A stretch of 64,000 bases of DNA from an uncultured Methanomicrobiaceae archaeon (lineage in GTDB: Archaea > Halobacteriota > Methanomicrobia > Methanomicrobiales > Methanoculleaceae): the NCBI GenBank assembly GCA_963826525.1, contig CAWGXH010000003.1, positions 1 through 64,000 of the forward strand, read 5' to 3'. Numbering within the stretch: position 1 is the first letter of the stretch; every line of letters starts with the position of its first letter. Below are positions 1-64,000 of this stretch, one piece after another. The notes under the pieces are model-generated. The model had not been told where the DNA came from. It searched no databases and saw nothing but the letters and a program-made list of their open reading frames with translations. Made by a program: the position numbers and the translations under genes.

Positions 1-202
1 TGAAGGTGGTGTTTGCATCGCTGAAGGGACGACGTGGCGCCTGGAGGACGACGCTGCCGATGACGAGGTGCTCGTTGTAGGCGGGGATGATGGCGACGAG
101 GGTGCTCAGCTTGCCTGCTGGTGGAGGTGTCCGGGCGGAGAGAGAATCGACGCCGAGTGGGAGATCGGCTGCGTTTTGGGAGATCGTTGTAACCTGGCTC
201 AT
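1..202 (-). CDS. GT2 glycosyltransferase N-terminal fragment (runs off window edge)
   Basis: Manual translation from ATG at 202 gives MSQVTTISQ...LVAIIPAYNEHLVIGSVVLQA, the GT2/DPM-synthase N-terminal motif. The expected VIVVDDGS does not follow in frame. AT-rich promoter-like region at 300-560. Confidence 0.5.
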   Translation of the reverse strand, partial: MSQVTTISQNAADLPLGVDSLSARTPPPAGKLSTLVAIIPAYNEHLVIGSVVLQAPRRPFSDANTTF

Positions 203-1333
203 CCTGTTCTCCTTGGCGGTCTGTCGTGGGCGGGGTGCTGCATGTCACTGGATGGACGGTCGTCCTGCCCGGCGAGCCCGGCAGATCGATGCCGTTTTGC
301 TACGTTATTATTTTTGATGTGACAATATAAAATTACTGAATATGAGTGGAGCCTTTCTGTACAGCTGTACTGGATAATTCCAATAGTATTGTTCTGTTTT
401 GCCGAAATCTGTCACGATCTGTCAGAAAGCGAGATCTAAATTTTGTATGCTGCATATAAAACGTTCTCTTTTTTATTTGGTGATACTGGCGCCTGATAGG
501 AATTGTATCTGATGAAATTCGTGCTTTAGGGAAATAAGTTGTTCTGTGACTTGTTTCCTGCTCCCGGTGCGTCCGGTAGTGGTCCCGTCGCAGCGATCGG
601 TGCCGTCCGGGGAGAACGGCGGCTCCTGGGCAGCGGTATAGGGGTAACGGGTGCGTTGCTGCCGGGAGCGTGCATGAGGGAGCCGGGGAGCTCCTGGTGA
701 TGGTTCGGAGCCGGGCGGCCGTGCCGGACGAAAATGCTGGGAAACGGGTATTTTTGCTATCAGGTCGGTATTAGGTGGTTAAATGCTCGTGCGCTGGATA
801 GAGTGGGGTGCCTGGCGGTTTCGGGCTGTAGGATGGTGGAATTCTTGTCGGCGACGGGCACCGGGAGGCGGCGTGGCCTGTTGCCGGAGCAGGTGGCGGG
901 GTAACCCTGCCGCACCCGTGGCCCGGAAGGGTCGGCCGCGATGCCGGCCGGAGCACCGTGCACGGGCGAGTTCCCTCCCTGGCATAAGGGCGGCAGTATC
1001 TCGCGGATTTTCCGATTCCGCCGCCGTGCTGCGAGGGTAGAATCCGGGCGGAATCCTGCCGAATTGCGACCCTCACAGAAGCCCGCAGACGGCCGATCTC
1101 GGGGCGAGGCATAGTCGACATCCTCCGGAAATTACTGCCGCTCATATCGCCGATATGGCCTCGCGATCCTGCCGTTTTTCGGCGATCGGGCTCCATTTGT
1201 CCGGTTTCTCCGGGCGGCCGATTTCAGGATCCGGGAGCGGCGTTAAAATCGAAAAATGGCCTCAATTCGGCCTTATTTTTTGCGGGGAGGGGGCTCCCCC
1301 CGGGAGATCTTCCCGGGCGGAGTATGCGGAAGA

Positions 1334-1627
1334 TCAGAGCCTGCCGTAGCGTTTATGCGCCTGCTCGATGGTCATCAGGTGGGTGATCGGGAGCCATGTT
1401 CCTGTCAGTATCGATATGGATGATGTAGAGTGCGGTAAACGATCGCCCTATGTGGAGACGAAATACCTCCATGCCTTCCGTATTCAGGCGCTCTTTATCC
1501 CCACCGCTGCCGGGATAGGGTCCGTTTGCAGGACGGCACGTTGTGCCGTGATGATGCGTTGAGACTTCTCCGGCAGAGTGTTCAGGAAATCCGCTGCCGA
1601 CCGCCTGAACAGAACGGCATACGTCAC
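1334..1627 (-). pseudogene. RelE/ParE-like toxin, frameshifted
   Basis: GTG start overlaps the antitoxin stop. VTYAVLFRRSAADFLNTLPEKSQRII continues in shifted frames as PYPGSGGDKERLNTEGMEVFRLHIGRSFTALY and ITHLMTIEQAHKRYGRL*. Confidence 0.7.
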
Positions 1628-1809
1628 AACGAGATCTCCACGAGTTCTTCCGTCTCCTGGATCCGCTTGATATCTTCTACAAGCCGCCGCTTCTTTTCGT
1701 GCTCGATCATCTCCTCTATCAGTTCCGAAAACGTCATCCCCGGCTCTCGCATAGGGGAGAGGGCTGCGGAGGCCTCTTCCCTGACAATAATGCGCTTTGT
1801 GGCATTCAT
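1624..1809 (-). CDS. Small antitoxin (61 aa) upstream of RelE-like toxin
   Basis: MNATKRIIVREE...PGMTFSELIEEMIEHEKKRRLVEDIKRIQETEELVEISL; GTGA overlap with the toxin. Confidence 0.7.
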   Translation of the reverse strand: MNATKRIIVREEASAALSPMREPGMTFSELIEEMIEHEKKRRLVEDIKRIQETEELVEISL

Positions 1810-1863
1810 GACATCTATGGTATACGTACTGCTGCGGAAAAATATTGCTGATATGTCGGGCAA

Positions 1864-1985
1864 TCTCCGGCGGCTTCGTCTTTCGGGCATCGGACGGTAA
1901 AACGAGGAGATCTTCCCGGGCGAGCGAAGGTTCCCCATGCATGACGCTCTCCGTCCCTCGAGGATACCGCCGGAGATCCGATGCA
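1864..1985. repeat. Intergenic cassette-boundary repeat, copy A
   Basis: TCTCCGGnnGCTTCGTCTTTCGGnCATCGGACGGTA...CCCGGGC is shared with 3570-3700; GGAGATCTTCCCGGGCG also occurs at 1303-1319. Confidence 0.75.
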
Positions 1986-2087
1986 GATCCGTGTTGGGCA
2001 TACTGCAGTATATCCGCGGCTTACAACCCGCGTACGGAGCGCCCGGAGGATCTGTGGACCGACAACCGGATCCCAAAGAGAGCAGAA

Positions 2088-2342
2088 ATGATTCCTGAAA
2101 AATGTAGCCTCTGCAAAGGTGTGCCCCTGCATGAAGGAAAGGACCTGAGTTTCTCGCGGCCGTGCAGAACGAGGTCATTGTCGTCCGTGTTCGTCCCGAT
2201 GTCACATCTGCGACCGGTGCGGCGAGGCATACGGCTGCGGCAGCGACGCACCGGAAGATCGACGCGATCAGGGACGGGGTGCTATCTGCGCACCATCTGC
2301 TGCCGCCCGCTCGCCGCCGGCGAGATCACGCTTGCCGAGTAG
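2088..2342 (+). pseudogene. Decayed YgiT/MqsA-type zinc-finger antitoxin (paralog of 9504-9749)
   Basis: MIPEKCSLCKG...EVIVVR...CDRCGEAY...PLAAGEITLAE* with several indels and an internal deletion; the DNA aligns by eye to 9504-9749. Confidence 0.85.
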
Positions 2343-2348
2343 GATCTG

Positions 2349-2627
2349 TCAGAGTATGCCTGCCTCCTCGTAGTGTGCGAGGAGTCCCTGCTCGTCAAGC
2401 CGGCAGTCCACCAGGTCGTCGAGCTGCTGCCGGGAGAGGTGGAGCTGCTCGGCCATGATGCCAAGCAACCGATCGCCGATCTCCTTCTTTCCGTGGCTGA
2501 CCCAGGTGCGGATGGCGGTATCGCGGCCGTTATACCGGAACGTCAACTTGACATGCCCGGACATCTCCGGATGAAAGCCCTTCTTCATGAGACGTTTGAG
2601 GATGACGAAATTTTTTCGCGAACCCAT
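2349..2627 (-). CDS. HicA-like mRNA interferase toxin
   Basis: LMKKGF...GHVKLTFRY...RTWVSHGKKEIGDRLLGIMAEQLHLS (dsRBD-like HicA pattern with SHG); TGATG coupling to the upstream antitoxin. Confidence 0.75.
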   Translation of the reverse strand: MGSRKNFVILKRLMKKGFHPEMSGHVKLTFRYNGRDTAIRTWVSHGKKEIGDRLLGIMAEQLHLSRQQLDDLVDCRLDEQGLLAHYEEAGIL

Positions 2628-3043
2628 CAGATCTCCTCATCAAAGAGCGACAGGAATTTCCCCCGCAGCTGCAGGGCGCCCGCCGTCAGTTCGCTCTCGT
2701 CACGCTCCACGAAATCCTTCCAGTTCTCTTCGAACTCCGCGGTGATCTCGGCGAGACCTTCACGCAGGTCGGGGGCGACGGCGAGCAGGCGGTAGTCGTG
2801 GTTGTACAGGATCTATCTCCATCCTCGACATCGAGAGATAGTTCAATGGGGTGGGCGAGCTCCCGGATCTCACCGTGCATTCTCACATAGATCAGAGGGA
2901 TCGCGGTGGGAGGCTGCTTTTCGTGGGCATGGGAGACCAGCCGCCCGATCACGTCGCTGTAGGTCTCGCGGGGGTGAACCTTCAGGCGGCTCAGACTGGT
3001 CTTTCACCTCGGTCGGTATTTTGATCGACGACGTATCGGACAT
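2627..3043 (-). CDS. Antitoxin: N-terminal LKxHPRETY-type DNA-binding module fused to a HicB-like domain (two frameshifts)
   Basis: Reconstructed across frames: MSDTSSIKIPTEVKD/RLSRLKVHPRETYSDVIGRLV...IELSLDVEDG/EILYNHDYRLLAVAPDLREGLAEITAEFEENWKDFVERDESELTAGALQLRGKFLSLFDEEI*. Confidence 0.65.
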
Positions 3044-3294
3044 ACCACTCTATACTACCGGGGTGGTATATATCCGGATCGGTGGAGATCCCCCTCCGCA
3101 AAACGATCTCCATCGACGGGCCGAGCGGGAATCTCCCGTGGATCTCAAGGGAAACCGTGCTTCGGAAAGAGTGGCTCAGGCCCGGGGAGAAAGCGGCGTC
3201 GAGCGATCTCTGAGCATGCCCTCCCGGGACACCTGTTGCGCACGACCTCTGGCACGAAAGGTTAATACTTCTGAGATGGGAGATTACACTACCC

Positions 3295-3513
3295 ATGACC
3301 GTCTTTGGTGTTGTCGTAGAAAAAGATGAAGATGGCTATTATGCGTACGTTCCTGCTATTCTGGGGTGTTACGCACAGGGCGATACCTACGAGGAGGCTC
3401 TTGCCGCTGTTCGGGAAGTACTTCTGCTGATTCTGGAGGATCTCACCGCAACCGGGCAGCAGATTCCCCACGTCGACCAGATCAGCCTCACAACCGTCGA
3501 TGTGACGGTATAG
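3295..3513 (+). CDS. HicB-family (UPF0150) antitoxin, orphan
   Basis: VVVEKDEDGYYAYVPAILGCYAQGDTYEEALAAVREVLLL is the classic HicB motif; TATA-like GGTTAATA about 30 bp upstream. Confidence 0.9.
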   Translation: MTVFGVVVEKDEDGYYAYVPAILGCYAQGDTYEEALAAVREVLLLILEDLTATGQQIPHVDQISLTTVDVTV

Positions 3514-3569
3514 CGATCAATGGCCAGAACACCCCGGGTAAACTTCTGCCGTAATGATGCATTGTGACT

Positions 3570-3700
3570 TCTCCGGAAGCTTCGTCTTTCGGCCATCGGA
3601 CGGTAGAAAAGAATTCTCCCGGGCATCCCCGGCGGGAGGATATCCCCCGTGCAGGGCGAACTCAATCCCCGGGCAACTATTCGGAACTTACCGAAGTAGT
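3570..3700. repeat. Intergenic cassette-boundary repeat, copy B
   Basis: Left part matches 1864-1941. Right part (CGGGCAACTATTCGGAACTTACCGAAGTAGT hairpin) matches 4786-4814. Confidence 0.75.
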
Positions 3701-3940
3701 CAGCGGAGAACGATGTCCGGAGACCGACGATCCTCTTCCAGGGAACGAGCGGGTAGCGGGATCGGATCTCTTCCGGTATCTGCCCGCACGCTTCGCCCAG
3801 CGTGATTTCGAATCACGGCGTCTATGGTCTTCTGGTCGCGGAAAAATTCCTCTTGCGAAAATCCTTCCGTATACTCTTCGATGCGTCCGAGTGCCTCGAG
3901 CATATCGTCCAGAAAGAGGGATCGGATCGCGTTTAGACAT
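3690..3940 (-). pseudogene. HEPN/DUF86 (HepT-like) RNase toxin, frameshifted and 3'-truncated
   Basis: MSKRD/SLFLDDMLEALGRIEEYTEGFSQEEFFRDQKTIDAVIRN/LGEACGQIPEEIRSRYPLVPWKRIVGLR/DYFG; the RxxxxH motif is disrupted and similarity ends at the repeat. Confidence 0.8.
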
Positions 3941-4254
3941 ACAGAGCATCCTCGCGGATCGACCGGAGCAGTTTCGGTCTTCGGGCGATACCGCCCTTCA
4001 GCACCAGGTCGACCGGAAGACCGAGCAGCCGTTCGAGTTCGTCTTTCAGGCGGGCGACGTCCCACCCGATGGGCTCCGCCAGGTCGACGAGGATATCCAC
4101 ATCGCTGTCTGCAGTCTGTTCGTTCCTCGCGTACGACCCGAAGATGCCGATCTCCCGGACGTTGTAACGCTCCTGCAGGTACGGCTTTGCCCGGCGAAGC
4201 GTATCCGCGATAGAGCGAATGTCCGGTGTCTGGAGAGTCTCTTTCGGCTGACAT
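3933..4254 (-). CDS. Minimal nucleotidyltransferase (MNT) antitoxin; probable frameshift near start
   Basis: YNVREIGIFGSYARNEQTADSDVDILV...LKDELERLLGLPVDLV (GS-x10-DxD); overlaps the DUF86 start. Confidence 0.85.
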
Positions 4255-4765
4255 GGAGTTTCCCTGGAGTTCGGGTGCCCGGTTCCCGCACCACGGTTGA
4301 TCTTCAATTGCGTGGTATCCATCATCATGGTTTCGTTCGTGGGACGAAGGCGGACAGGAAGAGCGGCTCCGCCCCTGCGATGGTGGAACCGTCCGGGCGG
4401 GGCATTGCACGGCGGCCGATTGTAGTGCGAACGTGAAAGAGGCGTGCTGGAACTATGCCGGCATCCTGCGATCCGCCGGAACCGTCCCAGGAATCGATTA
4501 CCCCGCCGATGGTACCTCCTCGTGATGCACCCCTGGAAGCCACGATCACGCTCCCTGGAGTCCCTGCCCATCGTGCCATCAGAGTGAGAAAGCCGGATCT
4601 CGATCGCTTCATCCGCCGGGTTCTGGCGGTCGAACGCTATCGGGAAGGGCGGCGAGGCTGCCGGGGCACGGAGCCGGATGGGAGATGATCCTCTTCCGGA
4701 TGAGAACGAGGACACCGATGAGGGTGCCGGTGACGTGAGCGCTTTTGGAGACATCTGTGCATCTG

Positions 4766-4815
4766 AGGGGGGCGAGCCCGACCACCGGGCACTGTCCGGA
4801 AATTCCGGATAGTTG
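4766..4815. repeat. Partial boundary repeat / hairpin downstream of AAA ATPase
   Basis: ACTGTCCGGA-AAT-TCCGGATAGT near-perfect hairpin, similar to 3676-3700. Confidence 0.55.
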
Positions 4816-4855
4816 GGAGGGCGAGCGGCCGGGTAAAGGAGCCGATACGAGCGAA

Positions 4856-6161
4856 TTATTCCTGCACGTTCGATCTGCCGTCGAGCCAGGTGTAGACCGG
4901 CACGACATGAATTACCCTGCCGTCGATAACCACGTCTTCGGATTCGGCTTCCGTGATGATAGTGCCCTCGTTCGAGGCCGTACGCATCCATCGCCTCACA
5001 GAGCCCGCGGATCTCCCTCTTTCTGGTGTCGGGATCCCCGAGGGACTGTGTTACCTGAATTGCCCGGACGATCGTCCGTCCTGATTTGACGAGGAAATCA
5101 CACTCGTATCTGTCCTTGTGGTAGTAGATGGCGTCGTATTGCTTTTTCAGCGTGATGAAGACGAGATTCTCCAGCAGTTTTCCCCGGTTCTCTGAAAATG
5201 TAAAGGCAACGGCGTTTATAAGACCCGTATCGATGGCGTAGATCTTCTTCGGATTTGCGAGCTGCTTCTTCACCGAATAGTCGTATTTCATCAGGGTGTA
5301 CAGGAGATACGCATTCTCGGCATACTCGATGTACTCCCGCACGGTCTCGGTTGCGATATGAAGGGCGTCGGCAATCCGATGATACGAGAGCGTGTTCCCT
5401 GCGTTCGAGATCAGGTAATAGAGGAGGTCTACGAGATCGCTGTTGTTCCGCAGCCGGTTCGGGAAGATGATATCCTTCAGATAGATCGTCTCATAGTAGC
5501 TTTTAAGGATCTGCCTCTTCAGATCGGCATCCGGTTCGAGGGCCACACGGGGAAACCCGCCATAGTGCAGGTACGCGGCGAACTGCTGCCTCTTCTCGAC
5601 GAGAGTCGGATTCGTCATGCCCTGGAACCGGAGATACTCGGGGAACGAGAGGGGATAGATGGTGCAGGAGAAATACCGGCCGGAGAGGCGGGTGCTGAGC
5701 TCGTGCCGGAGCAGCGAGGAGACAGAACCGGTCAGAATGCATTTGACGTTGCTCTTTGTGTCGTGGAATGTCTTGACGGCAGACGCCCAGTGCGTATAAT
5801 TCTGGACTTCATCGATGCAGAGATAGAGCCGCTCAAGGTCGGCATGGCGAGCGAGGTAGTCTTCGACGATGCCGCCGAGCAGCGCAGGATCGTCCGCCAT
5901 GGAGAGGAAGAGGGGTTCATCCAGATTAATGTAGAGGATGGCCTCCTTCGGGACGCTTCTCTCCAGAAGAGAACGGATGATCTGGTACACGAGCGTGGAT
6001 TTACCGGTCCTTCGTGCACCGGCGAGGAGCAGAATCTCCTTCGCATCCAGGTAGCGTACAATTTCGGGGAATTGTGACAGGCGTTCGACGCCGGTCTCAA
6101 ACCCTCTCGAGAACCACCAGGGATTTTGACTTTCGAGAGCGACCTGCACCTTCTGATCCAT
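4856..6161 (-). CDS. AAA_14 + DUF4143 ATP-binding protein (frameshift near 4968)
   Basis: QNPWW, Walker A GARRTGKST, IDEVQ, LTGS, LSGR, GGFP, PKKIYAIDTGL, ENLVF, ECDF. The C-terminus GTIITEAESEDVVIDGRVIHVVPVYTWL lies in a shifted frame ending at TAA 4856. Confidence 0.9.
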
Positions 6162-6170
6162 CTGTAGAGT

Positions 6171-6386
6171 GTAGTCGACAATTTACCATATAATTGTCGA
6201 TTATGTTCGACGAAATATCCGGGTGTTGTAGCGACGGGAGATGTTGGACGTACAGGTCTTCTATGGCTTGAGAGGAGCCCCTCATCTGTCGCTCCGGCAT
6301 CAGGGGAATGTGTCGACTATAGTCGACGATTCATGGCATAATTGTCGACTACGTTCGACGAAATCGCCGGGACGGGTGCACCGACG
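6171..6386. promoter_or_regulatory. Duplicated ~65-bp block with GTCGAC-cored inverted repeats upstream of the ATPase
   Basis: AGTCGACAATT-N8-AATTGTCGATT (6173-6202) and AGTCGACGAT-N10-ATTGTCGACT (6321-6350), each followed by GTTCGACGAAAT. Confidence 0.6.
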
Positions 6387-6604
6387 CCCGGTATATGAAG
6401 GGAGAAGCACCGCCCTGTCACCGACGATCCGTAGTAAGGGCTCGTCGGGTCGGTCCGGCAGAGGCCGTCGCTGCGGAACCGGTGCTGCCGGGATCGCCCG
6501 CACCTGCTGAAGAGTCCCGGTGCCTCCCGGGGAGAGAATCCTTAATGGTATCGCACGACCAAATAACTTGGCTGCAAGAGATCGGCCGGTATCGCAGCAC
6601 AAGC

Positions 6605-6677
6605 ACCCCCGTAGTGTAGTGGTCAATCATGCAGGACTTTGGATCCGGCGACGGCGGTTCGAATCCGCCCGGGGGTA
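6605..6677 (+). tRNA. tRNA-Gln (TTG)
   Basis: Acceptor ACCCCCG/CGGGGGT with A1-U72 (archaeal Gln), anticodon loop CTTTGGA, T-arm GGCGG-TTCGAAT-CCGCC. One mismatch in the anticodon stem; CCA not encoded. Confidence 0.95.
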
Positions 6678-6680
6678 CGA

Positions 6681-6714
6681 GGGCGGGGAATTCGGTTTTT
6701 CCTGCCCCCTTTTT
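6681..6714 (+). terminator. Hairpin + T-tract after tRNA-Gln
   Basis: GGGCGGGGAA...TTTCCTGCCC followed by CCTTTTT. Confidence 0.55.
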
Positions 6715-7329
6715 CGTTTCGAAGGGCATACGGTAGCAGGTGGAAAGATCTTCCGTACAGTGAATACTCCTGCGGATCAAAGCGCCTGTATGCATGGTAC
6801 CGGCAATCCGATCCGCAGGACCGATCGTGAGTGCGGCTTTCGATTGGGCTATCTTCATGTGGGGCTTGGCCACCTGGCGGAGGGGATATGGTCTGTATTG
6901 TCTGCCGGGATCTGGGCGGGCGTGAACCGTCGAGGCTGGCTCCGCTTCTTCACTCCTGTACGTTCACGAAAGGTAATTGAGAACCGGATAACTCTCTAAC
7001 GTAAGCAGACGTAACGTAGAGGGTGCTTTACCCCTGTAGGTTAATTATTGTTTACTTACAGCACGCTCATCTTGCAGGTGGTCTCTGCACGAAGGTCGGA
7101 GCGGCACCATCTCGATCCTCAAGGAGATGACTGTCCGGAGTCGCGAATCCTCCCCGGGTGCTGCCGGGACGGTTTCGTTCCCCGTGCCCTATATGTCCGG
7201 CGCTATCGGTGCCCTGCAGAGCCCGGTTTGGGAAATATATTTTCTAAAACACTTGTTTTTGAGAAAGGAGTGGCGCATAGGGGATGCAAAATGGAAACGT
7301 TTTTCCCCGGGCGGGAGAGATACCCATTC

Positions 7330-7548
7330 ATGGAAGACGAGCATTCGATTCGCGGACCCCGCGGCATCAGCGATCAGCCTTCCCGGCTGAAACAGCATTC
7401 ACAGGAGTCTCCCGCCGACGTCGTCAGGCGCCTTGCCGCCGAGACGGTCGACGACGAGTACGACGACCCCATAAAGACCTGGAAGTCGAGCCCGGTCTAC
7501 AAACTCGAGGTGCTCTGGAAGGACCGGCACCGGGAAGAGGCAGAGTGA
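7330..7548 (+). pseudogene. Degenerate LKxHPRETY-type antitoxin-like ORF
   Basis: SDQPSRLKQHSQESPADVVRRLAAETVDDE resembles RDRLNALKIHPRETYSEVIGRLVENSVDDE of 11861-12097. Confidence 0.5.
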
Positions 7549-7702
7549 CCGATCTCCGGTCGCTGCAATTACCATCTCTCTTTCGACAGAAGACCCCGTG
7601 AGCGGGGCAGATCCAGGCCGTTCCTGAACGCCCTTCGCAGGCGAACCAAAGGTATTTCTCGTAGCCGTGCTATTCTCGGTCATGGTCGGCACACCGGAAT
7701 GG

Positions 7703-7890
7703 ATGCAAAGGAGGATGCGACTCTGGCGGCACCGGGGGTACCGTCCGGCACGCGGCCCCGGCATGCTGAGGGCCGGGTATGCCGAGGTGCCGCTCGGGCG
7801 CGATGCCCTCCGGGCGATTCGGAAGGGGCTGCGGGATATCCGGTTCGGGCGGGTGCCCCGGCTCGGGGCGATCCTCGAGGAGGCTCGATA
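7703..7890 (+). pseudogene. Degenerate C-terminal half of the same antitoxin family
   Basis: EVPLGRDALRAIRKGLRDIRFGRVPRLGAILEE resembles DEPLSNETIKAIEASLEDLKAGRIFTLDEVMAE; boundaries uncertain. Confidence 0.4.
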
Positions 7891-7955
7891 TCCTGCAGGC
7901 GCCCGGCGAGCCCTCGAACGAGGCCTGATCGCGAACCCGGCGCACTATCCCGCCT

Positions 7956-8330
7956 CTACCGGGGGAGTACACCCGGCTCTTTTGGAGCACCGCAGGCACC
8001 GCCTGCCCGCTCGCGGGAGAGGTCGGAGAGGCAGCGGGGTTTTTGCATGAACCCGTTACCGCACCTGATGCACCGGTACTGGGAGTATGCGACTTCAAGG
8101 CTTCCGACATCGACGAACCCGAGCAACTCGCCCGGACTCCCGCAGCGCGGGCAGAGCGGCGTTGCCTCCTCCCGTCTCTTCTGTTTCGTGAGGAGGGCGA
8201 CTACCGCCTGGTTCGCATCGGGGTAGAGGCCTTCGTGGTCGTCCGTTCGCACCTTGTTCATCAGCCACCGATACAGCGTGCCCGGCAGCAGGAGGTCGAT
8301 CCGCTGGCGTTCTTCCATGTACTGGTCCAT
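7956..8330 (-). CDS. Ribbon-helix-helix-like protein fused to a Zn-ribbon
   Basis: IDLLLPGTLYRWLMNKV...YPDANQAVVALLTK, then CPRCG...CIRCG. TATA-like TTTATA near 8345 favours the Met at 8318 as start. Confidence 0.7.
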   Translation of the reverse strand: MDQYMEERQRIDLLLPGTLYRWLMNKVRTDDHEGLYPDANQAVVALLTKQKRREEATPLCPRCGSPGELLGFVDVGSLEVAYSQYRCIRCGNGFMQKPRCLSDLSRERAGGACGAPKEPGVLPR

Positions 8331-8435
8331 GGAACTCTGAAGGTATAAATGATACCAATGGGTAGCGAATGTTATCGCGCGTCTGCCGTAAAAAACGAGA
8401 TACTATATCGGTTCGTGCGGAGTACCTGAAGAAGA

Positions 8436-8732
8436 GTGATGGAACCCGCCGAGAACGTAACAAGCAGGCAGGTAGGGGTGCGGCTCCCCGGCCATCTCTA
8501 CCGGTGGCTGAAGGCGAAGGTGGACGGCGGCGAATACTCCAATATGGCCCAGTCCGTCATCGGGGAGCTGACGAAGGCGAAGGCGCTCGAGGAGCGGCGG
8601 CGCGAGCCGGTGGCCTACGAAGTCCGCGACGAACCGGAGAGCGATCCATTGCTTCGGCTCGTCAACGAGCGCCTGGACGAGGTCCGCCGCGAACTCCGGG
8701 GCGAGATCGAGCGCCGGCGGCGCGAGCGGTGA
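8436..8732 (+). CDS. Ribbon-helix-helix (CopG/Arc-like) regulator with coiled-coil tail
   Basis: QVGVRLPGHLYRWLKAKVDGGEYSNMAQSVIGELTK (beta-helix-GxY-helix RHH pattern), followed by a charged helical tail. Confidence 0.8.
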   Translation: MMEPAENVTSRQVGVRLPGHLYRWLKAKVDGGEYSNMAQSVIGELTKAKALEERRREPVAYEVRDEPESDPLLRLVNERLDEVRRELRGEIERRRRER

Positions 8733-8749
8733 ACCCGGGCGGGAGTCTG

Positions 8750-9120
8750 TTACGGAAAGAGGCCGGGGTCGACGCAGTCCCAGATCCGATACCCCTCCTG
8801 CCGGAGTGACTCTCTTCCGTCGATACTCCGTGCCGCAATCCCGACGGTAACCGCGCCCGATAACCCCCTGACCAGCGGCACCTTCTCCCGGAGGGCTGTG
8901 AGGATGCTCCGTGCTTCTCTCTCCGAGAGATCCCGATTCTTGATCTCGACAGCGAGGGTACCTTCGGTGCCGATGGCGAGCAGATCGATCTCATCGCCCC
9001 AGCGGTTCCACCACGTTCCGATCCGCTCGGTACTTCTTCGCCGAGAAGAATTCTGACCGTCTCCTCGAATGCGTGCCCGGCGAACGCCGACCACCTGGAG
9101 TCCCTTCTCGCGAAAATGAC
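8750..9120 (-). pseudogene. C-terminal DUF234-like fragment of an archaeal ATPase
   Basis: WSAFAGHAFEETVRILL (shifted frame), then IGTWWNRWGDEIDLLA...LAVEIK (PD-(D/E)XK-like). No P-loop region upstream. Confidence 0.7.
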
Positions 9121-9192
9121 CGACTGTCCGCCTTATCTGGCACACCCATCGGAGAATACTTCTGCCGTGAAGACAATCGCTTATCTACAGAC

Positions 9193-9507
9193 ATGCCAGC
9201 GGATAAAAGCCGGATTGTGGAATTGGTAAAGGAGGACGCCGTTCTCATCTCCCGTCACGCCCGAGTACGGATGTTTGAGCGGAACATCCGGACGGACGAG
9301 ATCATTGCCGTCATTGCGGCCGGAACGGTCATTGAGGAGTATCACGATGATGAACCGTGTCCTTCCGTACTGATCCTTGGTTTTATCGGGGAGCAGGCAT
9401 ATCATATTGTAGTGGCCATCTGCAATGATCACCTGCGGATAATCACCGCGTATGTACCATCGGAAGAAAGATGGACGGGTGACCGGATCCGGAGAGAGCA
9501 AAAATGA
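9193..9507 (+). CDS. DUF4258 (RelE-like fold) putative toxin
   Basis: SRHARVRMFERNI...GTVIEEYHDDEPCPSVLILG...HIVVA...IITAYVPSEERW. Confidence 0.85.
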   Translation: MPADKSRIVELVKEDAVLISRHARVRMFERNIRTDEIIAVIAAGTVIEEYHDDEPCPSVLILGFIGEQAYHIVVAICNDHLRIITAYVPSEERWTGDRIRREQK

Positions 9508-9749
9508 TTCCCAAAACGTGCAGCCTCTGCAAAGGAACCCTTGCTGAAGGAAAGACTGAGTTCCTCGTACGGGTACATGACGAGGTCATTGTCATCCGTG
9601 ATGTCCCGGCGTACATCTGCGATCGGTGCGGCGAGGCATACTTCACGGCAGAGATCTCACGGAAGATCGACGCGATTATGGATGAAGCACACCGGGGCAC
9701 TATCTGCCTGCATCCGCTCGCCGCCGGCGAGATCACGCTTGCCGAGTAG
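9504..9749 (+). CDS. YgiT/MqsA-type zinc-finger putative antitoxin
   Basis: CSLCKG...IVIRDVPAYICDRCGEAYF; ATGA overlap with DUF4258. Confidence 0.9.
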   Translation: MIPKTCSLCKGTLAEGKTEFLVRVHDEVIVIRDVPAYICDRCGEAYFTAEISRKIDAIMDEAHRGTICLHPLAAGEITLAE

Positions 9750-9824
9750 TGGCGTCTCGTGGCGCCTGCCGGCCGGCAGGAGAGTGCGATATCTTTTTCC
9801 CCGATTGGTATATATTTTTACCAT

Positions 9825-10370
9825 GTGGAACAAAATTTGACCATCCAAATCGTCGGCCTGCTCCTCAAAGGTGATTCATACCCGCGCAGTCTTGCAAAAG
9901 ATCTGGATGTTTCGCACCCTACTGTTCTGCGGAAGCTCAAGAGCCTCCTCGAAGAAAATGTCGTCGACTTCAGGGTCGAGGGAAAGAATACGGTGTACTT
10001 TCTGAAAAAGAGCATCGAAGCGCGGGTGTACGTCTACATGGCAGAGTGGTATTCGCTCGGGACGACGATCGAGTCTGCCCCGCACCTGCGTTCCATTATC
10101 AGAGCAATTCAGGAAGAAAAAGACGTTCCGCTTGCGATACTCTTTGGCAGTTATGCAAAGGGGACGCGAGGCCCCTCGAGCGATATCGACGTCTATCTCG
10201 AGACGAGCGACCGGGATCTGAAGCGCGACCTTGAAAGAAGGCATAGCAGGCTCAGCATAAAAATTGGCGTCTGGGATCCTGAAAATCTGCTTGTACAGGA
10301 GATCGTGAAAAACCATGTTATCCTGAAAGGGGTTGAACGGTATTACGAAAAGACAGGATTTTTTGACTAA
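9825..10370 (+). CDS. Winged-HTH + nucleotidyltransferase (MNT) fusion
   Basis: PRSLAKDLDVSHPTVLRKLKSL...EGKNTVY (ArsR-like wHTH) and ILFGSYAKGTRGPSSDIDVY (MNT). Start codon uncertain. Confidence 0.85.
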   Translation: MEQNLTIQIVGLLLKGDSYPRSLAKDLDVSHPTVLRKLKSLLEENVVDFRVEGKNTVYFLKKSIEARVYVYMAEWYSLGTTIESAPHLRSIIRAIQEEKDVPLAILFGSYAKGTRGPSSDIDVYLETSDRDLKRDLERRHSRLSIKIGVWDPENLLVQEIVKNHVILKGVERYYEKTGFFD

Positions 10371-10831
10371 GCTCTATCGAGAGAAAAAGATCCGGATTGT
10401 CGATCCGAGTATTCAGGTGCAGGGGGCGTACCGGAGCAAATCGGAGAGTTATCTCATCTCCGCAAAGATTCTGCTCGAAAACGGGCGGCTCGAAGAGACC
10501 GTATCGATGGCGTACTGACAGTATGTACTACATGCTGCTCGCACTCCTCTTCCGAACCGGCATCCAGTGCGAGAATCACTCCGGAGCGATGATCCTCCTT
10601 GAGAGGCTGTATGGAATCGACAACTCCCGGATCGCCGCCGCCAAACGGGATCGTGTCGATAAGCAGTACTATGTCGATTTCGAGATCACTGCCGGGGACG
10701 TAACGGAATCGATCGAAGAAGCGGAGGTGTTCTGTGCGGATCTGCTGGATTATATGGAGCGGTTGCACCAGGGGGAGATCACGCGCCTTCGCCGGGAGGC
10801 ACTCCGGCTCCTTGAAGGGCGGGGTGAGTGA
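10333..10831 (+). CDS. HEPN-domain protein (COG1895-like), frameshift near 10515
   Basis: KSESYLISAKILLE...VSMAY/YSMYYMLLALLFRTGIQCENH...RVDKQYY; overlaps the MNT gene. Confidence 0.8.
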
Positions 10832-11676
10832 GAGGACATCCCATAATTATAAGGCGTCTTGAATAAAACTCAGGGTGTATGGCATTCCGGGAAATTGACG
10901 ATGACCTCTGGGCAATCATCAAGCCGCATCTCCCCGCTCAGAAACCCCATATCGGACGTCCGCGAACCGACCATCGTGCCATGTTCAACGGGATTCTCTT
11001 TGTTCTGACCACCGGCTGTACCTGGAGCGATGTACCTCGTAACTACGGCATAAAATCGACGGTACACCGCTTTCACCTCCACCTCGCCGAGCACGGCATC
11101 TATCAGGACATTTTCCTTGACATTCTCCGCGCCGGGTATACTCTCCAGAAAATCGATCTCACGCATTGTTCCACCGATACCAAGGATATTCAAGCAAAAA
11201 AGGGGGATCGACCGGTTATGATGGCTATAAGAAGGTGAATGGGAATAAACTGAGTGCTCTGGTCGATCAGAACGGTCTTCCGCTTGCCTGCACCGTCTTC
11301 CCGGCAAACATCCACGATTCCCAACTCTACGAGTCAACCGTCGAAGCGTTTACGATTCCGGATGCCCAGGTTCATCCCACGATTATATCGGCAGATGCAG
11401 CTTACGATTCTCGAGAGATTCGCCAATACAACCGGAAGAGGCGAATAAAAAGCAACATCCCGATAAACCCACGATCCCGGATACATCCGAAGCGAGGAAG
11501 GCCACTCTGGTTCGATCCGGAACTGTATAAGAGGAGGAATGCCATCGAACGGTTTTTCAGCTGGATCGAGGCATTCAAGAAGATCGTTCCGCGATACGAG
11601 CGGTATGAGTATTCATTCCTGGGCCTCATTCACCTGGCATGTGCCATGATGATCTGGAGAATTATGGGATGAGCTC
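10832..11676 (+). mobile_element. IS5-family insertion sequence (two-ORF, IS427-like), 845 bp
   Basis: 17-bp terminal IRs GAGGACATCCCATAATT / AATTATGGGATGAGCTC (2 mismatches); 3-bp TGA target duplication (10829-10831 and 11677-11679). Confidence 0.92.
10879..11672 (+). CDS. IS5-family transposase, OrfA/OrfB joined by -1 frameshift
   Basis: OrfA: WAIIKPHLP...GRPR...GILFVLTTGCTWSDVP. OrfB: GNKLSALVDQNGLP...ADAAYD...YKRRNAIERFFSWI. In-frame slippery A_AAA_AAG at 11196-11202. Confidence 0.92.
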
Positions 11677-11860
11677 TGAAAAAGCACCCTTCCCCTCTCG
11701 AGCATCCTCCTGTAAGTACGCGATAATACGTGCAAGAATTGGAGTTAATTGAGATCGCCAGTGCAACAATTGTCCCCTGTTAGATGTTCGGCCGTCCGCA
11801 CGATTCCACATATTAGATCCGACGCAAATCCTTATGTGGTAAACCGCAGTATACCTCAGT

Positions 11861-12097
11861 ATGTCTTCTACGACGACGATCAAGATCGCGAGCGATCTCC
11901 GGGACCGGCTCAACGCCCTGAAGATCCACCCTCGTGAGACCTATAGCGAGGTGATCGGCCGCCTGGTGGAGAACAGCGTCGATGACGAACCACTGAGTAA
12001 TGAGACAATCAAGGCTATCGAAGCATCGCTTGAGGATCTCAAGGCAGGTCGCATCTTTACGCTGGACGAGGTTATGGCGGAGATCTCCGAAGAATGA
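11861..12097 (+). CDS. Antitoxin (LKxHPRETY family) of RelE pair
   Basis: TTTIKIASDLRDRLNALKIHPRETYSEVIGRLV...DEPLS...DLKAGRIFTLDEV; ATGA overlap with relE. Confidence 0.85.
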   Translation: MSSTTTIKIASDLRDRLNALKIHPRETYSEVIGRLVENSVDDEPLSNETIKAIEASLEDLKAGRIFTLDEVMAEISEE

Positions 12098-12366
12098 CCT
12101 GGCGTGTCGTATTCACGGCGACCGCACGGCATGCCATGAAACGTATACCTAAGCCGGCAGCGCTTGCAATAGGAGCCGAACTCGCATCACTTGCCGGAGA
12201 ACCCGATCCGAAAAGATTCGTGAAAAGACTGCAGGGATCACAGAATCCGCCATTCTATTCCCTCCGGGTCGGTGACTACCGGGCTATCCTCTCCGTCATC
12301 GATGATCTGGTGATCATCCATGTGGTCGATGTGGGGCATCGGAGTAGTATCTATCGGAAGTACTGA
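12094..12366 (+). CDS. relE: RelE/ParE-family toxin
   Basis: WRVVFTATA...KRLQG...YSLRVGDYRAI...VDVGHRSSIY. Confidence 0.9.
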   Translation: MTWRVVFTATARHAMKRIPKPAALAIGAELASLAGEPDPKRFVKRLQGSQNPPFYSLRVGDYRAILSVIDDLVIIHVVDVGHRSSIYRKY

Positions 12367-12451
12367 CACTTTTCTTTCACGAGGCTGCCTAGCCGGTCGG
12401 GCAATCGTCTTTTCATATCTCTACCGCCTGGATCCTGCTACGGAGCCCGGC

Positions 12452-12642
12452 GAGACCCCCATCCGGTAGCTCGTGCACCGGGAGCTTCCGCACGTCACCC
12501 GGGTACGCCCGTCTCCGTCGTCCTTGGGAAGTTCTCGGAGCACGGGCGGCACGACCTGATCGTCCTCGACGAGAACGGCGGCGTCGTCGGGGTGATCCTG
12601 CTCACCGATATCTTCGGTAGGGAATGCGGAACCACTGCATAG
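12452..12642 (+). pseudogene. CBS-domain remnant
   Basis: Manual translation: ETPIR*LVHRELPHVT/TPVSVVLGKFSEHGRHDLIVLDENGGVVGVILLTDIF; internal stop, frameshift, no start. Confidence 0.6.
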
Positions 12643-12690
12643 AGCGGGTGCGGATCTCTGCCGCATTGCGACGGAGCGAAAAAAGGGGAA

Positions 12691-14523
12691 TTAGATGAAC
12701 CGCGGTTTCTTCGAGAGCTTCCGCGGCGTATAGAGCGGGCGATAGGGCTTGCCGGCGGTATCCGCCCGGACGGCGGCGATGAGTTCGTCCTCCGTCATCT
12801 GCACCTTGCAGGGCTTCTTCGGTTCGGAGAGTTTCCGCACCGTCACGGTGAGCTGCCCGGTCTCGGCCTCCTGGTCGCCGATGACCGCGACGAAGGGGAC
12901 CCAGTCCACACCGGCCTCGCGGATCTTCTTGTTCACGCTCTCCTCGCGGTCGTCGAAGTCGGCACGGACCCCGGCGGCGTTCAGGCGTCCGGCGATCTCC
13001 TCGGCGAAGGGGTGGTGCCGCTCGGCGACCGGCACGATCCGCACCTCTGTCGGCGAGAGCCAGGTCGGAAGTGAGGGCACTGCCTGAGCTCCGGTATTTT
13101 CGAGGAGTGCGCAGATGACCCGCTCGATGCTGCCCGTCGGCGAGCAGTGGAGGATCGGCGGGTAGACCTCCTCGCCTTCGGGGGTGTAGTCCTTGATCCC
13201 GAACCGGCGGGAGCTCTCGACGTCGATCTGCACCGTCGGGTTCTCGATGGGTCTGCCCTGGGCGTCGATCGCGGCGAGGTCGACCTTTGCGATCCAGTAG
13301 TGGAACCGCTCGGAGATGACCTCGATCAGCATCGGAACGCCGGAGTCGGCGACGATCGACTTGATCCAGGCCTCGTGGTCTGCGTAGAAGTCGCGGGTGC
13401 AGCGGAAGACGCCGACGAGCGGCGTCTCGAGGTCTCGCCCGGTCTGCCAGCCCATCCGGAGCTGCTCCTCGAAGGCCTGCAGGGTGCCGGCCTCGTCGCG
13501 GCAGAGGGTGTGCATATCGGGCATCGTGAAGGCGCGAAGACGCTTGAGGCCGATGACCTCGCCCTTCTGCTCGTGGCGGAACGAGTAGGTGGAGAGCTCG
13601 TACATCTTCATCGGGAGCGTATTCGGTGAGATGTGCATGTCGTGCATGATCGAGAACATCCCGAAGCACGCCGCGAACCGGAGCATCATATCGCGGTTGC
13701 CGCTCTTGAACCGGTACTGCCGCTCGCCGAACTTCCCGGCGTGCTCGTTGATCGCCGTATTGCCGAGGTCGTACATCACCGGCGTCTCGACCGGCATCCC
13801 GCCGTAGTCGAGGACGAGGCCGAGGACGTAGTCGGCGAGGAGGTCGCGGACGAGCTTGCCGCGGGGCATCCAGCGGTGGTGGCCGACGTCGGAGAGCGCC
13901 TCGTAGTCGACGAGTTCCTTCGAGCGCATCAGGCCGACGTGGAGCGGCTCGCCGCCCTCAGCGCCGGGAAGGCCGATCTCCTTCTTGACGAGAGCGCCGA
14001 AGGCCGAGTCGTCGGCGTACTCGGTCGCATCCTTCCGCTCGCCGGTGGGGGTCAGCACGAAGAACTCGTGCTCGATCGCCTTCTTCGCCGCCGCTTCGGC
14101 AGCGCCGGGGACGATCGTCCGGGAGAGCTCGGAGAGCGGGTGGCCCTTGCAGGAGAGGGTGAACGCCTTGTACCAGCCGAAGGGCGCCCGCTTCACCGTC
14201 ATCCCCTCGTCCGCGGCGAGTGCCTCCTCGATCCCCTTCAGGGCGGCGACCGCCGCTTCCGGAGACGCGAGGTCGCTCGAGAGGTGGGCGTAGGGGTAGA
14301 TCATGATGTTCGTAACGCCGAGCTGGCCCGCGGTCGACCGGATCTCGGCGACCGCCTGCCGGACGGCGTCGTCCGCGTTCTCTTCGTCGACCGCCTCAAC
14401 CGCGCAGAAGACGGTGAGCGCCTCGTCGAGCATATCCTTTACGACGGCTGCTTCTTCGGCGAGCTTCGTCTTCTTTCGTGCTTCGTATTCGATATGGTCT
14501 GAGTGTATCAGGAGAAGTCGCAT
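12691..14523 (-). CDS. thrS: Threonyl-tRNA synthetase, archaeal type
   Basis: MRLLLIHSD editing domain, [39 protein letters not shown]. Confidence 0.97.
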
Positions 14524-14618
14524 GTCATAACCCCGGGAACATTCGTTAGCTATCTGTTTTTCATCTCTATATAGAGTGCGGCGTGGTGCGTATCCGGAAA
14601 AAACGGGCGCGACCGGAA

Positions 14619-15177
14619 TCAGGCGCCGCGCCGGTTCTCGTGGTAGCGGGAGAGCGTCGCCTGCCGCTGGTCCATGTATTTTGCATCCCCTTTGAGATTA
14701 TACGGGCGCTCGGCGCGCTCGGTTGCGTAGAAGACCAGCTGGCCGATCGGCATCCCGGCGTATATCTTGACCGGCCGGGAGTTGACGTTGCACATCTCGA
14801 GCGTGATCGTCCCGCGGAACCCCGCGTCGATCCACCCTCCCGTCTGGTGGAGCTCGATCCCGAGGCGGGCGATGCTGCTCTTGCCCTCGATACTCGCGAC
14901 GACCTTGTCGGGGAGCTCGATCCGCTTCGTAGGTCTCGGCGAGGACGAACCGGCCGGGTTCGAGGACGATCGCGTCCGTCGTCGTCTCCTCGATCCCCGC
15001 ACAGACACTCTCTTTCTGGTAGGGGTCGATCACCTCGTCGCCCGGGACGTACCAGACAAAGTGGTTCCCGAGCCGGATATCGAGGGAGTTCGGCTGTATC
15101 AGGGACGGGTCGAAGGGATCGACCCGGATGAACCCTCGTTTGATGTGGTCCTCAATCTGCCAGTCAACAAGAATCAT
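14619..15177 (-). CDS. dcd: dCTP deaminase (frameshift near 14930)
   Basis: MILVDWQI...[11 protein letters not shown] / [10 protein letters not shown]...[14 protein letters not shown]...GMPIGQL. Confidence 0.92.
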
Positions 15178-15910
15178 TGATAGTAGTATCTCCCGGAACT
15201 CCGTTTATGGTTTCGTCTTTGTTCTCCATGTGCCACTCAGCCCGCCGCATCAGGCCGTGGAACGTGCTCGCCTCCCGGGCGGTGAGCTTCGCCCGCCCGA
15301 GAACGCGCTGCATCAGGGTCATCGTCGTATCCCGCTTGCAGTCGGGGTGGTCGATCCGGCCGAGGAAAGTGTCGATGTGGGCATAGAGCGCCTCCATCTC
15401 CGTAGGGGATGCCAGGCGGTAGGTCCCCCGGGGGAGGTTTGCGAGCTCGTAGCAGAGGATCCCGACGGCGTGGGAGAGGTTCAGGATCGGGTAAGTCGGG
15501 CTCGTCGGGATGGTGCAGATGAGATTGCTCCGCCGGAGCTCTCGGTTGTTCAGGCCCCAGTTCTCCCGGCCGAAGAGGATGGCGACGGTCCCGTCGATAT
15601 CGGCGACGATATCGCGCACCTCGGCGGGCTCGTAGTAGGGCATCCGGGTCGGGGTGCAGATCGACTTGCTCACCTCGCCGGTGGTGGCCACCACGAAGTC
15701 GTGCTCCCGGTAGACGTCCTCGAGGCTGCAGCGCCGGGCGTTCTCGAGGACGTCGCGGGCATGGGATGAGTGGGCGAGGGCCTCGCCGCCGAGCGGGCAG
15801 GGGTCGACGAGCACCAGCCGGGTAAACCCGAAGTTCTTCATCACGCGGGCGGTAAACCCGACGTTCCCCTCGTAGAGGGGTTCGACGAGGACGAATGCAA
15901 TCTCCGGCAT
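15164..15910 (-). CDS. trmJ: TrmJ/YjtD-family SPOUT RNA methyltransferase
   Basis: [40 protein letters not shown]. Confidence 0.9.
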
Positions 15911-15917
15911 GGGGATC

Positions 15918-16616
15918 TTACTGCACTGCCCTGACGGTCGCCCGCAGCACGTCGGTGCCGTTATCGTAGACCGCGTTCCCGACGACGATCGTATCCGCGT
16001 ACCTGCCCATCTCCGCGGCGCGCTCGGCGGAGTTGATCCCGCCGCCGTAGTAGAGGACGGCGTTCTCGACCGCTTCGGCCGCGGCACGCACGATTGCAGG
16101 GTCGCCGTAGGTGCCGGAGTACTCGATGTAGACGACCGGGAAGCGGAAGTAGCGGTCGGCGACGCTCGCGTAGGCGGCGACGTCGGCCGGACCGATCCCG
16201 CAGTGCGCCCCCGTCACCCGGCCGACGGCCGACGCGGGGTTCAGGACGATGTAGGCCTCGGGCACGACCTTCTCCCAGAGAATATCGGTGCTTCTCCGCA
16301 GCCACGCCTGGTGCTTCCCGACGATCCAGCGGGCATCGTCGGTGTTCATCACGCTCGGGACGAAGAGGAGGTCGATCCCGTCGAAGATCACGCACTCGGG
16401 GCCTGCCGGCTCCACTACCAGGGGCAGACCGTGTGCGGCGACCATATCGAGGAGACCCCGCAGGTTCTCGGGCGTTACGTTCAGGGTGCCGGAGAGCATC
16501 AGAGCGTCCGTCCCGCTCGTTACCACATCCTCCACCGCTTTCGGGGAGATCGTCTTGTCGGGGTCGAGCTTGGTTACATGGACCCATTCTTTCCAGTTCT
16601 GCTGCATGGAGGTCAC
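15918..16616 (-). CDS. Geranylgeranylglyceryl phosphate synthase (PcrB group)
   Basis: HVTKLDPDK, GTDALMLSGT, EAYIVLNP, YIEYSG, YGGGI, VVGN. Confidence 0.92.
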   Translation of the reverse strand: MTSMQQNWKEWVHVTKLDPDKTISPKAVEDVVTSGTDALMLSGTLNVTPENLRGLLDMVAAHGLPLVVEPAGPECVIFDGIDLLFVPSVMNTDDARWIVGKHQAWLRRSTDILWEKVVPEAYIVLNPASAVGRVTGAHCGIGPADVAAYASVADRYFRFPVVYIEYSGTYGDPAIVRAAAEAVENAVLYYGGGINSAERAAEMGRYADTIVVGNAVYDNGTDVLRATVRAVQ

Positions 16617-19409
16617 GTCACGTTGGCGATAAGGGTGCGTATCGTGGCCGCCGGGATACCGGTGATGGCCGCGGTCTGGTCGGGGTCGGTCGCGCGAAGC
16701 GTCGCTTTATCGTAGATACCGGCGAGCAGGAGCTTCTCGAGCGTTGTGGCGCCGATACCGGGGGCGGCGAGCAGTTCCTCCCGGCCGCGTTCGTAGTTCC
16801 CCTTCGTGATCTTCGCCGGGACCGGGCGGTCGAGGTGCTCGCAGACCTTCTCCACATGTTTATATACGGTCTCCGGATTCAGGCCGGTTCTGTTCGCGAG
16901 GTAGGGGATCGGGAGGAGGCAGAATGCGTCGGGGCTCGTGATCCCCGCCTCCCGGTACTTCTTCAGGGAGACCGCGGGAACGCCGGCCTCTTTGAGCGTC
17001 CGCTCGTGGCAGATCTCGCGGGCGCTGCCGAGGAGCTCCTCGGCCTCCGCCTCGCTGATCCCCGCCTTCTTGAGCGTCGACGCGCGTGCCCCGGCGAGCG
17101 AGCGGATATCCCCTATCCCCTCGTCGAGGAGCTTTGCGAAGATCTTGGCGTGGCTCCGGCCGCGGCGGGGCGGCACGATCTTCCGGAGGAACTTCCGGAG
17201 CTCGGAGCGCCGGCGAAGGACGTTTAAGACCTCCCCGGCCTCGGCGATCAGCGTCGCCGCCGCATCCTCGGTGACGCCGGCGATCCCGGCGAGATTCTCC
17301 GGTTTCATCCCCGCGATATCGTAGACCGCGTAGACGTGCCGGGCGCGGAGGCGCTCTCTGATCGTGTCGGTCATCCCCGGCATCATGGCGAGCGCCTCGA
17401 CGTTCGACTTGATGTGGCTGCAGAGCGGGCAGCCGATGTTCCAGGGCGGCGCTCCCTTCCGGATGAGGCGGACGTGGGCGAGGTTGTGCTCGGCGCAGAC
17501 CTCGTCGACCCGGATCGCCCGCCCCCACATCGAACCCGGAAGGCTGATGTTGAACCGGCAGTCCGGGTATCCCGTGCAGCCGATGAACTGGGACGCGCCG
17601 GTATGGCGGATCCGCAGGTCCTCGCCGCAGACCGGGCAGGGGCCGAGGGTATGCTCTTCGGCCGTCTGCTCCATGATCTCGCCGCCGATCTCCTGCTCGT
17701 GCGCCTCGAGTTCGTCGAAGACCCGGTGGAGCATCTCGCGGGACTCGGTGACCACGTCCTCCCGTGTCCGCTGCTGCTCCTTGATGAGCTGCATATGCTC
17801 CTCGAGCGTCCTCGTCATCTCGGGTTCGGTGATGGTGTCGGCATGGTTGTCGAGGGCGTCGGTGACCGCACGGCCGACGAGCGTCGGGCGGAGGGGGTTG
17901 CCCTGCACGTAGCGGCGGGAGACGAGTTTTCCGATAACCTCGTGCCGGGTGCTCTTCGTCCCGAGACCGAGTTCCTCCATCACCTGGATCAGCTTGCTCT
18001 GCGAGTAGCGGGGCGGCGGCTGGGTCTGCTTCTCCTCGAGCAGGACGTCCCGGATCGGGAGCCGCTCCCCGATTGTGAAGGTCGGCAGGATATTCTCCTT
18101 GGCCTCGCTGTAGGGGTAGACCCGGCGCCACCCGGGGTCGATCAGCCGCCCGCCCGTCGCGGCGTAGGGCTCGCCGCCGGCGTCGAAGGTGCACTTGATC
18201 GTCGCCCACGTCGCGTCGGGCGAGAGCGTCGCGAGGAACCGGCGGACGACGAGCTCGGTAGATCTTCCAGCGGTCGCCCGCCAGCGCCTGCCTGCTCGCC
18301 GCTCCGGCGGGGTGGATCGGCGGGTGGTCGGTCGTCTCCTTCTTGCCGCGGGTCGGTACCGGCCGGCGGTTCTTCTCGACCCAGGCGGCGTCGGCATCGA
18401 AGTCCGTTCCGCGGAGCGTCTGGAGGATGCCGTTCAAGTTCAGCGACTTCGGGTAGACCGTATTGTCGGTTCTCGGGTAGGAGATGTACCCGTTCATGTA
18501 GAGGTCTTCGGCGATCCGCATCGCGTTCGCCGCCGAGAACCCGAGCCGGCTCGCGGCGACGATGAACGAGGTGGTATCGAGCGGGGTCGGCGCCCGGTCG
18601 GTCTTCTGCCCCTCCTTGATGGCGGTGACCGTCAGGGGCTCGCGGGTCCGTGCCTCGGCGGCGAGCGCCTCGGCGTGGTCGTCGAACTTCCCGTGGGTGT
18701 GGCGTGCCTCGACGGCTGTAGCGTCTTTCTCGGTCGCGAGGGAGAGCATCCAGTAGGTCTCGGGAACGAAGGACTCGATCTCTTTCTCCCGCTCGACGAT
18801 CATCGCGAGCGTCGGGCTCTGCACCCGGCCGACGGAGAGGATATTGGCGCCGCCCCTTCTCGCGGCGATACTGATGAACCGGGTGAGCGAGGCTCCCCAC
18901 ATCAGGTCGATCGCCTGGCGTGCCTCGCCGGCCGCGGCGAGCGCGAAGTCGATCTCGGTGAGGTTCGCAAAAGCCTGCCGTATCTCCTGCGGGGTGATCG
19001 CCGAGAAGCGGGCGCGGTTGACCGGGACGTCCTTGTTCACGGCACGGACGAGCTCGTAGGCCTCTTTCCCGATGAGCTCTCCCTCGGTATCGTAATCGGT
19101 CGCGATCGTCACGAGATCCGCTTTCTTGGCGAGTTTCTGGATGAGGCCGACGATCTTCTTCTCGGTCGGTTTCTTCACCGTCCCGGCGTCGATCAGGCTC
19201 CGGGGCGTGTGGACGGTGCTCCGCCAGTTCGTATAGCCGGGTTCGAAGTCCACCTCGACCACGTGGCCTTTCAGCCCGACGACGGTCTTGGTATCGAAAC
19301 TGTAGGTGGAGACGCTCCCGTCCTTGTTCGTCCGCACCTTCTCGTCGCCCGCAAGGATGCCGGCGATACGGTTTGCCGATATATTCTTCTCTGCGATGAT
19401 CAGATGCAC
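16613..19409 (-). CDS. topA: DNA topoisomerase IA with Zn-finger and HhH C-terminal repeats (frameshift near 18258)
   Basis: LIIAEK, ATDYDTEGELIG, SVGRVQSPTL, ISYPRTD, HPPIHP / LGTKSTR, CPVCG...CTGYPDC. Confidence 0.95.
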
Positions 19410-19412
19410 TGC

Positions 19413-20837
19413 TCACACCCCGGTCGTATCGATGCACCCGGCCACGATCCGGCCGAGCTCCCGCGGGTCGGCGCGCCCCCGCGTCTCTTTCATCACCTGG
19501 CCGACGAGGAAGTTGAGCGCGCCCTTCTTCCCGGTGCGGTAGTCGTCGACCGCCTGCGGGTGTGCCTCGATAACCGAGCGCACGATCGCGTCGAACTCCC
19601 CGCCGGTCGCCTTCGCGAGCCCTTCGCGCGCGACGATGACGGCGGGCTGCTCGCACGCCTCTCCGGCGGCGCAGGTATCGAGCATCCGGCGGAGCACCTC
19701 GACGCCTGCCTTGTCGGTGATGGTATCCTCTTTCAGGAGCGTGAGGAGCTCGGCGAAGTGGCCGGGCGGCACCGCCGCGACGCTCATACTCCGGTAGTTG
19801 AGCTCGCCGAGGAGCGTGTCCGCGACCCAGGTGGCGGCGAGCACCGGATCGACGAAGGCGATCCGCTCGTAGAACTCGGCGATCCGGAGGTCGCCGGTGA
19901 GCGTCCGGGCGTGATTCAAGGAGATCCCGTACTGCTTCACGAACCGGTTCTTCCGGGCGACGGGGAGCTCGGGGAGGACGATCTCATCCACCCATTCCGA
20001 AACGGCGAGCGGCCGAAGATCGGGCTCCGGGAAGTAGCGGTAGTCGTGCTCCTCCTCTTTGCTCCGGGCTGCGGTCGTGACGCCCCGCCCTTCCTGGAAG
20101 TGCCGGGTCTCCCGGACGGTGACCGGCTGGCCGCGGCGGACGAGGTTCCGCTGCCTCGTGACCTCGAAGGTGAGCGCTTTCTCGACGCCCTTGTAGGAGG
20201 AGATGTTCTTGACCTCGACCCGCTCGTAGCCCTCGATCGAGATGTTCGCATCGACACGGAGCGAGCCTTCCTTATCGCCGTCGAAGACGCCGAGGTACTC
20301 GAGCGTCGAGCGGAGACGGTTTAAGAACCGGCGTGCCTCCTGCGGCGAGCGGAGGTCCGGCTCGGTCACGATCTCGAGGAGCGGGATGCCGCTTCGGTTG
20401 TAGTCGACGAGCGAGTAGCGGACGCGGTCGCCGCCGCCCTTGTGGACGAGACGGCCCGGGTCCTCCTCGAGGTGCGCCCGCGTGATCCGCACGGTCTTTT
20501 CGTGGCCTTCGTCGTCCTCGATCTCGAGGGTTCCCCAGACGGCGAGGGGCTTGTCGTACTGGGTTATCTGGAAGGCCTTCGGGAGATCCGGGTAGAAGTA
20601 GTTCTTCCGGGCGAACTCGGACTCTTCGGGAACCTCCATATCGAGCGCCTTTGCCACCCGGAGGCCGTACTCCACCGCTTTACGGTTCACGCGGGGCAGC
20701 GAGCCCGGCAGGCCGAGGCAGATCGGGCAGCAGTGGGTGTTCGGCGGGTCGTCCCGGTAGTCGGTGGAGCAGCTGCAGAAGAGCTTCGTCGCGGTATTGA
20801 GCTGGACGTGGATCTCAAGGCCGATGATAACCTTCAT
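19413..20837 (-). CDS. gatB: Asp/Glu-tRNA amidotransferase subunit B
   Basis: [54 protein letters not shown]. Confidence 0.97.
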
Positions 20838-22135
20838 GACCGTCCCCCCTGCTCGTAGGCATAGGCGACATCGACGACGCGCTCGTCCTCGAACTGCCGT
20901 CCGATCAGCTGCAGCCCGACGGGAAGGCCGTCCACCGTTCCGCAGGGAACGGAGATTGCCGGGACGCCGGCGAGGTTTGCCGGGACGGTCAGGATATCGG
21001 AGAGGTACATCGAGAGCGGGTCGCTCTTCTCGCCGAGCCGGAACGCCACGGTCGGCATCGTCGGGCCGGCGATGATATCCACCTCGGCGAGCACCCGCTC
21101 GAAGTCCTTCCGGACGTTCCGGCGGGCTATCTGGGCTTTGCCGTAGTACTTGCCGTAGTAGCCGGCGGAGAGGGCGAAGGTGCCGAGCATGATCCGGCGG
21201 CGGACCTCGCTGCCGAAATGCTTCCCGCGCACCTCCTGGTAGGCCTCGTGCCACTGCTTCTGCGTCGGCGCCGGCGGGCCGTAGCGGACGCCGTCGAAGC
21301 GGGCGAGGTTCGAGCTCGCCTCGCTCGTGCAGATGACGTAGTAGGCGGCAAGCGCGTAGGACATGCTCGGGATGGTGCAGGGCACCGTCTCGGCACCGAG
21401 GTCTTCGAGACGGCCGATTGCGCTCCGGACGGTCTCTGCGACCCGGGGGTCGACGCCTTCGCCGAAGTACTCGGCCGGCAGGCCGATCTTCAGGCCGGCG
21501 ATATCGGCGGAGGGTGTGTGGGCGTAGGGGCGGTCGACCATCGTCGAGTCACGCCGGTCGTACCCGGAGATCACCTCCATGAGGAGGGAGACCTCTTCGA
21601 CGCTCCGTGCCATCGGGCCGATCTGCTCGAGGGAGTTTGCGTAGGCGACGAGACCGTACCGCGAAACCCGGCCGTAGGTGGGTTTGAGGCCGACGATCCC
21701 GCAGAAGGCGGCAGGGCAGCGGATCGATCCGCCGGTATCGGTGCCGAGCGCCATCGGGACGAGCCCGGCGGCGACCGCCGCGGCGCTTCCTCCGGACGAG
21801 CCGCCGGGGACGCGGGTCAGGTCGACGGGGTTTAACGTGGGCCCATACCCGCTCGTCTCGGTCGTGGTGCCCATCCCGAACTCGTCCATATTGGTCTTGC
21901 CGACGATCGCGGCGCCCTCGCCCCGGAGGAGCGAGACGACGTGCGCATCGAAGGGCGGCACGTATCCGGCGAGGATCCGGGAGCCGCAGGTCGTCCGGAT
22001 ACCGCAGGTGGAGATATTGTCCTTGACGGCGACGGGGGTGCCGGCGAGCCGCCCGTCGGTATAGGAAGCGCTTGTGCAGGTGGTGATGAAGGCGTTATAG
22101 CGGTCCGCGGGCTCGAAGGTGAGGGTTCCCGCCAT
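20834..22135 (-). CDS. gatA: Asp/Glu-tRNA amidotransferase subunit A
   Basis: [41 protein letters not shown]. Confidence 0.97.
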
Positions 22136-22405
22136 TCACATCACCCGCGGCGCTTTGACAAATCCGTCTTCCGTCGACCCGGCGTTCGCGAGGACATCCT
22201 CCTGGGAGAGGCAGCAGCCGACCTCGTCGTCCCGCCAGACGTTGACGAGCTCCGCCGCCACCGTCTCGTTGCCGGGAACCTGGTCGAGGGTGTCGAAGTA
22301 CTCCAGGATAGCGTTGAACTCACGGGTGAACCCGGCAACCTCCTCACGGGAGAGGCCGATATCCGCAAGTCGTGCAATATTCTCAATCTCAATCTCCGAT
22401 ACCAT
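22136..22405 (-). CDS. gatC: Asp/Glu-tRNA amidotransferase subunit C
   Basis: IARLADI...ILEYFDTL...NVWRDDE...GFVKAPRVM; directly upstream of gatA. Confidence 0.93.
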   Translation of the reverse strand: MVSEIEIENIARLADIGLSREEVAGFTREFNAILEYFDTLDQVPGNETVAAELVNVWRDDEVGCCLSQEDVLANAGSTEDGFVKAPRVM

Positions 22406-23414
22406 ATTCTGCCCTACTGATCTGAGTTAAGTACCCTTGTACCGACTTTTTATAACCGTTTTTACGTGCGAGCCGCTGGATGGCCCGCCAGATTCCGCTG
22501 CCGTACTGCATCGCTTTCTTCTCGTGCCAGGCAATCTCCGCCGGAATGTGGCGTTCTGCGATCGTTCGGAGGAGGTGCTTGCGCACCCCGTCGCGCACCC
22601 GCTCGTGCGCCGGGACGGCCCGGATAGCGCGCACCACACGGACATCCATATAGGGGAGCGAGAAGTACGCACCGTGGAGCGCGGCGACCCTTTGATCGCG
22701 GAGCGCCTGATCGGCAAGCCCGTGAAAGTCCCGTTCGAGCTCGGCCGCGAGATCCTCGGAATCGAGGTAGCGGGCGTACCCCCCGAAGAGCTCGTCGGCA
22801 CCCTGGCCGGCGAGGATCCGGGAGTAGCCCTGCTCGCCCGCCCACTCGGCGACGAAGTACAGGGTGGTCGCGATCGAGGCGTCGACCGGGTTTGTCGGGT
22901 CCGGGATCACCGAGACGACACGGGCGAGCACCTCCTCGATCCGTGCCTCCGTCGGGGTGACGGTGTGGAGGACGAGGTCGAGCTCCCGCGCGGCCCGCGC
23001 AGCCTGCACGGCGTCGTGCGACTCCTCGAGACCGACGACGACGCATTCGAGCCCGGCGATGCCGGCGACGAGCGACGAGTCCACCCCGCCCGAGAGGGCG
23101 ACCACCCCGTCGTCGCTCCGGAGGCGGATAGCGGTGAGGATGGCCTCTTCGAGATCGCACGCCGGGGGCGCCGGATCGACCGTGCCGACCGTCCGGCCGC
23201 CGCAGACGATTGCACCCGCCGGAACGGGTGCGGGGATGATGCCGAAGTGGTCGCGTGCCCTGCAGGCATCCCACGCGAGGGTGAACTCCCCCCCGCACCG
23301 GGCGAGGAGCGCCGGTTCGTCAGCGAGCATCCGCTCGATCTCCGTCCGGGTGAGCCGCTCTCCGTCCCGTTCCATCCAGCCTGTGTACTGCACGTCGATG
23401 TTCATTGCTCCCAT
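22389..23414 (-). CDS. Asparagine synthase-related protein with reduced N-terminal domain
   Basis: ALSGGVDSS PP-loop, GQGADELFGGY, KKAMQYGSG; only an ARDHFG remnant of the glutaminase domain. Confidence 0.85.
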   Translation of the reverse strand: MGAMNIDVQYTGWMERDGERLTRTEIERMLADEPALLARCGGEFTLAWDACRARDHFGIIPAPVPAGAIVCGGRTVGTVDPAPPACDLEEAILTAIRLRSDDGVVALSGGVDSSLVAGIAGLECVVVGLEESHDAVQAARAARELDLVLHTVTPTEARIEEVLARVVSVIPDPTNPVDASIATTLYFVAEWAGEQGYSRILAGQGADELFGGYARYLDSEDLAAELERDFHGLADQALRDQRVAALHGAYFSLPYMDVRVVRAIRAVPAHERVRDGVRKHLLRTIAERHIPAEIAWHEKKAMQYGSGIWRAIQRLARKNGYKKSVQGYLTQISRAEYGIGD

Positions 23415-23609
23415 CCCTCTCCGGCATCACCGCTCTCGGGCGGTGCAGATCCCGGAGGTTGAACTATCTCTGGTTTTGAACCGATGAATTATAAATATGA
23501 TTGAATATCGAACGGTTCGCGAGAACGGCGTTTTCTGTTTTTTATGGGATGAGCATGCGGAAAAAGCGCTGCCGGGCAGCTTTTTGCAGAAAGAGTGGGG
23601 TGGGATACC

Positions 23610-24965
23610 TCACCGCACCGTCTCGTCGCCGGCGAGCGGGGCAAGCTTCTCGCGGAGCATCTCCACCTGCCGGACGGCCGTGCCGATGTATGCGTCGGGA
23701 TTGAGGAGGTCCAGAAGCTCCCGGTGCGAGCAGTAGGCGGAGACGGCCGGCTGCTCGGCGAGGACGTCGGCGAGGTTCCGGCCATCGGCGAGCGCCTGCA
23801 TGCTCGCTTCCCGCATCAGCTCGTGCGCCTCCTGCCGCTCCATGCCCCGTTTCGTCAGGCCGATCATCACCGACTCGGCGAGGTTGATCCCGCGGAGCAG
23901 CATCAGGTTCCGGCGGATATTCTCGGGATTGATCCGGAGGCCGTCGAGCACCCGGGTCATCACTCCGAGGATATGATCGAGGAGAATCGAGGCCTCGGGG
24001 AAGAGCACCCGCTCGGTCGAGGAGTTCGTGAGATCCCGCTCGTCCCAGAGGACGTTGTTCTGCAGAGCCGGCTCCACGGCTGAACGGACGATCCGGGCAA
24101 GCCCGCAGACCTGCTCGCTCTTGATCGGGTTCCTCTTGTGCGGCATGGTGCTCGAGCCGACCTGCTTGCTGCCGAAGGCCTCTTCGAGTTCGCCGATCTC
24201 GGAGCGCTGCATGAGCCGGATCTCAAGCCCGATCTTGTCGAGCGTCGTCGCCACGTTCGCGAGGAACATGAAGTACTCCGCGTAGCGGTCGCGGGAGATG
24301 ATCTGGTTCGAGACATCCACTGCCGAAAGGCCGAGGAACTCCATCATCGCCTGCTGGACATCCGGCGCCTTCTCGCCGAGCGCGGCCTGGGTTCCGACGG
24401 CACCGGTCAGCTGCCCGACGAGGAGGCGCGGCCGCATCTCGCGCAGCCGCTCGATATGGCGTGCCACCTCGCTCGCCCAGATGGAAAACCGGAGCCCGTA
24501 GGTCGTCGGGACACCGATCTGGCCGTGCGTCCGCCCGGCGCAGACGAGGGTTTTGGTCTCGCCCGCCCGCCAGAGGAGCACCCGGAGGAGATTCGCCAGT
24601 TTCTGCTCGATCAGGGCGAGCGCGTCGCGGAGCTGCAGCCCGGTCGCGGTGTCGAGGATATCGTTCGAGGTCGCCCCGTAGTGGATCCACCTGCCCGCAT
24701 CCCCGCAGACCTCGGTGACGGACCGGACGATCGCCATCATATCGTGGTTGATCTCCTCCTCGATCTCCTTTGCCCGTGCAAGGCTCGCGTTCTCGGCGCA
24801 TACTGCTATCGTCCGGGCGTCCTCGTCCGGGATCATGCCGTAGGCCGCCTCCGCCCGGGCGAGAGCGACCTCCGCGGCGACGATCGCCCGGAACCGGTTC
24901 TCCTCGCTCCAGACGCTGCGCATCTCCGGCGTGCCGTACCGGTAGTCGATGGGGTGAATAGCCAT
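23610..24965 (-). CDS. purB: Adenylosuccinate lyase
   Basis: MAIHPIDYRYG, HYGATSND, GRTHGQ, GSSTMPHKRNP. Confidence 0.97.
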   Translation of the reverse strand: MAIHPIDYRYGTPEMRSVWSEENRFRAIVAAEVALARAEAAYGMIPDEDARTIAVCAENASLARAKEIEEEINHDMMAIVRSVTEVCGDAGRWIHYGATSNDILDTATGLQLRDALALIEQKLANLLRVLLWRAGETKTLVCAGRTHGQIGVPTTYGLRFSIWASEVARHIERLREMRPRLLVGQLTGAVGTQAALGEKAPDVQQAMMEFLGLSAVDVSNQIISRDRYAEYFMFLANVATTLDKIGLEIRLMQRSEIGELEEAFGSKQVGSSTMPHKRNPIKSEQVCGLARIVRSAVEPALQNNVLWDERDLTNSSTERVLFPEASILLDHILGVMTRVLDGLRINPENIRRNLMLLRGINLAESVMIGLTKRGMERQEAHELMREASMQALADGRNLADVLAEQPAVSAYCSHRELLDLLNPDAYIGTAVRQVEMLREKLAPLAGDETVR

Positions 24966-25099
24966 AGTGGAGAAAAGTTGGCCTTCCCGGATGAAAAAAG
25001 GATGGCGTCGCAGGATCATCCGGGGGCGGGATGCGGGGAAGTCTCCCGCTTTTCCGTGAGCACGTCCGGAATGGTGTCCGGGTGTGAAGAGACGATTCG

Positions 25100-25170
25100 G
25101 ATCGCGGGTACGGCCTGTATCCGGCTATCGCAATGGGGGGAGGGTGCGGGAGGGGGCTCGCCCCCTCCTG
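25100..25170 (+). repeat. Dispersed REP-like element, copy 1
   Basis: GATCGCGGGTACGGCCTGTA...GTGCGGGAGGGGGCTCGCCCCCTCCTG; hairpin GGAGGGGGC-TC-GCCCCCTCC; matches 37372-37442 and 48804-48848. Confidence 0.85.
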
Positions 25171-25201
25171 CTAACGAGGCGCAGTGCAGGGCACCCTTCC
25201 C

Positions 25202-26000
25202 CTACTTCACGCCCGTTCCCTTGAAGAACGTGTAGCAGAACGTCCCGTCGGGCTCGCACGTCCGCTCGAGCCCCCGGATGCCGGCATTCCAGGTCTCCTC
25301 GTCGATGAGCCCGCTCTGGAGCGCCCGCTCCCGCACGCCCTCCACCATTGCGGTGAACGTCCGCCTGGTGAACCCGTCGATGAGACGAGGCCTGCTCGCA
25401 TCGACGTAGACCATGCGAGGCGAGACGCGGAGATCGCGGAATCCCGCCTCGGAGAGCAGCGGGTAGAGCGTCCGGCCGATCAGGGCGTTCCCGCCCGCGG
25501 CGGCCTGGAGATCCACCAGGCAGCGGATCGCAGCCGTTGCAGCGGCGTTCTCGGGAGAGAAGTACGTCGAGCCGTGATCGCCCTCGATGACGGTGACGGT
25601 GCCGCCGGGCTTGAGCACCCGGCGGAGGCCTGCGAGCGCAGCGGCAGGGTCACTCAGGTGCTCGAGGACGAAACAGACGAAGACGTGGTCGAACGACGTC
25701 GTCCCTGAAGGGGAGGTGCATGATATCGGCCTGCCCGAACCGGACGCCGGAAACCCTTCGGCGTGCCTGCAGGACGGAGGATGCGGCGATGTCCACGGAG
25801 ACGATCGTCGCCCCCGGGCTGTTCTCTGCCAGGATCACCGTCTGTGCGCCGACCCCGCACCCTGCCTCGAGCACCAGGCTCCCCGCAGGATAGCGGGTAT
25901 CGCCATGCAGCAGCTCCGTCAGTGTCTCCGCCTGATCGTGCAGGCGATCCGATTCACGCTCGGAATCGCCGTGGACGTACGCTCTCTCCCTGTCTGCCAT
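25202..26000 (-). CDS. Class I SAM-dependent methyltransferase (frameshift near 25697)
   Basis: VLEAGCGVG, VDI, ADIMHLPF / FDHVFVCFVLEHL...VLKPGG...EGDHG. Confidence 0.85.
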
Positions 26001-26074
26001 CGGTGCATCTCTCCTGTGTGTACAGATGTGTGCCTCGGGGTATATAGGTGGTCGCCGGAGGTACGGCGAGCCGG

Positions 26075-26845
26075 TTATCGCCTCTGCTGTTCGCATGCAT
26101 CGAGCAGCCGCTCCGCAAGCCCCCGCACCGCCGTCCTGGCAGGGCTGCCGTCCGGAATACCGACGATCGGCTCGCCGGCGAGATCCGCCTGCTCCACGGC
26201 CGGGTCTTCGGGAACGGTGGCTATCAGGGGGAGTACGGTGCCGAGCTCCGTCTCTTCTCTGTTGATGCCGTCCCGAACGCGGTTGACGCAGAGGAACATC
26301 CGGTCCTGCGCCAGACCGAGCGTTCCGGCGATCTCCCGTATCCTCCGGGCGGTCCGGATCCCCCGTGCACCGGGATCGCTCACGATGAGCAGAATGTCGG
26401 GGTTCTTCACGGTCCCCCGCGCGACATGCTCCATGCCCGCCTCGGAGTCGACGACGACGAACCGGTAGTCGCGCTCCAGCGTGCCGATGCACTCCGAGAG
26501 GAGGGCGTTCGGGAAGCAGTAGCACCCCGACCCTTCCGGGCGCCCCATGGCGAGAAGGTCAAAGCCTTCCGCTTCTGCCAGCACCCGGTGGAACCGGTAT
26601 TTGATATAGCCGGTGCGGTTCATTCCCGGCGGGATGCTCTCCGTGAAGGCCTTCTCGCGCACGTTCCCCAGCGTCTCCTCGAGTGGAATCCCGAGCGCTT
26701 CGTTGAGGTTCGTGTTGGGATCGGCGTCGACGGCCAGGACCGGCCGCTCACCCGCCGCAATCAGGGCATCGATCAGCAGCGCGGTGATCGTCGTCTTACC
26801 GGTCCCTCCTTTCCCGGATACGACGATGGTGCAGGGCCGGCTCAT
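26075..26845 (-). CDS. cooC: CooC/AcsF-type nickel-insertion ATPase
   Basis: SGKGGTGKTT, VDADPNTNL, MGRPEGSGCYCFPN (CxC), DSEAGMEH. Confidence 0.92.
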   Translation of the reverse strand: MSRPCTIVVSGKGGTGKTTITALLIDALIAAGERPVLAVDADPNTNLNEALGIPLEETLGNVREKAFTESIPPGMNRTGYIKYRFHRVLAEAEGFDLLAMGRPEGSGCYCFPNALLSECIGTLERDYRFVVVDSEAGMEHVARGTVKNPDILLIVSDPGARGIRTARRIREIAGTLGLAQDRMFLCVNRVRDGINREETELGTVLPLIATVPEDPAVEQADLAGEPIVGIPDGSPARTAVRGLAERLLDACEQQRR

Positions 26846-27877
26846 GCCGCTTCCCCCCGGGCACGGCGGGAGAGTTCGGCGGCGGTCCGCATGATCGCCT
26901 CCGCATCCGGCACGTCGGCGAGCCTGATGCCGCAGGTGGGGGTGATCAGCGAGCGCTCATGAAAGAGGCGATCTCCCACGAGATCGGTGACTTTGCTGCG
27001 GATCTGCACGAACCGGTCGAAGAGCGTATCGAGGCTCTCGGCAGCATAGAGGTGCGGTTCGGAGGGGACGATGCCCCAGGCGATCACCCCGCCCGCCTCC
27101 AGGTAGGCGGCCAGGTCGTCGGCGTAGAGGAGGAACTCCCGGGCGTGCTGGTACGCGTCGAACGAGATCACGGCTGGCCCAAGCGACATAAGGAAGCCCC
27201 AGTCGGTATTGGAGCAGCAGTGAACCCCGAGACTCCCCTCGAGGAGACCGGCGGCATCGGAGACGCTCGAGCGCACGACCTCCTCGTCGACCGGAACGAC
27301 CGAAGACCCCAGTGCCGCCAGGTACGGCTCGTCCAGGACGATCAGCGTCCGTTCGGCACCCGTCCGCTCACGCATGACCGTCTCGCACCACCTGGCCCGG
27401 AGCGCGATCATCTTGTTCAGCACGTCGGCGTATTCGGGGTCGTAGTGGATCGGCCTTTTGCGCTCGTCCACCACCTGCATCCCGAAGGTGACCGGCCCTG
27501 TCAGCTGGAATTTGAAGACGAGCGCGTCGGAGAGATCGAACGAGAGCATCCGGTGGAACGCCGAACCGTACGCCTCCCCGACTGCGTACGGGGCGGCGTT
27601 CCCTTCCAGGTAGTCGAGCAGGATCTGCTCCATCGCCGCCGCATGGCTGCCCGAGGTGTCGACCGTCAGCCGGTCATTCGCGATCACCCTGCCCGGGAGG
27701 TGTTCCGAGTCGCAGAAGACGATCCGTTCGAGGAGCCCTCTGCTTCGGGAGTGTCGGTGCGTACGGCACCCGGGGAAAGGCTGCCAGAACCGCCCGGCAC
27801 GCCGCGTCCGGGTCGAGGTGGGGAAGCGCCCCGATACCGGTCGCGTGCAGGTCCATCTGCGGGAGCATCGTCGCCAT
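26842..27877 (-). CDS. Core (folate-independent) methionine synthase, MesB-like (frameshift near 27745)
   Basis: Single MetE catalytic barrel: TGIGALPH, KFQLTGPVTFG, LDEPYL, GVHCCSNTDW, ISFDAY, GGVIAWGIVP, ITPTCG (Zn ligands H/C/D/C). Confidence 0.85.
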
Positions 27878-27881
27878 CCGA

Positions 27882-29783
27882 TCACCCCCGCCTCATCCTG
27901 CACGCCTCGAGCGTCTGCTGCACCCTCGGGAAGAGGGTAAGATCAGTATGCGGCAGGAAGCAGCTTGAGGTATACTGGTCCATGAACGACGGCTCTGCGT
28001 TCAGCTCGATGTAGGTGATCCGCTGTGCGAGGGCATCCAGCAGCTTGCGGGACCGCCGGTTGATCAGGGCGATGTTCGCGCCGGTGATCGCGCCGTTCCC
28101 GATGTTCTTCACCTGATCCAGCCCCACTTCGGGGATCAGCCCGATGGTGATGGCGTTCTCCTTATTGATGTAGTTCCCGAACGCCCCGGAGAAGTAGACC
28201 GTGGCGATCTCCCCGTGATCGAGGCCTGCCGCATCGAGGAGCGTCATGCATGCGCCGAGGATCGCAGCTTTGCTCATGATCAGGTTCTTGATGTCGTTCT
28301 CGGTGATGACGATATCCTTGGCGGCCGCCGTCTCCTCCTTCCACGCCACCACGAACTCCGGACAGTAGCGTCCCCTCCTGACCCGGGGATTTTCGATCTC
28401 CATGTTGATATTGCCGTTCCGGTCGATGACGCATGCGCGGATCAGCTCGGCGAGCAGATCGATGAGCCCCGATCCGCAGATGCCCTGCGGTCCGGCACCG
28501 TTGATCGTCGTGAAGGTCGGGGTGAGCGTATCGCCGTCGATCCGGACACGCTCGATCGCGCCCGGGTTCGCACGCATCCCGAAGAGCACCTCCCCGCCCT
28601 CGAGGGCCGGGCCGGCCGCGCCTGCGCAGGAGAGCATCCAGTCGCTGTTGCCGAGGACCGCCTCGAAGTTCGTGCCGATGTCCACCAGGAGCGAAACCTC
28701 CTCACGCTCTGCCATGCCGCTGGCCAGAATGTCGGCGATGATGTCGCCGCCGATGAAGTTGGAGACCGCCGGGAAGGTATAGACACCGGCATTCCGGTGG
28801 GTCGAGATCCCGATCCGGCCGGCGGCGGTCGAGAGCATCCGGCGCACTGCGGGCGTGTAGGGTTCTGCGATCATGTAGGCGGGGTCGATCCCGAGCAGGA
28901 GATGGGTCATCACGGTGTTGCCCGCGATCATCACCTCGAAGATGTCGTCCAGATCGATACCGGCGGCGTCGGCGGCGGCGCACAATGCATCGTTAATGCT
29001 CTCGGCTGCCAGCTGTTGCAGCCGGGCAAGGCCGCCTTTCCGTGCAAAGGTCACCCGGGAGAGGATGTCCTCACCGCAGCTGATCTGCTTGTTGTAGTTC
29101 GATGCCGTGGCCGCAATCCGGCCGTCTGCCAGACTCCAGATGTAGACCACGATCGTGGTGGTTCCGAGATCCACGGCAGCCCCGTAGAGCCGGTTGCTGC
29201 TGTCTCCTTCGTCCACGTGAAGCAGCCGGTATCCGCCGGGAACCAGCGCGACGGTCGCGGTCATATTCCAGTTTCCCTGGCGGAGCGTTCTGGGGAGGTA
29301 CTGGAGGACGTCCAGCGGCACGTAGATCCGGTTCGGGCGCGGACCTCCCTGCCGTTCGATCCCTTCGAGCACCCGGTTGACGTCCGGGGTGGTATCGTCC
29401 AGGGATGGCGGGGAGAGGTGGAGGACGTACTTCCGGACTGCGGGATCGGGCGGAATTTCCATCCCGGGAACCTCCACCAGGATCTTCTGCTGCTGCACGA
29501 GCGACTGTTCGGGAACCTCCACCCGCAGGTCGTTGACGACGAACGTCTGGCATGCAAGGCAGGCACCCCGTGCGGTCTCCTCGTCCGTAAAGAACCGGCG
29601 GTACTTCTCCAGGTCGAAGGAAGCGGTCCCGCTTTTTAGGAAGACAATGCATTTCCCGCATTTCCCCTGGCCGCCGCATACGACGTTCATGTGAAGGCCG
29701 GCCTCAATAGCCGCTTCGAGGAGCGAGTCTCCCTGGCGCACGGTCGCCTTCCGGTAACTGGGCAGGAACGTGACGGTGGGCAT
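27882..29783 (-). CDS. RACo-type reductive activator of corrinoid protein (2Fe-2S + ASKHA ATPase, COG3894)
   Basis: CGGQGKCGKC...LACQ ferredoxin, AVDLGTTT, FIGGD, VDIGTN, AGPALEG, GICGSG, SGAFG. Confidence 0.93.
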   Translation of the reverse strand: MPTVTFLPSYRKATVRQGDSLLEAAIEAGLHMNVVCGGQGKCGKCIVFLKSGTASFDLEKYRRFFTDEETARGACLACQTFVVNDLRVEVPEQSLVQQQKILVEVPGMEIPPDPAVRKYVLHLSPPSLDDTTPDVNRVLEGIERQGGPRPNRIYVPLDVLQYLPRTLRQGNWNMTATVALVPGGYRLLHVDEGDSSNRLYGAAVDLGTTTIVVYIWSLADGRIAATASNYNKQISCGEDILSRVTFARKGGLARLQQLAAESINDALCAAADAAGIDLDDIFEVMIAGNTVMTHLLLGIDPAYMIAEPYTPAVRRMLSTAAGRIGISTHRNAGVYTFPAVSNFIGGDIIADILASGMAEREEVSLLVDIGTNFEAVLGNSDWMLSCAGAAGPALEGGEVLFGMRANPGAIERVRIDGDTLTPTFTTINGAGPQGICGSGLIDLLAELIRACVIDRNGNINMEIENPRVRRGRYCPEFVVAWKEETAAAKDIVITENDIKNLIMSKAAILGACMTLLDAAGLDHGEIATVYFSGAFGNYINKENAITIGLIPEVGLDQVKNIGNGAITGANIALINRRSRKLLDALAQRITYIELNAEPSFMDQYTSSCFLPHTDLTLFPRVQQTLEACRMRRG

Positions 29784-31118
29784 CTAGGTCTTCCACTCCT
29801 TCTCCAGGTACCCGGCGAGTTCGGCCGCGTCCCGTGGGCCTACCAGCACCTTCCAGCCGGTTTCGTCCTCGATCTTCCCGGAGAGGGGGGCGGCATAGCC
29901 CGGGATGATCAGCCGCCGGTGGTCTACCTTTTCTTCGAGGCCGAACCGCTTGATGGACGCCGCCACCAGGGATTCGGTCAGTTTCCCGCCGGCGACTGCG
30001 GTGAGCACCGAGAGCCCTTCGGTGTCCACCACGAAGAGGTGGCAGGGGATGCGGGACGCCTCCAGGTAGCCGAGCAGGGTGAAGTAGGTGAGCGAGAAGT
30101 TCACCGAGAGGAGCACGGGAGCATCGCGCCCGGGTTCGTTGACCGGGTAGATGCCCGGCGTCATCTGGATGGGTTTCTGCGGGTCGGTGTAGATGTTCTG
30201 CCGCAGGGTGAGTGCCGCCTCCATGGAGGCGGGCGAAAGCGGCTCGGTGACGATGATCCCGGCGTACTTCAGGATGCCTGCTGCAAGGGCGGCGTCGGTG
30301 AGGCCGAGCGGTACGGTGTCGAAGACGATCGGGTAGCCGAGATCGGGGTCGGTCCGCTCGATCGCGGCCTTTCTGATCCGGGTCGCGGTGGCGATGAAGT
30401 CGCGGAGCGATCCCGGTGCGATATCCAGCATGAGGTCCGGGACGCCGGCATCGACACAGTTCCTGACAAGGCTGGCGAGCGACTTTGCGTCGCCGGCCCG
30501 TACCGCCAGCGGGCAGCCGTGGCGCTTCGCAAGCGCCGCACATTCGCGCCAGTTCCCGTCGGTTGCGGCATGGATGAGCGGCAGGAAGTTCCCGCACTCC
30601 GCCAGTGCCGCCTCGTGGGCTGCCGGGTCGGCGGCGATCAGAACCTCGGGCAGATCGCCGCAGGCCTCGACCAGCGCCACGGTCTCTGCAAACCGCGTCG
30701 GAGATCCGCTCTCGTTGCGGATGGCAATACCGTTGAGCATCAGGTCCGTCCCTACCCGGTGGACAATCCCGTCACGGACATCCTCCGCGACGGTCCGCAC
30801 CTGCTCTTCGGGCCAGGTATCGGAGATATGCACCATGATCCCCGGCGGGTGGTAGAAGGTCTTTTCATGCCGGAAAAGGACGAACTCCTCCCCGACAGCG
30901 ACCGATCGTTCCCCGACGCCGACCTTCACGAGCCGGATTGGGGGACGGGTCGCACCGCCGAGGAGCGCTTTGGTCTCGGGATCGAGGTCCGGACACAGCT
31001 CAACGTCCACCTTGCCGGCTGCAAGCTTCATGGCAAAGGCAAGGCAGGTGGGATAGCCGCACTTCTTGCAGTTCGTCTTCGGGAGGAGTTTGTAGATCTC
31101 CAGCGCCTTCATCGCCAT
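29784..31118 (-). CDS. acsC: Corrinoid Fe-S protein large subunit (AcsC/CdhE)
   Basis: LPKTNCKKCGYPTCLAFA...CP, LFRHEKTF, RQNIYTDPQKP, NFSLTYF, IIPG...GWKVLVGPRDA. Confidence 0.95.
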   Translation of the reverse strand: MAMKALEIYKLLPKTNCKKCGYPTCLAFAMKLAAGKVDVELCPDLDPETKALLGGATRPPIRLVKVGVGERSVAVGEEFVLFRHEKTFYHPPGIMVHISDTWPEEQVRTVAEDVRDGIVHRVGTDLMLNGIAIRNESGSPTRFAETVALVEACGDLPEVLIAADPAAHEAALAECGNFLPLIHAATDGNWRECAALAKRHGCPLAVRAGDAKSLASLVRNCVDAGVPDLMLDIAPGSLRDFIATATRIRKAAIERTDPDLGYPIVFDTVPLGLTDAALAAGILKYAGIIVTEPLSPASMEAALTLRQNIYTDPQKPIQMTPGIYPVNEPGRDAPVLLSVNFSLTYFTLLGYLEASRIPCHLFVVDTEGLSVLTAVAGGKLTESLVAASIKRFGLEEKVDHRRLIIPGYAAPLSGKIEDETGWKVLVGPRDAAELAGYLEKEWKT

Positions 31119-31120
31119 GG

Positions 31121-32060
31121 TTACACCCCCTCCCGGCCGGAGGCCGGCTTCATCGCCTCAAGTGCGCTCTTGAGACGTGCCACGGTCATCGGGTGCCGGA
31201 CGCAGACGATCGAGGCGCCTGCCGCCAGCGCAGAAAAGGCGGTGTAGAACTCCCAGGCAACCGCCATCGCGTCCCTCTCGCCGGCCGCCGCCTCTCTCAC
31301 CTCCCTGACCGCAAGCGCATCGGTGGCGGCGCTGATCATCGGCATGGCGAGATCGGCATCTCCGGCGAGCCCGGCCGTCCTGACCCGCTCCATCACCGAG
31401 TACCAGGTACTCGAACCCGTACCCGAGCGCTCCCGTATAGGGATCGATCACGATCCGGTCCCGCGCAACACCGGTCTCCTGCAGAAGGATGTTCAGCTGC
31501 TTTGCCAGGTTGATGTCGATGGGGGACTGGGCGATCACCGCATGGCCGTAGGCGAGCGCCGCGGCGGCGACGCTCCGGTAGCGGTCGGCTTCCGCGGTCC
31601 CGAGCAGAAGCCGTTCGCCCTCTCCGGCCTCGCCGCACCGCCTGAAGACCTCGCTGTCGAGCTCCGGTTCGCTGCTCCCCTCTACGATGAGGGGACGGGA
31701 TGTTGCCTCAAGCACCCGTTCCATCGTCCCGGTGATGGCTGAAAAATCGTCGAAACCGCGTCGCTTCGTGCTGGTGAAGTTCAGCCGCACCAGATCCGCA
31801 CCCCAGGTGCGCTCCGCCGTCTTCGCCCATTCGTCCGGCTGATCCGCGAGATCCCCCACGTAGTCGCGGATAACCGGCGGCCAGAACTGGGGCTCGTCGC
31901 AGATTTCAAGCGCGACGAGCAGCCGGTCGGGCCCGGCCTCCGTGAAGGGGAGAGCGCTCTCTCCGCCGATCCGGTAGGAGACCTCCCGCGTTCCCCCTTC
32001 GCTCCGGGTGGCGCCGAGCTGCACGTCGAGTATTGTATCCTCTTTCTCTGTCAATTGCAT
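31121..32060 (-). CDS. acsD: Corrinoid Fe-S protein small subunit (AcsD/CdhD), frameshift near 31402
   Basis: LGATRSEGGTR...IGGESALPF, SPIDINLAKQLN, DPYTGALGYGFEY / SVMERVRTAGLAGD...WE...RHP. Confidence 0.92.
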
Positions 32061-32068
32061 CTCCGTCC

Positions 32069-34100
32069 TCAAATAAGGGGTTTCATCTTCAGGTACCGGA
32101 TGGTCGACCCGCTCAAGGAACGCAATCAGGTCTTCAAGCGTCGGTGCGGTCGTCTCGTCCGCGATCTTCTCCAGAAGATCCGGCATGCCGAGCCCCTCCA
32201 GTCTCGCACGCAGCCGATCCCGCAGCTCCTCCTTGAGGGTCGCCGGCATCCAGACGACCCGTTCGATGCCGTTCTCCGCCTGGAGGAACCGGTCGCTGAC
32301 GATATAGTTCTTGGATACTCCGACGAACCCCGGGGTCTGCGCTCCGCCCCCGATAGTGCCGGCAAGGGTGGAGAAGGTCATCCCGAGCGGGGTCTCGCCG
32401 CCGAAGTCCCGGGTGACGATCAGGATACCGCTCGTCTCCGGGACGATGGCCGCGATGCACTCAAAGCATCCGCAGGCGGTCATCGGGTTCTCCAGCATGC
32501 TGTACAGGGAGACCCTGTCCGTCTCGCCGTGAGACGCCTTCTTCACGAACCGGTTCACGCCCGAGAACTCTCCGAGCACCGAATCGATCGCCTCGCCTTT
32601 CCGGACGGGCTGGTTTGCCCCGGCCGGGGTGATCTCGTATGCGATGCGGGCATCGAGCCAGGTGATGGCGCCGCAGAGCGCAGGGCGTTCGGGGGTGATG
32701 ATGCAGACGTGGTTTGGGGCGAACGTCTGGCAGAGGGTGCAGGAGTAGAAGGTCTCCACGTCCTCGTCCTTCATGCCGGCGATCCGCTCGTCCCGTTCGG
32801 CGTACAGTGCACGGGCCTCCGGGAGCATCTCCCTGACCTTTTGGCCGTCGGTGACCAGCGTCACCTGCACGGCATCGATATGGTCGGGAAACTCCATCCT
32901 GAACTTGTGGGCGAGCAGTGTTCCGAGATCGCCGATCGTCACCCCTTTGGCGACCGCATCCTTCGAGATACGCACCCAGATCAGGTCGCGCTGCGCGACA
33001 TGCCACGACCCCTCGCCGTAGTTGATGAACGTATGGATTCTCCGCTCCAGCACCGGTTCGTAGTCCTTCTTCATCCTCTGCCCTGCAACGTCCACGAGAA
33101 TGGCAAGGGGGAGGGCGGCGCCCGGGGCGACCGAGTCCACGTCCGGGCCGACGACGCTGACCGCACCGTCACGGACCTCATCCGCCGGACGCATCCGGAG
33201 GAGCTCGAATGCCGGTGTCCGTCCCCCGCCGAACTCCACGTACATCTCTTCCTTGCGGATGCTCTTCCCCTCAAAAGCGGGAGAACAGGCCATGGGGATA
33301 GGTATCGCAGTGACGGCGACCTTGATCCCTCGCATCTCCATTCCCGTCCTGACGATGTCGGCGGGAGTGGTGCGGATCCAGGTCCCTCCTTCGTAGCCGC
33401 CCGTCGTGAGGATCGGAATGCCGAGAACCTGCAGTGCCTCGACGAACGCGATCTCCTCATCCGTGAGACCGGGGAAGGCAACGACGAATGCTTTTGCCCG
33501 TTGTGCGGCGTAGACCAGCAGGCGGTCGAGATCGCCGGGCTGAACCCCGCCGAACATCATCGCGACACGGGCGATGATATCGGCAAAGTGGATTCCATCC
33601 GCCCCGTCGGGACCCAGCGGCACCAGGCGGTAATCGAGCCCCACGTGGACGCCGGCCTCGCCCAGGGTCGATACGACCCCGCCTGCGAGGAACGTGAGCA
33701 GGTACTTCTCCTGCATCTCCCTGCAGATGGCGGCCGCCGCTTCACCGCTCTCGGGCCTCCCTACGAGGAGACCGATGCCGACGACACTCCCGTCGACCAG
33801 CGAGTAGCCGAGCTTCCGCAGTACGGCATCGCCGATAAACCCCGTGTACGGCTCCCCTTTACCGCCTTCCGCGGCGCTTCGTGCCGCCATCAGGCACTCG
33901 GACGCGACGAGCGGATTCATTCCCGACCGCTCGTATGCATCCCGGGCCTCGTCTGCGGTCCGCACGGCCATGCCGGTGACGGCGTACGTAACGGGGAGGG
34001 CGTACGCAGTCCCTTCGTATGAGAACTGCCCCTCCAGCCGCTGCATGGCACTATCGAGGCTGGTATTTCCGTGCTGCACCGCCGCATCGATACTGTTCAT
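32069..34100 (-). CDS. acsB: Acetyl-CoA synthase, long bacterial-type (AcsB); +1 insertion near 32094
   Basis: N-terminal domain TAYALP...GFIGDAVLRKLG..LVDG; A-cluster motifs CTLCQTFAPNHVC...LCGA and MTACGCFEC; corrected end HPVLKMKPLI*. RBS GGAGGT and TTTATA upstream. Confidence 0.95.
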
Positions 34101-34211
34101 ATCGGTACCTCCTGTATGGTGAGATCGGAGTGCAAGGGTATAAATGGTCGCTCGCACGTCACCGCTTCCGGAGCGGTTGACGATGAGGAAGATCCGGCCG
34201 GGCGAGGATCC

Positions 34212-34808
34212 CTACGGCATCTCGCTCTGCTCCGCGGGGCAGAAGTTGCAGAGCGAGTGGGGCACGTCCTTCTCCCGGTCGCGGATGGGGCAGAGGAACC
34301 TGCCGCTCCTCTCCTCCACGGCAAACCCGCCGGGAAACGGCATCCCGACCGGGTGGCCGGGCCGGTCGAGGACGAACATCTCGAACGCCGCGACGAGATA
34401 GTAGAAGAAGCGGTGACGGGGCTCATAGTTGTCCGCCCGGGTATCGTCCCAGCGAAAGCACCCTTCCGGCACCATGGCGAAGTATGCAAAAGCCTGCTCC
34501 CGATCGGCGATCGGCCCGGTCAGGGCAGTGAAGCGCCCGCTCCGGTGCATCGAGAGGAGACGGTGGTATGCGCCGAGGATCTGCTCGGTGAAATACGGGC
34601 GCACCGCCTCGCGGTAAGGCGAGGGGAGATCGCGCACCTCACGGTAGAGCCGTCCGCCGATCACCTGGAGGTCGGCGAGCGTATACCGCTCCGCCTCTCG
34701 TGCAAGCAGCGTGCCGAGCTCCCCTTTCGTCCGTGCGGCTGCGAGGGAGCTGCAGACCTCCTCGATATGCAGCCGTTCGGGGTCTGCAGCCGGTCTATCG
34801 TGGTGCAT
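34212..34808 (-). CDS. DUF2115/UPF0305 family protein
   Basis: LPSPYRE...FVLDRPGHPVGMPFPGG...CPIRDREKDVPHSLCNFCPAEQ. Confidence 0.85.
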   Translation of the reverse strand: MHHDRPAADPERLHIEEVCSSLAAARTKGELGTLLAREAERYTLADLQVIGGRLYREVRDLPSPYREAVRPYFTEQILGAYHRLLSMHRSGRFTALTGPIADREQAFAYFAMVPEGCFRWDDTRADNYEPRHRFFYYLVAAFEMFVLDRPGHPVGMPFPGGFAVEERSGRFLCPIRDREKDVPHSLCNFCPAEQSEMP

Positions 34809-34868
34809 GGTGTTTGATCTTCCGGGTACGCCGGGAGGGGTAAAAAATTTCACTCCTCCGGGTCTTTC

Positions 34869-35924
34869 TCAGAGCCACCGTCTCCGCCAGAACCAGATCA
34901 GCATCGCGACTGCGATGGTCGCCATCCCGGCGAGCGCCGCCGGGTATGCCCAGTGGTAGCCGAGCTCGGGCATATACCGGAAGTTCATCCCGTAGACCCC
35001 GGCGACGAAGGTGAGCGGGATGAAGATCGTCGCGATGACGGTCAGGACTTTCATCACTTCGCTCATCCGCCGGCTCTGCTCGGAGAGGTAGAGGTCGAGG
35101 ATGCCGGCGGCCGTGTCACGGTAGGTCTCCACCGTCTCCGCCACCTGGACGGTATGGTCGTAGACGTCCCGGAGGTATACCCGCGTCGTCTTCCGGATAA
35201 GGGGCGACTCCCCGCGTTCGAGGGCGCTCACCACCTCCCGGAGCGGCCAGACCGAGCGCCGGAGTTCGATCAGTTCCCGTTTTGCAGCATAGATCGCCTG
35301 GAGGGTTCCTCCGTCCGCAGACGCGAGCACCTCCTCTTCGATCCCCTCGAATGCGTCTCCGTACTCCTCGAGCACCTGGAAGTAGCCGTCGACCACGGCG
35401 TCGAGCAGGGCGTAGGTGAGGTAATCCGCTCCCTCTTTCCTGATACGGCCCCGGCCGGACCGGAGCCGCTCCCGTATCGGATCGAAGACGTCTCCTGCCC
35501 GCTCCTGAAACGAAACGACGAATGAAGGCCCGAGGACCAGGCTGACCTGCTCGCTCCGGACGGCGCCCTCCTCATAGGACAGCATCTTCGTGACGACGTA
35601 GATGTAGTCTTCGTACTCCTCCGTCTTCGGCCGCTGCCGCGTGTTGACGATATCCTCCTCCGTCAGCGGGTGGAGGCCAGCACGATCCCCGATCGCCTTG
35701 ATAAGCCCGGTCTCGTAGAGGCCGTTCACGTTCACCCAGGTTATAGACCTGCCCCGAAGGTCGGGGAGGCTCTCCGGGGCGACGGCGCACTGCTCGTCGT
35801 AGTGCTGCTCGTCGTAGGTGATCACCGATATCGTGACGGGTTCGTCCTGCCGCTCGCCGATATGGACCAGCGTTCCCGGCGGGAGCCCCTGTTTCGATGC
35901 CCCTCGGGGCGGATCGGACGTCAT
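34869..35924 (-). CDS. corA: Magnesium/cobalt transporter CorA
   Basis: GLPPGTLVHIG, LHPLTEEDI...QRPK, IFIPLTFVAGVYGMNF..MPEL. Confidence 0.96.
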   Translation of the reverse strand: MTSDPPRGASKQGLPPGTLVHIGERQDEPVTISVITYDEQHYDEQCAVAPESLPDLRGRSITWVNVNGLYETGLIKAIGDRAGLHPLTEEDIVNTRQRPKTEEYEDYIYVVTKMLSYEEGAVRSEQVSLVLGPSFVVSFQERAGDVFDPIRERLRSGRGRIRKEGADYLTYALLDAVVDGYFQVLEEYGDAFEGIEEEVLASADGGTLQAIYAAKRELIELRRSVWPLREVVSALERGESPLIRKTTRVYLRDVYDHTVQVAETVETYRDTAAGILDLYLSEQSRRMSEVMKVLTVIATIFIPLTFVAGVYGMNFRYMPELGYHWAYPAALAGMATIAVAMLIWFWRRRWL

Positions 35925-36904
35925 GACGCTCCCTCGAAGGGTCCTCCCTCGTAGACGATGACATTCTCGGTGGCGATGGCGATGGAACCGGCCTCTTCGA
36001 CCGCTTCCAGCAGTCTTCGCGAGAGTTCATCCTTCAGAATCCTGCGTGTCCGCACCTCGGTCACGTACCTGATATCGAAGGTGATCCAGTTGTCGGTGAG
36101 CGTCAGGTAGATCGAGGGTTCGACGACCTTCTTCGGGAAGTAGTACTTCTCGCCGATCCGGGCGATCTCATACTCCGCACGGTCGGTGAGCTCCCGTGTC
36201 TCCTCCCTGACGATCTCGAGGAAGAGTTCGGCTGCCCGTCTCCAGTCCGAGTCGTAGGTGATGGGGATCGAGATCTCGTCCCAGATAAAGGAGTGGTCTT
36301 TGGTGAAGTTGAAGGTCTTGGAACCGAGGATGGCACCGTTCGGCACCGTCGTGATACGTCCTGTCGGCTGGTCGCCCTGTACGCCCCGCTCGTGGATCTC
36401 GAGGAGGGTGGTGTTCAAAATCCCGATATCGATGACGTCTCCAAGCGTCTCCTCAAGCTCGATCCGGTCGCCGACGGTGTAGATCCGGGAGACGAAGATC
36501 TGGATGCCGCCGACGAAGTTCTTGAAGAGGTCCTGGAGCGCGATGGCGATGCCGGCACCGATGATGCCATAGGCGACGAAGATGTAGTTCGTGTCGATCC
36601 AGATCCGGACGGCGATGACGGCGATGACGATATAGTAGAGCACTGAAAAAGTGCGTTTGAACGAGTAGCGTGTCTTCGGCTCCCGTATCTGCCGGAGCGC
36701 GATCCAGCGGATGACGAGAAAGACGAGGTAGATGATCGTTACGGCAAGGAAGGTGAGGTAGAGTTTTTCAAGGGAGATATCGGGGAAGATCCGATCCGCC
36801 AGCCAGAACGATACCGTCAGGCCCGCAAGGAGCGCGAAGCTGACCAGCACCCGTGCGGTATCCCGCATACCCTCGTTTTGCTGCTTCTGGTCTTCGCCGT
36901 CCAT
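35921..36904 (-). CDS. Small-conductance mechanosensitive channel (MscS family)
   Basis: GIIGAGIAIALQD..KNFVGG, VGDRIE...GDVIDIGIL.T, VPN. Confidence 0.92.
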   Translation of the reverse strand: MDGEDQKQQNEGMRDTARVLVSFALLAGLTVSFWLADRIFPDISLEKLYLTFLAVTIIYLVFLVIRWIALRQIREPKTRYSFKRTFSVLYYIVIAVIAVRIWIDTNYIFVAYGIIGAGIAIALQDLFKNFVGGIQIFVSRIYTVGDRIELEETLGDVIDIGILNTTLLEIHERGVQGDQPTGRITTVPNGAILGSKTFNFTKDHSFIWDEISIPITYDSDWRRAAELFLEIVREETRELTDRAEYEIARIGEKYYFPKKVVEPSIYLTLTDNWITFDIRYVTEVRTRRILKDELSRRLLEAVEEAGSIAIATENVIVYEGGPFEGAS

Positions 36905-36920
36905 AATCTCGACCTCTCCG

Positions 36921-37154
36921 TCACATAATCTCTTTCGCCCGGGCAGCGATGCGCCCTATCCAGAGTGTCGCGAGGACGGCGATGACCGTCACGACGACCG
37001 CGTAGACGAGCATTGCCGGGATGGTGGTCTGCGGCCCGAAGTACTCCTTGAATAGTGCCTGGATAGCCGAGTTCCATGCGAGTGCCGCGACCAGCCCGAA
37101 GGCAGCGGTGATGAGTGCGGCCATTTTGTCGATAACATCCGTGGTGGGCGGCAT
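36921..37154 (-). CDS. Small membrane protein (DUF5654-like), paralog 2
   Basis: LITAAFGLVAALAWNSAIQALF...YAVVVTVIAVLATLWI. Confidence 0.85.
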   Translation of the reverse strand: MPPTTDVIDKMAALITAAFGLVAALAWNSAIQALFKEYFGPQTTIPAMLVYAVVVTVIAVLATLWIGRIAARAKEIM

Positions 37155-37371
37155 CGGAGACTCTCTGATATTCGGATAGGAACTCCGGCATCATATACTT
37201 ATAGCCCTCTGCGTGCACCGATCGGTGCACCGGGCTGCCGGGAGCGGCCGGTGAAAAGAGATGGTGATCGCGGGGATGGCGAGGATGCCTGGAGACCCGT
37301 CCCGGGATTGAGAGCAGATCCGGAAAAGGCTCTCTGATCGAAGGTATTCTCACTCATCGTGTCGGCAGAAC

Positions 37372-37442
37372 GATCGCGGGCACGGCCTGTAGAGGATAAC
37401 CGCATCGGTAAGAGAGTGCGGGAGGGGGCTCGCCCCCTCCTG
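37372..37442 (+). repeat. Dispersed REP-like element, copy 2
   Basis: GATCGCGGGCACGGCCTGTA...GTGCGGGAGGGGGCTCGCCCCCTCCTG. Confidence 0.85.
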
Positions 37443-37472
37443 GAAGAGTGTTTCGGGGCAGCCCCCGGTGCT

Positions 37473-37739
37473 TTAGGCCTTTCCCTTCTCGGCCATCCGC
37501 TGCTCTCCCTGTGCCCGGGCGGCTACCCGCCCGATCCAGATAGTCGCAATGACGGCGATGATCGTGACGAGAATCGCGTACCCGAGCAATGCCGGAATGG
37601 CGCTCTGCGTCCCGAATATCGCCGTAAATATCGCCTGAATCGCCCCGTTCCATGCAAGTGCGGCGACCAGCCCGAAGGCCACCGTGATGAGTTCGGCTAC
37701 CTTATCGATAATTTCTGCCTGTAGTGCCAAAGAGGACAC
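37473..37739 (-). CDS. Small membrane protein (DUF5654-like), paralog 1
   Basis: LITVAFGLVAALAWNGAIQAIF...YAILVTIIAVIATIWI; GTG start with GGAG upstream. Confidence 0.85.
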   Translation of the reverse strand: MSSLALQAEIIDKVAELITVAFGLVAALAWNGAIQAIFTAIFGTQSAIPALLGYAILVTIIAVIATIWIGRVAARAQGEQRMAEKGKA

Positions 37740-37841
37740 CTCCGGGTGAGCGATACGGTGCTCCCCTCCTTAAATGTTTGCTACACTTTCGGGACGTCCG
37801 GTATACCCATAACTAACAAGCCCTCCAACGTCGAAGTATAA

Positions 37842-39855
37842 ATGATGGATACCCTCGACGACTGGTTCCCGTACAGCAGTTACCGCCCCCACCAGCGGGA
37901 GATGCTCGAGCTTGCAGCATCCTCTGCGAGGGAGGGGGGGATCGCGATGATCGACGCCCCCACCGGCAGCGGTAAATCGAGTGTCGTCTCGGCGCTGCTT
38001 GCCGAGAGCCGGGGGAGGAAGGTGATCATCGGCGTGCGCACCATCAGTCAGCTCAACACGTTCATGCGGGAGCTCTGCGATGATCCGCAAGAAGCGGGGG
38101 GCTCTCAAATTCGCGTATCTCATCGGGAAGGGGAGCATGTGCCCTCTTCGCGGGGAGGGAGACATCTACCGGCGGTGCGAGGGGGTGAAGGCGTTCTCGA
38201 CCGCCCTGATGCGGGAGCGGGCGCAGAAAGGCTCGCTCATACCGGCGAACGACCGGCAGATCCGCCAGCAGATCCGGAAGATGGACATCGATCACCCGCT
38301 CATCTGCCCCTACTACGTCCACGCGAAGTCCTACGTCGAGCCCGAGGATGCGGGGCTGAAGATGATCCCCTCGGCGGCGCTCCGCGTCCGTGCCGAACGC
38401 GTGCGAAACGAACTGATCCTCCCCGACCAGCTCGTCAAGTTCTGCGGCGATATCTGCCCGTACGAGACGATGCTGCACGCCGCACGGGAAGCGGACGTCA
38501 TCGTCGTGAACTTTCACCACCTCTTCAACGATGCCATCCGGGAGCAGCTCTACCAGTCGCTCGATATCGACGGCGGCGGTGCCCTTCTCCTGATCGACGA
38601 GGCGCACAACTGCGGGGAGGTCGTCCAGAGCATCGAGAGCGTGGTGCTGGAGGAGCGCGATCTCGAACAGGCGGGCAGCGAACTCTCCCACCAGCGCAAG
38701 ACGAGCAAGGAAGCGGATGCAATCCAGAACCTCCTCCCGCCGGTCCGCCAGTTCATGGAGGCGCTGAAGCCGTCGCGGGAGATGGAGGACTGGTTCGCGC
38801 CCGAGATCTTCCAGAAGATGATCATGAAAGGCTCACTCTACCCGAGTATGGAGGCGATCGTCGACGACCTCCTCAAGATCAGCGAAGGTCTCCGCGAGCG
38901 GAATCTCAAGGCCGGAGAGTTTCGCGAGAGCGCCATCGAGCGGCTCTGCGAGTTCTTCTACCGGATCTTCCGCTCGGCGGCCGACCCTGCGTTCCTCACC
39001 GTCTACCGGAAGGGCGAGGACGGGAGCGTGGCGCTCGAGGTGCGCAATATCGACCCGAGCACGAAGCTGCAGGATATCGCCCAGGCGCACGCCTGCTGTA
39101 TCCTCATCTCGGGAACGCTCTCACCGGTCGAGAGCTACCGCCGCTACTACTTCGGCGACCTTCCCGTCCGGACGCTCTCGCTCCCGAACGCCTTCCCGAA
39201 GGAGAACCGGCTCATCCTCGCGGCGACCGATATCACCACCGCATACTCGATGCGCCGCGACCCGCAGAACCTCGCACGGCTCGATGAGTATATCCGAACG
39301 TTTGCGACCCTTCGGGGGAACCTCGCCATTTACTTCCCCTCGTACAATCTCCTCAACACCTTCGCGGAACGGTGCGCACGGAGCATCCGGGGAAAGCAGG
39401 TCTTCATCGAGCCGAAAGGGGCGTCGGACGCGAGTGCGGCGCTAAAAGAGTTCATGGCACTCCCCGCGCAGCATAAGTCGGGTATCCTCTTTGCGGTCAG
39501 CGGCGGGAAGTGGAGCGAAGGGCTCGATTACCGGGGGGATCTCCTCGCCGGGGCGCTTGTCATCGGCCTCCCCCTCGCGCCTTACAACCGGGTCAGGCAG
39601 ATGGTGATCGAGTACTTCCGGATGAAGTTCGGCGAGGAGGGGGAATTTATCAGTTATACCCTGCCGGCGATCAACCGTGCCCTCCAGGCGCTCGGGCGCG
39701 TGCTCCGGACACCGGAAGACCGGGGCGTGCTGGTGCTCGGGGAGAAGCGGTTCCTCGAGCCCCGGGTGAAGGGCGGCCTCCCCCCCTGGATGCAGGCGGA
39801 GATGGTGGAATGCGGTGTCGAAGGGTTCAAAAAGGCGGTTCCTGCATGGAGATAA
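37842..39855 (+). CDS. XPD/Rad3/DinG-family Fe-S DNA helicase (frameshift near 38078)
   Basis: FPYSSYRPHQ, APTGSGKS, four Fe-S Cys (MCP, RCE, CPYY, CPYE), DEAH, SGTL, SEGLD, QALGRVLR. Confidence 0.93.
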
Positions 39856-40310
39856 CGTCCGGTGCCTGCAGGCTCGGCCTCTGGTTCGTGCACGTCTCCT
39901 GGCAGGGCGATCTCGTCCACCGCGTCCGGTTCTCCCGGCAGGGTGTGGAGAGCAGCGTGCCCGAACCGCTCCGCCGCTACTGTGCCGGGCGGCAGGAAGA
40001 CCTCCTCTCCCTCGAGAGCACGGCAACCGGGGGGGATTTTGTGACGGCGCGGATTTACCGCGAGGTGCGGCGTGTTCCCTACGGCGAGACCGCGACCTAC
40101 GGGGATATTGCTGCGAAGGTCGGGACGGCTCCGCGTGTCGTCGGGATGGCCATGGCGAGGAATCCGACGCCGCTCGTCATCCCCTGCCACCGTATCGTCG
40201 CAAAAGGCGGGATCGGAGGATTTTCCCCCGAGGTCGGGATTAAGGAGCATCTCCTCTCCCTGGAACAGAGAACTGCCCGAAAAAACGGAGAGTTTAACCG
40301 CCATCTTTGA
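39846..40310 (+). CDS. ogt: Methylated-DNA--protein-cysteine methyltransferase
   Basis: VPYGETATYG, PRVVG, NP...IPCHRIV. Confidence 0.93.
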   Translation: MEITSGACRLGLWFVHVSWQGDLVHRVRFSRQGVESSVPEPLRRYCAGRQEDLLSLESTATGGDFVTARIYREVRRVPYGETATYGDIAAKVGTAPRVVGMAMARNPTPLVIPCHRIVAKGGIGGFSPEVGIKEHLLSLEQRTARKNGEFNRHL

Positions 40311-40330
40311 CAAAGTCATACGAGTAATCT

Positions 40331-41254
40331 ATGAAGGTTGTAGTTCTTGGTGCGGGGGCGGTCGGTCTCACCGTCGCCGCGAAGCTCTCGGCTGTCTGTG
40401 AGGTCCACGCGGTCTGCCGGAAACGCCATGCCGACCGCATCAGAGAGCGGGGGCTCCTCCTGACCGGCATCTGGGGTGAGGGCACCTACCGCTTCAGCTG
40501 CTCCGAAGACCTTCCGGAAGGGTATGATGCGGACTACTATATCATCACCTCCAAATCCACCGGCACGGAAGCGATCTGCAGGGAGTATGCCGATGAGATC
40601 CGCGGCCGCGAGGTGGTCAGCCTCCAGAATGGCATCGGCAACGAGGAGATCATCGCCCGGTTCACGGGCCGCGTCATCGGCGGCATGATCATCACCGGCT
40701 TTGAGTGGCGCGGCGATGCGGCGGTGCACGTCTCCGTGGAGGCCGCTCCGATGAAACTCGGACGGTTCCCGGAAGGGATCGATGATTCGGTCATGCGGCT
40801 CGTACGTCTTATCGAGAGTGCGGGGATGAATGCCCTCCCCGGTGGGGAGATCCGGAGCGATATCTGGTCGAAGACGCTCTACAACTGTGCCTTAAACCCG
40901 CTCGGCGCTCTCGCCGACGTCGCTTACGGGAAACTTGCCGACCCGCACGCCTGGCGGATCGTCACCGAGCTCGTCCGGGAGGTCTGCCTGGTGGCGGAGG
41001 CGGAGGGCGTCCGGCTTCCCTGGAAGACCCCGGGCGAATACCTTGCCTTCCTCAGAGACGTCCAGCTGCCGGCGACTGCGGCGCACCACTCCTCGATGCT
41101 CCAGGATCTCAAAAGCGGGAGGAAGACCGAGATCGACTTTTTGAACGGAGCGGTGGTCTCCCGGGGCCGCCTGCACGGCATTCCCGTGCCCTACAACGCC
41201 TGCATCACCGAACAGATCCGGTTCCGCGAGGAACTCGGGCGGGAAGGAAGGTAG
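40331..41254 (+). CDS. panE: 2-dehydropantoate 2-reductase (PanE/ApbA family)
   Basis: GAGAVG, SLQNGIG, WSKTLYNCALNP, SSMLQD...KTEIDFLNG. Confidence 0.9.
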   Translation: MKVVVLGAGAVGLTVAAKLSAVCEVHAVCRKRHADRIRERGLLLTGIWGEGTYRFSCSEDLPEGYDADYYIITSKSTGTEAICREYADEIRGREVVSLQNGIGNEEIIARFTGRVIGGMIITGFEWRGDAAVHVSVEAAPMKLGRFPEGIDDSVMRLVRLIESAGMNALPGGEIRSDIWSKTLYNCALNPLGALADVAYGKLADPHAWRIVTELVREVCLVAEAEGVRLPWKTPGEYLAFLRDVQLPATAAHHSSMLQDLKSGRKTEIDFLNGAVVSRGRLHGIPVPYNACITEQIRFREELGREGR

Positions 41255-41259
41255 GTTCC

Positions 41260-41871
41260 GTGCGTTCGGCTGTCGTCCTTGTCGGTGGTGAGGCACGCCG
41301 TGCCGGCGGCCGGGAGAAGTACTTCTTCACCTACCATGGAAAGACCTTCATCGACCGTCTCCTCGATACGTTGCATGAGGTCGTGGATGAGGTCGTGGTG
41401 GTGGCTCGCGACCCCGATCAGTGCGAGCGGTTCGCCGAGATCGAGAGCATCAGGTGCATCCACGATCTCCGGCAGGGCATCGGGCCGATCGGCGGCCTGC
41501 ACGCGGGTTCGCGGGCGGTGCACGGGGAGCTGCTCTTCGTCGCAGCCTGCGACATGCCCTGTGTCAACCGCAATGTCATAGAACTGCTCTTTGACTGCAT
41601 CGACGATTTCGACGCGGCTATTCCCTGCTGGAACCGGGATATGCTCGAACCGCTTCATGCCGTCTACCGGAGGTCGGCACTCCTCGACTACCTGAACGAA
41701 CACGAGTCGCTCTCACTCCGGACGATGGTCAGGAACCTCAACGCCCGCTATGTGGCCATGGACCGTATCCGGCAGCTCGACCCGGAGCTCCGCACCTTCG
41801 TCAACATCAATAAGCTCGAAGAACTCGGGGAGATCAACCGGCTGGCCGCCGATCAGGAAGAGCGTTCGTAG
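41260..41871 (+). CDS. mobA: Molybdenum cofactor guanylyltransferase
   Basis: LVGGEARRAGGREK, GPIGGL, ACDMP, EPLHAVY, NIN. Confidence 0.9.
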   Translation: MRSAVVLVGGEARRAGGREKYFFTYHGKTFIDRLLDTLHEVVDEVVVVARDPDQCERFAEIESIRCIHDLRQGIGPIGGLHAGSRAVHGELLFVAACDMPCVNRNVIELLFDCIDDFDAAIPCWNRDMLEPLHAVYRRSALLDYLNEHESLSLRTMVRNLNARYVAMDRIRQLDPELRTFVNINKLEELGEINRLAADQEERS

Positions 41872-42283
41872 CCCCGCATCTGCGGGGTGCCGCGGATCGC
41901 GACCGGAGCGGGCCTGGCAAACCCGGTGCGCGACATAAATGCTCTCCGCTCTTCATTCAGAGTATCTAGGGGCTTCGTTTACAAATCAGGGGTTCTCCGG
42001 TGTAGCATGGTTTGGAAACTCCCGCCTCCGGCACTTTTGCAGGATAGAAACCTTTAGGTGAAAAGGCCTGTTCTTCATCCTTCTTTATTTAAAAAACTTG
42101 GTTATCTTCGCACAATTGTTCAGGACTTGTCGTTAACGGGAACCTATAAATATATTCCTGATCAGTGACGGTTCCATGACTATGGGGGAAAGCGCGCCAG
42201 TATACCGTAATCCTGCCTCTCCAGAGGCAGCCAGACCTGCCGGCGGCAGTACGCAGACTCGCCCTCCCGATCGGAAGAGGCCG

Positions 42284-43435
42284 ATGACAGGGCGACTCCG
42301 TCCCGTACTATTCTTTTGCGGGCTGCTTCTCCTTGCCATGCTGTTCTGCGGGACTGCCTCGGCAGAAGAGGCTCCTTACGGGCTCCTCTGGAAGGTCAAC
42401 CTGACCGCTCCCGTATCCGGGATGGGCATCTCGTTCGACGGCTCGACGATAGCGGTCGGTGCGGGGAGCACGCTCTCTCTCTTCGACAAAAACGGGCAAG
42501 AGCTCTGGTCGAAACCGATCGGCGGTCGGATTCAGGGCGTCGGGCTCTCCCCCGAAGGCTCGCACATCGGTGTCGCCGCCGACAAACTCTACCTTTTCGA
42601 CCGCGAAGGCAACCTGCTCTGGACGGAGAAGAGCAATAACTTCCCCTACCATGACGTCGCCCTCTCTTCGAATGCATCGAATATTGCCGGCGCATGCGAC
42701 GACGGTATGATTTACGTCTTTGATCCCGAGCAGGAGGTGCTCTGGAACGCAAGCCTCGGCGCCGACTGCTACGGGATCGCCATCTCGAACGACGGAAAGT
42801 TCATTGCCGCGGGGTGCGGCGATCAGGGTGTCTACCTCCTCCTGAACGGTGAGGGGACACTCTGGAGTTACGGCACCGGCAGGGCGGTGGCAAGCATCGG
42901 GATGTCGCCGACCGGCGGCTATATTGTGGCTGGTTCTCTCGACCGGTGTGTCTATTTCTCAACCCGGGGAGGCGACCACCTCTGGAAGTATCCTACCTCC
43001 CTGCCGATCCATGGGGTTGCCGTCGCCTCGAACCAGGGCGGCGTCGCCGCCGGGTCGGGTGATACCGTCTACCTCTTTACAAACGACGGCAAGATTACCT
43101 GGAAGTACCGGGTGGGAAGTCCGATCGAGGACCTCGAGATCTCGGCAGATGGCTCGGTCGTGGCCGTCGGAACCGGGATAGGTGGCAACAGCCTCTACCT
43201 CTTCACGAACGATCAGGCCCTTCTCGGGGGGAATACAACCGAAACGGACGATGATCAGGAGTTCGGAGATGAGATGGCGGTAAATATCTCTGAAAACCGG
43301 ACCTTTGATGCCGGAGAGGAGAATGTATCGGTATCTGCAAACGCCTCCGGCACCACGGGACCCGCCGCCGGGCTGCTCGCCTGGCTTGACAGTCTTCTAA
43401 GCATCCTCTTCAACCGTGCACCCGGGGAGTTTTAG
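42284..43435 (+). CDS. Secreted/surface WD40/PQQ-like beta-propeller protein
   Basis: Signal peptide ending TASA; ~7 repeats of ISxDGxxIAAG...YLFDxxGxxLW; acidic linker; amphipathic C-terminal helix. Confidence 0.85.
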   Translation: MTGRLRPVLFFCGLLLLAMLFCGTASAEEAPYGLLWKVNLTAPVSGMGISFDGSTIAVGAGSTLSLFDKNGQELWSKPIGGRIQGVGLSPEGSHIGVAADKLYLFDREGNLLWTEKSNNFPYHDVALSSNASNIAGACDDGMIYVFDPEQEVLWNASLGADCYGIAISNDGKFIAAGCGDQGVYLLLNGEGTLWSYGTGRAVASIGMSPTGGYIVAGSLDRCVYFSTRGGDHLWKYPTSLPIHGVAVASNQGGVAAGSGDTVYLFTNDGKITWKYRVGSPIEDLEISADGSVVAVGTGIGGNSLYLFTNDQALLGGNTTETDDDQEFGDEMAVNISENRTFDAGEENVSVSANASGTTGPAAGLLAWLDSLLSILFNRAPGEF

Positions 43436-43545
43436 GATCGCGATAGGGGGACGGCAGGCCTTCCCCCTCCCGGCATCCCTATGCATGCCCGAAACGGCGA
43501 CCTTCCGTGAAAGGGTTCCTCGGCGGCGTTTACGGGGAGGAGAGG

Positions 43546-44310
43546 TCAGAGGGTTTTTTTCTGCCCGCTCGCATCCCGTGTATAGTGCCCGAACTCGCTT
43601 ACGAGCAGCCGATCGCCGGTGAAGACCGGTCCGTCGCGGCAGACCCGGAGTCCGCCCGGATCGGTGCAGCAGGAGCCGCAGATGCCGATGCCGCACTTCA
43701 TGTAACGGTGGAGGGAGAACTGGCCGCGGTCGGCGCACCCGTGCCGCTCGAGGATTGTGAGAACGGCGCGCATCATCACCTCAGGGCCGCAGACGCAGAT
43801 ATGGTCGAAGTCGATCGGATCGACTCGGCCGAGGAGATCGGTGACGAATCCGTGATGCCCGGCAGAGCCGTCGTCGGTGGCCGTAAAGAGGGTCGTCGTC
43901 TCCGCGAGCCGGTCCGCGAAGATCAGATCGTCCGCCGAGCGTGCACCGAGCAAAAAGACGTCGACCATACCCGCGGCGGCGAGGGGGTAGAGCGGGGATA
44001 CGCCGATCCCCCCGCCGATGGCAAGGGTTCTGCCCGTGACGGCAAAGCCGTTCCCGAAGGGCCCCCGGATCCCTATCCGATCCCCGACACCGAGGGCAAA
44101 GAGCGCCGCGGTGGCGTCTCCGACCTTCTGGACGGTGATGGCGTCGGGCGCGGAGAGCGCCATCGGGATCTCGTCGACGCCCGGCACCCAGACCATCACG
44201 AACTGGCCGGGGTTGAACGGTATCCCCGCGTCGAAGGTGAACGTCCGTATCGAGGGACTCTCCTCCGTGATCCGGGTGATGGTAACCCCGAGCGGCATCT
44301 GCTCACGCAT
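43546..44310 (-). CDS. pyrK: Dihydroorotate dehydrogenase electron transfer subunit
   Basis: PGQFVMVW, RGPFGNGF, GGGIG, CGPEVMM, CGIGICGSC...CRDGPV. Confidence 0.93.
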   Translation of the reverse strand: MREQMPLGVTITRITEESPSIRTFTFDAGIPFNPGQFVMVWVPGVDEIPMALSAPDAITVQKVGDATAALFALGVGDRIGIRGPFGNGFAVTGRTLAIGGGIGVSPLYPLAAAGMVDVFLLGARSADDLIFADRLAETTTLFTATDDGSAGHHGFVTDLLGRVDPIDFDHICVCGPEVMMRAVLTILERHGCADRGQFSLHRYMKCGIGICGSCCTDPGGLRVCRDGPVFTGDRLLVSEFGHYTRDASGQKKTL

Positions 44311-45190
44311 GGGCGCACCCCACAAGCCCGGCGGGTTCTTCCCCGTCCGGCGCGTAGAGGTCGCCTGCAATTCTCGCGAAGATCCCGATATCGTCCAGAA
44401 CAGCGCTCCCTATCTCGACGGCGCTTGCCCCGGCCATCATCATCTCTACCACGTTATCGGCGGTCGCAACGCCGCCGCACCCGATGATGGGTATCGAGCA
44501 GGCTTCGTAGAGGTCAAAGACGCACCGGACGGCTACCGGGAAGACGGCAGGCCCCGAAAGGCCGCCGAACCGGTTGCCGAGAACCGGCCGCCGGAGCGCC
44601 GTTGATATCCGCATCGCTTTTAGCGTGTTTATCGCGACGATCGCCGTTGCCCCGGCACGCTGCGCCGCCCGGCCGCATTCGGCGATATCGGTCACGTTCG
44701 GGGTGAGCTTCACCCAGGTGGGGAGGCCGAGGCGGCTGACGGCACGGGTGCATGCCTCCACGAGAGCCGGGTCGCTTCCGAGTGCCGCGCCGTAGCCCTC
44801 GGCGTGGGGACAGCTCACGTTCAGTTCAAAGCCTGCGGCCTGGTCGGCAAACCATCCGGCGACGGTGGCGAACTCCTCCGGGTTCCCCCCGAAGATGCTG
44901 ACGACCACGGGCCGGCCGCGGATCTGTTCGAGTTCGTGCACGAACCCGGACGAGGGGTTCGGGAGCCCCATGGCGTTGAGGACACCTCCGTCGACCGTCA
45001 CGACGCAGGGGCCGTGATGCCCGGCTTTCGGCTCGGGGCCGATGGACTTGGTGACCACCCCTCCCGCGCCGCTAGCAAGGATGCGGGCGAGTGAGGCTCC
45101 GGTTGTTCCGAGGATACCTGCCGCCAGCAGGAGGTGATTTTCGAGGCGCACACCTCCGACGTCGACAGGGCCAGGTTTGAGCGTAACCAT
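44303..45190 (-). CDS. pyrD: Dihydroorotate dehydrogenase class 1B catalytic subunit
   Basis: VTKS, NAMGLPNP, ELNVSCPH, KLTPN, INT, GGLSG. Confidence 0.95.
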   Translation of the reverse strand: MVTLKPGPVDVGGVRLENHLLLAAGILGTTGASLARILASGAGGVVTKSIGPEPKAGHHGPCVVTVDGGVLNAMGLPNPSSGFVHELEQIRGRPVVVSIFGGNPEEFATVAGWFADQAAGFELNVSCPHAEGYGAALGSDPALVEACTRAVSRLGLPTWVKLTPNVTDIAECGRAAQRAGATAIVAINTLKAMRISTALRRPVLGNRFGGLSGPAVFPVAVRCVFDLYEACSIPIIGCGGVATADNVVEMMMAGASAVEIGSAVLDDIGIFARIAGDLYAPDGEEPAGLVGCAHA

Positions 45191-45408
45191 TCTGAGAACA
45201 GCTTTGGCGTTACGTATTATTATAGTGTCGAGCCAATACTAGAGTAGAAAGACCGGAAAAATGTCCCCTCGGCGGGTTTTTTCCGTGATGGCGTCTCTTC
45301 GAACGGCGGGCAATCTTGCGTGGAGATTACCCGGCGGATACGGGGTAACCGAGATGAGCGACATTCTGGTTTTTTAATTCTTCATACCCCAATAGAGTTG
45401 TTGATAGC

Positions 45409-46276
45409 ATGACCAGCCTTGCAGTAATGGGAGTCGGGCGAGTGGGCGGAGAGACTGCGTACCTCGCCGCGGTGCTCGGCCTTGTCGACGAGATCATCCT
45501 GCACGATGTCTACGAACCCCTTCTTCGTGCTCAGGTTCTCGACCTTTGCCACACGGGGCTTGACGTTGCCGTCAGTACCCGATACGGGAGCGATGAGGGA
45601 TGCGGATATCTTTGTCTTTGCTGCGGGCACGCCGCGGAACCCGGCCATCAAGACCCGGGCGGATCTGCTTGAGGCGAACCTCCCCGTCGCCAGATGCTGC
45701 AGCAGGCACCTGAAAGGCTTTGAGGGGATCGTCATCACGATCACGAACCCCATGGACGTGAACAACTACGGCCTCTGCAAGCTCATGGAGATAGAAAGAC
45801 ACCGCTGCATCGGGTTTGGCGGCCAGCTCGACAGCGCCCGGTTCGACTGCATCCTCAATAGCGAGAACCTCCGCGGCCCTGCCGTCGTCCTCGGCGAACA
45901 CGGCGAACATCAGGTCCCGATCTTCTCCCGGACGGGCCAGGAGGTCGCCCCCGATCTTCGGGAGTCGATCGTCACCCGGCTCAGGGGTGCGAGCATGGAG
46001 GTGATAGCGGGCAAAGGCGGCACCGTCTTCGGGCCTGCCTGCCACATCGCCCGGCTCATCGGCGCGATCGTCCATGACCGGCGGGAGGTGCTGCCCTGTT
46101 CCTGCATCGTCGACGGCGAGTATGGGCTCTCCGGCTGTTCCATCGGCGTTCCCGCCCGTATCGGCCGGGAGGGTGTTCTCGGGATCGAGGAGTGGAACCT
46201 TGACTCCTGGGAGGCGGAGCGGATGCATGCCGCTGGAGAGTATGTCCGGGATCTTGCACGGAGGTTTGATGACTGA
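45409..46276 (+). CDS. mdh: Malate/lactate dehydrogenase family (MDH-like), frameshift near 45578
   Basis: GVGRVG, AGTPRNP..TRADLL, TNPMD, LDSAR, GEHG, KGGTVFGPA. Confidence 0.85.
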
Positions 46277-48723
46277 GGGGCTGCTCCGGGACGACGGCTG
46301 TGCAATTCAGGCCGGGGGCACTTCTGAAGATCGCGGCAGAATGCGATTTGGGATCCACCAGGTGGAGTACAGTGTCGGAGGCGAATGTCCGATCATTCAC
46401 CTCTTCGGCCGTGACTCCGCGGGCACCGCCGTTCGGCTCGATGTGACGGGTTTCCGCCCCTACTTCTACGCTCCCGTCGAACAGGTGGAGAGCCGCGGCC
46501 ACCCCGCGCAGGTTGATCTCGAGCCCGACACGGTGTACCGCTCGATACGGGGAAAACCGCTCCGCCGCCTCTATACCCGGCGCCCGAGCGATGTCCGGGT
46601 GGTTCGCGAGGGATATGAGCACTACGAGGCCGATATTCCGTTTGCGACCCGCTTCATGATCGACTGCGGGCTGACCGGCGGTGTGGAAGCGCCGGCAGGC
46701 CCCGTCGCCGACTACCATTCTCTCACCCCCGCCGACGTCCCTGCTCCCGCCCGCCACTGCATCATGGATATCGAGTGCGAGGATGAGCGGGGGTTCCCCG
46801 AACCCGAGCGCGATGCCGTCATCAGCGTCACCTGCTGGGACTCGTTCGACGACGAGTATGTGACGCTCGTCTGGCTTCCGGGCATGGCGGCGGATGCTCA
46901 AGGCACGTTCGAGCCCGATCTCTCCACGAGCGATGCGCACGCCGTCGTCCGGTTTCCGGACGAGGTCTCGATGCTCAAGGCGCTCGCCGCCTACGTCCGC
47001 CTTCGAGACCCGGATATTCTGAGCGGCTGGAACTTTATCGAGTTCGATGTTCCCTACCTCATGCGGCGGATGGAAGTCCTCGGGCTTTCGACCGAGTCTC
47101 TCTCCCGCCTCCCCGGGCAGACGGAGCGAAACGCCATCCGCGGGAGGGCGATATTCGATCTCCTCGCCGCCTACAAGAAGATGCACCAGTCGCAGAAGGA
47201 GTCGTACCGGCTCGATGCCGTCGGCGAGGAGGAACTCGGCATCAGGAAGGTCCGGTACGCCGGAACGCTCTCCGATCTCTGGCGGGACGACCCGGCAAAA
47301 CTTGTCGAGTACAACTGCCGGGACGTCGAGCTCTGCGTCGGGATCAATAAAAAGAATAATATCATCGAGTTCTACCGCGAGATCGCCCGGTACGTCGGCT
47401 GTCCGCTCGACCGGACGCTCAACAGTTCGAACGTCATCGACATCTACATCCTCCGGAAGTCCTCCGGGCAGTTTATTCTGCCTTCGAAGGGTTTCGCCGC
47501 CGGGGACGAGTTCGAGGGTGCCATCGTCTTCGAACCGGCGTCGGGCCTCCGCGAGAATGTGGTGGTGCTCGACTTAAAGAGCCTCTACCCGATGGCGATG
47601 ATGACGATCAATGCCTCGCCCGAGACGAAAGACCCGGCCGGAGATCTCCGGGCGCCGAACGGGATCCGGTTCAGAAAGAAGCCCGACGGCCTGACCCGGA
47701 GCATCATCGCCGAGCTCCTCGAGGAGCGTGACCGGAGGAAGCAGCCTCCGGAACACCTACCCGTTCGGGTCGCCCGAGTATGTCCTCCTCGACCTCCAGC
47801 AGAATGTCCTGAAGGTCATCATGAACACCTACTACGGCGTCTCGGGGTACGCCCGGTTCCGCCTCTACGACCGGGAGATCGGCTCTGCGGTCACCTCGGT
47901 GGGCCGGGCGATCATCCAGCATACGCGCGACGTGATCACCGGTATGGGGTATACCGTCCTCTACGGCGATACCGACTCGTGCATGATCCAGGTGCCGCCG
48001 GGCGACCTCGATGCGATCATCCGGGCATCCCGCACGATGGAGGAGACGCTGAACGCGAGCTACGCCGAGTTTGCCCAGGGCGTCCTCGGTGCCGACACCC
48101 ACTACTTCTCTATCAAATTCGAGAAGGTCTACCGACGGTTCTTCCAGGCCGGGAAGAAGAAACGCTACGCCGGCCATCTCGTCTGGAAAGAGGGAAACGA
48201 TGTCGACGAGATCGACGTCGTGGGGTTCGAGATCCGCCGGAGCGACTCGCCGCAGATCACGCGGGAGGTCCAGCGGACCGTGATCGAGATGATCCTCAAG
48301 GGCGACGGCTACGAGGACGTGCGCGCGTACCTGCGGGACGTCATCCGGAAGTATCGCAGAGGCGAGTATCCCCTCGATGTGGTCGGCATCCCGGGCGGGA
48401 TCGGCAAGAGCCTCGAGAGCTACGAGAACGACGATGCACAGATCCGGGGTGCCAAATACTCGAACGAGTATCTCGGCACCGACTTCAAGCGCGGCAGCAA
48501 GCCAAAACGCGTGTACATCCGGACCGTGACGGCGAAGTACCCGCGGACGGACGTTGTCTGCTTCGAGTATCCCGACCAGGTGCCCCCGGAGTTCGTCGTG
48601 GACTGGGAGACGATGCTCGATAAGACGTTAAAAGGGCCCATCTCCCGGATCATCGAGCCGCTCGGGTGGGGATGGCACGACGTCGACCCGTCGAGGACGA
48701 CGCTCTTTGATTTCGGCTCGTGA
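46269..48723 (+). CDS. polB: Family B DNA polymerase (frameshift near 47740)
   Basis: ExoI DIE, GWNFIEFD, DLKSLYP / QNVLKVIMNTYYG, YGDTDS, KKRY, GFEIRRSD; C-terminal PIP-like TLFDF. Confidence 0.95.
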
Positions 48724-48803
48724 CGGGTGAGCGGACACTCTGCCTGCCGTCTTCACCTGAAACGTATTTTAAGACTTAGTCCCGGAATTCGCCCTTCTCC
48801 TGA

Positions 48804-48848
48804 CTATCGCATCGTGGGGGAGGGATGGGGAGGGGGCGAGCCCCCTCC
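48804..48848 (+). repeat. Dispersed REP-like element, copy 3
   Basis: CTATCGCATCGTGGGGGAGGGATGGGGAGGGGGCGAGCCCCCTCC matches 25125-25168. Confidence 0.8.
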
Positions 48849-49017
48849 CGGCCGAGAACTTTTGCAGGCGACGATCTTCAGCCTTCGCCGCTTGCACTTC
48901 CGGGTACGCATCCTCCTCTCCGCTCCCCGGGAGGTACATCCCCGCGGCCTCGTCCCGTCATGTCCGGGATTCCCGCTTTCGTAACAATAAGAAAAATGTG
49001 TGGATGGGAACGTTAGG

Positions 49018-49449
49018 TTACGCGATTCCCTTCTGCTGCCGCTCTGCCTCGACGGCCTCGCTCCGCTTGAGGTTCTTGGTCCAGGCGATCCGGTTTCCAA
49101 GAACCTTGTAGGAGTCGAGACGGACGATATCGACACCCTCTGCGGCCAGAGGGACATCGGCGCCGGTCGGGACGACAAGAACCGCCCGGTCGACGGGCTT
49201 CTTCTGGCTTGCGAGACTGCGCGTCTGGCTCGCGAGCTGCTCCAGCGCGCTTGCCGGGATCGCCTTCTCCATCTTCACGCCGACGAGGACACGCTTGGTC
49301 TGCCCCTTCTCGCGGCGGGTGATTACACACTCGGGCTGAATTGCGCCGTAGTCAGGTTTCCACTCAAACTCCCAGCCCTCTCGGGGAGCATACTGTTTGC
49401 TCAGCGCCCTCATCACATCAAGGTACGTAGCATCTCGTGTAAAGCCCAT
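49018..49449 (-). CDS. Hypothetical protein (possible degenerate restriction-endonuclease-like fold)
   Basis: Clean 143-aa ORF with TTTTAAA TATA-like element upstream; QPECVI...VLVGVK pattern. Confidence 0.7.
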   Translation of the reverse strand: MGFTRDATYLDVMRALSKQYAPREGWEFEWKPDYGAIQPECVITRREKGQTKRVLVGVKMEKAIPASALEQLASQTRSLASQKKPVDRAVLVVPTGADVPLAAEGVDIVRLDSYKVLGNRIAWTKNLKRSEAVEAERQQKGIA

Positions 49450-49616
49450 TAAGTATACCTCTCGTTTACTGTATATGTGCCGAATAATTTAAAAGTTATA
49501 GTTCCTGATGCGGCATGCCCCTCCGGTTCCGGAAGGATCGCTCTTCGGGGGGATCGGTGGGACAGGGAAATATATTTAGCGTATCTTGGTCATTACGTTC
49601 GCTTGAGGTAATCCGT

Positions 49617-50252
49617 ATGGAACAGGCGAAGGTAACTCACAGTGATGTCGTCGAGGCGTACGACAGGATTGCACGGGAGATTCTGGGACGGCCGGAGAGC
49701 GCTCCGAACGCGATCCATAATACGCTGCTCAAACTGGCGGAGACGCACCCCGGTACGGTGTACTGGATCACGCGAAAGTTCTTCCAGGAGTATCTCAAAC
49801 TCTACGTCGCCGATACGGGATACATCGGCATTGCCGACCGGTACGTCCCCGGAATGCTGTATCCGGGGGACTTGGTCTTCTACATGCTTCCGGAGAACCT
49901 GCAGGAAGGCGATATCGTCCAGGTGATCTTCACCGATCAGGACGAGATGCGGGTGTATGTCGTTCATGGAAAGGTTCTGTCCCTGCGTGAGGACGGTTCG
50001 GTGGAGGTGGCGGATATCAAAAGCGGAGACGCGTACACGGTCGTCCCCTGGAACCTCCTCGGCAAGCTCGCAAGAGTCGTTCCCTTCCGCTCCGACGAGT
50101 GGAACGACCTCTTCCCGAAGGCAGGTGTGCCGGAGGACTGGATTACGACCGCCGTTGAGGAGACTATCAGGAGCGTGCAGGACTCCGGTATGGAGGATAC
50201 GGAAGCGGTGATGAGCGAACTCAAAAGCCGCCTTGCGGATCTTGTGCACTAG
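49617..50252 (+). CDS. Hypothetical protein with S24/S26 peptidase-like segment
   Basis: GAGGT RBS; MLYPGDLVF...LQEGDIV...VVHGKV...VVPWNLLGKL..VVP. Confidence 0.7.
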   Translation: MEQAKVTHSDVVEAYDRIAREILGRPESAPNAIHNTLLKLAETHPGTVYWITRKFFQEYLKLYVADTGYIGIADRYVPGMLYPGDLVFYMLPENLQEGDIVQVIFTDQDEMRVYVVHGKVLSLREDGSVEVADIKSGDAYTVVPWNLLGKLARVVPFRSDEWNDLFPKAGVPEDWITTAVEETIRSVQDSGMEDTEAVMSELKSRLADLVH

Positions 50253-50339
50253 TCCGGCTTCACTCTCTTTTCTCTCCACCCGGGCAATCGGCGATGCAGA
50301 ACGGAAGCGTTCATCACGCTCCCGGGCGACGAATACTGT

Positions 50340-50975
50340 ATGAGTATATCTGCAGAAGGGGCGTCGCTCTCCACCGATTCCGGTGGGATGAGCACCCATC
50401 GGCTCGAAGCACTGACCGACGGGATCTTCGCCATCGCGATGACGCTCCTCGTGCTGAACATCGACGTTCCCGATGTTCCTCTGGAGACGGCTGCAAGCGC
50501 CGTCCCGGCCTTTCTCTTCTCGAACTGGCCGCAGTTCACCAATTATGCGGTTGCGTTCTTCGTGCTTGCCGGGTTCTGGACAGCCCATCATAAACAGTTC
50601 CACTCGATCCGGCATGTAAACGAGCCTCTGCTCTGGCTGAATGTCCTCTCGCTGCTCTTTGTTGCCCTCGTCCCGTTTACGACGTCGCTCTCCGGGGATT
50701 ACGACCGCGTCCTCTTATCTGCCGTCATCTTCGACGTGAACTTCCTGATCCTCGGCATCATCTACCTGGGGCAGTGGCTATATGTCTCCCGCGAACGGGA
50801 GCGGTTTCTGCACGAGAGTGTCGACGGGCATCGCATTGTGCGGGCGAAGAGGAGGCTTCTCGTCCTCCCTGCGGCTGCCCTTGCGGCGCTTACGATTTCG
50901 TTTTTCATTGCTCCCGGGCTGAACGGGTTTGGCTATATCATCATTCCTGTCCTGCTCACCGCCCTCCGCAGGTGA
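50340..50975 (+). CDS. TMEM175-family potassium channel
   Basis: RLEALTDGIFAIAMTLLVL, FWTAHH, LWLN...VPFTT. Confidence 0.92.
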   Translation: MSISAEGASLSTDSGGMSTHRLEALTDGIFAIAMTLLVLNIDVPDVPLETAASAVPAFLFSNWPQFTNYAVAFFVLAGFWTAHHKQFHSIRHVNEPLLWLNVLSLLFVALVPFTTSLSGDYDRVLLSAVIFDVNFLILGIIYLGQWLYVSRERERFLHESVDGHRIVRAKRRLLVLPAAALAALTISFFIAPGLNGFGYIIIPVLLTALRR

Positions 50976-51027
50976 CGGGAGAGTCACCCGCCGAACCTTT
51001 TTGAACTCAGCCGTTATCCTGCATCAC

Positions 51028-52014
51028 ATGAAACAACTGCTCGTGCTCGTACTGATCGCACTCTGTCTTCTGCCTGCAGTATCGGATGCGTTCGTCTTTC
51101 TCTCGGATGACCAGGTGGTGATCACTGCGCCGATCGACGATGATGTGATCGCCTCCGGCGGGACGATCCTGGTGAACGCTCCGGTGCAGAGTCTGACCGC
51201 CACCGGGGGGTCGATCATCGTCAATGCCCCGGTTGCCGGGGATGTGATCGCCGCCGGCGGGACGATCACCATCGGTGCCGACGTCGACGGCAAAGTGCTC
51301 GCGGCGGGGGGAAGCATCGGGATCAACAGAACCGTGGAGAACGCCCTCCTCACCGGGGGGACGGTGGTCCTCGGTTCGTCGGCAACGGTGCTCCGGGACG
51401 CGGTGATCAGCGCAGGGAGCGTTACCAATGCAGGAACCGTGATGCGGAATCTGAGCGTCTCTGCCAACACCTTTGAGAACCCCGGCACCGCCGGAGCCAT
51501 CACCTATGAGCAGCGGCAGGCAGGATCGAATATCCCCGGCGGGTTCGGTCTGCTCTCTCTCCTCGTCACCGTCGGTTTCCTCTTTCTCGGGGTTATTCTG
51601 ATCCAGATCTTCCCGGAGGAGTTTGCCCACGTCGTACGCGAGGTCGTGACGAATCCGGTCATCAAGACGATCGTCGGGTTCTTCGGCGTCATCATCTCCG
51701 CACTCATCCTCTTCGTGATCGCGATCACCGTTATCGGCCTCCCCATCGCCGCCGTCCTCGGGATGTTCTTTCTCATCGCGGTCCTGCTCTCGAGCCTCTT
51801 TGTTGCGTTCGCCCTCGGGGACGCCGTCGTCTCGCGTCTCCGGTGGAAGACAGGGGTCACCGTAACCTTCGTGCTTGGATTTGTACTGCTGCAGATCCTC
51901 TATCTCATCCCGGTGTTCGGCTGGCTTGTCCAGGTAGGAGCGGTCAGCCTCGGGTACGGCGCGTTCCTCTATGCCCTGCGGGACGCGTGGCGAGTGTACT
52001 CGGGCCAGATATAA
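51028..52014 (+). CDS. Membrane protein with bactofilin-like beta-helix repeats and multi-TM C-terminus
   Basis: Signal peptide, repeated DVIAAGGTITI.A.V.G units, ITVIGLPIA and IPVFGWL motifs. Confidence 0.85.
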   Translation: MKQLLVLVLIALCLLPAVSDAFVFLSDDQVVITAPIDDDVIASGGTILVNAPVQSLTATGGSIIVNAPVAGDVIAAGGTITIGADVDGKVLAAGGSIGINRTVENALLTGGTVVLGSSATVLRDAVISAGSVTNAGTVMRNLSVSANTFENPGTAGAITYEQRQAGSNIPGGFGLLSLLVTVGFLFLGVILIQIFPEEFAHVVREVVTNPVIKTIVGFFGVIISALILFVIAITVIGLPIAAVLGMFFLIAVLLSSLFVAFALGDAVVSRLRWKTGVTVTFVLGFVLLQILYLIPVFGWLVQVGAVSLGYGAFLYALRDAWRVYSGQI

Positions 52015-52058
52015 CACCGGATACTTATTTCCGGCATGCCGCAAGAGAGAAAAGGCGT

Positions 52059-52340
52059 ATGGAACCGCACAACCTGAACATGGCCGCAGAACCCTGCCGC
52101 TGGTGCGGCGGCACCGGCAGGAGCAACGCGCTTCACCACCGGCATCCGCCGGGCCCCTGCCGTGCCTGCGCCGGAGCCGGCAGCGTCCTCGTCTACCTGC
52201 CGGCGGTGGCATGCCCGGGATGCGGTGGTACAGGCGTGCACAACGCCCCCGACCCGGCTTTCGGCAGCGTCCCCTGCCACGACTGCTCCGGCACCGGATG
52301 GAGTTTCTTCATCCACCGTTTCGATGGCGACGGCGTCTAA
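52059..52340 (+). CDS. Stand-alone DnaJ-type CXXCXGXG zinc-finger protein
   Basis: CRWCGGTG, CRACAGAG, CPGCGGTG and CHDCSGTG in 93 aa. Confidence 0.75.
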   Translation: MEPHNLNMAAEPCRWCGGTGRSNALHHRHPPGPCRACAGAGSVLVYLPAVACPGCGGTGVHNAPDPAFGSVPCHDCSGTGWSFFIHRFDGDGV

Positions 52341-53842
52341 CGATCGGCGGCGTCCGTGCCCGGGGTGACCCGCTCGATCCGGGTCTCCGGCTGGATGACG
52401 AGGTTGTAGGCGTTGTGTTCCCTGTTGTAGCGGACGACGACGCCGGAGATCCGGACGATATCGCCATAGGGAGTGTTCTGCAGAATATATCGGTTCTCGC
52501 CCTTCAGGTAGCGGGGGACGATTGCATAGACGGGGTTTGCGGGCGTCCCGTCGCAGAGTTTGTAGACCTTCGATTCGGCGTCCCCGAGGTTGCCGGACAT
52601 AACCGCGGCGACGACGTTGATCTGCCTGTTCTGGTGCCGCTGGAGTTGCGAGAAACGGGCAACCTTCGCCCCGGGGGGTACCCGGTAGGCGCAGCGCGCG
52701 AGGCTGTCCTTCCGGATTGTAGCCGAGGAGTACTTGATGTCGGTATTGACGAACCGGTAACCCTCGGAACCTTCGGCAAGCCCCTTCATCAGCCGTGTCG
52801 GGCGGATATCGATCTTCTGTTCGAACGTCCAGCACCGGGCAGGGTTGCAGTGCGTGCCCCAGAGGAACGAGCACGGCCGGTAGATGGAGAGGCCGCTGTC
52901 TGCAAGCGCCCGCACGGTCTGCCGCATCGTGGTCGCGTTGGCGAGATCCGCGGGCTCGACGATGACGATCGTCCCGTCGTCCGCGAGACGATCCGCAAGG
53001 GAGAGGACGAGCTCGGCTCGTTCTTTGACGGAGATCTGCCGGAGTTCGTTCAGCACGTTCGAGAAGACCATCAGGTCTATCTTACCCGGGACGGCACCCT
53101 TCGGCAGTGCCTGCAGATCGGCGAGGAGCGGCTTCTCAGCGGTCACCCTCCCGCCGGGTTCGGCCGCCGGAGGAACGAGGGCGTTGTAGGCCTCGAGGTT
53201 CTCTTCTGAGCGGTCGATGGCAAAGATGCGGGCACTCCCCTGCCCGAGCCGGTCGAGGAGATCGATGATCGCGAGCGGCACGACGCCGGGGCCGGATCCG
53301 ACGTCGAGGATCCGCATTCGCTCCTTGACGAGCCCGTCCTCGATGAGCTGCCAGAGGATATGCTCGAACTGCACCAGGTAGACCGGGGCATGGTAGCCGA
53401 GATAGCCGAGCACCTGGTAGCCTTTCTGGTATCTGCCAGCCTGCTCTCTCCAATAACGGCTCTTCTGGGCCAGGATGGTGCTCCTCATCCGTTCGAGCAC
53501 TGTTGGGTCGTCCCACGGTTTTCCTGTCTTCTTCTCGACGTACGCCTCGATGAGGTGCTGGATGCTCTCGGGAACGGCGGGAGACCGGAAGAACGCCTCC
53601 TGGCGCCGTCGACCGCCTTCGGTTGGGGAAAGCGGCTCTGGCGGCGGCATCCGCGCGAGCTCGTAATCCTCGCCCCGGGGGCGGATCGTAAGGTCGAGGC
53701 CCTGGAGGGCGGGCTCTATCGCTGCCGCGAGATCCGGCAGCGACCGCTCGTCTGCCAGGCACTGCCTGACTTCGGAGAGGCGGAACTCCGGCGATCTCGC
53801 CGCCAGATATTTCAGGGTTGCAATGACCTCCTGCTCGCTCAT
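52337..53842 (-). CDS. SAM-dependent methyltransferase, Rsm22/METTL17-like, with C-terminal OB-like domain
   Basis: YLGYHAP, LDVGSGPG, FSNVLNEL, IVEPAD, Cys cluster PCSFLWGTHCNPARC, KLCDG. Confidence 0.75.
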   Translation of the reverse strand: MSEQEVIATLKYLAARSPEFRLSEVRQCLADERSLPDLAAAIEPALQGLDLTIRPRGEDYELARMPPPEPLSPTEGGRRRQEAFFRSPAVPESIQHLIEAYVEKKTGKPWDDPTVLERMRSTILAQKSRYWREQAGRYQKGYQVLGYLGYHAPVYLVQFEHILWQLIEDGLVKERMRILDVGSGPGVVPLAIIDLLDRLGQGSARIFAIDRSEENLEAYNALVPPAAEPGGRVTAEKPLLADLQALPKGAVPGKIDLMVFSNVLNELRQISVKERAELVLSLADRLADDGTIVIVEPADLANATTMRQTVRALADSGLSIYRPCSFLWGTHCNPARCWTFEQKIDIRPTRLMKGLAEGSEGYRFVNTDIKYSSATIRKDSLARCAYRVPPGAKVARFSQLQRHQNRQINVVAAVMSGNLGDAESKVYKLCDGTPANPVYAIVPRYLKGENRYILQNTPYGDIVRISGVVVRYNREHNAYNLVIQPETRIERVTPGTDAADR

Positions 53843-53986
53843 GGTCTTATCTCCTCTCCCGCTGGGTTAATAGCGGTTGTGGAGCGGGGAACTCGTGCCC
53901 GTCTCTTCGAGGCTCACGGACAACTGCAGATCCTCCGTGGAGAATCGCAAACCCGGGCGGGTGCAGTGACCGGGAGCGCCATACGC

Positions 53987-54574
53987 TCAGCATTCGCGGC
54001 CGGCATCCCGGCCGAGCCGGAACGCTTTTTCGTTGATCTCGACCGTCTTTTTCGGGACGCACTTCCTGACCGCCTCGAGAAGCGCCTCCGGCGAGAGCGG
54101 AATATCGTTCGAGGCGGCACCGAGCAGGACGATGTTCTGTGCGAGCAGGCTTCCCGCCTCTGCGGCGAGCGCCGCTGCATCGATGGAGGTGACGGAAAGC
54201 CCCGCAAGATCGGCGAGAATCTCGTCCTCGCTCGGGACGCGGAGGTTCTGCATGTATACCGAGGTCGGGGCGACAAACCGGCTGTTCGTCACGACCCTGC
54301 CGCCCTCCGGCAGGTAGTGGCGGTAGCGGAGCGCTTCGAGGAGATCGAACGCGATCAGGAGATCGGCAGTCCCCGGTGCGATCAGCGACCCGTGCTCGGC
54401 GCCGATACGGACGTGGTTCTCAACCGATCCCCCCCGCTGGGCCATCCCATGCGTCTCCGCACTGCGTACCGGCTTTCCCTCGGCGATGCACGCCTCCCCG
54501 AGGACGTTTGAGGCGAGCACCGTGCCCTGCCCGCCGATCCCGACTATCAGAATATCGAATGACTCCTTCATCAT
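53987..54574 (-). CDS. iorB: Indolepyruvate:ferredoxin oxidoreductase beta subunit
   Basis: VGIGGQGTVLAS, AETHGMAQRGGSV, NEKAF. Confidence 0.93.
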   Translation of the reverse strand: MMKESFDILIVGIGGQGTVLASNVLGEACIAEGKPVRSAETHGMAQRGGSVENHVRIGAEHGSLIAPGTADLLIAFDLLEALRYRHYLPEGGRVVTNSRFVAPTSVYMQNLRVPSEDEILADLAGLSVTSIDAAALAAEAGSLLAQNIVLLGAASNDIPLSPEALLEAVRKCVPKKTVEINEKAFRLGRDAGREC

Positions 54575-56343
54575 CTCCCCTCCTTTCGAATGGCGCCTGC
54601 AGGACAGATGTCGGCGCAGACACCGCACCCGGCACAGAGATCGGTCACCGTCGCTCTCTCCTCCGTGAATGCAATGGCCGGGCAGCCGAACGAGAGGCAG
54701 ACGCCGCACCCGGTGCAGCGCTCCGTATCAACGGCGTAGGGCTTTCGCTTCATCCCGGCGCGGCGTGCCGAGATAACGCAGGGCTGCTTTGCGATGATCA
54801 CCTTCACGCCGCTCTTCTCCTTCGCCTGCCGGAAGGTGGCGAGCAGCATGGGCAGATCGTACGGGTCGACCGTCTCCACGAACGAGACGCCGCAGGCGCG
54901 GCAGATGGCATCGAGCGAGATCGGGGTGCTCGCTTCTCCCATGGCCGTCACACCGGTGTTCGGATTCGGCTGGTGGCCGGTCATGGCGGTGATCCGGTTG
55001 TCGAGGATCACCACCGTCATATTTGCGCCGTTGTAGACGGCGTTCAAGAGGCCGGGTATCCCCGTATGGAGGAAGGTCGAATCCCCTATGGTGCAGACGA
55101 CATCCCGCTCCTCGCCGGACTGCTTCATCCCGCTGCCGACCGTGATCGAGGCGCCCATGCAGATCGTCGTATCGACGCCGCCGAGCTGGAGGCCGAGGGT
55201 GTAGCACCCGATGTCGCTCGGGAATACGCCGTCTCTGAAGACCTTCCGCATCGCGTAGAAGGTGGAACGGTGCATGCAGCCGGCGCAGAGGATCGGCGGC
55301 CGCGGCGGTATTCCTTCGATTGGGGAGGCGGCCCGGAAGGATCTCGTCGGTGCAAAGCCGGCCTTCTCCATAGCAAGGGCGACTTTAGCGGGGGAGAGTT
55401 CCCCCTCGAAGGGAACGGTGCCGGAGAGTTTCCCGAAGACCTCGGTCGTCGTTGCGACCATCCGTACCGCCTCCTCGACGATCGGTGCGAGCTCCTCGAT
55501 GACGAGCAGGCGCGTATGCCGGTCGACGAACTCCCTGAGCCAGTCTTCGTCGATCGGGTATGCCCCCACCTTCGCAAAGGAGACGTCGTCCGGGATGACT
55601 TCCTGGACGTAGGATGCGGCAACGCCGCTCGCGATGATCCCGGTCTTCCCCCGGATCTCGGCACGGTTGTAGCCGAGTTCGACGAGCCGCCTCTTGATCG
55701 CCGGCTGCTTCTCGTTCAGCTTCACGTGAAGCACGCGGGTGTGCGCCGGGATCACCACGTACTGCTTCGGGTCGCGGCGGAACGTTCCTTTGCGGTGTTC
55801 CTGCCCGATCTCGCCGAGCGTGACATCGCTCTTTGAGTGGCAGATACGCGTCGTCGGCCGGAAGATGACGGGGAGAGCGAACTCCTCGGAGAGGGTGAAT
55901 GCATCCCGGATCATATCGTGCGCCTCCTGGACGGTCGCGGGGTCGAGGCAGGGTATCCGGGCGAAATGGGCGTAACAACGGGTGTCCTGTTCATTCTGAG
56001 AACTGTGTGCGAAGGGATCGTCGGCGGAGAGGACGACGAGCCCTCCCGTAACGCCGGTGTATGCACTGGTCATCAGGGGGTCCGCTGCAACATTCAGGCC
56101 GACGTGCTTGGTCGTGAAGAGTGCGCGGGCAGTGCACCACGCCGCTGCGAGTGCGTTCTCATAGGCGACCTTCTCGTTCGTCGACCACTCCACGTAGAAC
56201 GATCGTTCCTCCTGCGTTCGCAGGAGATCTATCACTTCAGAAGAAGGCGTTCCCGGATAGCCGCTTGCAAAATCGATATTTGCCTCAAGGCATCCGTGTG
56301 CGATGGCCTCGTTCCCGAGTAGGTATCGTATTGCCATATCCAC
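54571..56343 (-). CDS. iorA: Indolepyruvate:ferredoxin oxidoreductase alpha subunit
   Basis: LLGNEAIA, YPGTPSSE, NEKVA, KHVGLNVAADP, RPPILCAGCMH, DIGCYTL, GDSTFLH, C-terminal ferredoxin. Confidence 0.96.
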   Translation of the reverse strand: MDMAIRYLLGNEAIAHGCLEANIDFASGYPGTPSSEVIDLLRTQEERSFYVEWSTNEKVAYENALAAAWCTARALFTTKHVGLNVAADPLMTSAYTGVTGGLVVLSADDPFAHSSQNEQDTRCYAHFARIPCLDPATVQEAHDMIRDAFTLSEEFALPVIFRPTTRICHSKSDVTLGEIGQEHRKGTFRRDPKQYVVIPAHTRVLHVKLNEKQPAIKRRLVELGYNRAEIRGKTGIIASGVAASYVQEVIPDDVSFAKVGAYPIDEDWLREFVDRHTRLLVIEELAPIVEEAVRMVATTTEVFGKLSGTVPFEGELSPAKVALAMEKAGFAPTRSFRAASPIEGIPPRPPILCAGCMHRSTFYAMRKVFRDGVFPSDIGCYTLGLQLGGVDTTICMGASITVGSGMKQSGEERDVVCTIGDSTFLHTGIPGLLNAVYNGANMTVVILDNRITAMTGHQPNPNTGVTAMGEASTPISLDAICRACGVSFVETVDPYDLPMLLATFRQAKEKSGVKVIIAKQPCVISARRAGMKRKPYAVDTERCTGCGVCLSFGCPAIAFTEERATVTDLCAGCGVCADICPAGAIRKEGR

Positions 56344-56444
56344 TCTAAATGTACCTCAATCATCGGTTTTTAAGATACTGATCTGAAATCCGATTCAAAA
56401 CCCTTAATACCTACGACGAGAGAAGTTGTAGGTAGTCCCCGAGG

Positions 56445-56517
56445 GGGCCCGTAGCATAGCTGGTGGTGCACCCGGCTGATAACCGGGAGGTCATGCGTTC
56501 GAATCGCATCGGGCCCA
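56445..56517 (+). tRNA. tRNA-Ile (GAT)
   Basis: Acceptor GGGCCCG/CGGGCCC, anticodon arm CCCGG-CTGATAA-CCGGG, T-arm ATGCG-TTCGAAT-CGCAT; CTTAATA promoter upstream, T-tract downstream. Confidence 0.97.
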
Positions 56518-56983
56518 TTTTCCCTCCTTTAAATCTCTATTCGGCTAAAACCGGCTTTCTGCATCCGCTCTTGGGCATCTGTTTTCGGCGATCTCTGATC
56601 TTGCCTCTGCACCTTGGAAATGCGCTTTCCCCTTCATGGCCGGGGCGCTTGTCGACTCCGTGATGCGCGCCGGGGTATGTGTCGTGGGGCACGTTTCCGA
56701 AGACCCAACTCGGGCGGCTTCGGCAGTCCGGGACGGTTTTCTCCGCCGAGGCGCTGCGCCCCGCTCCGGTACGTCGTGAAGACTGGTGGGGGGCTATGCC
56801 GATCTCGTCTCCGGGTTTTGCCCGGGGCGCCTTGGCGGCGGCTGAGGACGGGCGGGCAGATATTGGAAGTAGCGGGAAGGGAAGAATTGTTCTCGGTCGG
56901 GCCCGCGACCCGGAGACGCTACGGTGCAGCGCCGCGACGCTCCTTCTTGAAGGATTAATATCCCCGGCATGCCTATTCTCTGT

Positions 56984-57436
56984 ATGGATAAAAACCAGAA
57001 GGTCGTCCTGGTCGTCGGACTTCTTGCGGTTCTGGGACTGCTCTTCATCAACATCTACCTCGCACTCATCGCCCTCGTCATCGTGGTTGTTCTCCTGATG
57101 AGCCTGCGGATCATGAGCGATACCGTCGATAACCCCGATATCGTCGCCGTGCTGGACGAGGATGCGAAAGGAGTGACCGTGAAGAACCAGGGGAATGCCG
57201 AGGCGTTCAGGATTCACGTCGCCGTCGTTCCGCTCAATATCGAGTTTGACGTGCCGTCCCTGAAAGTGGATGAAGTGTCGGAGTACGCGCTGCCGGCGAT
57301 GATCGAGCAGGCAAAAGCGGTTGTCACCTACGAGAACGACCGCGGCCAGAAATATGCAAAAACCTACATGCTCTCGGCGCTCGGAGGCGATGAGGATCTG
57401 TTAAAACCGGTATTCCCACTCTTCGGGTGGAAATAG
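56984..57436 (+). CDS. Hypothetical membrane protein (2 TM + Ig-like beta domain)
   Basis: Hydrophobic N-terminus, then VTVKNQGNAEA. Confidence 0.75.
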   Translation: MDKNQKVVLVVGLLAVLGLLFINIYLALIALVIVVVLLMSLRIMSDTVDNPDIVAVLDEDAKGVTVKNQGNAEAFRIHVAVVPLNIEFDVPSLKVDEVSEYALPAMIEQAKAVVTYENDRGQKYAKTYMLSALGGDEDLLKPVFPLFGWK

Positions 57437-57438
57437 GG

Positions 57439-57963
57439 TTATGTGGATAGGTACTCGAGTGTCTTGCCGAGGGCATCCACGAGTTCCCTCTCTTTCTGCA
57501 GATACTCCCGCATCGCCCGGTAGAGCATGAACACGATCTCATAGCCGTAGAGCTCGAGCGCGGTAGCCGCATCGAGAGGACTTTTGTACGAATCGATGCG
57601 GATCTCGGTGGAACTGTACATCAGTTCGTAAAAGGAGCCGTCTTCGGAGAGGACACAGAGCTGGGTGTCGACCGCCTTGCTCATATCGTCCGGCCGGTAC
57701 GCGAGCGGCTCGGTCTTCCCAAGGAGGATCATCTTCTCGGAGTAGAATTCGGGATCGTAGAGTTCCCCGTTCGCATCCTTCCGTGCCCGGAAGAGCATGG
57801 CAAGGCCGATCCGGGAGACAAGCGGTGCGGTCTCTCCGGCCATGCGGGCAAGGAGGGCGCTCTCCTGCTTTCTGACCTCCGCTGCACGCTCTTCTTCGAC
57901 ACCGGCGAGTTCCTTGAGGCTCTCGATCAGTCGGGTATACCCCTCTTCAATAATCTCGTCCAT
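57439..57963 (-). CDS. Hypothetical protein
   Basis: GGAG RBS before MDEIIEEGY; protein-like composition, helical termini. Confidence 0.75.
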   Translation of the reverse strand: MDEIIEEGYTRLIESLKELAGVEEERAAEVRKQESALLARMAGETAPLVSRIGLAMLFRARKDANGELYDPEFYSEKMILLGKTEPLAYRPDDMSKAVDTQLCVLSEDGSFYELMYSSTEIRIDSYKSPLDAATALELYGYEIVFMLYRAMREYLQKERELVDALGKTLEYLST

Positions 57964-58030
57964 AGGTCGTCTCCACTCTTTTTGGTCGCTCTGATTATTC
58001 TCTTGCCGCGCCGCGGATAAACGTGCCGGA

Positions 58031-58837
58031 TCAGCGTCCGTTCCATACCCGTGCCGCAACTGCGGCAGCATACCCGGCGGTGCCTATCAGGATGATCGTC
58101 GCTCCCGAGGGGACGTCGAGGAGATACGAGAGCCAGATCCCGCCTGTCGTGTAGAGAATGCCGAGTGCGACGGAGAGGAGCATCATAGGCCGTATCCGGG
58201 AGGTGAACTCCGCGCTGGTTGCCGGAGGGAGGGTGAGGAGCGCGATCACGAGGATGATCCCGACAACCCGGATGAGCATCACTACCGTGCATGCAACGAG
58301 GGCGAGGAGGAGCAGGTAGAACGTCCGTACCGGCAGGTTCATGATCGTTGCGTACTCTTCGTCGAAGGTCACCGCGAGAAACTCATTGTAGAAGAGGAGA
58401 ACCAACCCGACCGTAACGGCGACGAGGCCGCCCATCAGCCAGAGGTCTCCCGCAGGGACGAGGAGGATGTTGCCGAAGAGGTAACTGAAGAGGTCGGGAG
58501 CAAAACCCGGCGTGAGATAGACGAAGAGGATGCCGACTGCCATTCCGGCGGCCCAGACCGCCCCGATGAGCGTATCCATCCGCTGCTTTGCAGAGAGACG
58601 CACGGCGCCCATGCCGAGTGCGGCGGCCAGGGTGAACCCGAAAGCCCCGAGGATCGGATCGATCCCGAGATAGTAGCCTAGGCCAATCCCCCCGAACGAT
58701 GCGTGCGAGATCCCGCCCGCTATGAAGACCATCCTTTTTACGACGACGTAGGTTCCGATGACACCGCAGGCGACGCTGGCGAGCAGTCCTGCGAGAAGGG
58801 CGTTCTGGAAGAACGCATACCCGAGCACCTCGAGCAC
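58031..58837 (-). CDS. Zn/Mn ABC transporter permease (ZnuB-like)
   Basis: GISHASFGG, SYLFGNIL, FDEEYA, VVGIILVIALL, DVPSGA. Confidence 0.92.
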   Translation of the reverse strand: MLEVLGYAFFQNALLAGLLASVACGVIGTYVVVKRMVFIAGGISHASFGGIGLGYYLGIDPILGAFGFTLAAALGMGAVRLSAKQRMDTLIGAVWAAGMAVGILFVYLTPGFAPDLFSYLFGNILLVPAGDLWLMGGLVAVTVGLVLLFYNEFLAVTFDEEYATIMNLPVRTFYLLLLALVACTVVMLIRVVGIILVIALLTLPPATSAEFTSRIRPMMLLSVALGILYTTGGIWLSYLLDVPSGATIILIGTAGYAAAVAARVWNGR

Positions 58838-58840
58838 GGA

Positions 58841-59609
58841 CTACTCCTCCTCCTCGTGTTCGCGGAAGATCCGGTGGGGCAGGCCGTGAGCGATGAGATC
58901 GACCGGGCAGTGGTACGTGGCGGAGAGCATATCCGCGGTGATCTCAGGTCGAGTCGTGCGTGTAGAGCCGCCGGTTGAGGCAGGCAACCTTCGTTACGTG
59001 CGACGAGATGACCCCGATATCATGCGTCACGAGGACGATCGTCATCGCTGCCAAAAGCCGCTCCAGAGTCTCGTAAAACCGCATCTCGGTCGGGGCGTCC
59101 ACGTAGATGGTCGGCTCGTCCAGCAGGAGCACCTCCGGCTCTCCTGCAAGCGCCCGGGCGATGATCGCGCGCTGCTGCTGACCGCCGGAGAGCGCCCGGA
59201 GTTCCCGGTCGGCGAGATCGCCGATCTCCATCATATCGAGCGCTCTTGCCGCATGGTCGTAGTCCTCCTCGCGGTAACGCCGGATAGGACCGGGGATGTG
59301 GCCGAGCCTGCCGGAGAGCACCATCTCCATCACGGTGATGGGGTAGGAGAAGTCGAAGGTTCGGAACTGGGGGACATACCCGAGCAGCTGCCGCTTCTCG
59401 CGGGGCGAGCCGCCGAAGATACGCACTCTACCCTCCGAGGGGTGGATCAGCCCGAGGATCACCTTGAGAAGCGTGGTCTTGCCGCTCCCGTTCGGACCGA
59501 TGACGGCGTAAAAGTCCTGCGGACGGATGGTGAGGTTCACGCCCTCGAGTACGGGTCTTTTCCCGAGCCAGACCGAAACGTCCTCAAGAGCGATAAGAGG
59601 GTCCATCAT
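58841..59609 (-). CDS. Zn/Mn ABC transporter ATPase (ZnuC-like), frameshift near 58947
   Basis: GPNGSGKTT, LSGGQQQR, LLDEP, VTHD; tail YHCPVDLIAHGLPHR in shifted frame. Confidence 0.92.
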
Positions 59610-60508
59610 GCCTCTTCGGGCGTGGTAAACGCCTCCGCCACCGTCCGCATATTCGCGGTGTAGTTCCGTGCGAGCGGGGAAACCAGCACGACCCTGCCGC
59701 CGACCTCGGCCGCGATGACCTCGGCACTCCGGGTCGAGAACTCGGGCTCCGCGAAGATGACGGTGATATTCTCTGCCTTCGCCTCTTCGATAAGGCGCTC
59801 GAGGCCCTGGGGCGTCGGCTCTTTCCCGTCCTCCTCGATCGGTACCTGGGTCAGGCCGTACTCGTTCGCAAAGTACGTCCAGGCCGGGTGGTATACCATG
59901 ATCTCCCGCGTCCCGCTCTCTTCGATAGCCCGGCGGATCTCCTGATCGAGGCTCTCGAGCTCCTGCAGGTACGCATCTTTGTTCTGCCGGTAGTACTCCT
60001 GATGCTCCGGATCAACGGCCGCAAGCCCCGTGTAGATGTTCTCAACCATGACTTCTGCGTTCCGGGGCGACGTCCAGATGTGCGGGTCGGTCTCCGGGGT
60101 TCGATCAGGTCGACCCCCTTCGAGCAGTCCACGACGAGCATCTCCGGGGAGAGGGCGGTGATCTTATCCATCCATGCACGTTCGAACTCGATGCCCGATC
60201 CCACCTTCGCGTACATCGCCGCCTGACTGACGGCCGCCAGGTCTCCCGGGGTCGGTTCGTAGGTGTGCGGGCTTGCTCCCGGGGGCACCATGATCGCAAC
60301 GTGGACGCGATCCCCCCCGACCCGTTTCGACGAACTCCGCCTGCGGGGGGATTGTCACGGCGACGGTGATCGCGTCATCCGCAGCATCCGCCTGCTCCGC
60401 ACCGGTGCATCCCGCCGCTGCAGAGAGCAGAAGAAGGGCGGCAAGTGCGGCACAGAGGGGATAGGCGCTTCGCAGCAGCTCTCGTATATTCCCGATTGAA
60501 GGTATCAT
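59606..60508 (-). CDS. Zn/Mn ABC transporter substrate-binding lipoprotein (ZnuA-like), two frameshifts
   Basis: AGC lipobox, VTIPPQAEFV / PPGASPHTYEP / DPHIW, YHPAWTYFA, GKEP. Confidence 0.9.
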
Positions 60509-60525
60509 TCTGCGTCCTCTCCTGA

Positions 60526-60542
60526 TTTGGTATCGAGCTAAA
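60526..60542. promoter_or_regulatory. Putative DtxR-family operator upstream of znuA
   Basis: TTTGG-N7-CTAAA imperfect palindrome; twin site at 61027-61043. Confidence 0.55.
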
Positions 60543-60557
60543 TTCGGTGCGCTGTCC

Positions 60558-60995
60558 TCAGGCCGTCTTTCCGGGACAACAGCAGCAGATATCGTGCTCG
60601 ATCTGGCCGCAGACGCTCATCATCGGGTGGCCGAGCGATGAGCAGATCCTGTCGACCAGATCTTTGGAGATGCAGCCTTCGAGTTTCCGTGCCTCCGTGC
60701 AGGCCTCCTCTGCCGAAAGGCCGAACCGGCTGAGCATGAGAGCGACGATCCGGTGGCGGCGGACGAGAAATCGTGCGTATCGCTCGCCTTCGCACGTCAG
60801 CGCAAAACCATGGTAGGGGGAATGCTCGAGGTATCCCGCCCGTGCGATCTCTTCGAGCGTCTTCGTGGCGGTCGACGGGGCGACCGCGAAGTGTGCGGCG
60901 ACGTCCGTGGTCCTGGCCGTTTCGCCGCGGATATGGATGTATTTGAGGTACTCTGCCTTTTTTGCGGAGAGTTCGTGCCCGCTGATCCCCTGCAT
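60558..60995 (-). CDS. DtxR/MntR-family metal-dependent regulator
   Basis: EYLKYI...ARTTDVA..FAVAPSTAT...PYHGFALT..G...RRHR...LGHP; Cys-rich tail. Confidence 0.88.
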   Translation of the reverse strand: MQGISGHELSAKKAEYLKYIHIRGETARTTDVAAHFAVAPSTATKTLEEIARAGYLEHSPYHGFALTCEGERYARFLVRRHRIVALMLSRFGLSAEEACTEARKLEGCISKDLVDRICSSLGHPMMSVCGQIEHDICCCCPGKTA

Positions 60996-61026
60996 GCGGT
61001 GTAGTCTTGCGGTCATGCAGGTAAAG

Positions 61027-61043
61027 TTTGCGGTCTGTCTAAA
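61027..61043. promoter_or_regulatory. Putative DtxR-family operator upstream of the regulator gene
   Basis: TTTGC-N7-CTAAA adjacent to a TATA-like TTTACC about 28 bp before ATG 60995. Confidence 0.55.
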
Positions 61044-62266
61044 ATGTGCCCGATCGCGGATACGCCGCCCGATGACGTAGTGCCGTCTCTTCTCGGTGAT
61101 GACCGCCCGTCCCTCGAATCCGAGGGGGAGGTCCTCTAAAACGACGATGTTCATGTACTCCGGGCTCCTGCAGACGACCGATCCGGCGGCCTTCCTCTCG
61201 GTCACCACGATCGGCGTCTCCGTCCCGAGCCGGCGGGAGTGGTAGTCGTCGTAGATGCGGTCGGCCTCGGCGAGGAGCCGGCGTGACCGCTGCTTTCCTG
61301 ACGTAATCGGTGAGATCCTTCTCTCGGGCTGCAGGAGTCCCGGGCCGCCGCGAGTAGCGGGTGATATTCACCTTGGCGAACGCCGCCTCCCGGAGGAGGT
61401 CGAGTGATTGCTGGAAGTCGGCGTCGGTCTCGCCGGGGAACCCGGCGATGAAATCGGATGAGATGATCATATCCGGATACCGCTCCCGGAATCTCCGGAC
61501 GATGGCGAGGACGTCGGCGGCACGGTATCCGCGCTGCATCCGTCCGAGGACGGTATCCGAGCCTGACTGGACGGGCAGGTGGAGAAACCGGAAGATCTTC
61601 TCACCGGCGTAGGCCTCGGCAAGATCGTCGAGGATCGGAAAGACGGTTGCCGGGTTCATCATGCCGAGGCGGAGGCGGTAGCGCCCCGGCACCGTCACGA
61701 TCTCTCTGAGCAGGTCAGGGAGCCGCTCTCCACGGTCGATCCCCCATGCGGAGACGTCCTGGCCGGTGAGCTGGATCTCCTTCGCTCCGTCTGCCACGAG
61801 CCTTCCGACGGCATCGAGGACTGCGTCGATGGGCTCGCTTGCGATGGCTCCGCGTGCGCGGCGCGTGATGCAGTAACTGCAGCTCCCGACGCAGCCCGAG
61901 GCGATCTGGACGACGCCGACCGCTCCTTCTGCCAGAGTGCCGGCACTGCCGTATCGCTCCCGTATGCTATCCGGGTGGATGATCCGGGGCGTGCAGACCG
62001 GGAGAATCGCATCCATCCGGGCGAGCGGCATGCACCCGGTAAGGTAGAGTTCCTTATCGGCGAAGATGCGCATCCGGCGGATCATGTGCCGCTCGGTTGC
62101 GCCGATGACGATGCAGGTGTTGATGACGACGGCCTCGCGCCTCCTCCGCGCCGACACGGGTGCACCCCTGCGCCTCCAGGATCGCGATCAGTTTCTGCGT
62201 ATCCGCGTGGTTGTAGGTGCAGCCGTACGACTCGATATAGACCTTCTTTCCTATCAGACGCTCCAT
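61039..62266 (-). CDS. MiaB-like tRNA methylthiotransferase (archaeal MtaB/CDKAL1 type), frameshifts near 62140 and 61290; 3' end uncertain
   Basis: ESYGCTYN, INTC, radical SAM CVGSCSYC, HLPVQSGS, GFPGET, YSRRPGT, TRAM domain. Confidence 0.9.
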
Positions 62267-62441
62267 GGTTCATTCCAAAATCTTTGATTATGCCTGTGGT
62301 CAGTCGAAATAGAGTCCCTTATCTGCCGGAAGGGTATCTGCGACACATTCCGCCTCACCCCGCCCGTTCGGGGCGGATAGAACGCGCGGGGAGTTCGTGG
62401 AGCACAATGCTTAACCGCTGATATTACTATCTCTTTATTCG

Positions 62442-63200
62442 ATGATTAACGTGGGGTTGCTCGGATGCGGCAACGTCGGACACATTCTTGCACGACACGC
62501 GGAGAACTTCCGGATCGTTGCTGTCTTTGACATAATCCCCGACCGGGCGCAGGAGCTTGCGGCGCTCAGTCACGCGGAGCCCTATGCAGATTTTGATGAG
62601 TTCCTGCGCCAGGATACCGATATCATCGTCGAAGCGGCGTCGATCGTCGCCGTCAGGCGGTACGGCGAGGCGATCCTCGGGGCAGGAAAAGACCTCGTCG
62701 TCTTGAGCGGAGGCGCCCTTGCGGACGATGAGTTTCGCACCCGGCTTATCGAGGCCGCACGCAGCGCCGGTCGGAAGATTCGCGTGCCGAGCGGTGCCGT
62801 CACGGGCCTCGACAACCTGAAGATCGGGCAGATATCCCCCCTGCAGCATCTTCTTCTCCGGACGACAAAGTCTCCCGGATCGCTTGGGATATCGACTCCC
62901 GAACGAATGGAGATCTTTAAGGGGATGGCACACGAGTGTATAAAGCAATACCCGAAGAATATCAACGTCGCAGTAGCGCTGGGCCTTGCAGCCGGGAGGG
63001 AGGCCGACGTCGAGCTCTTCGTCGATCCCGATGTAGAGCGGAACGTCCATGAGATCTTTGCGGAAGGGGAGTTCGGGGACATCTATATCCGGGTGCGGAA
63101 CGTCCCGAGCCCCGAGAACCCCTCGACAAGTTATATGGCCGCCCTCTCGATCCTGACGCTGCTCAAGAACCTTGACAATCCTCTGGTGGTGGGGACATAG
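62442..63200 (+). CDS. nadX: L-aspartate dehydrogenase
   Basis: GCGNVG, VEAAS, SGGALAD, PSGAVTGLD, YPKNINVA, NVHEI, NPSTSYMAALS. Confidence 0.93.
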   Translation: MINVGLLGCGNVGHILARHAENFRIVAVFDIIPDRAQELAALSHAEPYADFDEFLRQDTDIIVEAASIVAVRRYGEAILGAGKDLVVLSGGALADDEFRTRLIEAARSAGRKIRVPSGAVTGLDNLKIGQISPLQHLLLRTTKSPGSLGISTPERMEIFKGMAHECIKQYPKNINVAVALGLAAGREADVELFVDPDVERNVHEIFAEGEFGDIYIRVRNVPSPENPSTSYMAALSILTLLKNLDNPLVVGT

Positions 63201-63202
63201 CA

Positions 63203-64000
63203 ATGGAAATGGAGATTTCGGCACTTACATCTGAGAAAAATGCAGTTATTCTGGCACATAACTATCAACCGGCGGCGGTCCGGGCAGTCGCCGACGCGGT
63301 GGGCGACAGCCTCGAGCTCGCGCTCCTCGCGCGTGACACCACGGCCGATCTCATCGTCGTCTGCGGTGTCCTCTTCATGGCCGAGACGGCAAAGATCGTG
63401 AACCCCGACCGGAAGGTGATCATCCCTGCGAGGGATGTGGGCTGCCCGCTTGCAGACTTCCTCACCCCCGGGCTGATCGCGAAGGCACGGGAAGAACACC
63501 CGGATGCCGCCGTCGCCGTCTACATCAACAGCACCGCCGGGTGCAAAGCGCTCGCCGATATCACCTGCACCTCCGCGAATGCCGTCCGGGTTGTCCGGTC
63601 GCTTGCGGAGGAAGAGGTGATCTTCGGCCCCGACGCAAATCTTGCCGCTTACGTGCAGCGGCAGGTTCCGGAGAAAAAGATAATCCCCACCCCTCCCGGC
63701 GGGCACTGCTACGTCCACACCGGATTTTCCCTCGCCGACGTCGAGACGGCCAGAGCCCGGGGCTGCACCATCGTCTGCCACCCCGAATGCCGGCCGGAGA
63801 TCCAGGAGCAGGCCGATATCATCGCCTCGACGGGAGGCATGGTCCGCGGAGGCGCCACGGCGGACCGCTGGTCGGTCTTTACGGAGAGGGATATGGTCTC
63901 GCGCCTCCGCTTCCTGTATCCGGAGAGGACGTTTTATGAGAAGGCGGATGCCGTCTGTGAGGATATGAAGAAGATCACGTTGGCCGGACTGCTCCGCTCC
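63203..64000 (+). CDS. nadA: Quinolinate synthase (runs off window edge)
   Basis: Manual translation: ILAHNYQ, GDSLELA, CGVLFMAETAKI, GCPLAD, YINS, CTSANA, PDANLA, HCYVH, HPEC; directly downstream of nadX. Confidence 0.93.
   Translation, partial: MEMEISALTSEKNAVILAHNYQPAAVRAVADAVGDSLELALLARDTTADLIVVCGVLFMAETAKIVNPDRKVIIPARDVGCPLADFLTPGLIAKAREEHPDAAVAVYINSTAGCKALADITCTSANAVRVVRSLAEEEVIFGPDANLAAYVQRQVPEKKIIPTPPGGHCYVHTGFSLADVETARARGCTIVCHPECRPEIQEQADIIASTGGMVRGGATADRWSVFTERDMVSRLRFLYPERTFYEKADAVCEDMKKITLAGLLRS

Follow-up and report, generated by a model that had tools for sequence, protein, structure and literature searches.

The window, the whole stretch of 64,000 nucleotides that was analysed, carries six genes in the order acsB-acsD-acsC-RACo-mesB-cooC, and this cassette is a conserved and common six-gene unit of Methanomicrobiales. 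The host is a methanogen, in which an acetyl-CoA synthase (ACS), a B12 protein and a small methionine-synthase-like enzyme are joined in a genuine operon. A methyl shunt from acetyl-CoA through CH3-CoFeSP to a thiol is a plausible function for the cassette. The full reading, in which the shunt cleaves acetyl-CoA, the thiol is most likely homocysteine and the frame breaks in this sequence are assembly errors, is given an even chance of being correct.

The six-gene operon

All six genes were located on the minus strand between positions 26075 and 34100, and the co-orientation and tight spacing reported in the preliminary description were confirmed (gaps of 0-4 nt or 4-nt overlaps). The acsB and acsD genes overlap by 4 nt (read in an intact relative), acsD and acsC are 2 nt apart, acsC directly abuts RACo, RACo and mesB are separated by 4 nt, and mesB and cooC overlap by 4 nt (ATGA). 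The single set of start signals ahead of the operon was likewise read directly from the sequence, as a TATA-like box 5' of acsB (ATTTATAC, at about 34145-34138, minus strand) and a ribosome-binding site (AGGAGG, 34113-34108, minus strand), 7 nt ahead of the acsB ATG at 34100. A sigma-70 scan of positions 25500-34900 returned no promoter-like sites, which is expected because the host is an archaeon.

The acsB gene (about 32069-34100) encodes a bacterial-type ACS (NF040764, 902.7 bits against a cut-off of 800; PF03598 and PF19436) that matched solved synthases (8cjb_B, E 6e-188; 1oao_C, E 1.1e-180), and its A-cluster cysteine motifs, CxxCx8Cx9C and CGC, line up with theirs. The small subunit of the corrinoid iron-sulfur protein (CoFeSP) is encoded by acsD (about 31121-32072), where PF03599 matched in two pieces (31407-32021 and 31289-31432); the intact ORF in the relative G052 has 316 aa. 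The large subunit, AcsC (29784-31118, 444 aa; PF04060 and PF03599; NF003195, 534.1 bits against a cut-off of 306), comprises an Fe-S domain, a barrel and a corrinoid domain. RACo/AcsV, which reductively activates the corrinoid protein (27882-29783, 633 aa; PF00111, PF17650, PF17651 and PF14574), has an N-terminal 2Fe-2S (Fer2) domain followed by the RACo linker, middle and C-terminal domains, and scores 566 bits with NF040756, under that model's cut-off of 800. The mesB-like homologue of core methionine synthases (26842-27877, ATG at 27877) is followed by a cooC/acsF-like Ni-insertion ATPase gene (26075-26845, 256 aa; PF01656), whose product contains the P-loop GKGGTGKT and a CxC within GSGCYC and has CooC1 as its nearest solved relative (3kje, E 9.2e-23). 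The A-cluster and zinc ligands previously noted were found; however, mesB, acsD and acsB are not literally intact in this sequence because three extra bases break their frames.

The six-gene order was retained in all six fetched relatives that reach acsB, and a seventh locus (G053), which begins within acsD, retains the order of the other five genes. A wider synteny survey found the order in 25 of 33 Methanomicrobiales loci and in one bacterial MAG (L118); the other 8 loci are interrupted by contig ends or inserted DNA, and none has a different order. Among 201 sampled Methanomicrobiales genomes, mesB was present in 104 and bacterial-type acsB scored above cut-off in 104, the two sets differing, as read from the tables, by G045 and G095 alone.

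Genome context and the proposed methyl shunt

No CO dehydrogenase (CODH), AcsE or folate gene was detected in the cluster or window (10 ORFs and a further 53 scanned), in agreement with the preliminary description. In the genome, which is 87.6% complete, Ni-CODH gave no matches to PF03063 or TIGR01702, and TIGR00314 gave ferredoxin-domain matches alone, at 24.2 bits or less against a cut-off of 781; at this completeness, the absence of CODH is therefore unproven. CODH is likewise missing from a near relative that is 99% complete. The genome search also revealed no AcsE (the sole PF00809 protein is a DHPS), no MetH domain and no MTHFR. The CdhD-family genes of the genome are confined to the cassette, and its only CdhC/AcsB-family copy is the bacterial-type one. 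As far as the cassette goes, a methyl group on CoFeSP could come from ACS alone, and the sole acceptor-side methyltransferase is the MetE-like zinc enzyme. The search for mesA was positive, revealing a MesA-type synthase (PF01717, 158.8 bits), and an AMP-forming acetyl-CoA synthetase is encoded elsewhere in the genome (TIGR02188, 858.7 bits; cut-off 725).

In the proposed mechanism, acetate would be activated by this AMP-forming synthetase, encoded outside the cassette, and the CooC-like ATPase would mature the Ni-Ni-[4Fe-4S] A-cluster of AcsB. AcsB would split acetyl-CoA and pass the methyl group to Co(I) of the AcsC/AcsD protein, releasing CoA and CO; the CO would leave the cell because the genome is without CO dehydrogenase. 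The MesB-like zinc enzyme would activate a thiol, most likely homocysteine, and accept the methyl group from CH3-Co(III), yielding methionine and Co(I), and RACo with ATP would re-reduce any accidentally formed Co(II). A literature search found no experiment on any methanogen cassette. The shunt as originally put forward stands in its gene content, its operon and the missing CODH, AcsE, MetH and MTHFR, but methionine is a product that we infer, MesA co-occurs and many carriers have CODH. That the cassette decouples methionine synthesis from methanogenesis is speculation.

Methyl acceptor, direction of flow and reading frames

The window mesB product is 95% identical to a 344-aa protein named by its source as coming from Methanoculleus taiwanensis, and the broken gene gives two matches (residues 1-46 and 45-344). 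The zinc ligands H, C, D and C, described as invariant in characterised MesB (Price 2021, PMC7857596), are all present. No Pfam model matched the protein, even at E 10, and hhalign against the MesA of the same genome gave a probability of 97.5% (E 7e-12). The top fold matches of its AF2 model (pLDDT 96.4) were MetE (best Foldseek match 1t7l, E 1.7e-7), with the Methanosarcina corrinoid methyltransferase 4ay7/4ay8 just under them. Outside the order, its nearest relatives are Dehalococcoidia proteins at 36-38% identity.

A complex of AcsC and MesB was predicted from analyst-made alignments with a score of 0.57, compared with 0.00 for the best of three controls; the runs share at least 78% of contacts, and partner pLDDT was at least 89. 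Of 80 solved complexes 58 attain the mark used, as do 2 of 110 mismatched pairs; those that attain it with a score of 0.60 or less are just 7 of the 80 solved complexes plus both passing mismatches. The predicted contact passed only weakly and is weak support for the shunt.

It is possible, but unlikely, that the MesB-like enzyme methylates a thiol other than homocysteine, such as coenzyme M or another small thiol, so that the cassette would be a methyl-thiol shunt with unchanged chemistry up to CH3-CoFeSP. The equivalent of Ser433, predicted to bind homocysteine, is Ala in 22 of 29 cassette-clade proteins and Ser in 41 of 47 proteins of the wider family, and at the equivalent of Asp599, likewise predicted, 25 of the 29 have Asn or Ser and 43 of the 47 have Asp. 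Because these residues are changed in the clade, the methyl acceptor is uncertain. Another thiol is also suggested by the sequence G-[IV]-G-A-L-P in 103 of 120 close homologues, by the long stem (1.11 changes per site) that parts the cassette MesB clade from bacterial and Methanomassiliicoccales MesB in the tree, and by the Methanosarcina enzyme among the fold matches. Moreover, MesA occurs in 199 of the 201 sampled genomes, so MesB is not forced to remain a methionine synthase; in these genomes MesB is never the sole methionine synthase, and the cassette is nowhere needed as such. However, the zinc site is identical to that of characterised MesB, the Glu adjoining the Asp599 equivalent is retained in 28 of 29 clade proteins, and the window protein itself, with Ala at the Ser433 equivalent, retains Asp at the Asp599 equivalent. 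The bacterial MAG with the same cassette would be without coenzyme M, and catabolic conversion of acetate to methyl-CoM through an AMP-forming synthetase would, as reckoned rather than computed, spend more ATP than it gained. These points argue against a thiol other than homocysteine.

Less probable again is the synthetic direction, in which CO (from an unlinked CooS, archaeal ACDS or the surroundings) and the CoFeSP methyl group would form acetyl-CoA; an unlinked enzyme, or MesB acting in reverse on a methyl-thioether, would supply the methyl group. The window AcsB retains the N-terminal domain, which is CODH-docking in bacterial enzymes, and CooS occurs in 63 of the 104 cassette carriers. 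By coordinates, cooS lies 2-4 kb downstream of the cassette on the same strand in G104, G151, G153 and G191, and so it does at one further locus, L054, together with a second cooC. With archaeal-type CdhC also present as a second copy in 59 of the 104, the cassette is not specific to CODH-free cells, and many carriers may be able to run it in the synthetic direction. CooS is, however, equally frequent in the 97 sampled genomes without the cassette (58), and the counts for the host family are 12 of 20 carriers against 19 of 34 non-carriers; four of its eight carriers without CooS are at least 93% complete. In addition, 12 of the 104 carriers (this genome and 11 others) are without both CooS and archaeal CdhC, no AcsE-type methyltransferase was found in this cassette or genome, and archaeal ACDS would already be available for the task in the 59 carriers that have it. 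Cleavage of acetyl-CoA is the preferred direction.

The three isolated extra bases break mesB near 27742/27743 (after codon 45), break acsD at 31406 and, near 32092-32094, put the last acsB codons in the acsD frame, fusing the two genes into a 999-aa ORF. The acsB and acsD genes are in different frames in five of the six relatives with both genes at the locus; they share a frame in the sixth (G031), yet its acsB open frame of 685 aa is unfused. Conserved genes on the flanks carry similar isolated single-base breaks at no fewer than 8 sites: near 14923, at 18258 and 19409 in a topoisomerase ORF, at 38075 in an XPD-like helicase, at 47745 in DNA polymerase B, at 58946, and in a radical-SAM gene at 61293 and 62138. 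Because flanking genes suffer the same error and the frames of relatives are intact, the three breaks are read as assembly errors, and gene decay is not favoured. Decay of the operon in this strain, with mesB, acsD and acsB as pseudogenes, might be suggested by the occurrence of three one-base insertions in 8 kb of coding DNA, none of them shared by G052 or run X1, but is very improbable given the flanking indels, a second acetyl-CoA synthetase copy likewise split across two frames, an assembly of 16 contigs that is only 87.6% complete, and an operon that is otherwise 92.6% identical to G052 over a spanning 11.6-kb alignment and has no stop codons in its proper frames.

Comparison with known systems

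The cassette is already partly described, as a mesB-acsCD operon of methanogens is in print and the shunt is the published Dehalococcoides model. The linkage of MesB with CoFeSP, for which the preliminary description took the operon as direct genomic evidence, is not new, having been reported for methanogens with MesA, in which a MesB-family gene forms an apparent operon with both CoFeSP genes (Price, Deutschbauer and Arkin 2021, PLoS Genet, PMC7857596); section 8 of that paper infers that CoFeSP is the methyl donor of MesB. These mesB-acsC-acsD operons resemble the window in having the linkage with MesA present. The main text of the paper does not name acsB, RACo or cooC in the operon or mention the absence of CODH, and none of the terms 'CODH', 'carbon monoxide', 'cooC', 'RACo' and 'Methanoculleus' appears in it.

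The classical bacterial acs cluster (CODH/ACS of Moorella thermoacetica and Carboxydothermus hydrogenoformans) shares the three-domain AcsB, AcsC/AcsD, RACo and a CooC-type maturase with the window, whereas acsA/cooS and acsE are missing from the window and a MetE-like zinc methyltransferase takes the place of the CoFeSP methyltransferase partner. Archaeal CdhABCDE shares the A-cluster chemistry and a corrinoid protein with the cassette, and accompanies it in many Methanoregulaceae-like genomes (second CdhC match, model positions 296-701); in the host family, the archaeal cdh arrangement was found in G001 only. Archaeal CdhC is without the N-terminal domain and adjoins cdhA, whereas the window genome has the bacterial-type copy alone. 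MesA, which serves methanogens as core methionine synthase and has MtrA as its predicted donor (Price 2021, PMC7857596), is homologous to the cassette protein, both being zinc-dependent, folate-independent MetE-like barrels. Unlike the cassette protein, MesA matches a Pfam model (PF01717), is unlinked to CoFeSP genes and is near-universal in the order.

A functional parallel in print is Dehalococcoides mccartyi, for which Deobald et al. (2020; PMC7005905), who cite Zhuang et al. 2014, describe an incomplete Wood-Ljungdahl pathway with core-MetE/MesB. The S-methyl carbon of its methionine derives from C2 of acetate, with release of CO, a labelling result cited and discussed there and also in section 8 of Price 2021 (PMC7857596), and Deobald 2020 proposes the mechanism itself: acetyl-CoA cleavage, methyl transfer through CoFeSP to methionine and exit of CO from the cell. 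On this account, D. mccartyi resembles the window genome in having AcsB and AcsCD without CODH, AcsE or MetF, and differs in that MesB is its only methionine synthase. At 42 bacterial loci without cassette neighbours, mostly of Chloroflexota including Dehalococcoidia, mesB is isolated as far as the fetched flanks reach. By comparison with Dehalococcoides, the window unites all the parts, together with RACo and CooC, in one operon, and its host, being a methanogen, has methyl-H4MPT available.

Organization and components of the acsB-cooC operon

The genes acsB, acsD, acsC, RACo, mesB and cooC were located by ORF and domain scans in one row on the minus strand, running from 34100 down to 26075. 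The first gene, acsB (ATG at 34100), encodes a bacterial-type acetyl-CoA synthase (ACS) that keeps its N-terminal domain (NF040764), and is followed by acsD for the small subunit (PF03599) and acsC for the large subunit with its Fe-S domain (NF003195) of the corrinoid iron-sulfur protein CoFeSP. The fourth gene encodes RACo/AcsV with four Pfam domains, including 2Fe-2S, the fifth is the MetE-like gene mesB (ATG at 27877; 344 aa by its homologues), and the last encodes a CooC-like P-loop ATPase (motifs and a match to 3kje). The junctions from cooC to acsB were an ATGA overlap, spacings of 4 nt, 0 nt and 2 nt, and a 4-nt overlap, the last being read from an intact relative. A TATA-like box (ATTTATAC, about 34145-34138, minus strand) and a ribosome-binding site (AGGAGG, 34113-34108, minus strand) were read from the sequence. 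Every element of the tightly joined six-gene minus-strand operon claimed in the preliminary description was therefore present at its position, and the arrangement is genuine and not a product of chance, though three of its frames are broken in this assembly.

The flanks of the operon are housekeeping genes, encoding DUF2115, CorA and a mechanosensitive channel on one side and a SAM-methyltransferase and adenylosuccinate lyase on the other; more distant neighbours encode ThrRS, a topoisomerase, GatE, a helicase and PolB. Some 80 nt past the end of cooC, the minus strand carries a class-I SAM-dependent methyltransferase gene (25202-25991), which is split here into ORFs at about 25650-25991 and 25202-25618. 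It was also found after the cassette in G052, the closest relative, and in G053, and was not seen in the remaining fetched relatives. The promoter-proximal region differs between the window strain and G052: 26 extra bases were present in G052 and in the sequencing run X1 at window position 34159, ~14 nt upstream of the TATA-like box.

AcsB showed three domains, including the N-terminal one, and matched NF040764 with 902.7 bits (cut-off 800) over residues 22-689 of a 999-aa ORF; its A-cluster cysteines (CxxCx8Cx9C and CGC) all aligned with those of the solved ACS 8cjb_B (E 6e-188). AcsC matched PF04060 and PF03599, and scored 534 bits against NF003195 (cut-off 306). The score of AcsD against NF003376 was 249.5 bits, below the cut-off of 280, because its frame is broken at 31406; the protein is intact in G052 (316 aa). 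RACo/AcsV scored over the cut-off for PF00111, PF17650, PF17651 and PF14574, its domains being 2Fe-2S, linker, middle and ASKHA ATPase, and reached 566 bits against the equivalog NF040756, below the cut-off of 800. No NCBIfam model was over its cut-off for the CooC-like ATPase; its deviant P-loop (GKGGTGKT) and CxC metal-binding motif (GSGCYC) aligned with CooC1 (3kje, E 9.2e-23). AcsF is an ATPase that serves ACS, and the cassette CooC may, by analogy, serve likewise.

Intact relatives of the MesB-like protein are 341-347 aa long and consist of a single MetE-like catalytic barrel with no folate-binding N-terminal domain. The protein had no Pfam match up to E 10 and no NCBIfam match up to E 0.01. 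Against the PDB, phmmer gave only a chance-level match (E 0.061), and the family profile gave four weak ones (E 0.18-0.42), including methionine synthase 3rpd. PF01717 was touched by only 6 of the 47 members in the family-wide alignment, at best with E 2.5e-5. In a Foldseek search with the AF2 model (pLDDT 96.4, pTM 0.93), the best matches were MetE catalytic domains (1t7l, E 1.7e-7; query-normalised TM-score 0.60), followed by 3rpd and, further down, by corrinoid methyltransferases and URO-D. Profile comparison by hhalign paired the protein with the MesA (the separate core methionine synthase) of the same genome at a probability of 97.5% (E 7e-12), and the zinc motifs of the two coincided.

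An exhaustive search returned 1409 representatives at E <=0.001, 47 of which were aligned. The closest relative (95% identity) is a protein source-named Methanoculleus taiwanensis, and G052 encodes a protein identical to that relative. Outside the order Methanomicrobiales, the nearest proteins came from Dehalococcoidia/Chloroflexota (36-38% identity, E 1e-67 to 3e-73) and also from Methanomassiliicoccales. A quick tree grouped all 35 Methanomicrobiales rows in a single long-stemmed clade, whose sub-clades match the genera. The zinc ligands H219, C221 and D240 were invariant in the 47 proteins and C315 was present in 46; all four were found in each of the 29 cassette-clade proteins and in the reading of the window. 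This His-Cys-Asp-Cys (HCDC) zinc site is that of the characterised MesB, the D. mccartyi enzyme, and MesB is recorded in some Methanomicrobiales (Price 2021, PMC7857596). Membership of MesB by the published thresholds is set at a sequence score of 130 or 173 bits to D. mccartyi DET0516.

Distribution, C1 enzyme content and the proposed shunt

Among 55 Methanoculleaceae genomes, including that of the window, mesB was found in 20 and CdhC in 21; the CdhC of one of them, G001, is of archaeal type and lies beside a cdhA-like gene. CooS was present in 12 of the 20 carriers and absent from 8, including G052, G015 and G031 (each 99% complete) and G029 (93%), and was present in 19 of 34 non-carriers. 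In the order sample of 201 genomes (200 at >=90% completeness plus that of the window), mesB and bacterial-type acsB over the cut-off were each found in 104, the two genome sets differing only by G045 and G095 (order tables, read by eye). CooS was found in 121 of the 201 genomes and PF01717, representing MesA, in 199. According to hand-typed set arithmetic, CooS occurred in 63 of the 104 carriers and a second, archaeal-type CdhC in 59; among non-carriers CooS occurred in 58 of 97. Twelve of the 104 carriers, from three families, had neither CooS nor archaeal CdhC, the latter being taken as a proxy for cdhA in scoring CO dehydrogenase (CODH) absence across the order.

Gene order was surveyed in 80 loci fetched with the MesB family profile. 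The synteny check proposed in the preliminary description bore out the arrangement, as all six genes occurred in the same order in 25 of the 33 Methanomicrobiales loci, and the other 8 were cut or interrupted, none being rearranged. The six-gene order was also found in one bacterial MAG (L118), and RACo-mesB-cooC at the contig start of a second (L107). Two Methanomassiliicoccales loci carried mesB-cooC beside divergent acsC-acsD-acsB, a Chloroflexota locus (L116) had RACo and cooC close by on the opposite strand, and the other 42 bacterial loci had mesB alone within the fetched flanks. In a Methanoregulaceae-like locus (L054:11998-14700), the cassette is followed after 2-4 kb by a same-strand cooS and then by a second cooC, and by coordinates cooS is placed likewise in the Methanoregulaceae-like genomes G104, G151, G153 and G191, which hints that CO handling is tied to the cassette in some lineages.

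The genome of the window encodes McrA and is thus that of a methanogen. At 87.6% completeness, it gave no match to Ni-CODH (PF03063) or CooS (TIGR01702), and matches to the cdhA model TIGR00314 were ferredoxin domains only (<=24.2 bits; cut-off 781). It has one CdhC, and its CdhD-family genes are confined to the cassette. Genome-wide profile searches detected no MetH domain and no MTHFR, and scans of 10 + 53 ORFs detected no CODH, AcsE or folate gene in the window. The sole PF00809 protein, considered as a hidden AcsE, was rejected since it is DHPS (TIGR01496, 193 bits; cut-off 162.6) adjoining FolD. The genes for DHPS, FolD (NF010775, 536 bits) and CofE are neighbours at C4:1418000-1422000, so folate-type C1 enzymes are encoded despite the lack of MTHFR, MetH and AcsE. 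An AMP-forming acetyl-CoA synthetase (858.7 bits; cut-off 725) and a MesA-type core methionine synthase (C4:307403-308254, 158.8 bits) are also encoded. The claimed absence of CODH, AcsE and folate genes from the window thus held, and of the genes that the preliminary description listed for a genome search, CODH, AcsE and MetH were not found and MesA was present.

In the proposed shunt, AcsB would cleave acetyl-CoA to CH3-CoFeSP, CO and CoA, and the MesB-like protein, as a zinc thiol-methyltransferase, would transfer the methyl group from CH3-CoFeSP to a thiol, with RACo as a putative repair factor and CooC as a putative maturation factor. Within the cassette, ACS would be the only enzyme able to methylate CoFeSP and the zinc methyltransferase the only one able to demethylate it. 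No CO source was found in this genome and 11 other carriers, which would leave only the cleavage direction, and gene content suggests that the acetyl-CoA-to-thiol shunt most likely operates in that direction. The acceptor is most likely homocysteine, by analogy with the protein family; given MesA in 199 of the 201 genomes, the cassette would be at most a second methionine route. Complex prediction for AcsC and MesB from self-built alignments gave weak support, with a score of 0.57 (best of 3 controls, 0.00), runs agreeing in >=78% of contacts and a partner pLDDT of >=89. The mark used is passed by 58 of 80 solved complexes, and of 110 mismatched pairs 2 pass; passes at <=0.60 came from only 7 of the 80 solved complexes and from both of these mismatches.

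The presence of MesA, changes at the predicted homocysteine site and the occurrence of CODH in most carriers give rise to rival readings. The predicted homocysteine-binding positions, residues 17 and 182 in the 344-aa protein, are the equivalents of E. coli MetE Ser433 and Asp599. At the Ser433 equivalent, 22 of the 29 cassette-clade proteins carry Ala and 41 of the 47 family-wide carry Ser; at the Asp599 equivalent, 25 of the 29 carry Asn or Ser and 43 of the 47 carry Asp. The protein of the window has Ala at the former and keeps Asp at the latter. The Ser-to-Ala exchange was rejected as a means of telling the cassette clade apart, since Ser is retained in some Methanoculleus proteins and missing from some bacterial ones. 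These altered residues, and the presence of MesA beside MesB, favour another thiol as the methyl acceptor, a reading that is unlikely beside the family-based assignment to homocysteine. In a bolder and decidedly doubtful form, the Methanomicrobiales MesB, with Ser and Asp lost in most members, would have been re-tuned to pass the acetate methyl from CoFeSP to a non-homocysteine thiol. An as yet unrecognised CODH-independent acetyl-CoA-to-methyl-thiol shunt would then be present in about half of the order, and these 'hydrogenotrophic' methanogens would be sources of free CO. That the cassette runs instead in the synthetic direction with CO from elsewhere agrees with some CODH in most carriers, but this is quite improbable when this genome and 11 other carriers have no CO source. 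If the preferred reading, cleavage with transfer to homocysteine, is true, many supposedly pure hydrogenotrophic methanogens would draw a methyl group for biosynthesis from acetyl-CoA cleavage, and carriers without CODH would release CO into anoxic communities.

Frame breaks in the operon

The preliminary description had also taken the A-cluster, Fe-S and Zn ligands as intact. This holds for the A-cluster and the zinc ligands, and the CooC motifs are likewise in place; it overlooked that the frames of mesB, acsD and acsB are broken in the assembly. An 11.6-kb alignment across the operon with G052 (92.6% nucleotide identity) shows one surplus base in the window at each of 27743, 31406 and 32092. 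The mesB frame tracks its homologues for 45 codons from the ATG at 27877 and then slips by one base near 27742/27743, and the whole-genome search found the gene as two matches (residues 1-46 and 45-344). The base at 31406 breaks acsD, leaving the PF03599 match in two pieces, and that near 32092-32094 runs acsB into acsD, giving the 999-aa ORF. Of the 6 relatives with both genes at the locus, 5 have them in different frames; in G031 they share a frame, yet the acsB open frame is 685 aa and unfused. A genuine AcsB-AcsD fusion was accordingly rejected, as it hangs on one extra base near 32092 and the relatives are unfused.

The mesB gene is contiguous in 6 of 7 fetched relatives. In the exception, G049 (L031:4499-7267), RACo (residues 1-573) and MesB (from residue 45) form a single 922-aa ORF that lacks the region around their junction; this ORF is either a true fusion or an artefact of MAG assembly.

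Isolated single-base indels, mostly insertions, occur along the window about every 4-5 kb relative to G052, to which about 54 kb could be aligned. Flanking sites lie near 14923, at 18258 and 19409 (topoisomerase), 38075 (XPD-like helicase), 47745 (DNA polymerase B) and 58946, and at 61293 and 62138 (radical-SAM gene), and long ORFs of G052 are 85-97% identical to the window yet split between frames there. The best acetyl-CoA synthetase gene (C4:761539-763356, 858.7 bits) has one in-frame TAG and a second copy (C4:1689486-1691301) is split in two frames; both are probably further assembly errors. Since essential genes cannot all be pseudogenes, the three breaks in the operon, together with the apparent AcsB-AcsD fusion, are best read from these comparisons as errors of the assembly (16 contigs, 87.6% completeness). 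Run X1, the best of 3 DNA runs (0.27 of the sampled window words), is without all three extra bases; it represents a relative like G052, with the same 26-nt difference at 34159, and is possibly not independent of it. No RNA run matching the window was found among the listed runs. Decay of the operon in the window strain, with all three breaks real, is highly improbable, because the same type of indel splits conserved flanking genes and the second acetyl-CoA synthetase copy in a genome of only 87.6% completeness, and relatives have intact frames. ORF-based readings of this genome need care owing to these isolated indels.

The stretch from 1 to 12600 has a lower G+C content (0.52-0.59) and aligned poorly to G052. 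It contains an AAA_14/DUF4143 ATPase fused to a nucleotidyltransferase domain, DUF4258, a second nucleotidyltransferase and an IS4/5-family transposase in two ORFs (10879-11672), and by sequence looks like a variable or mobile region.

Comparison with known systems

The MesB-CoFeSP hypothesis rests so far on Dehalococcoides, which is genetically intractable; cultured Methanoculleus-type strains that carry or lack the cassette would allow it to be tested directly. The operon had been presented in the preliminary description as a direct genomic link between MesB and CoFeSP, but this link is already in print, where MesB was defined and connected with CoFeSP (Price 2021, PMC7857596). The main text of that paper does not mention CODH, CO, cooC or RACo. 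No paper on a CODH-free ACS in Methanoculleus or Methanomicrobiales was found in the literature searched, and Fig 3B and S1 Table of Price 2021 may already give these genomes and their neighbouring genes. Beyond what was found in print are the near-perfect co-inheritance of bacterial-type acsB and mesB across the order, the constant MesA, the 12 carriers without the CODH proxy, a cooS that in a few cases follows the cassette, and the altered residues at the predicted substrate site.

For D. mccartyi, a route has been proposed from acetate through acetyl-CoA, AcsB and CoFeSP to core-MetE, with CO exiting the cell, and this CO-releasing route was offered as an explanation for the missing CODH (Deobald 2020, PMC7005905). 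The shunt interpretation of the preliminary description stands as a reasonable transfer of this Dehalococcoides model, but not as a novel linkage. As in the incomplete Wood-Ljungdahl shunt of Dehalococcoides, ACS and CoFeSP are present here and CODH, AcsE and MetF are absent. The two systems differ in that MesB is the sole methionine synthase in Dehalococcoides, whereas MesA is also present here.
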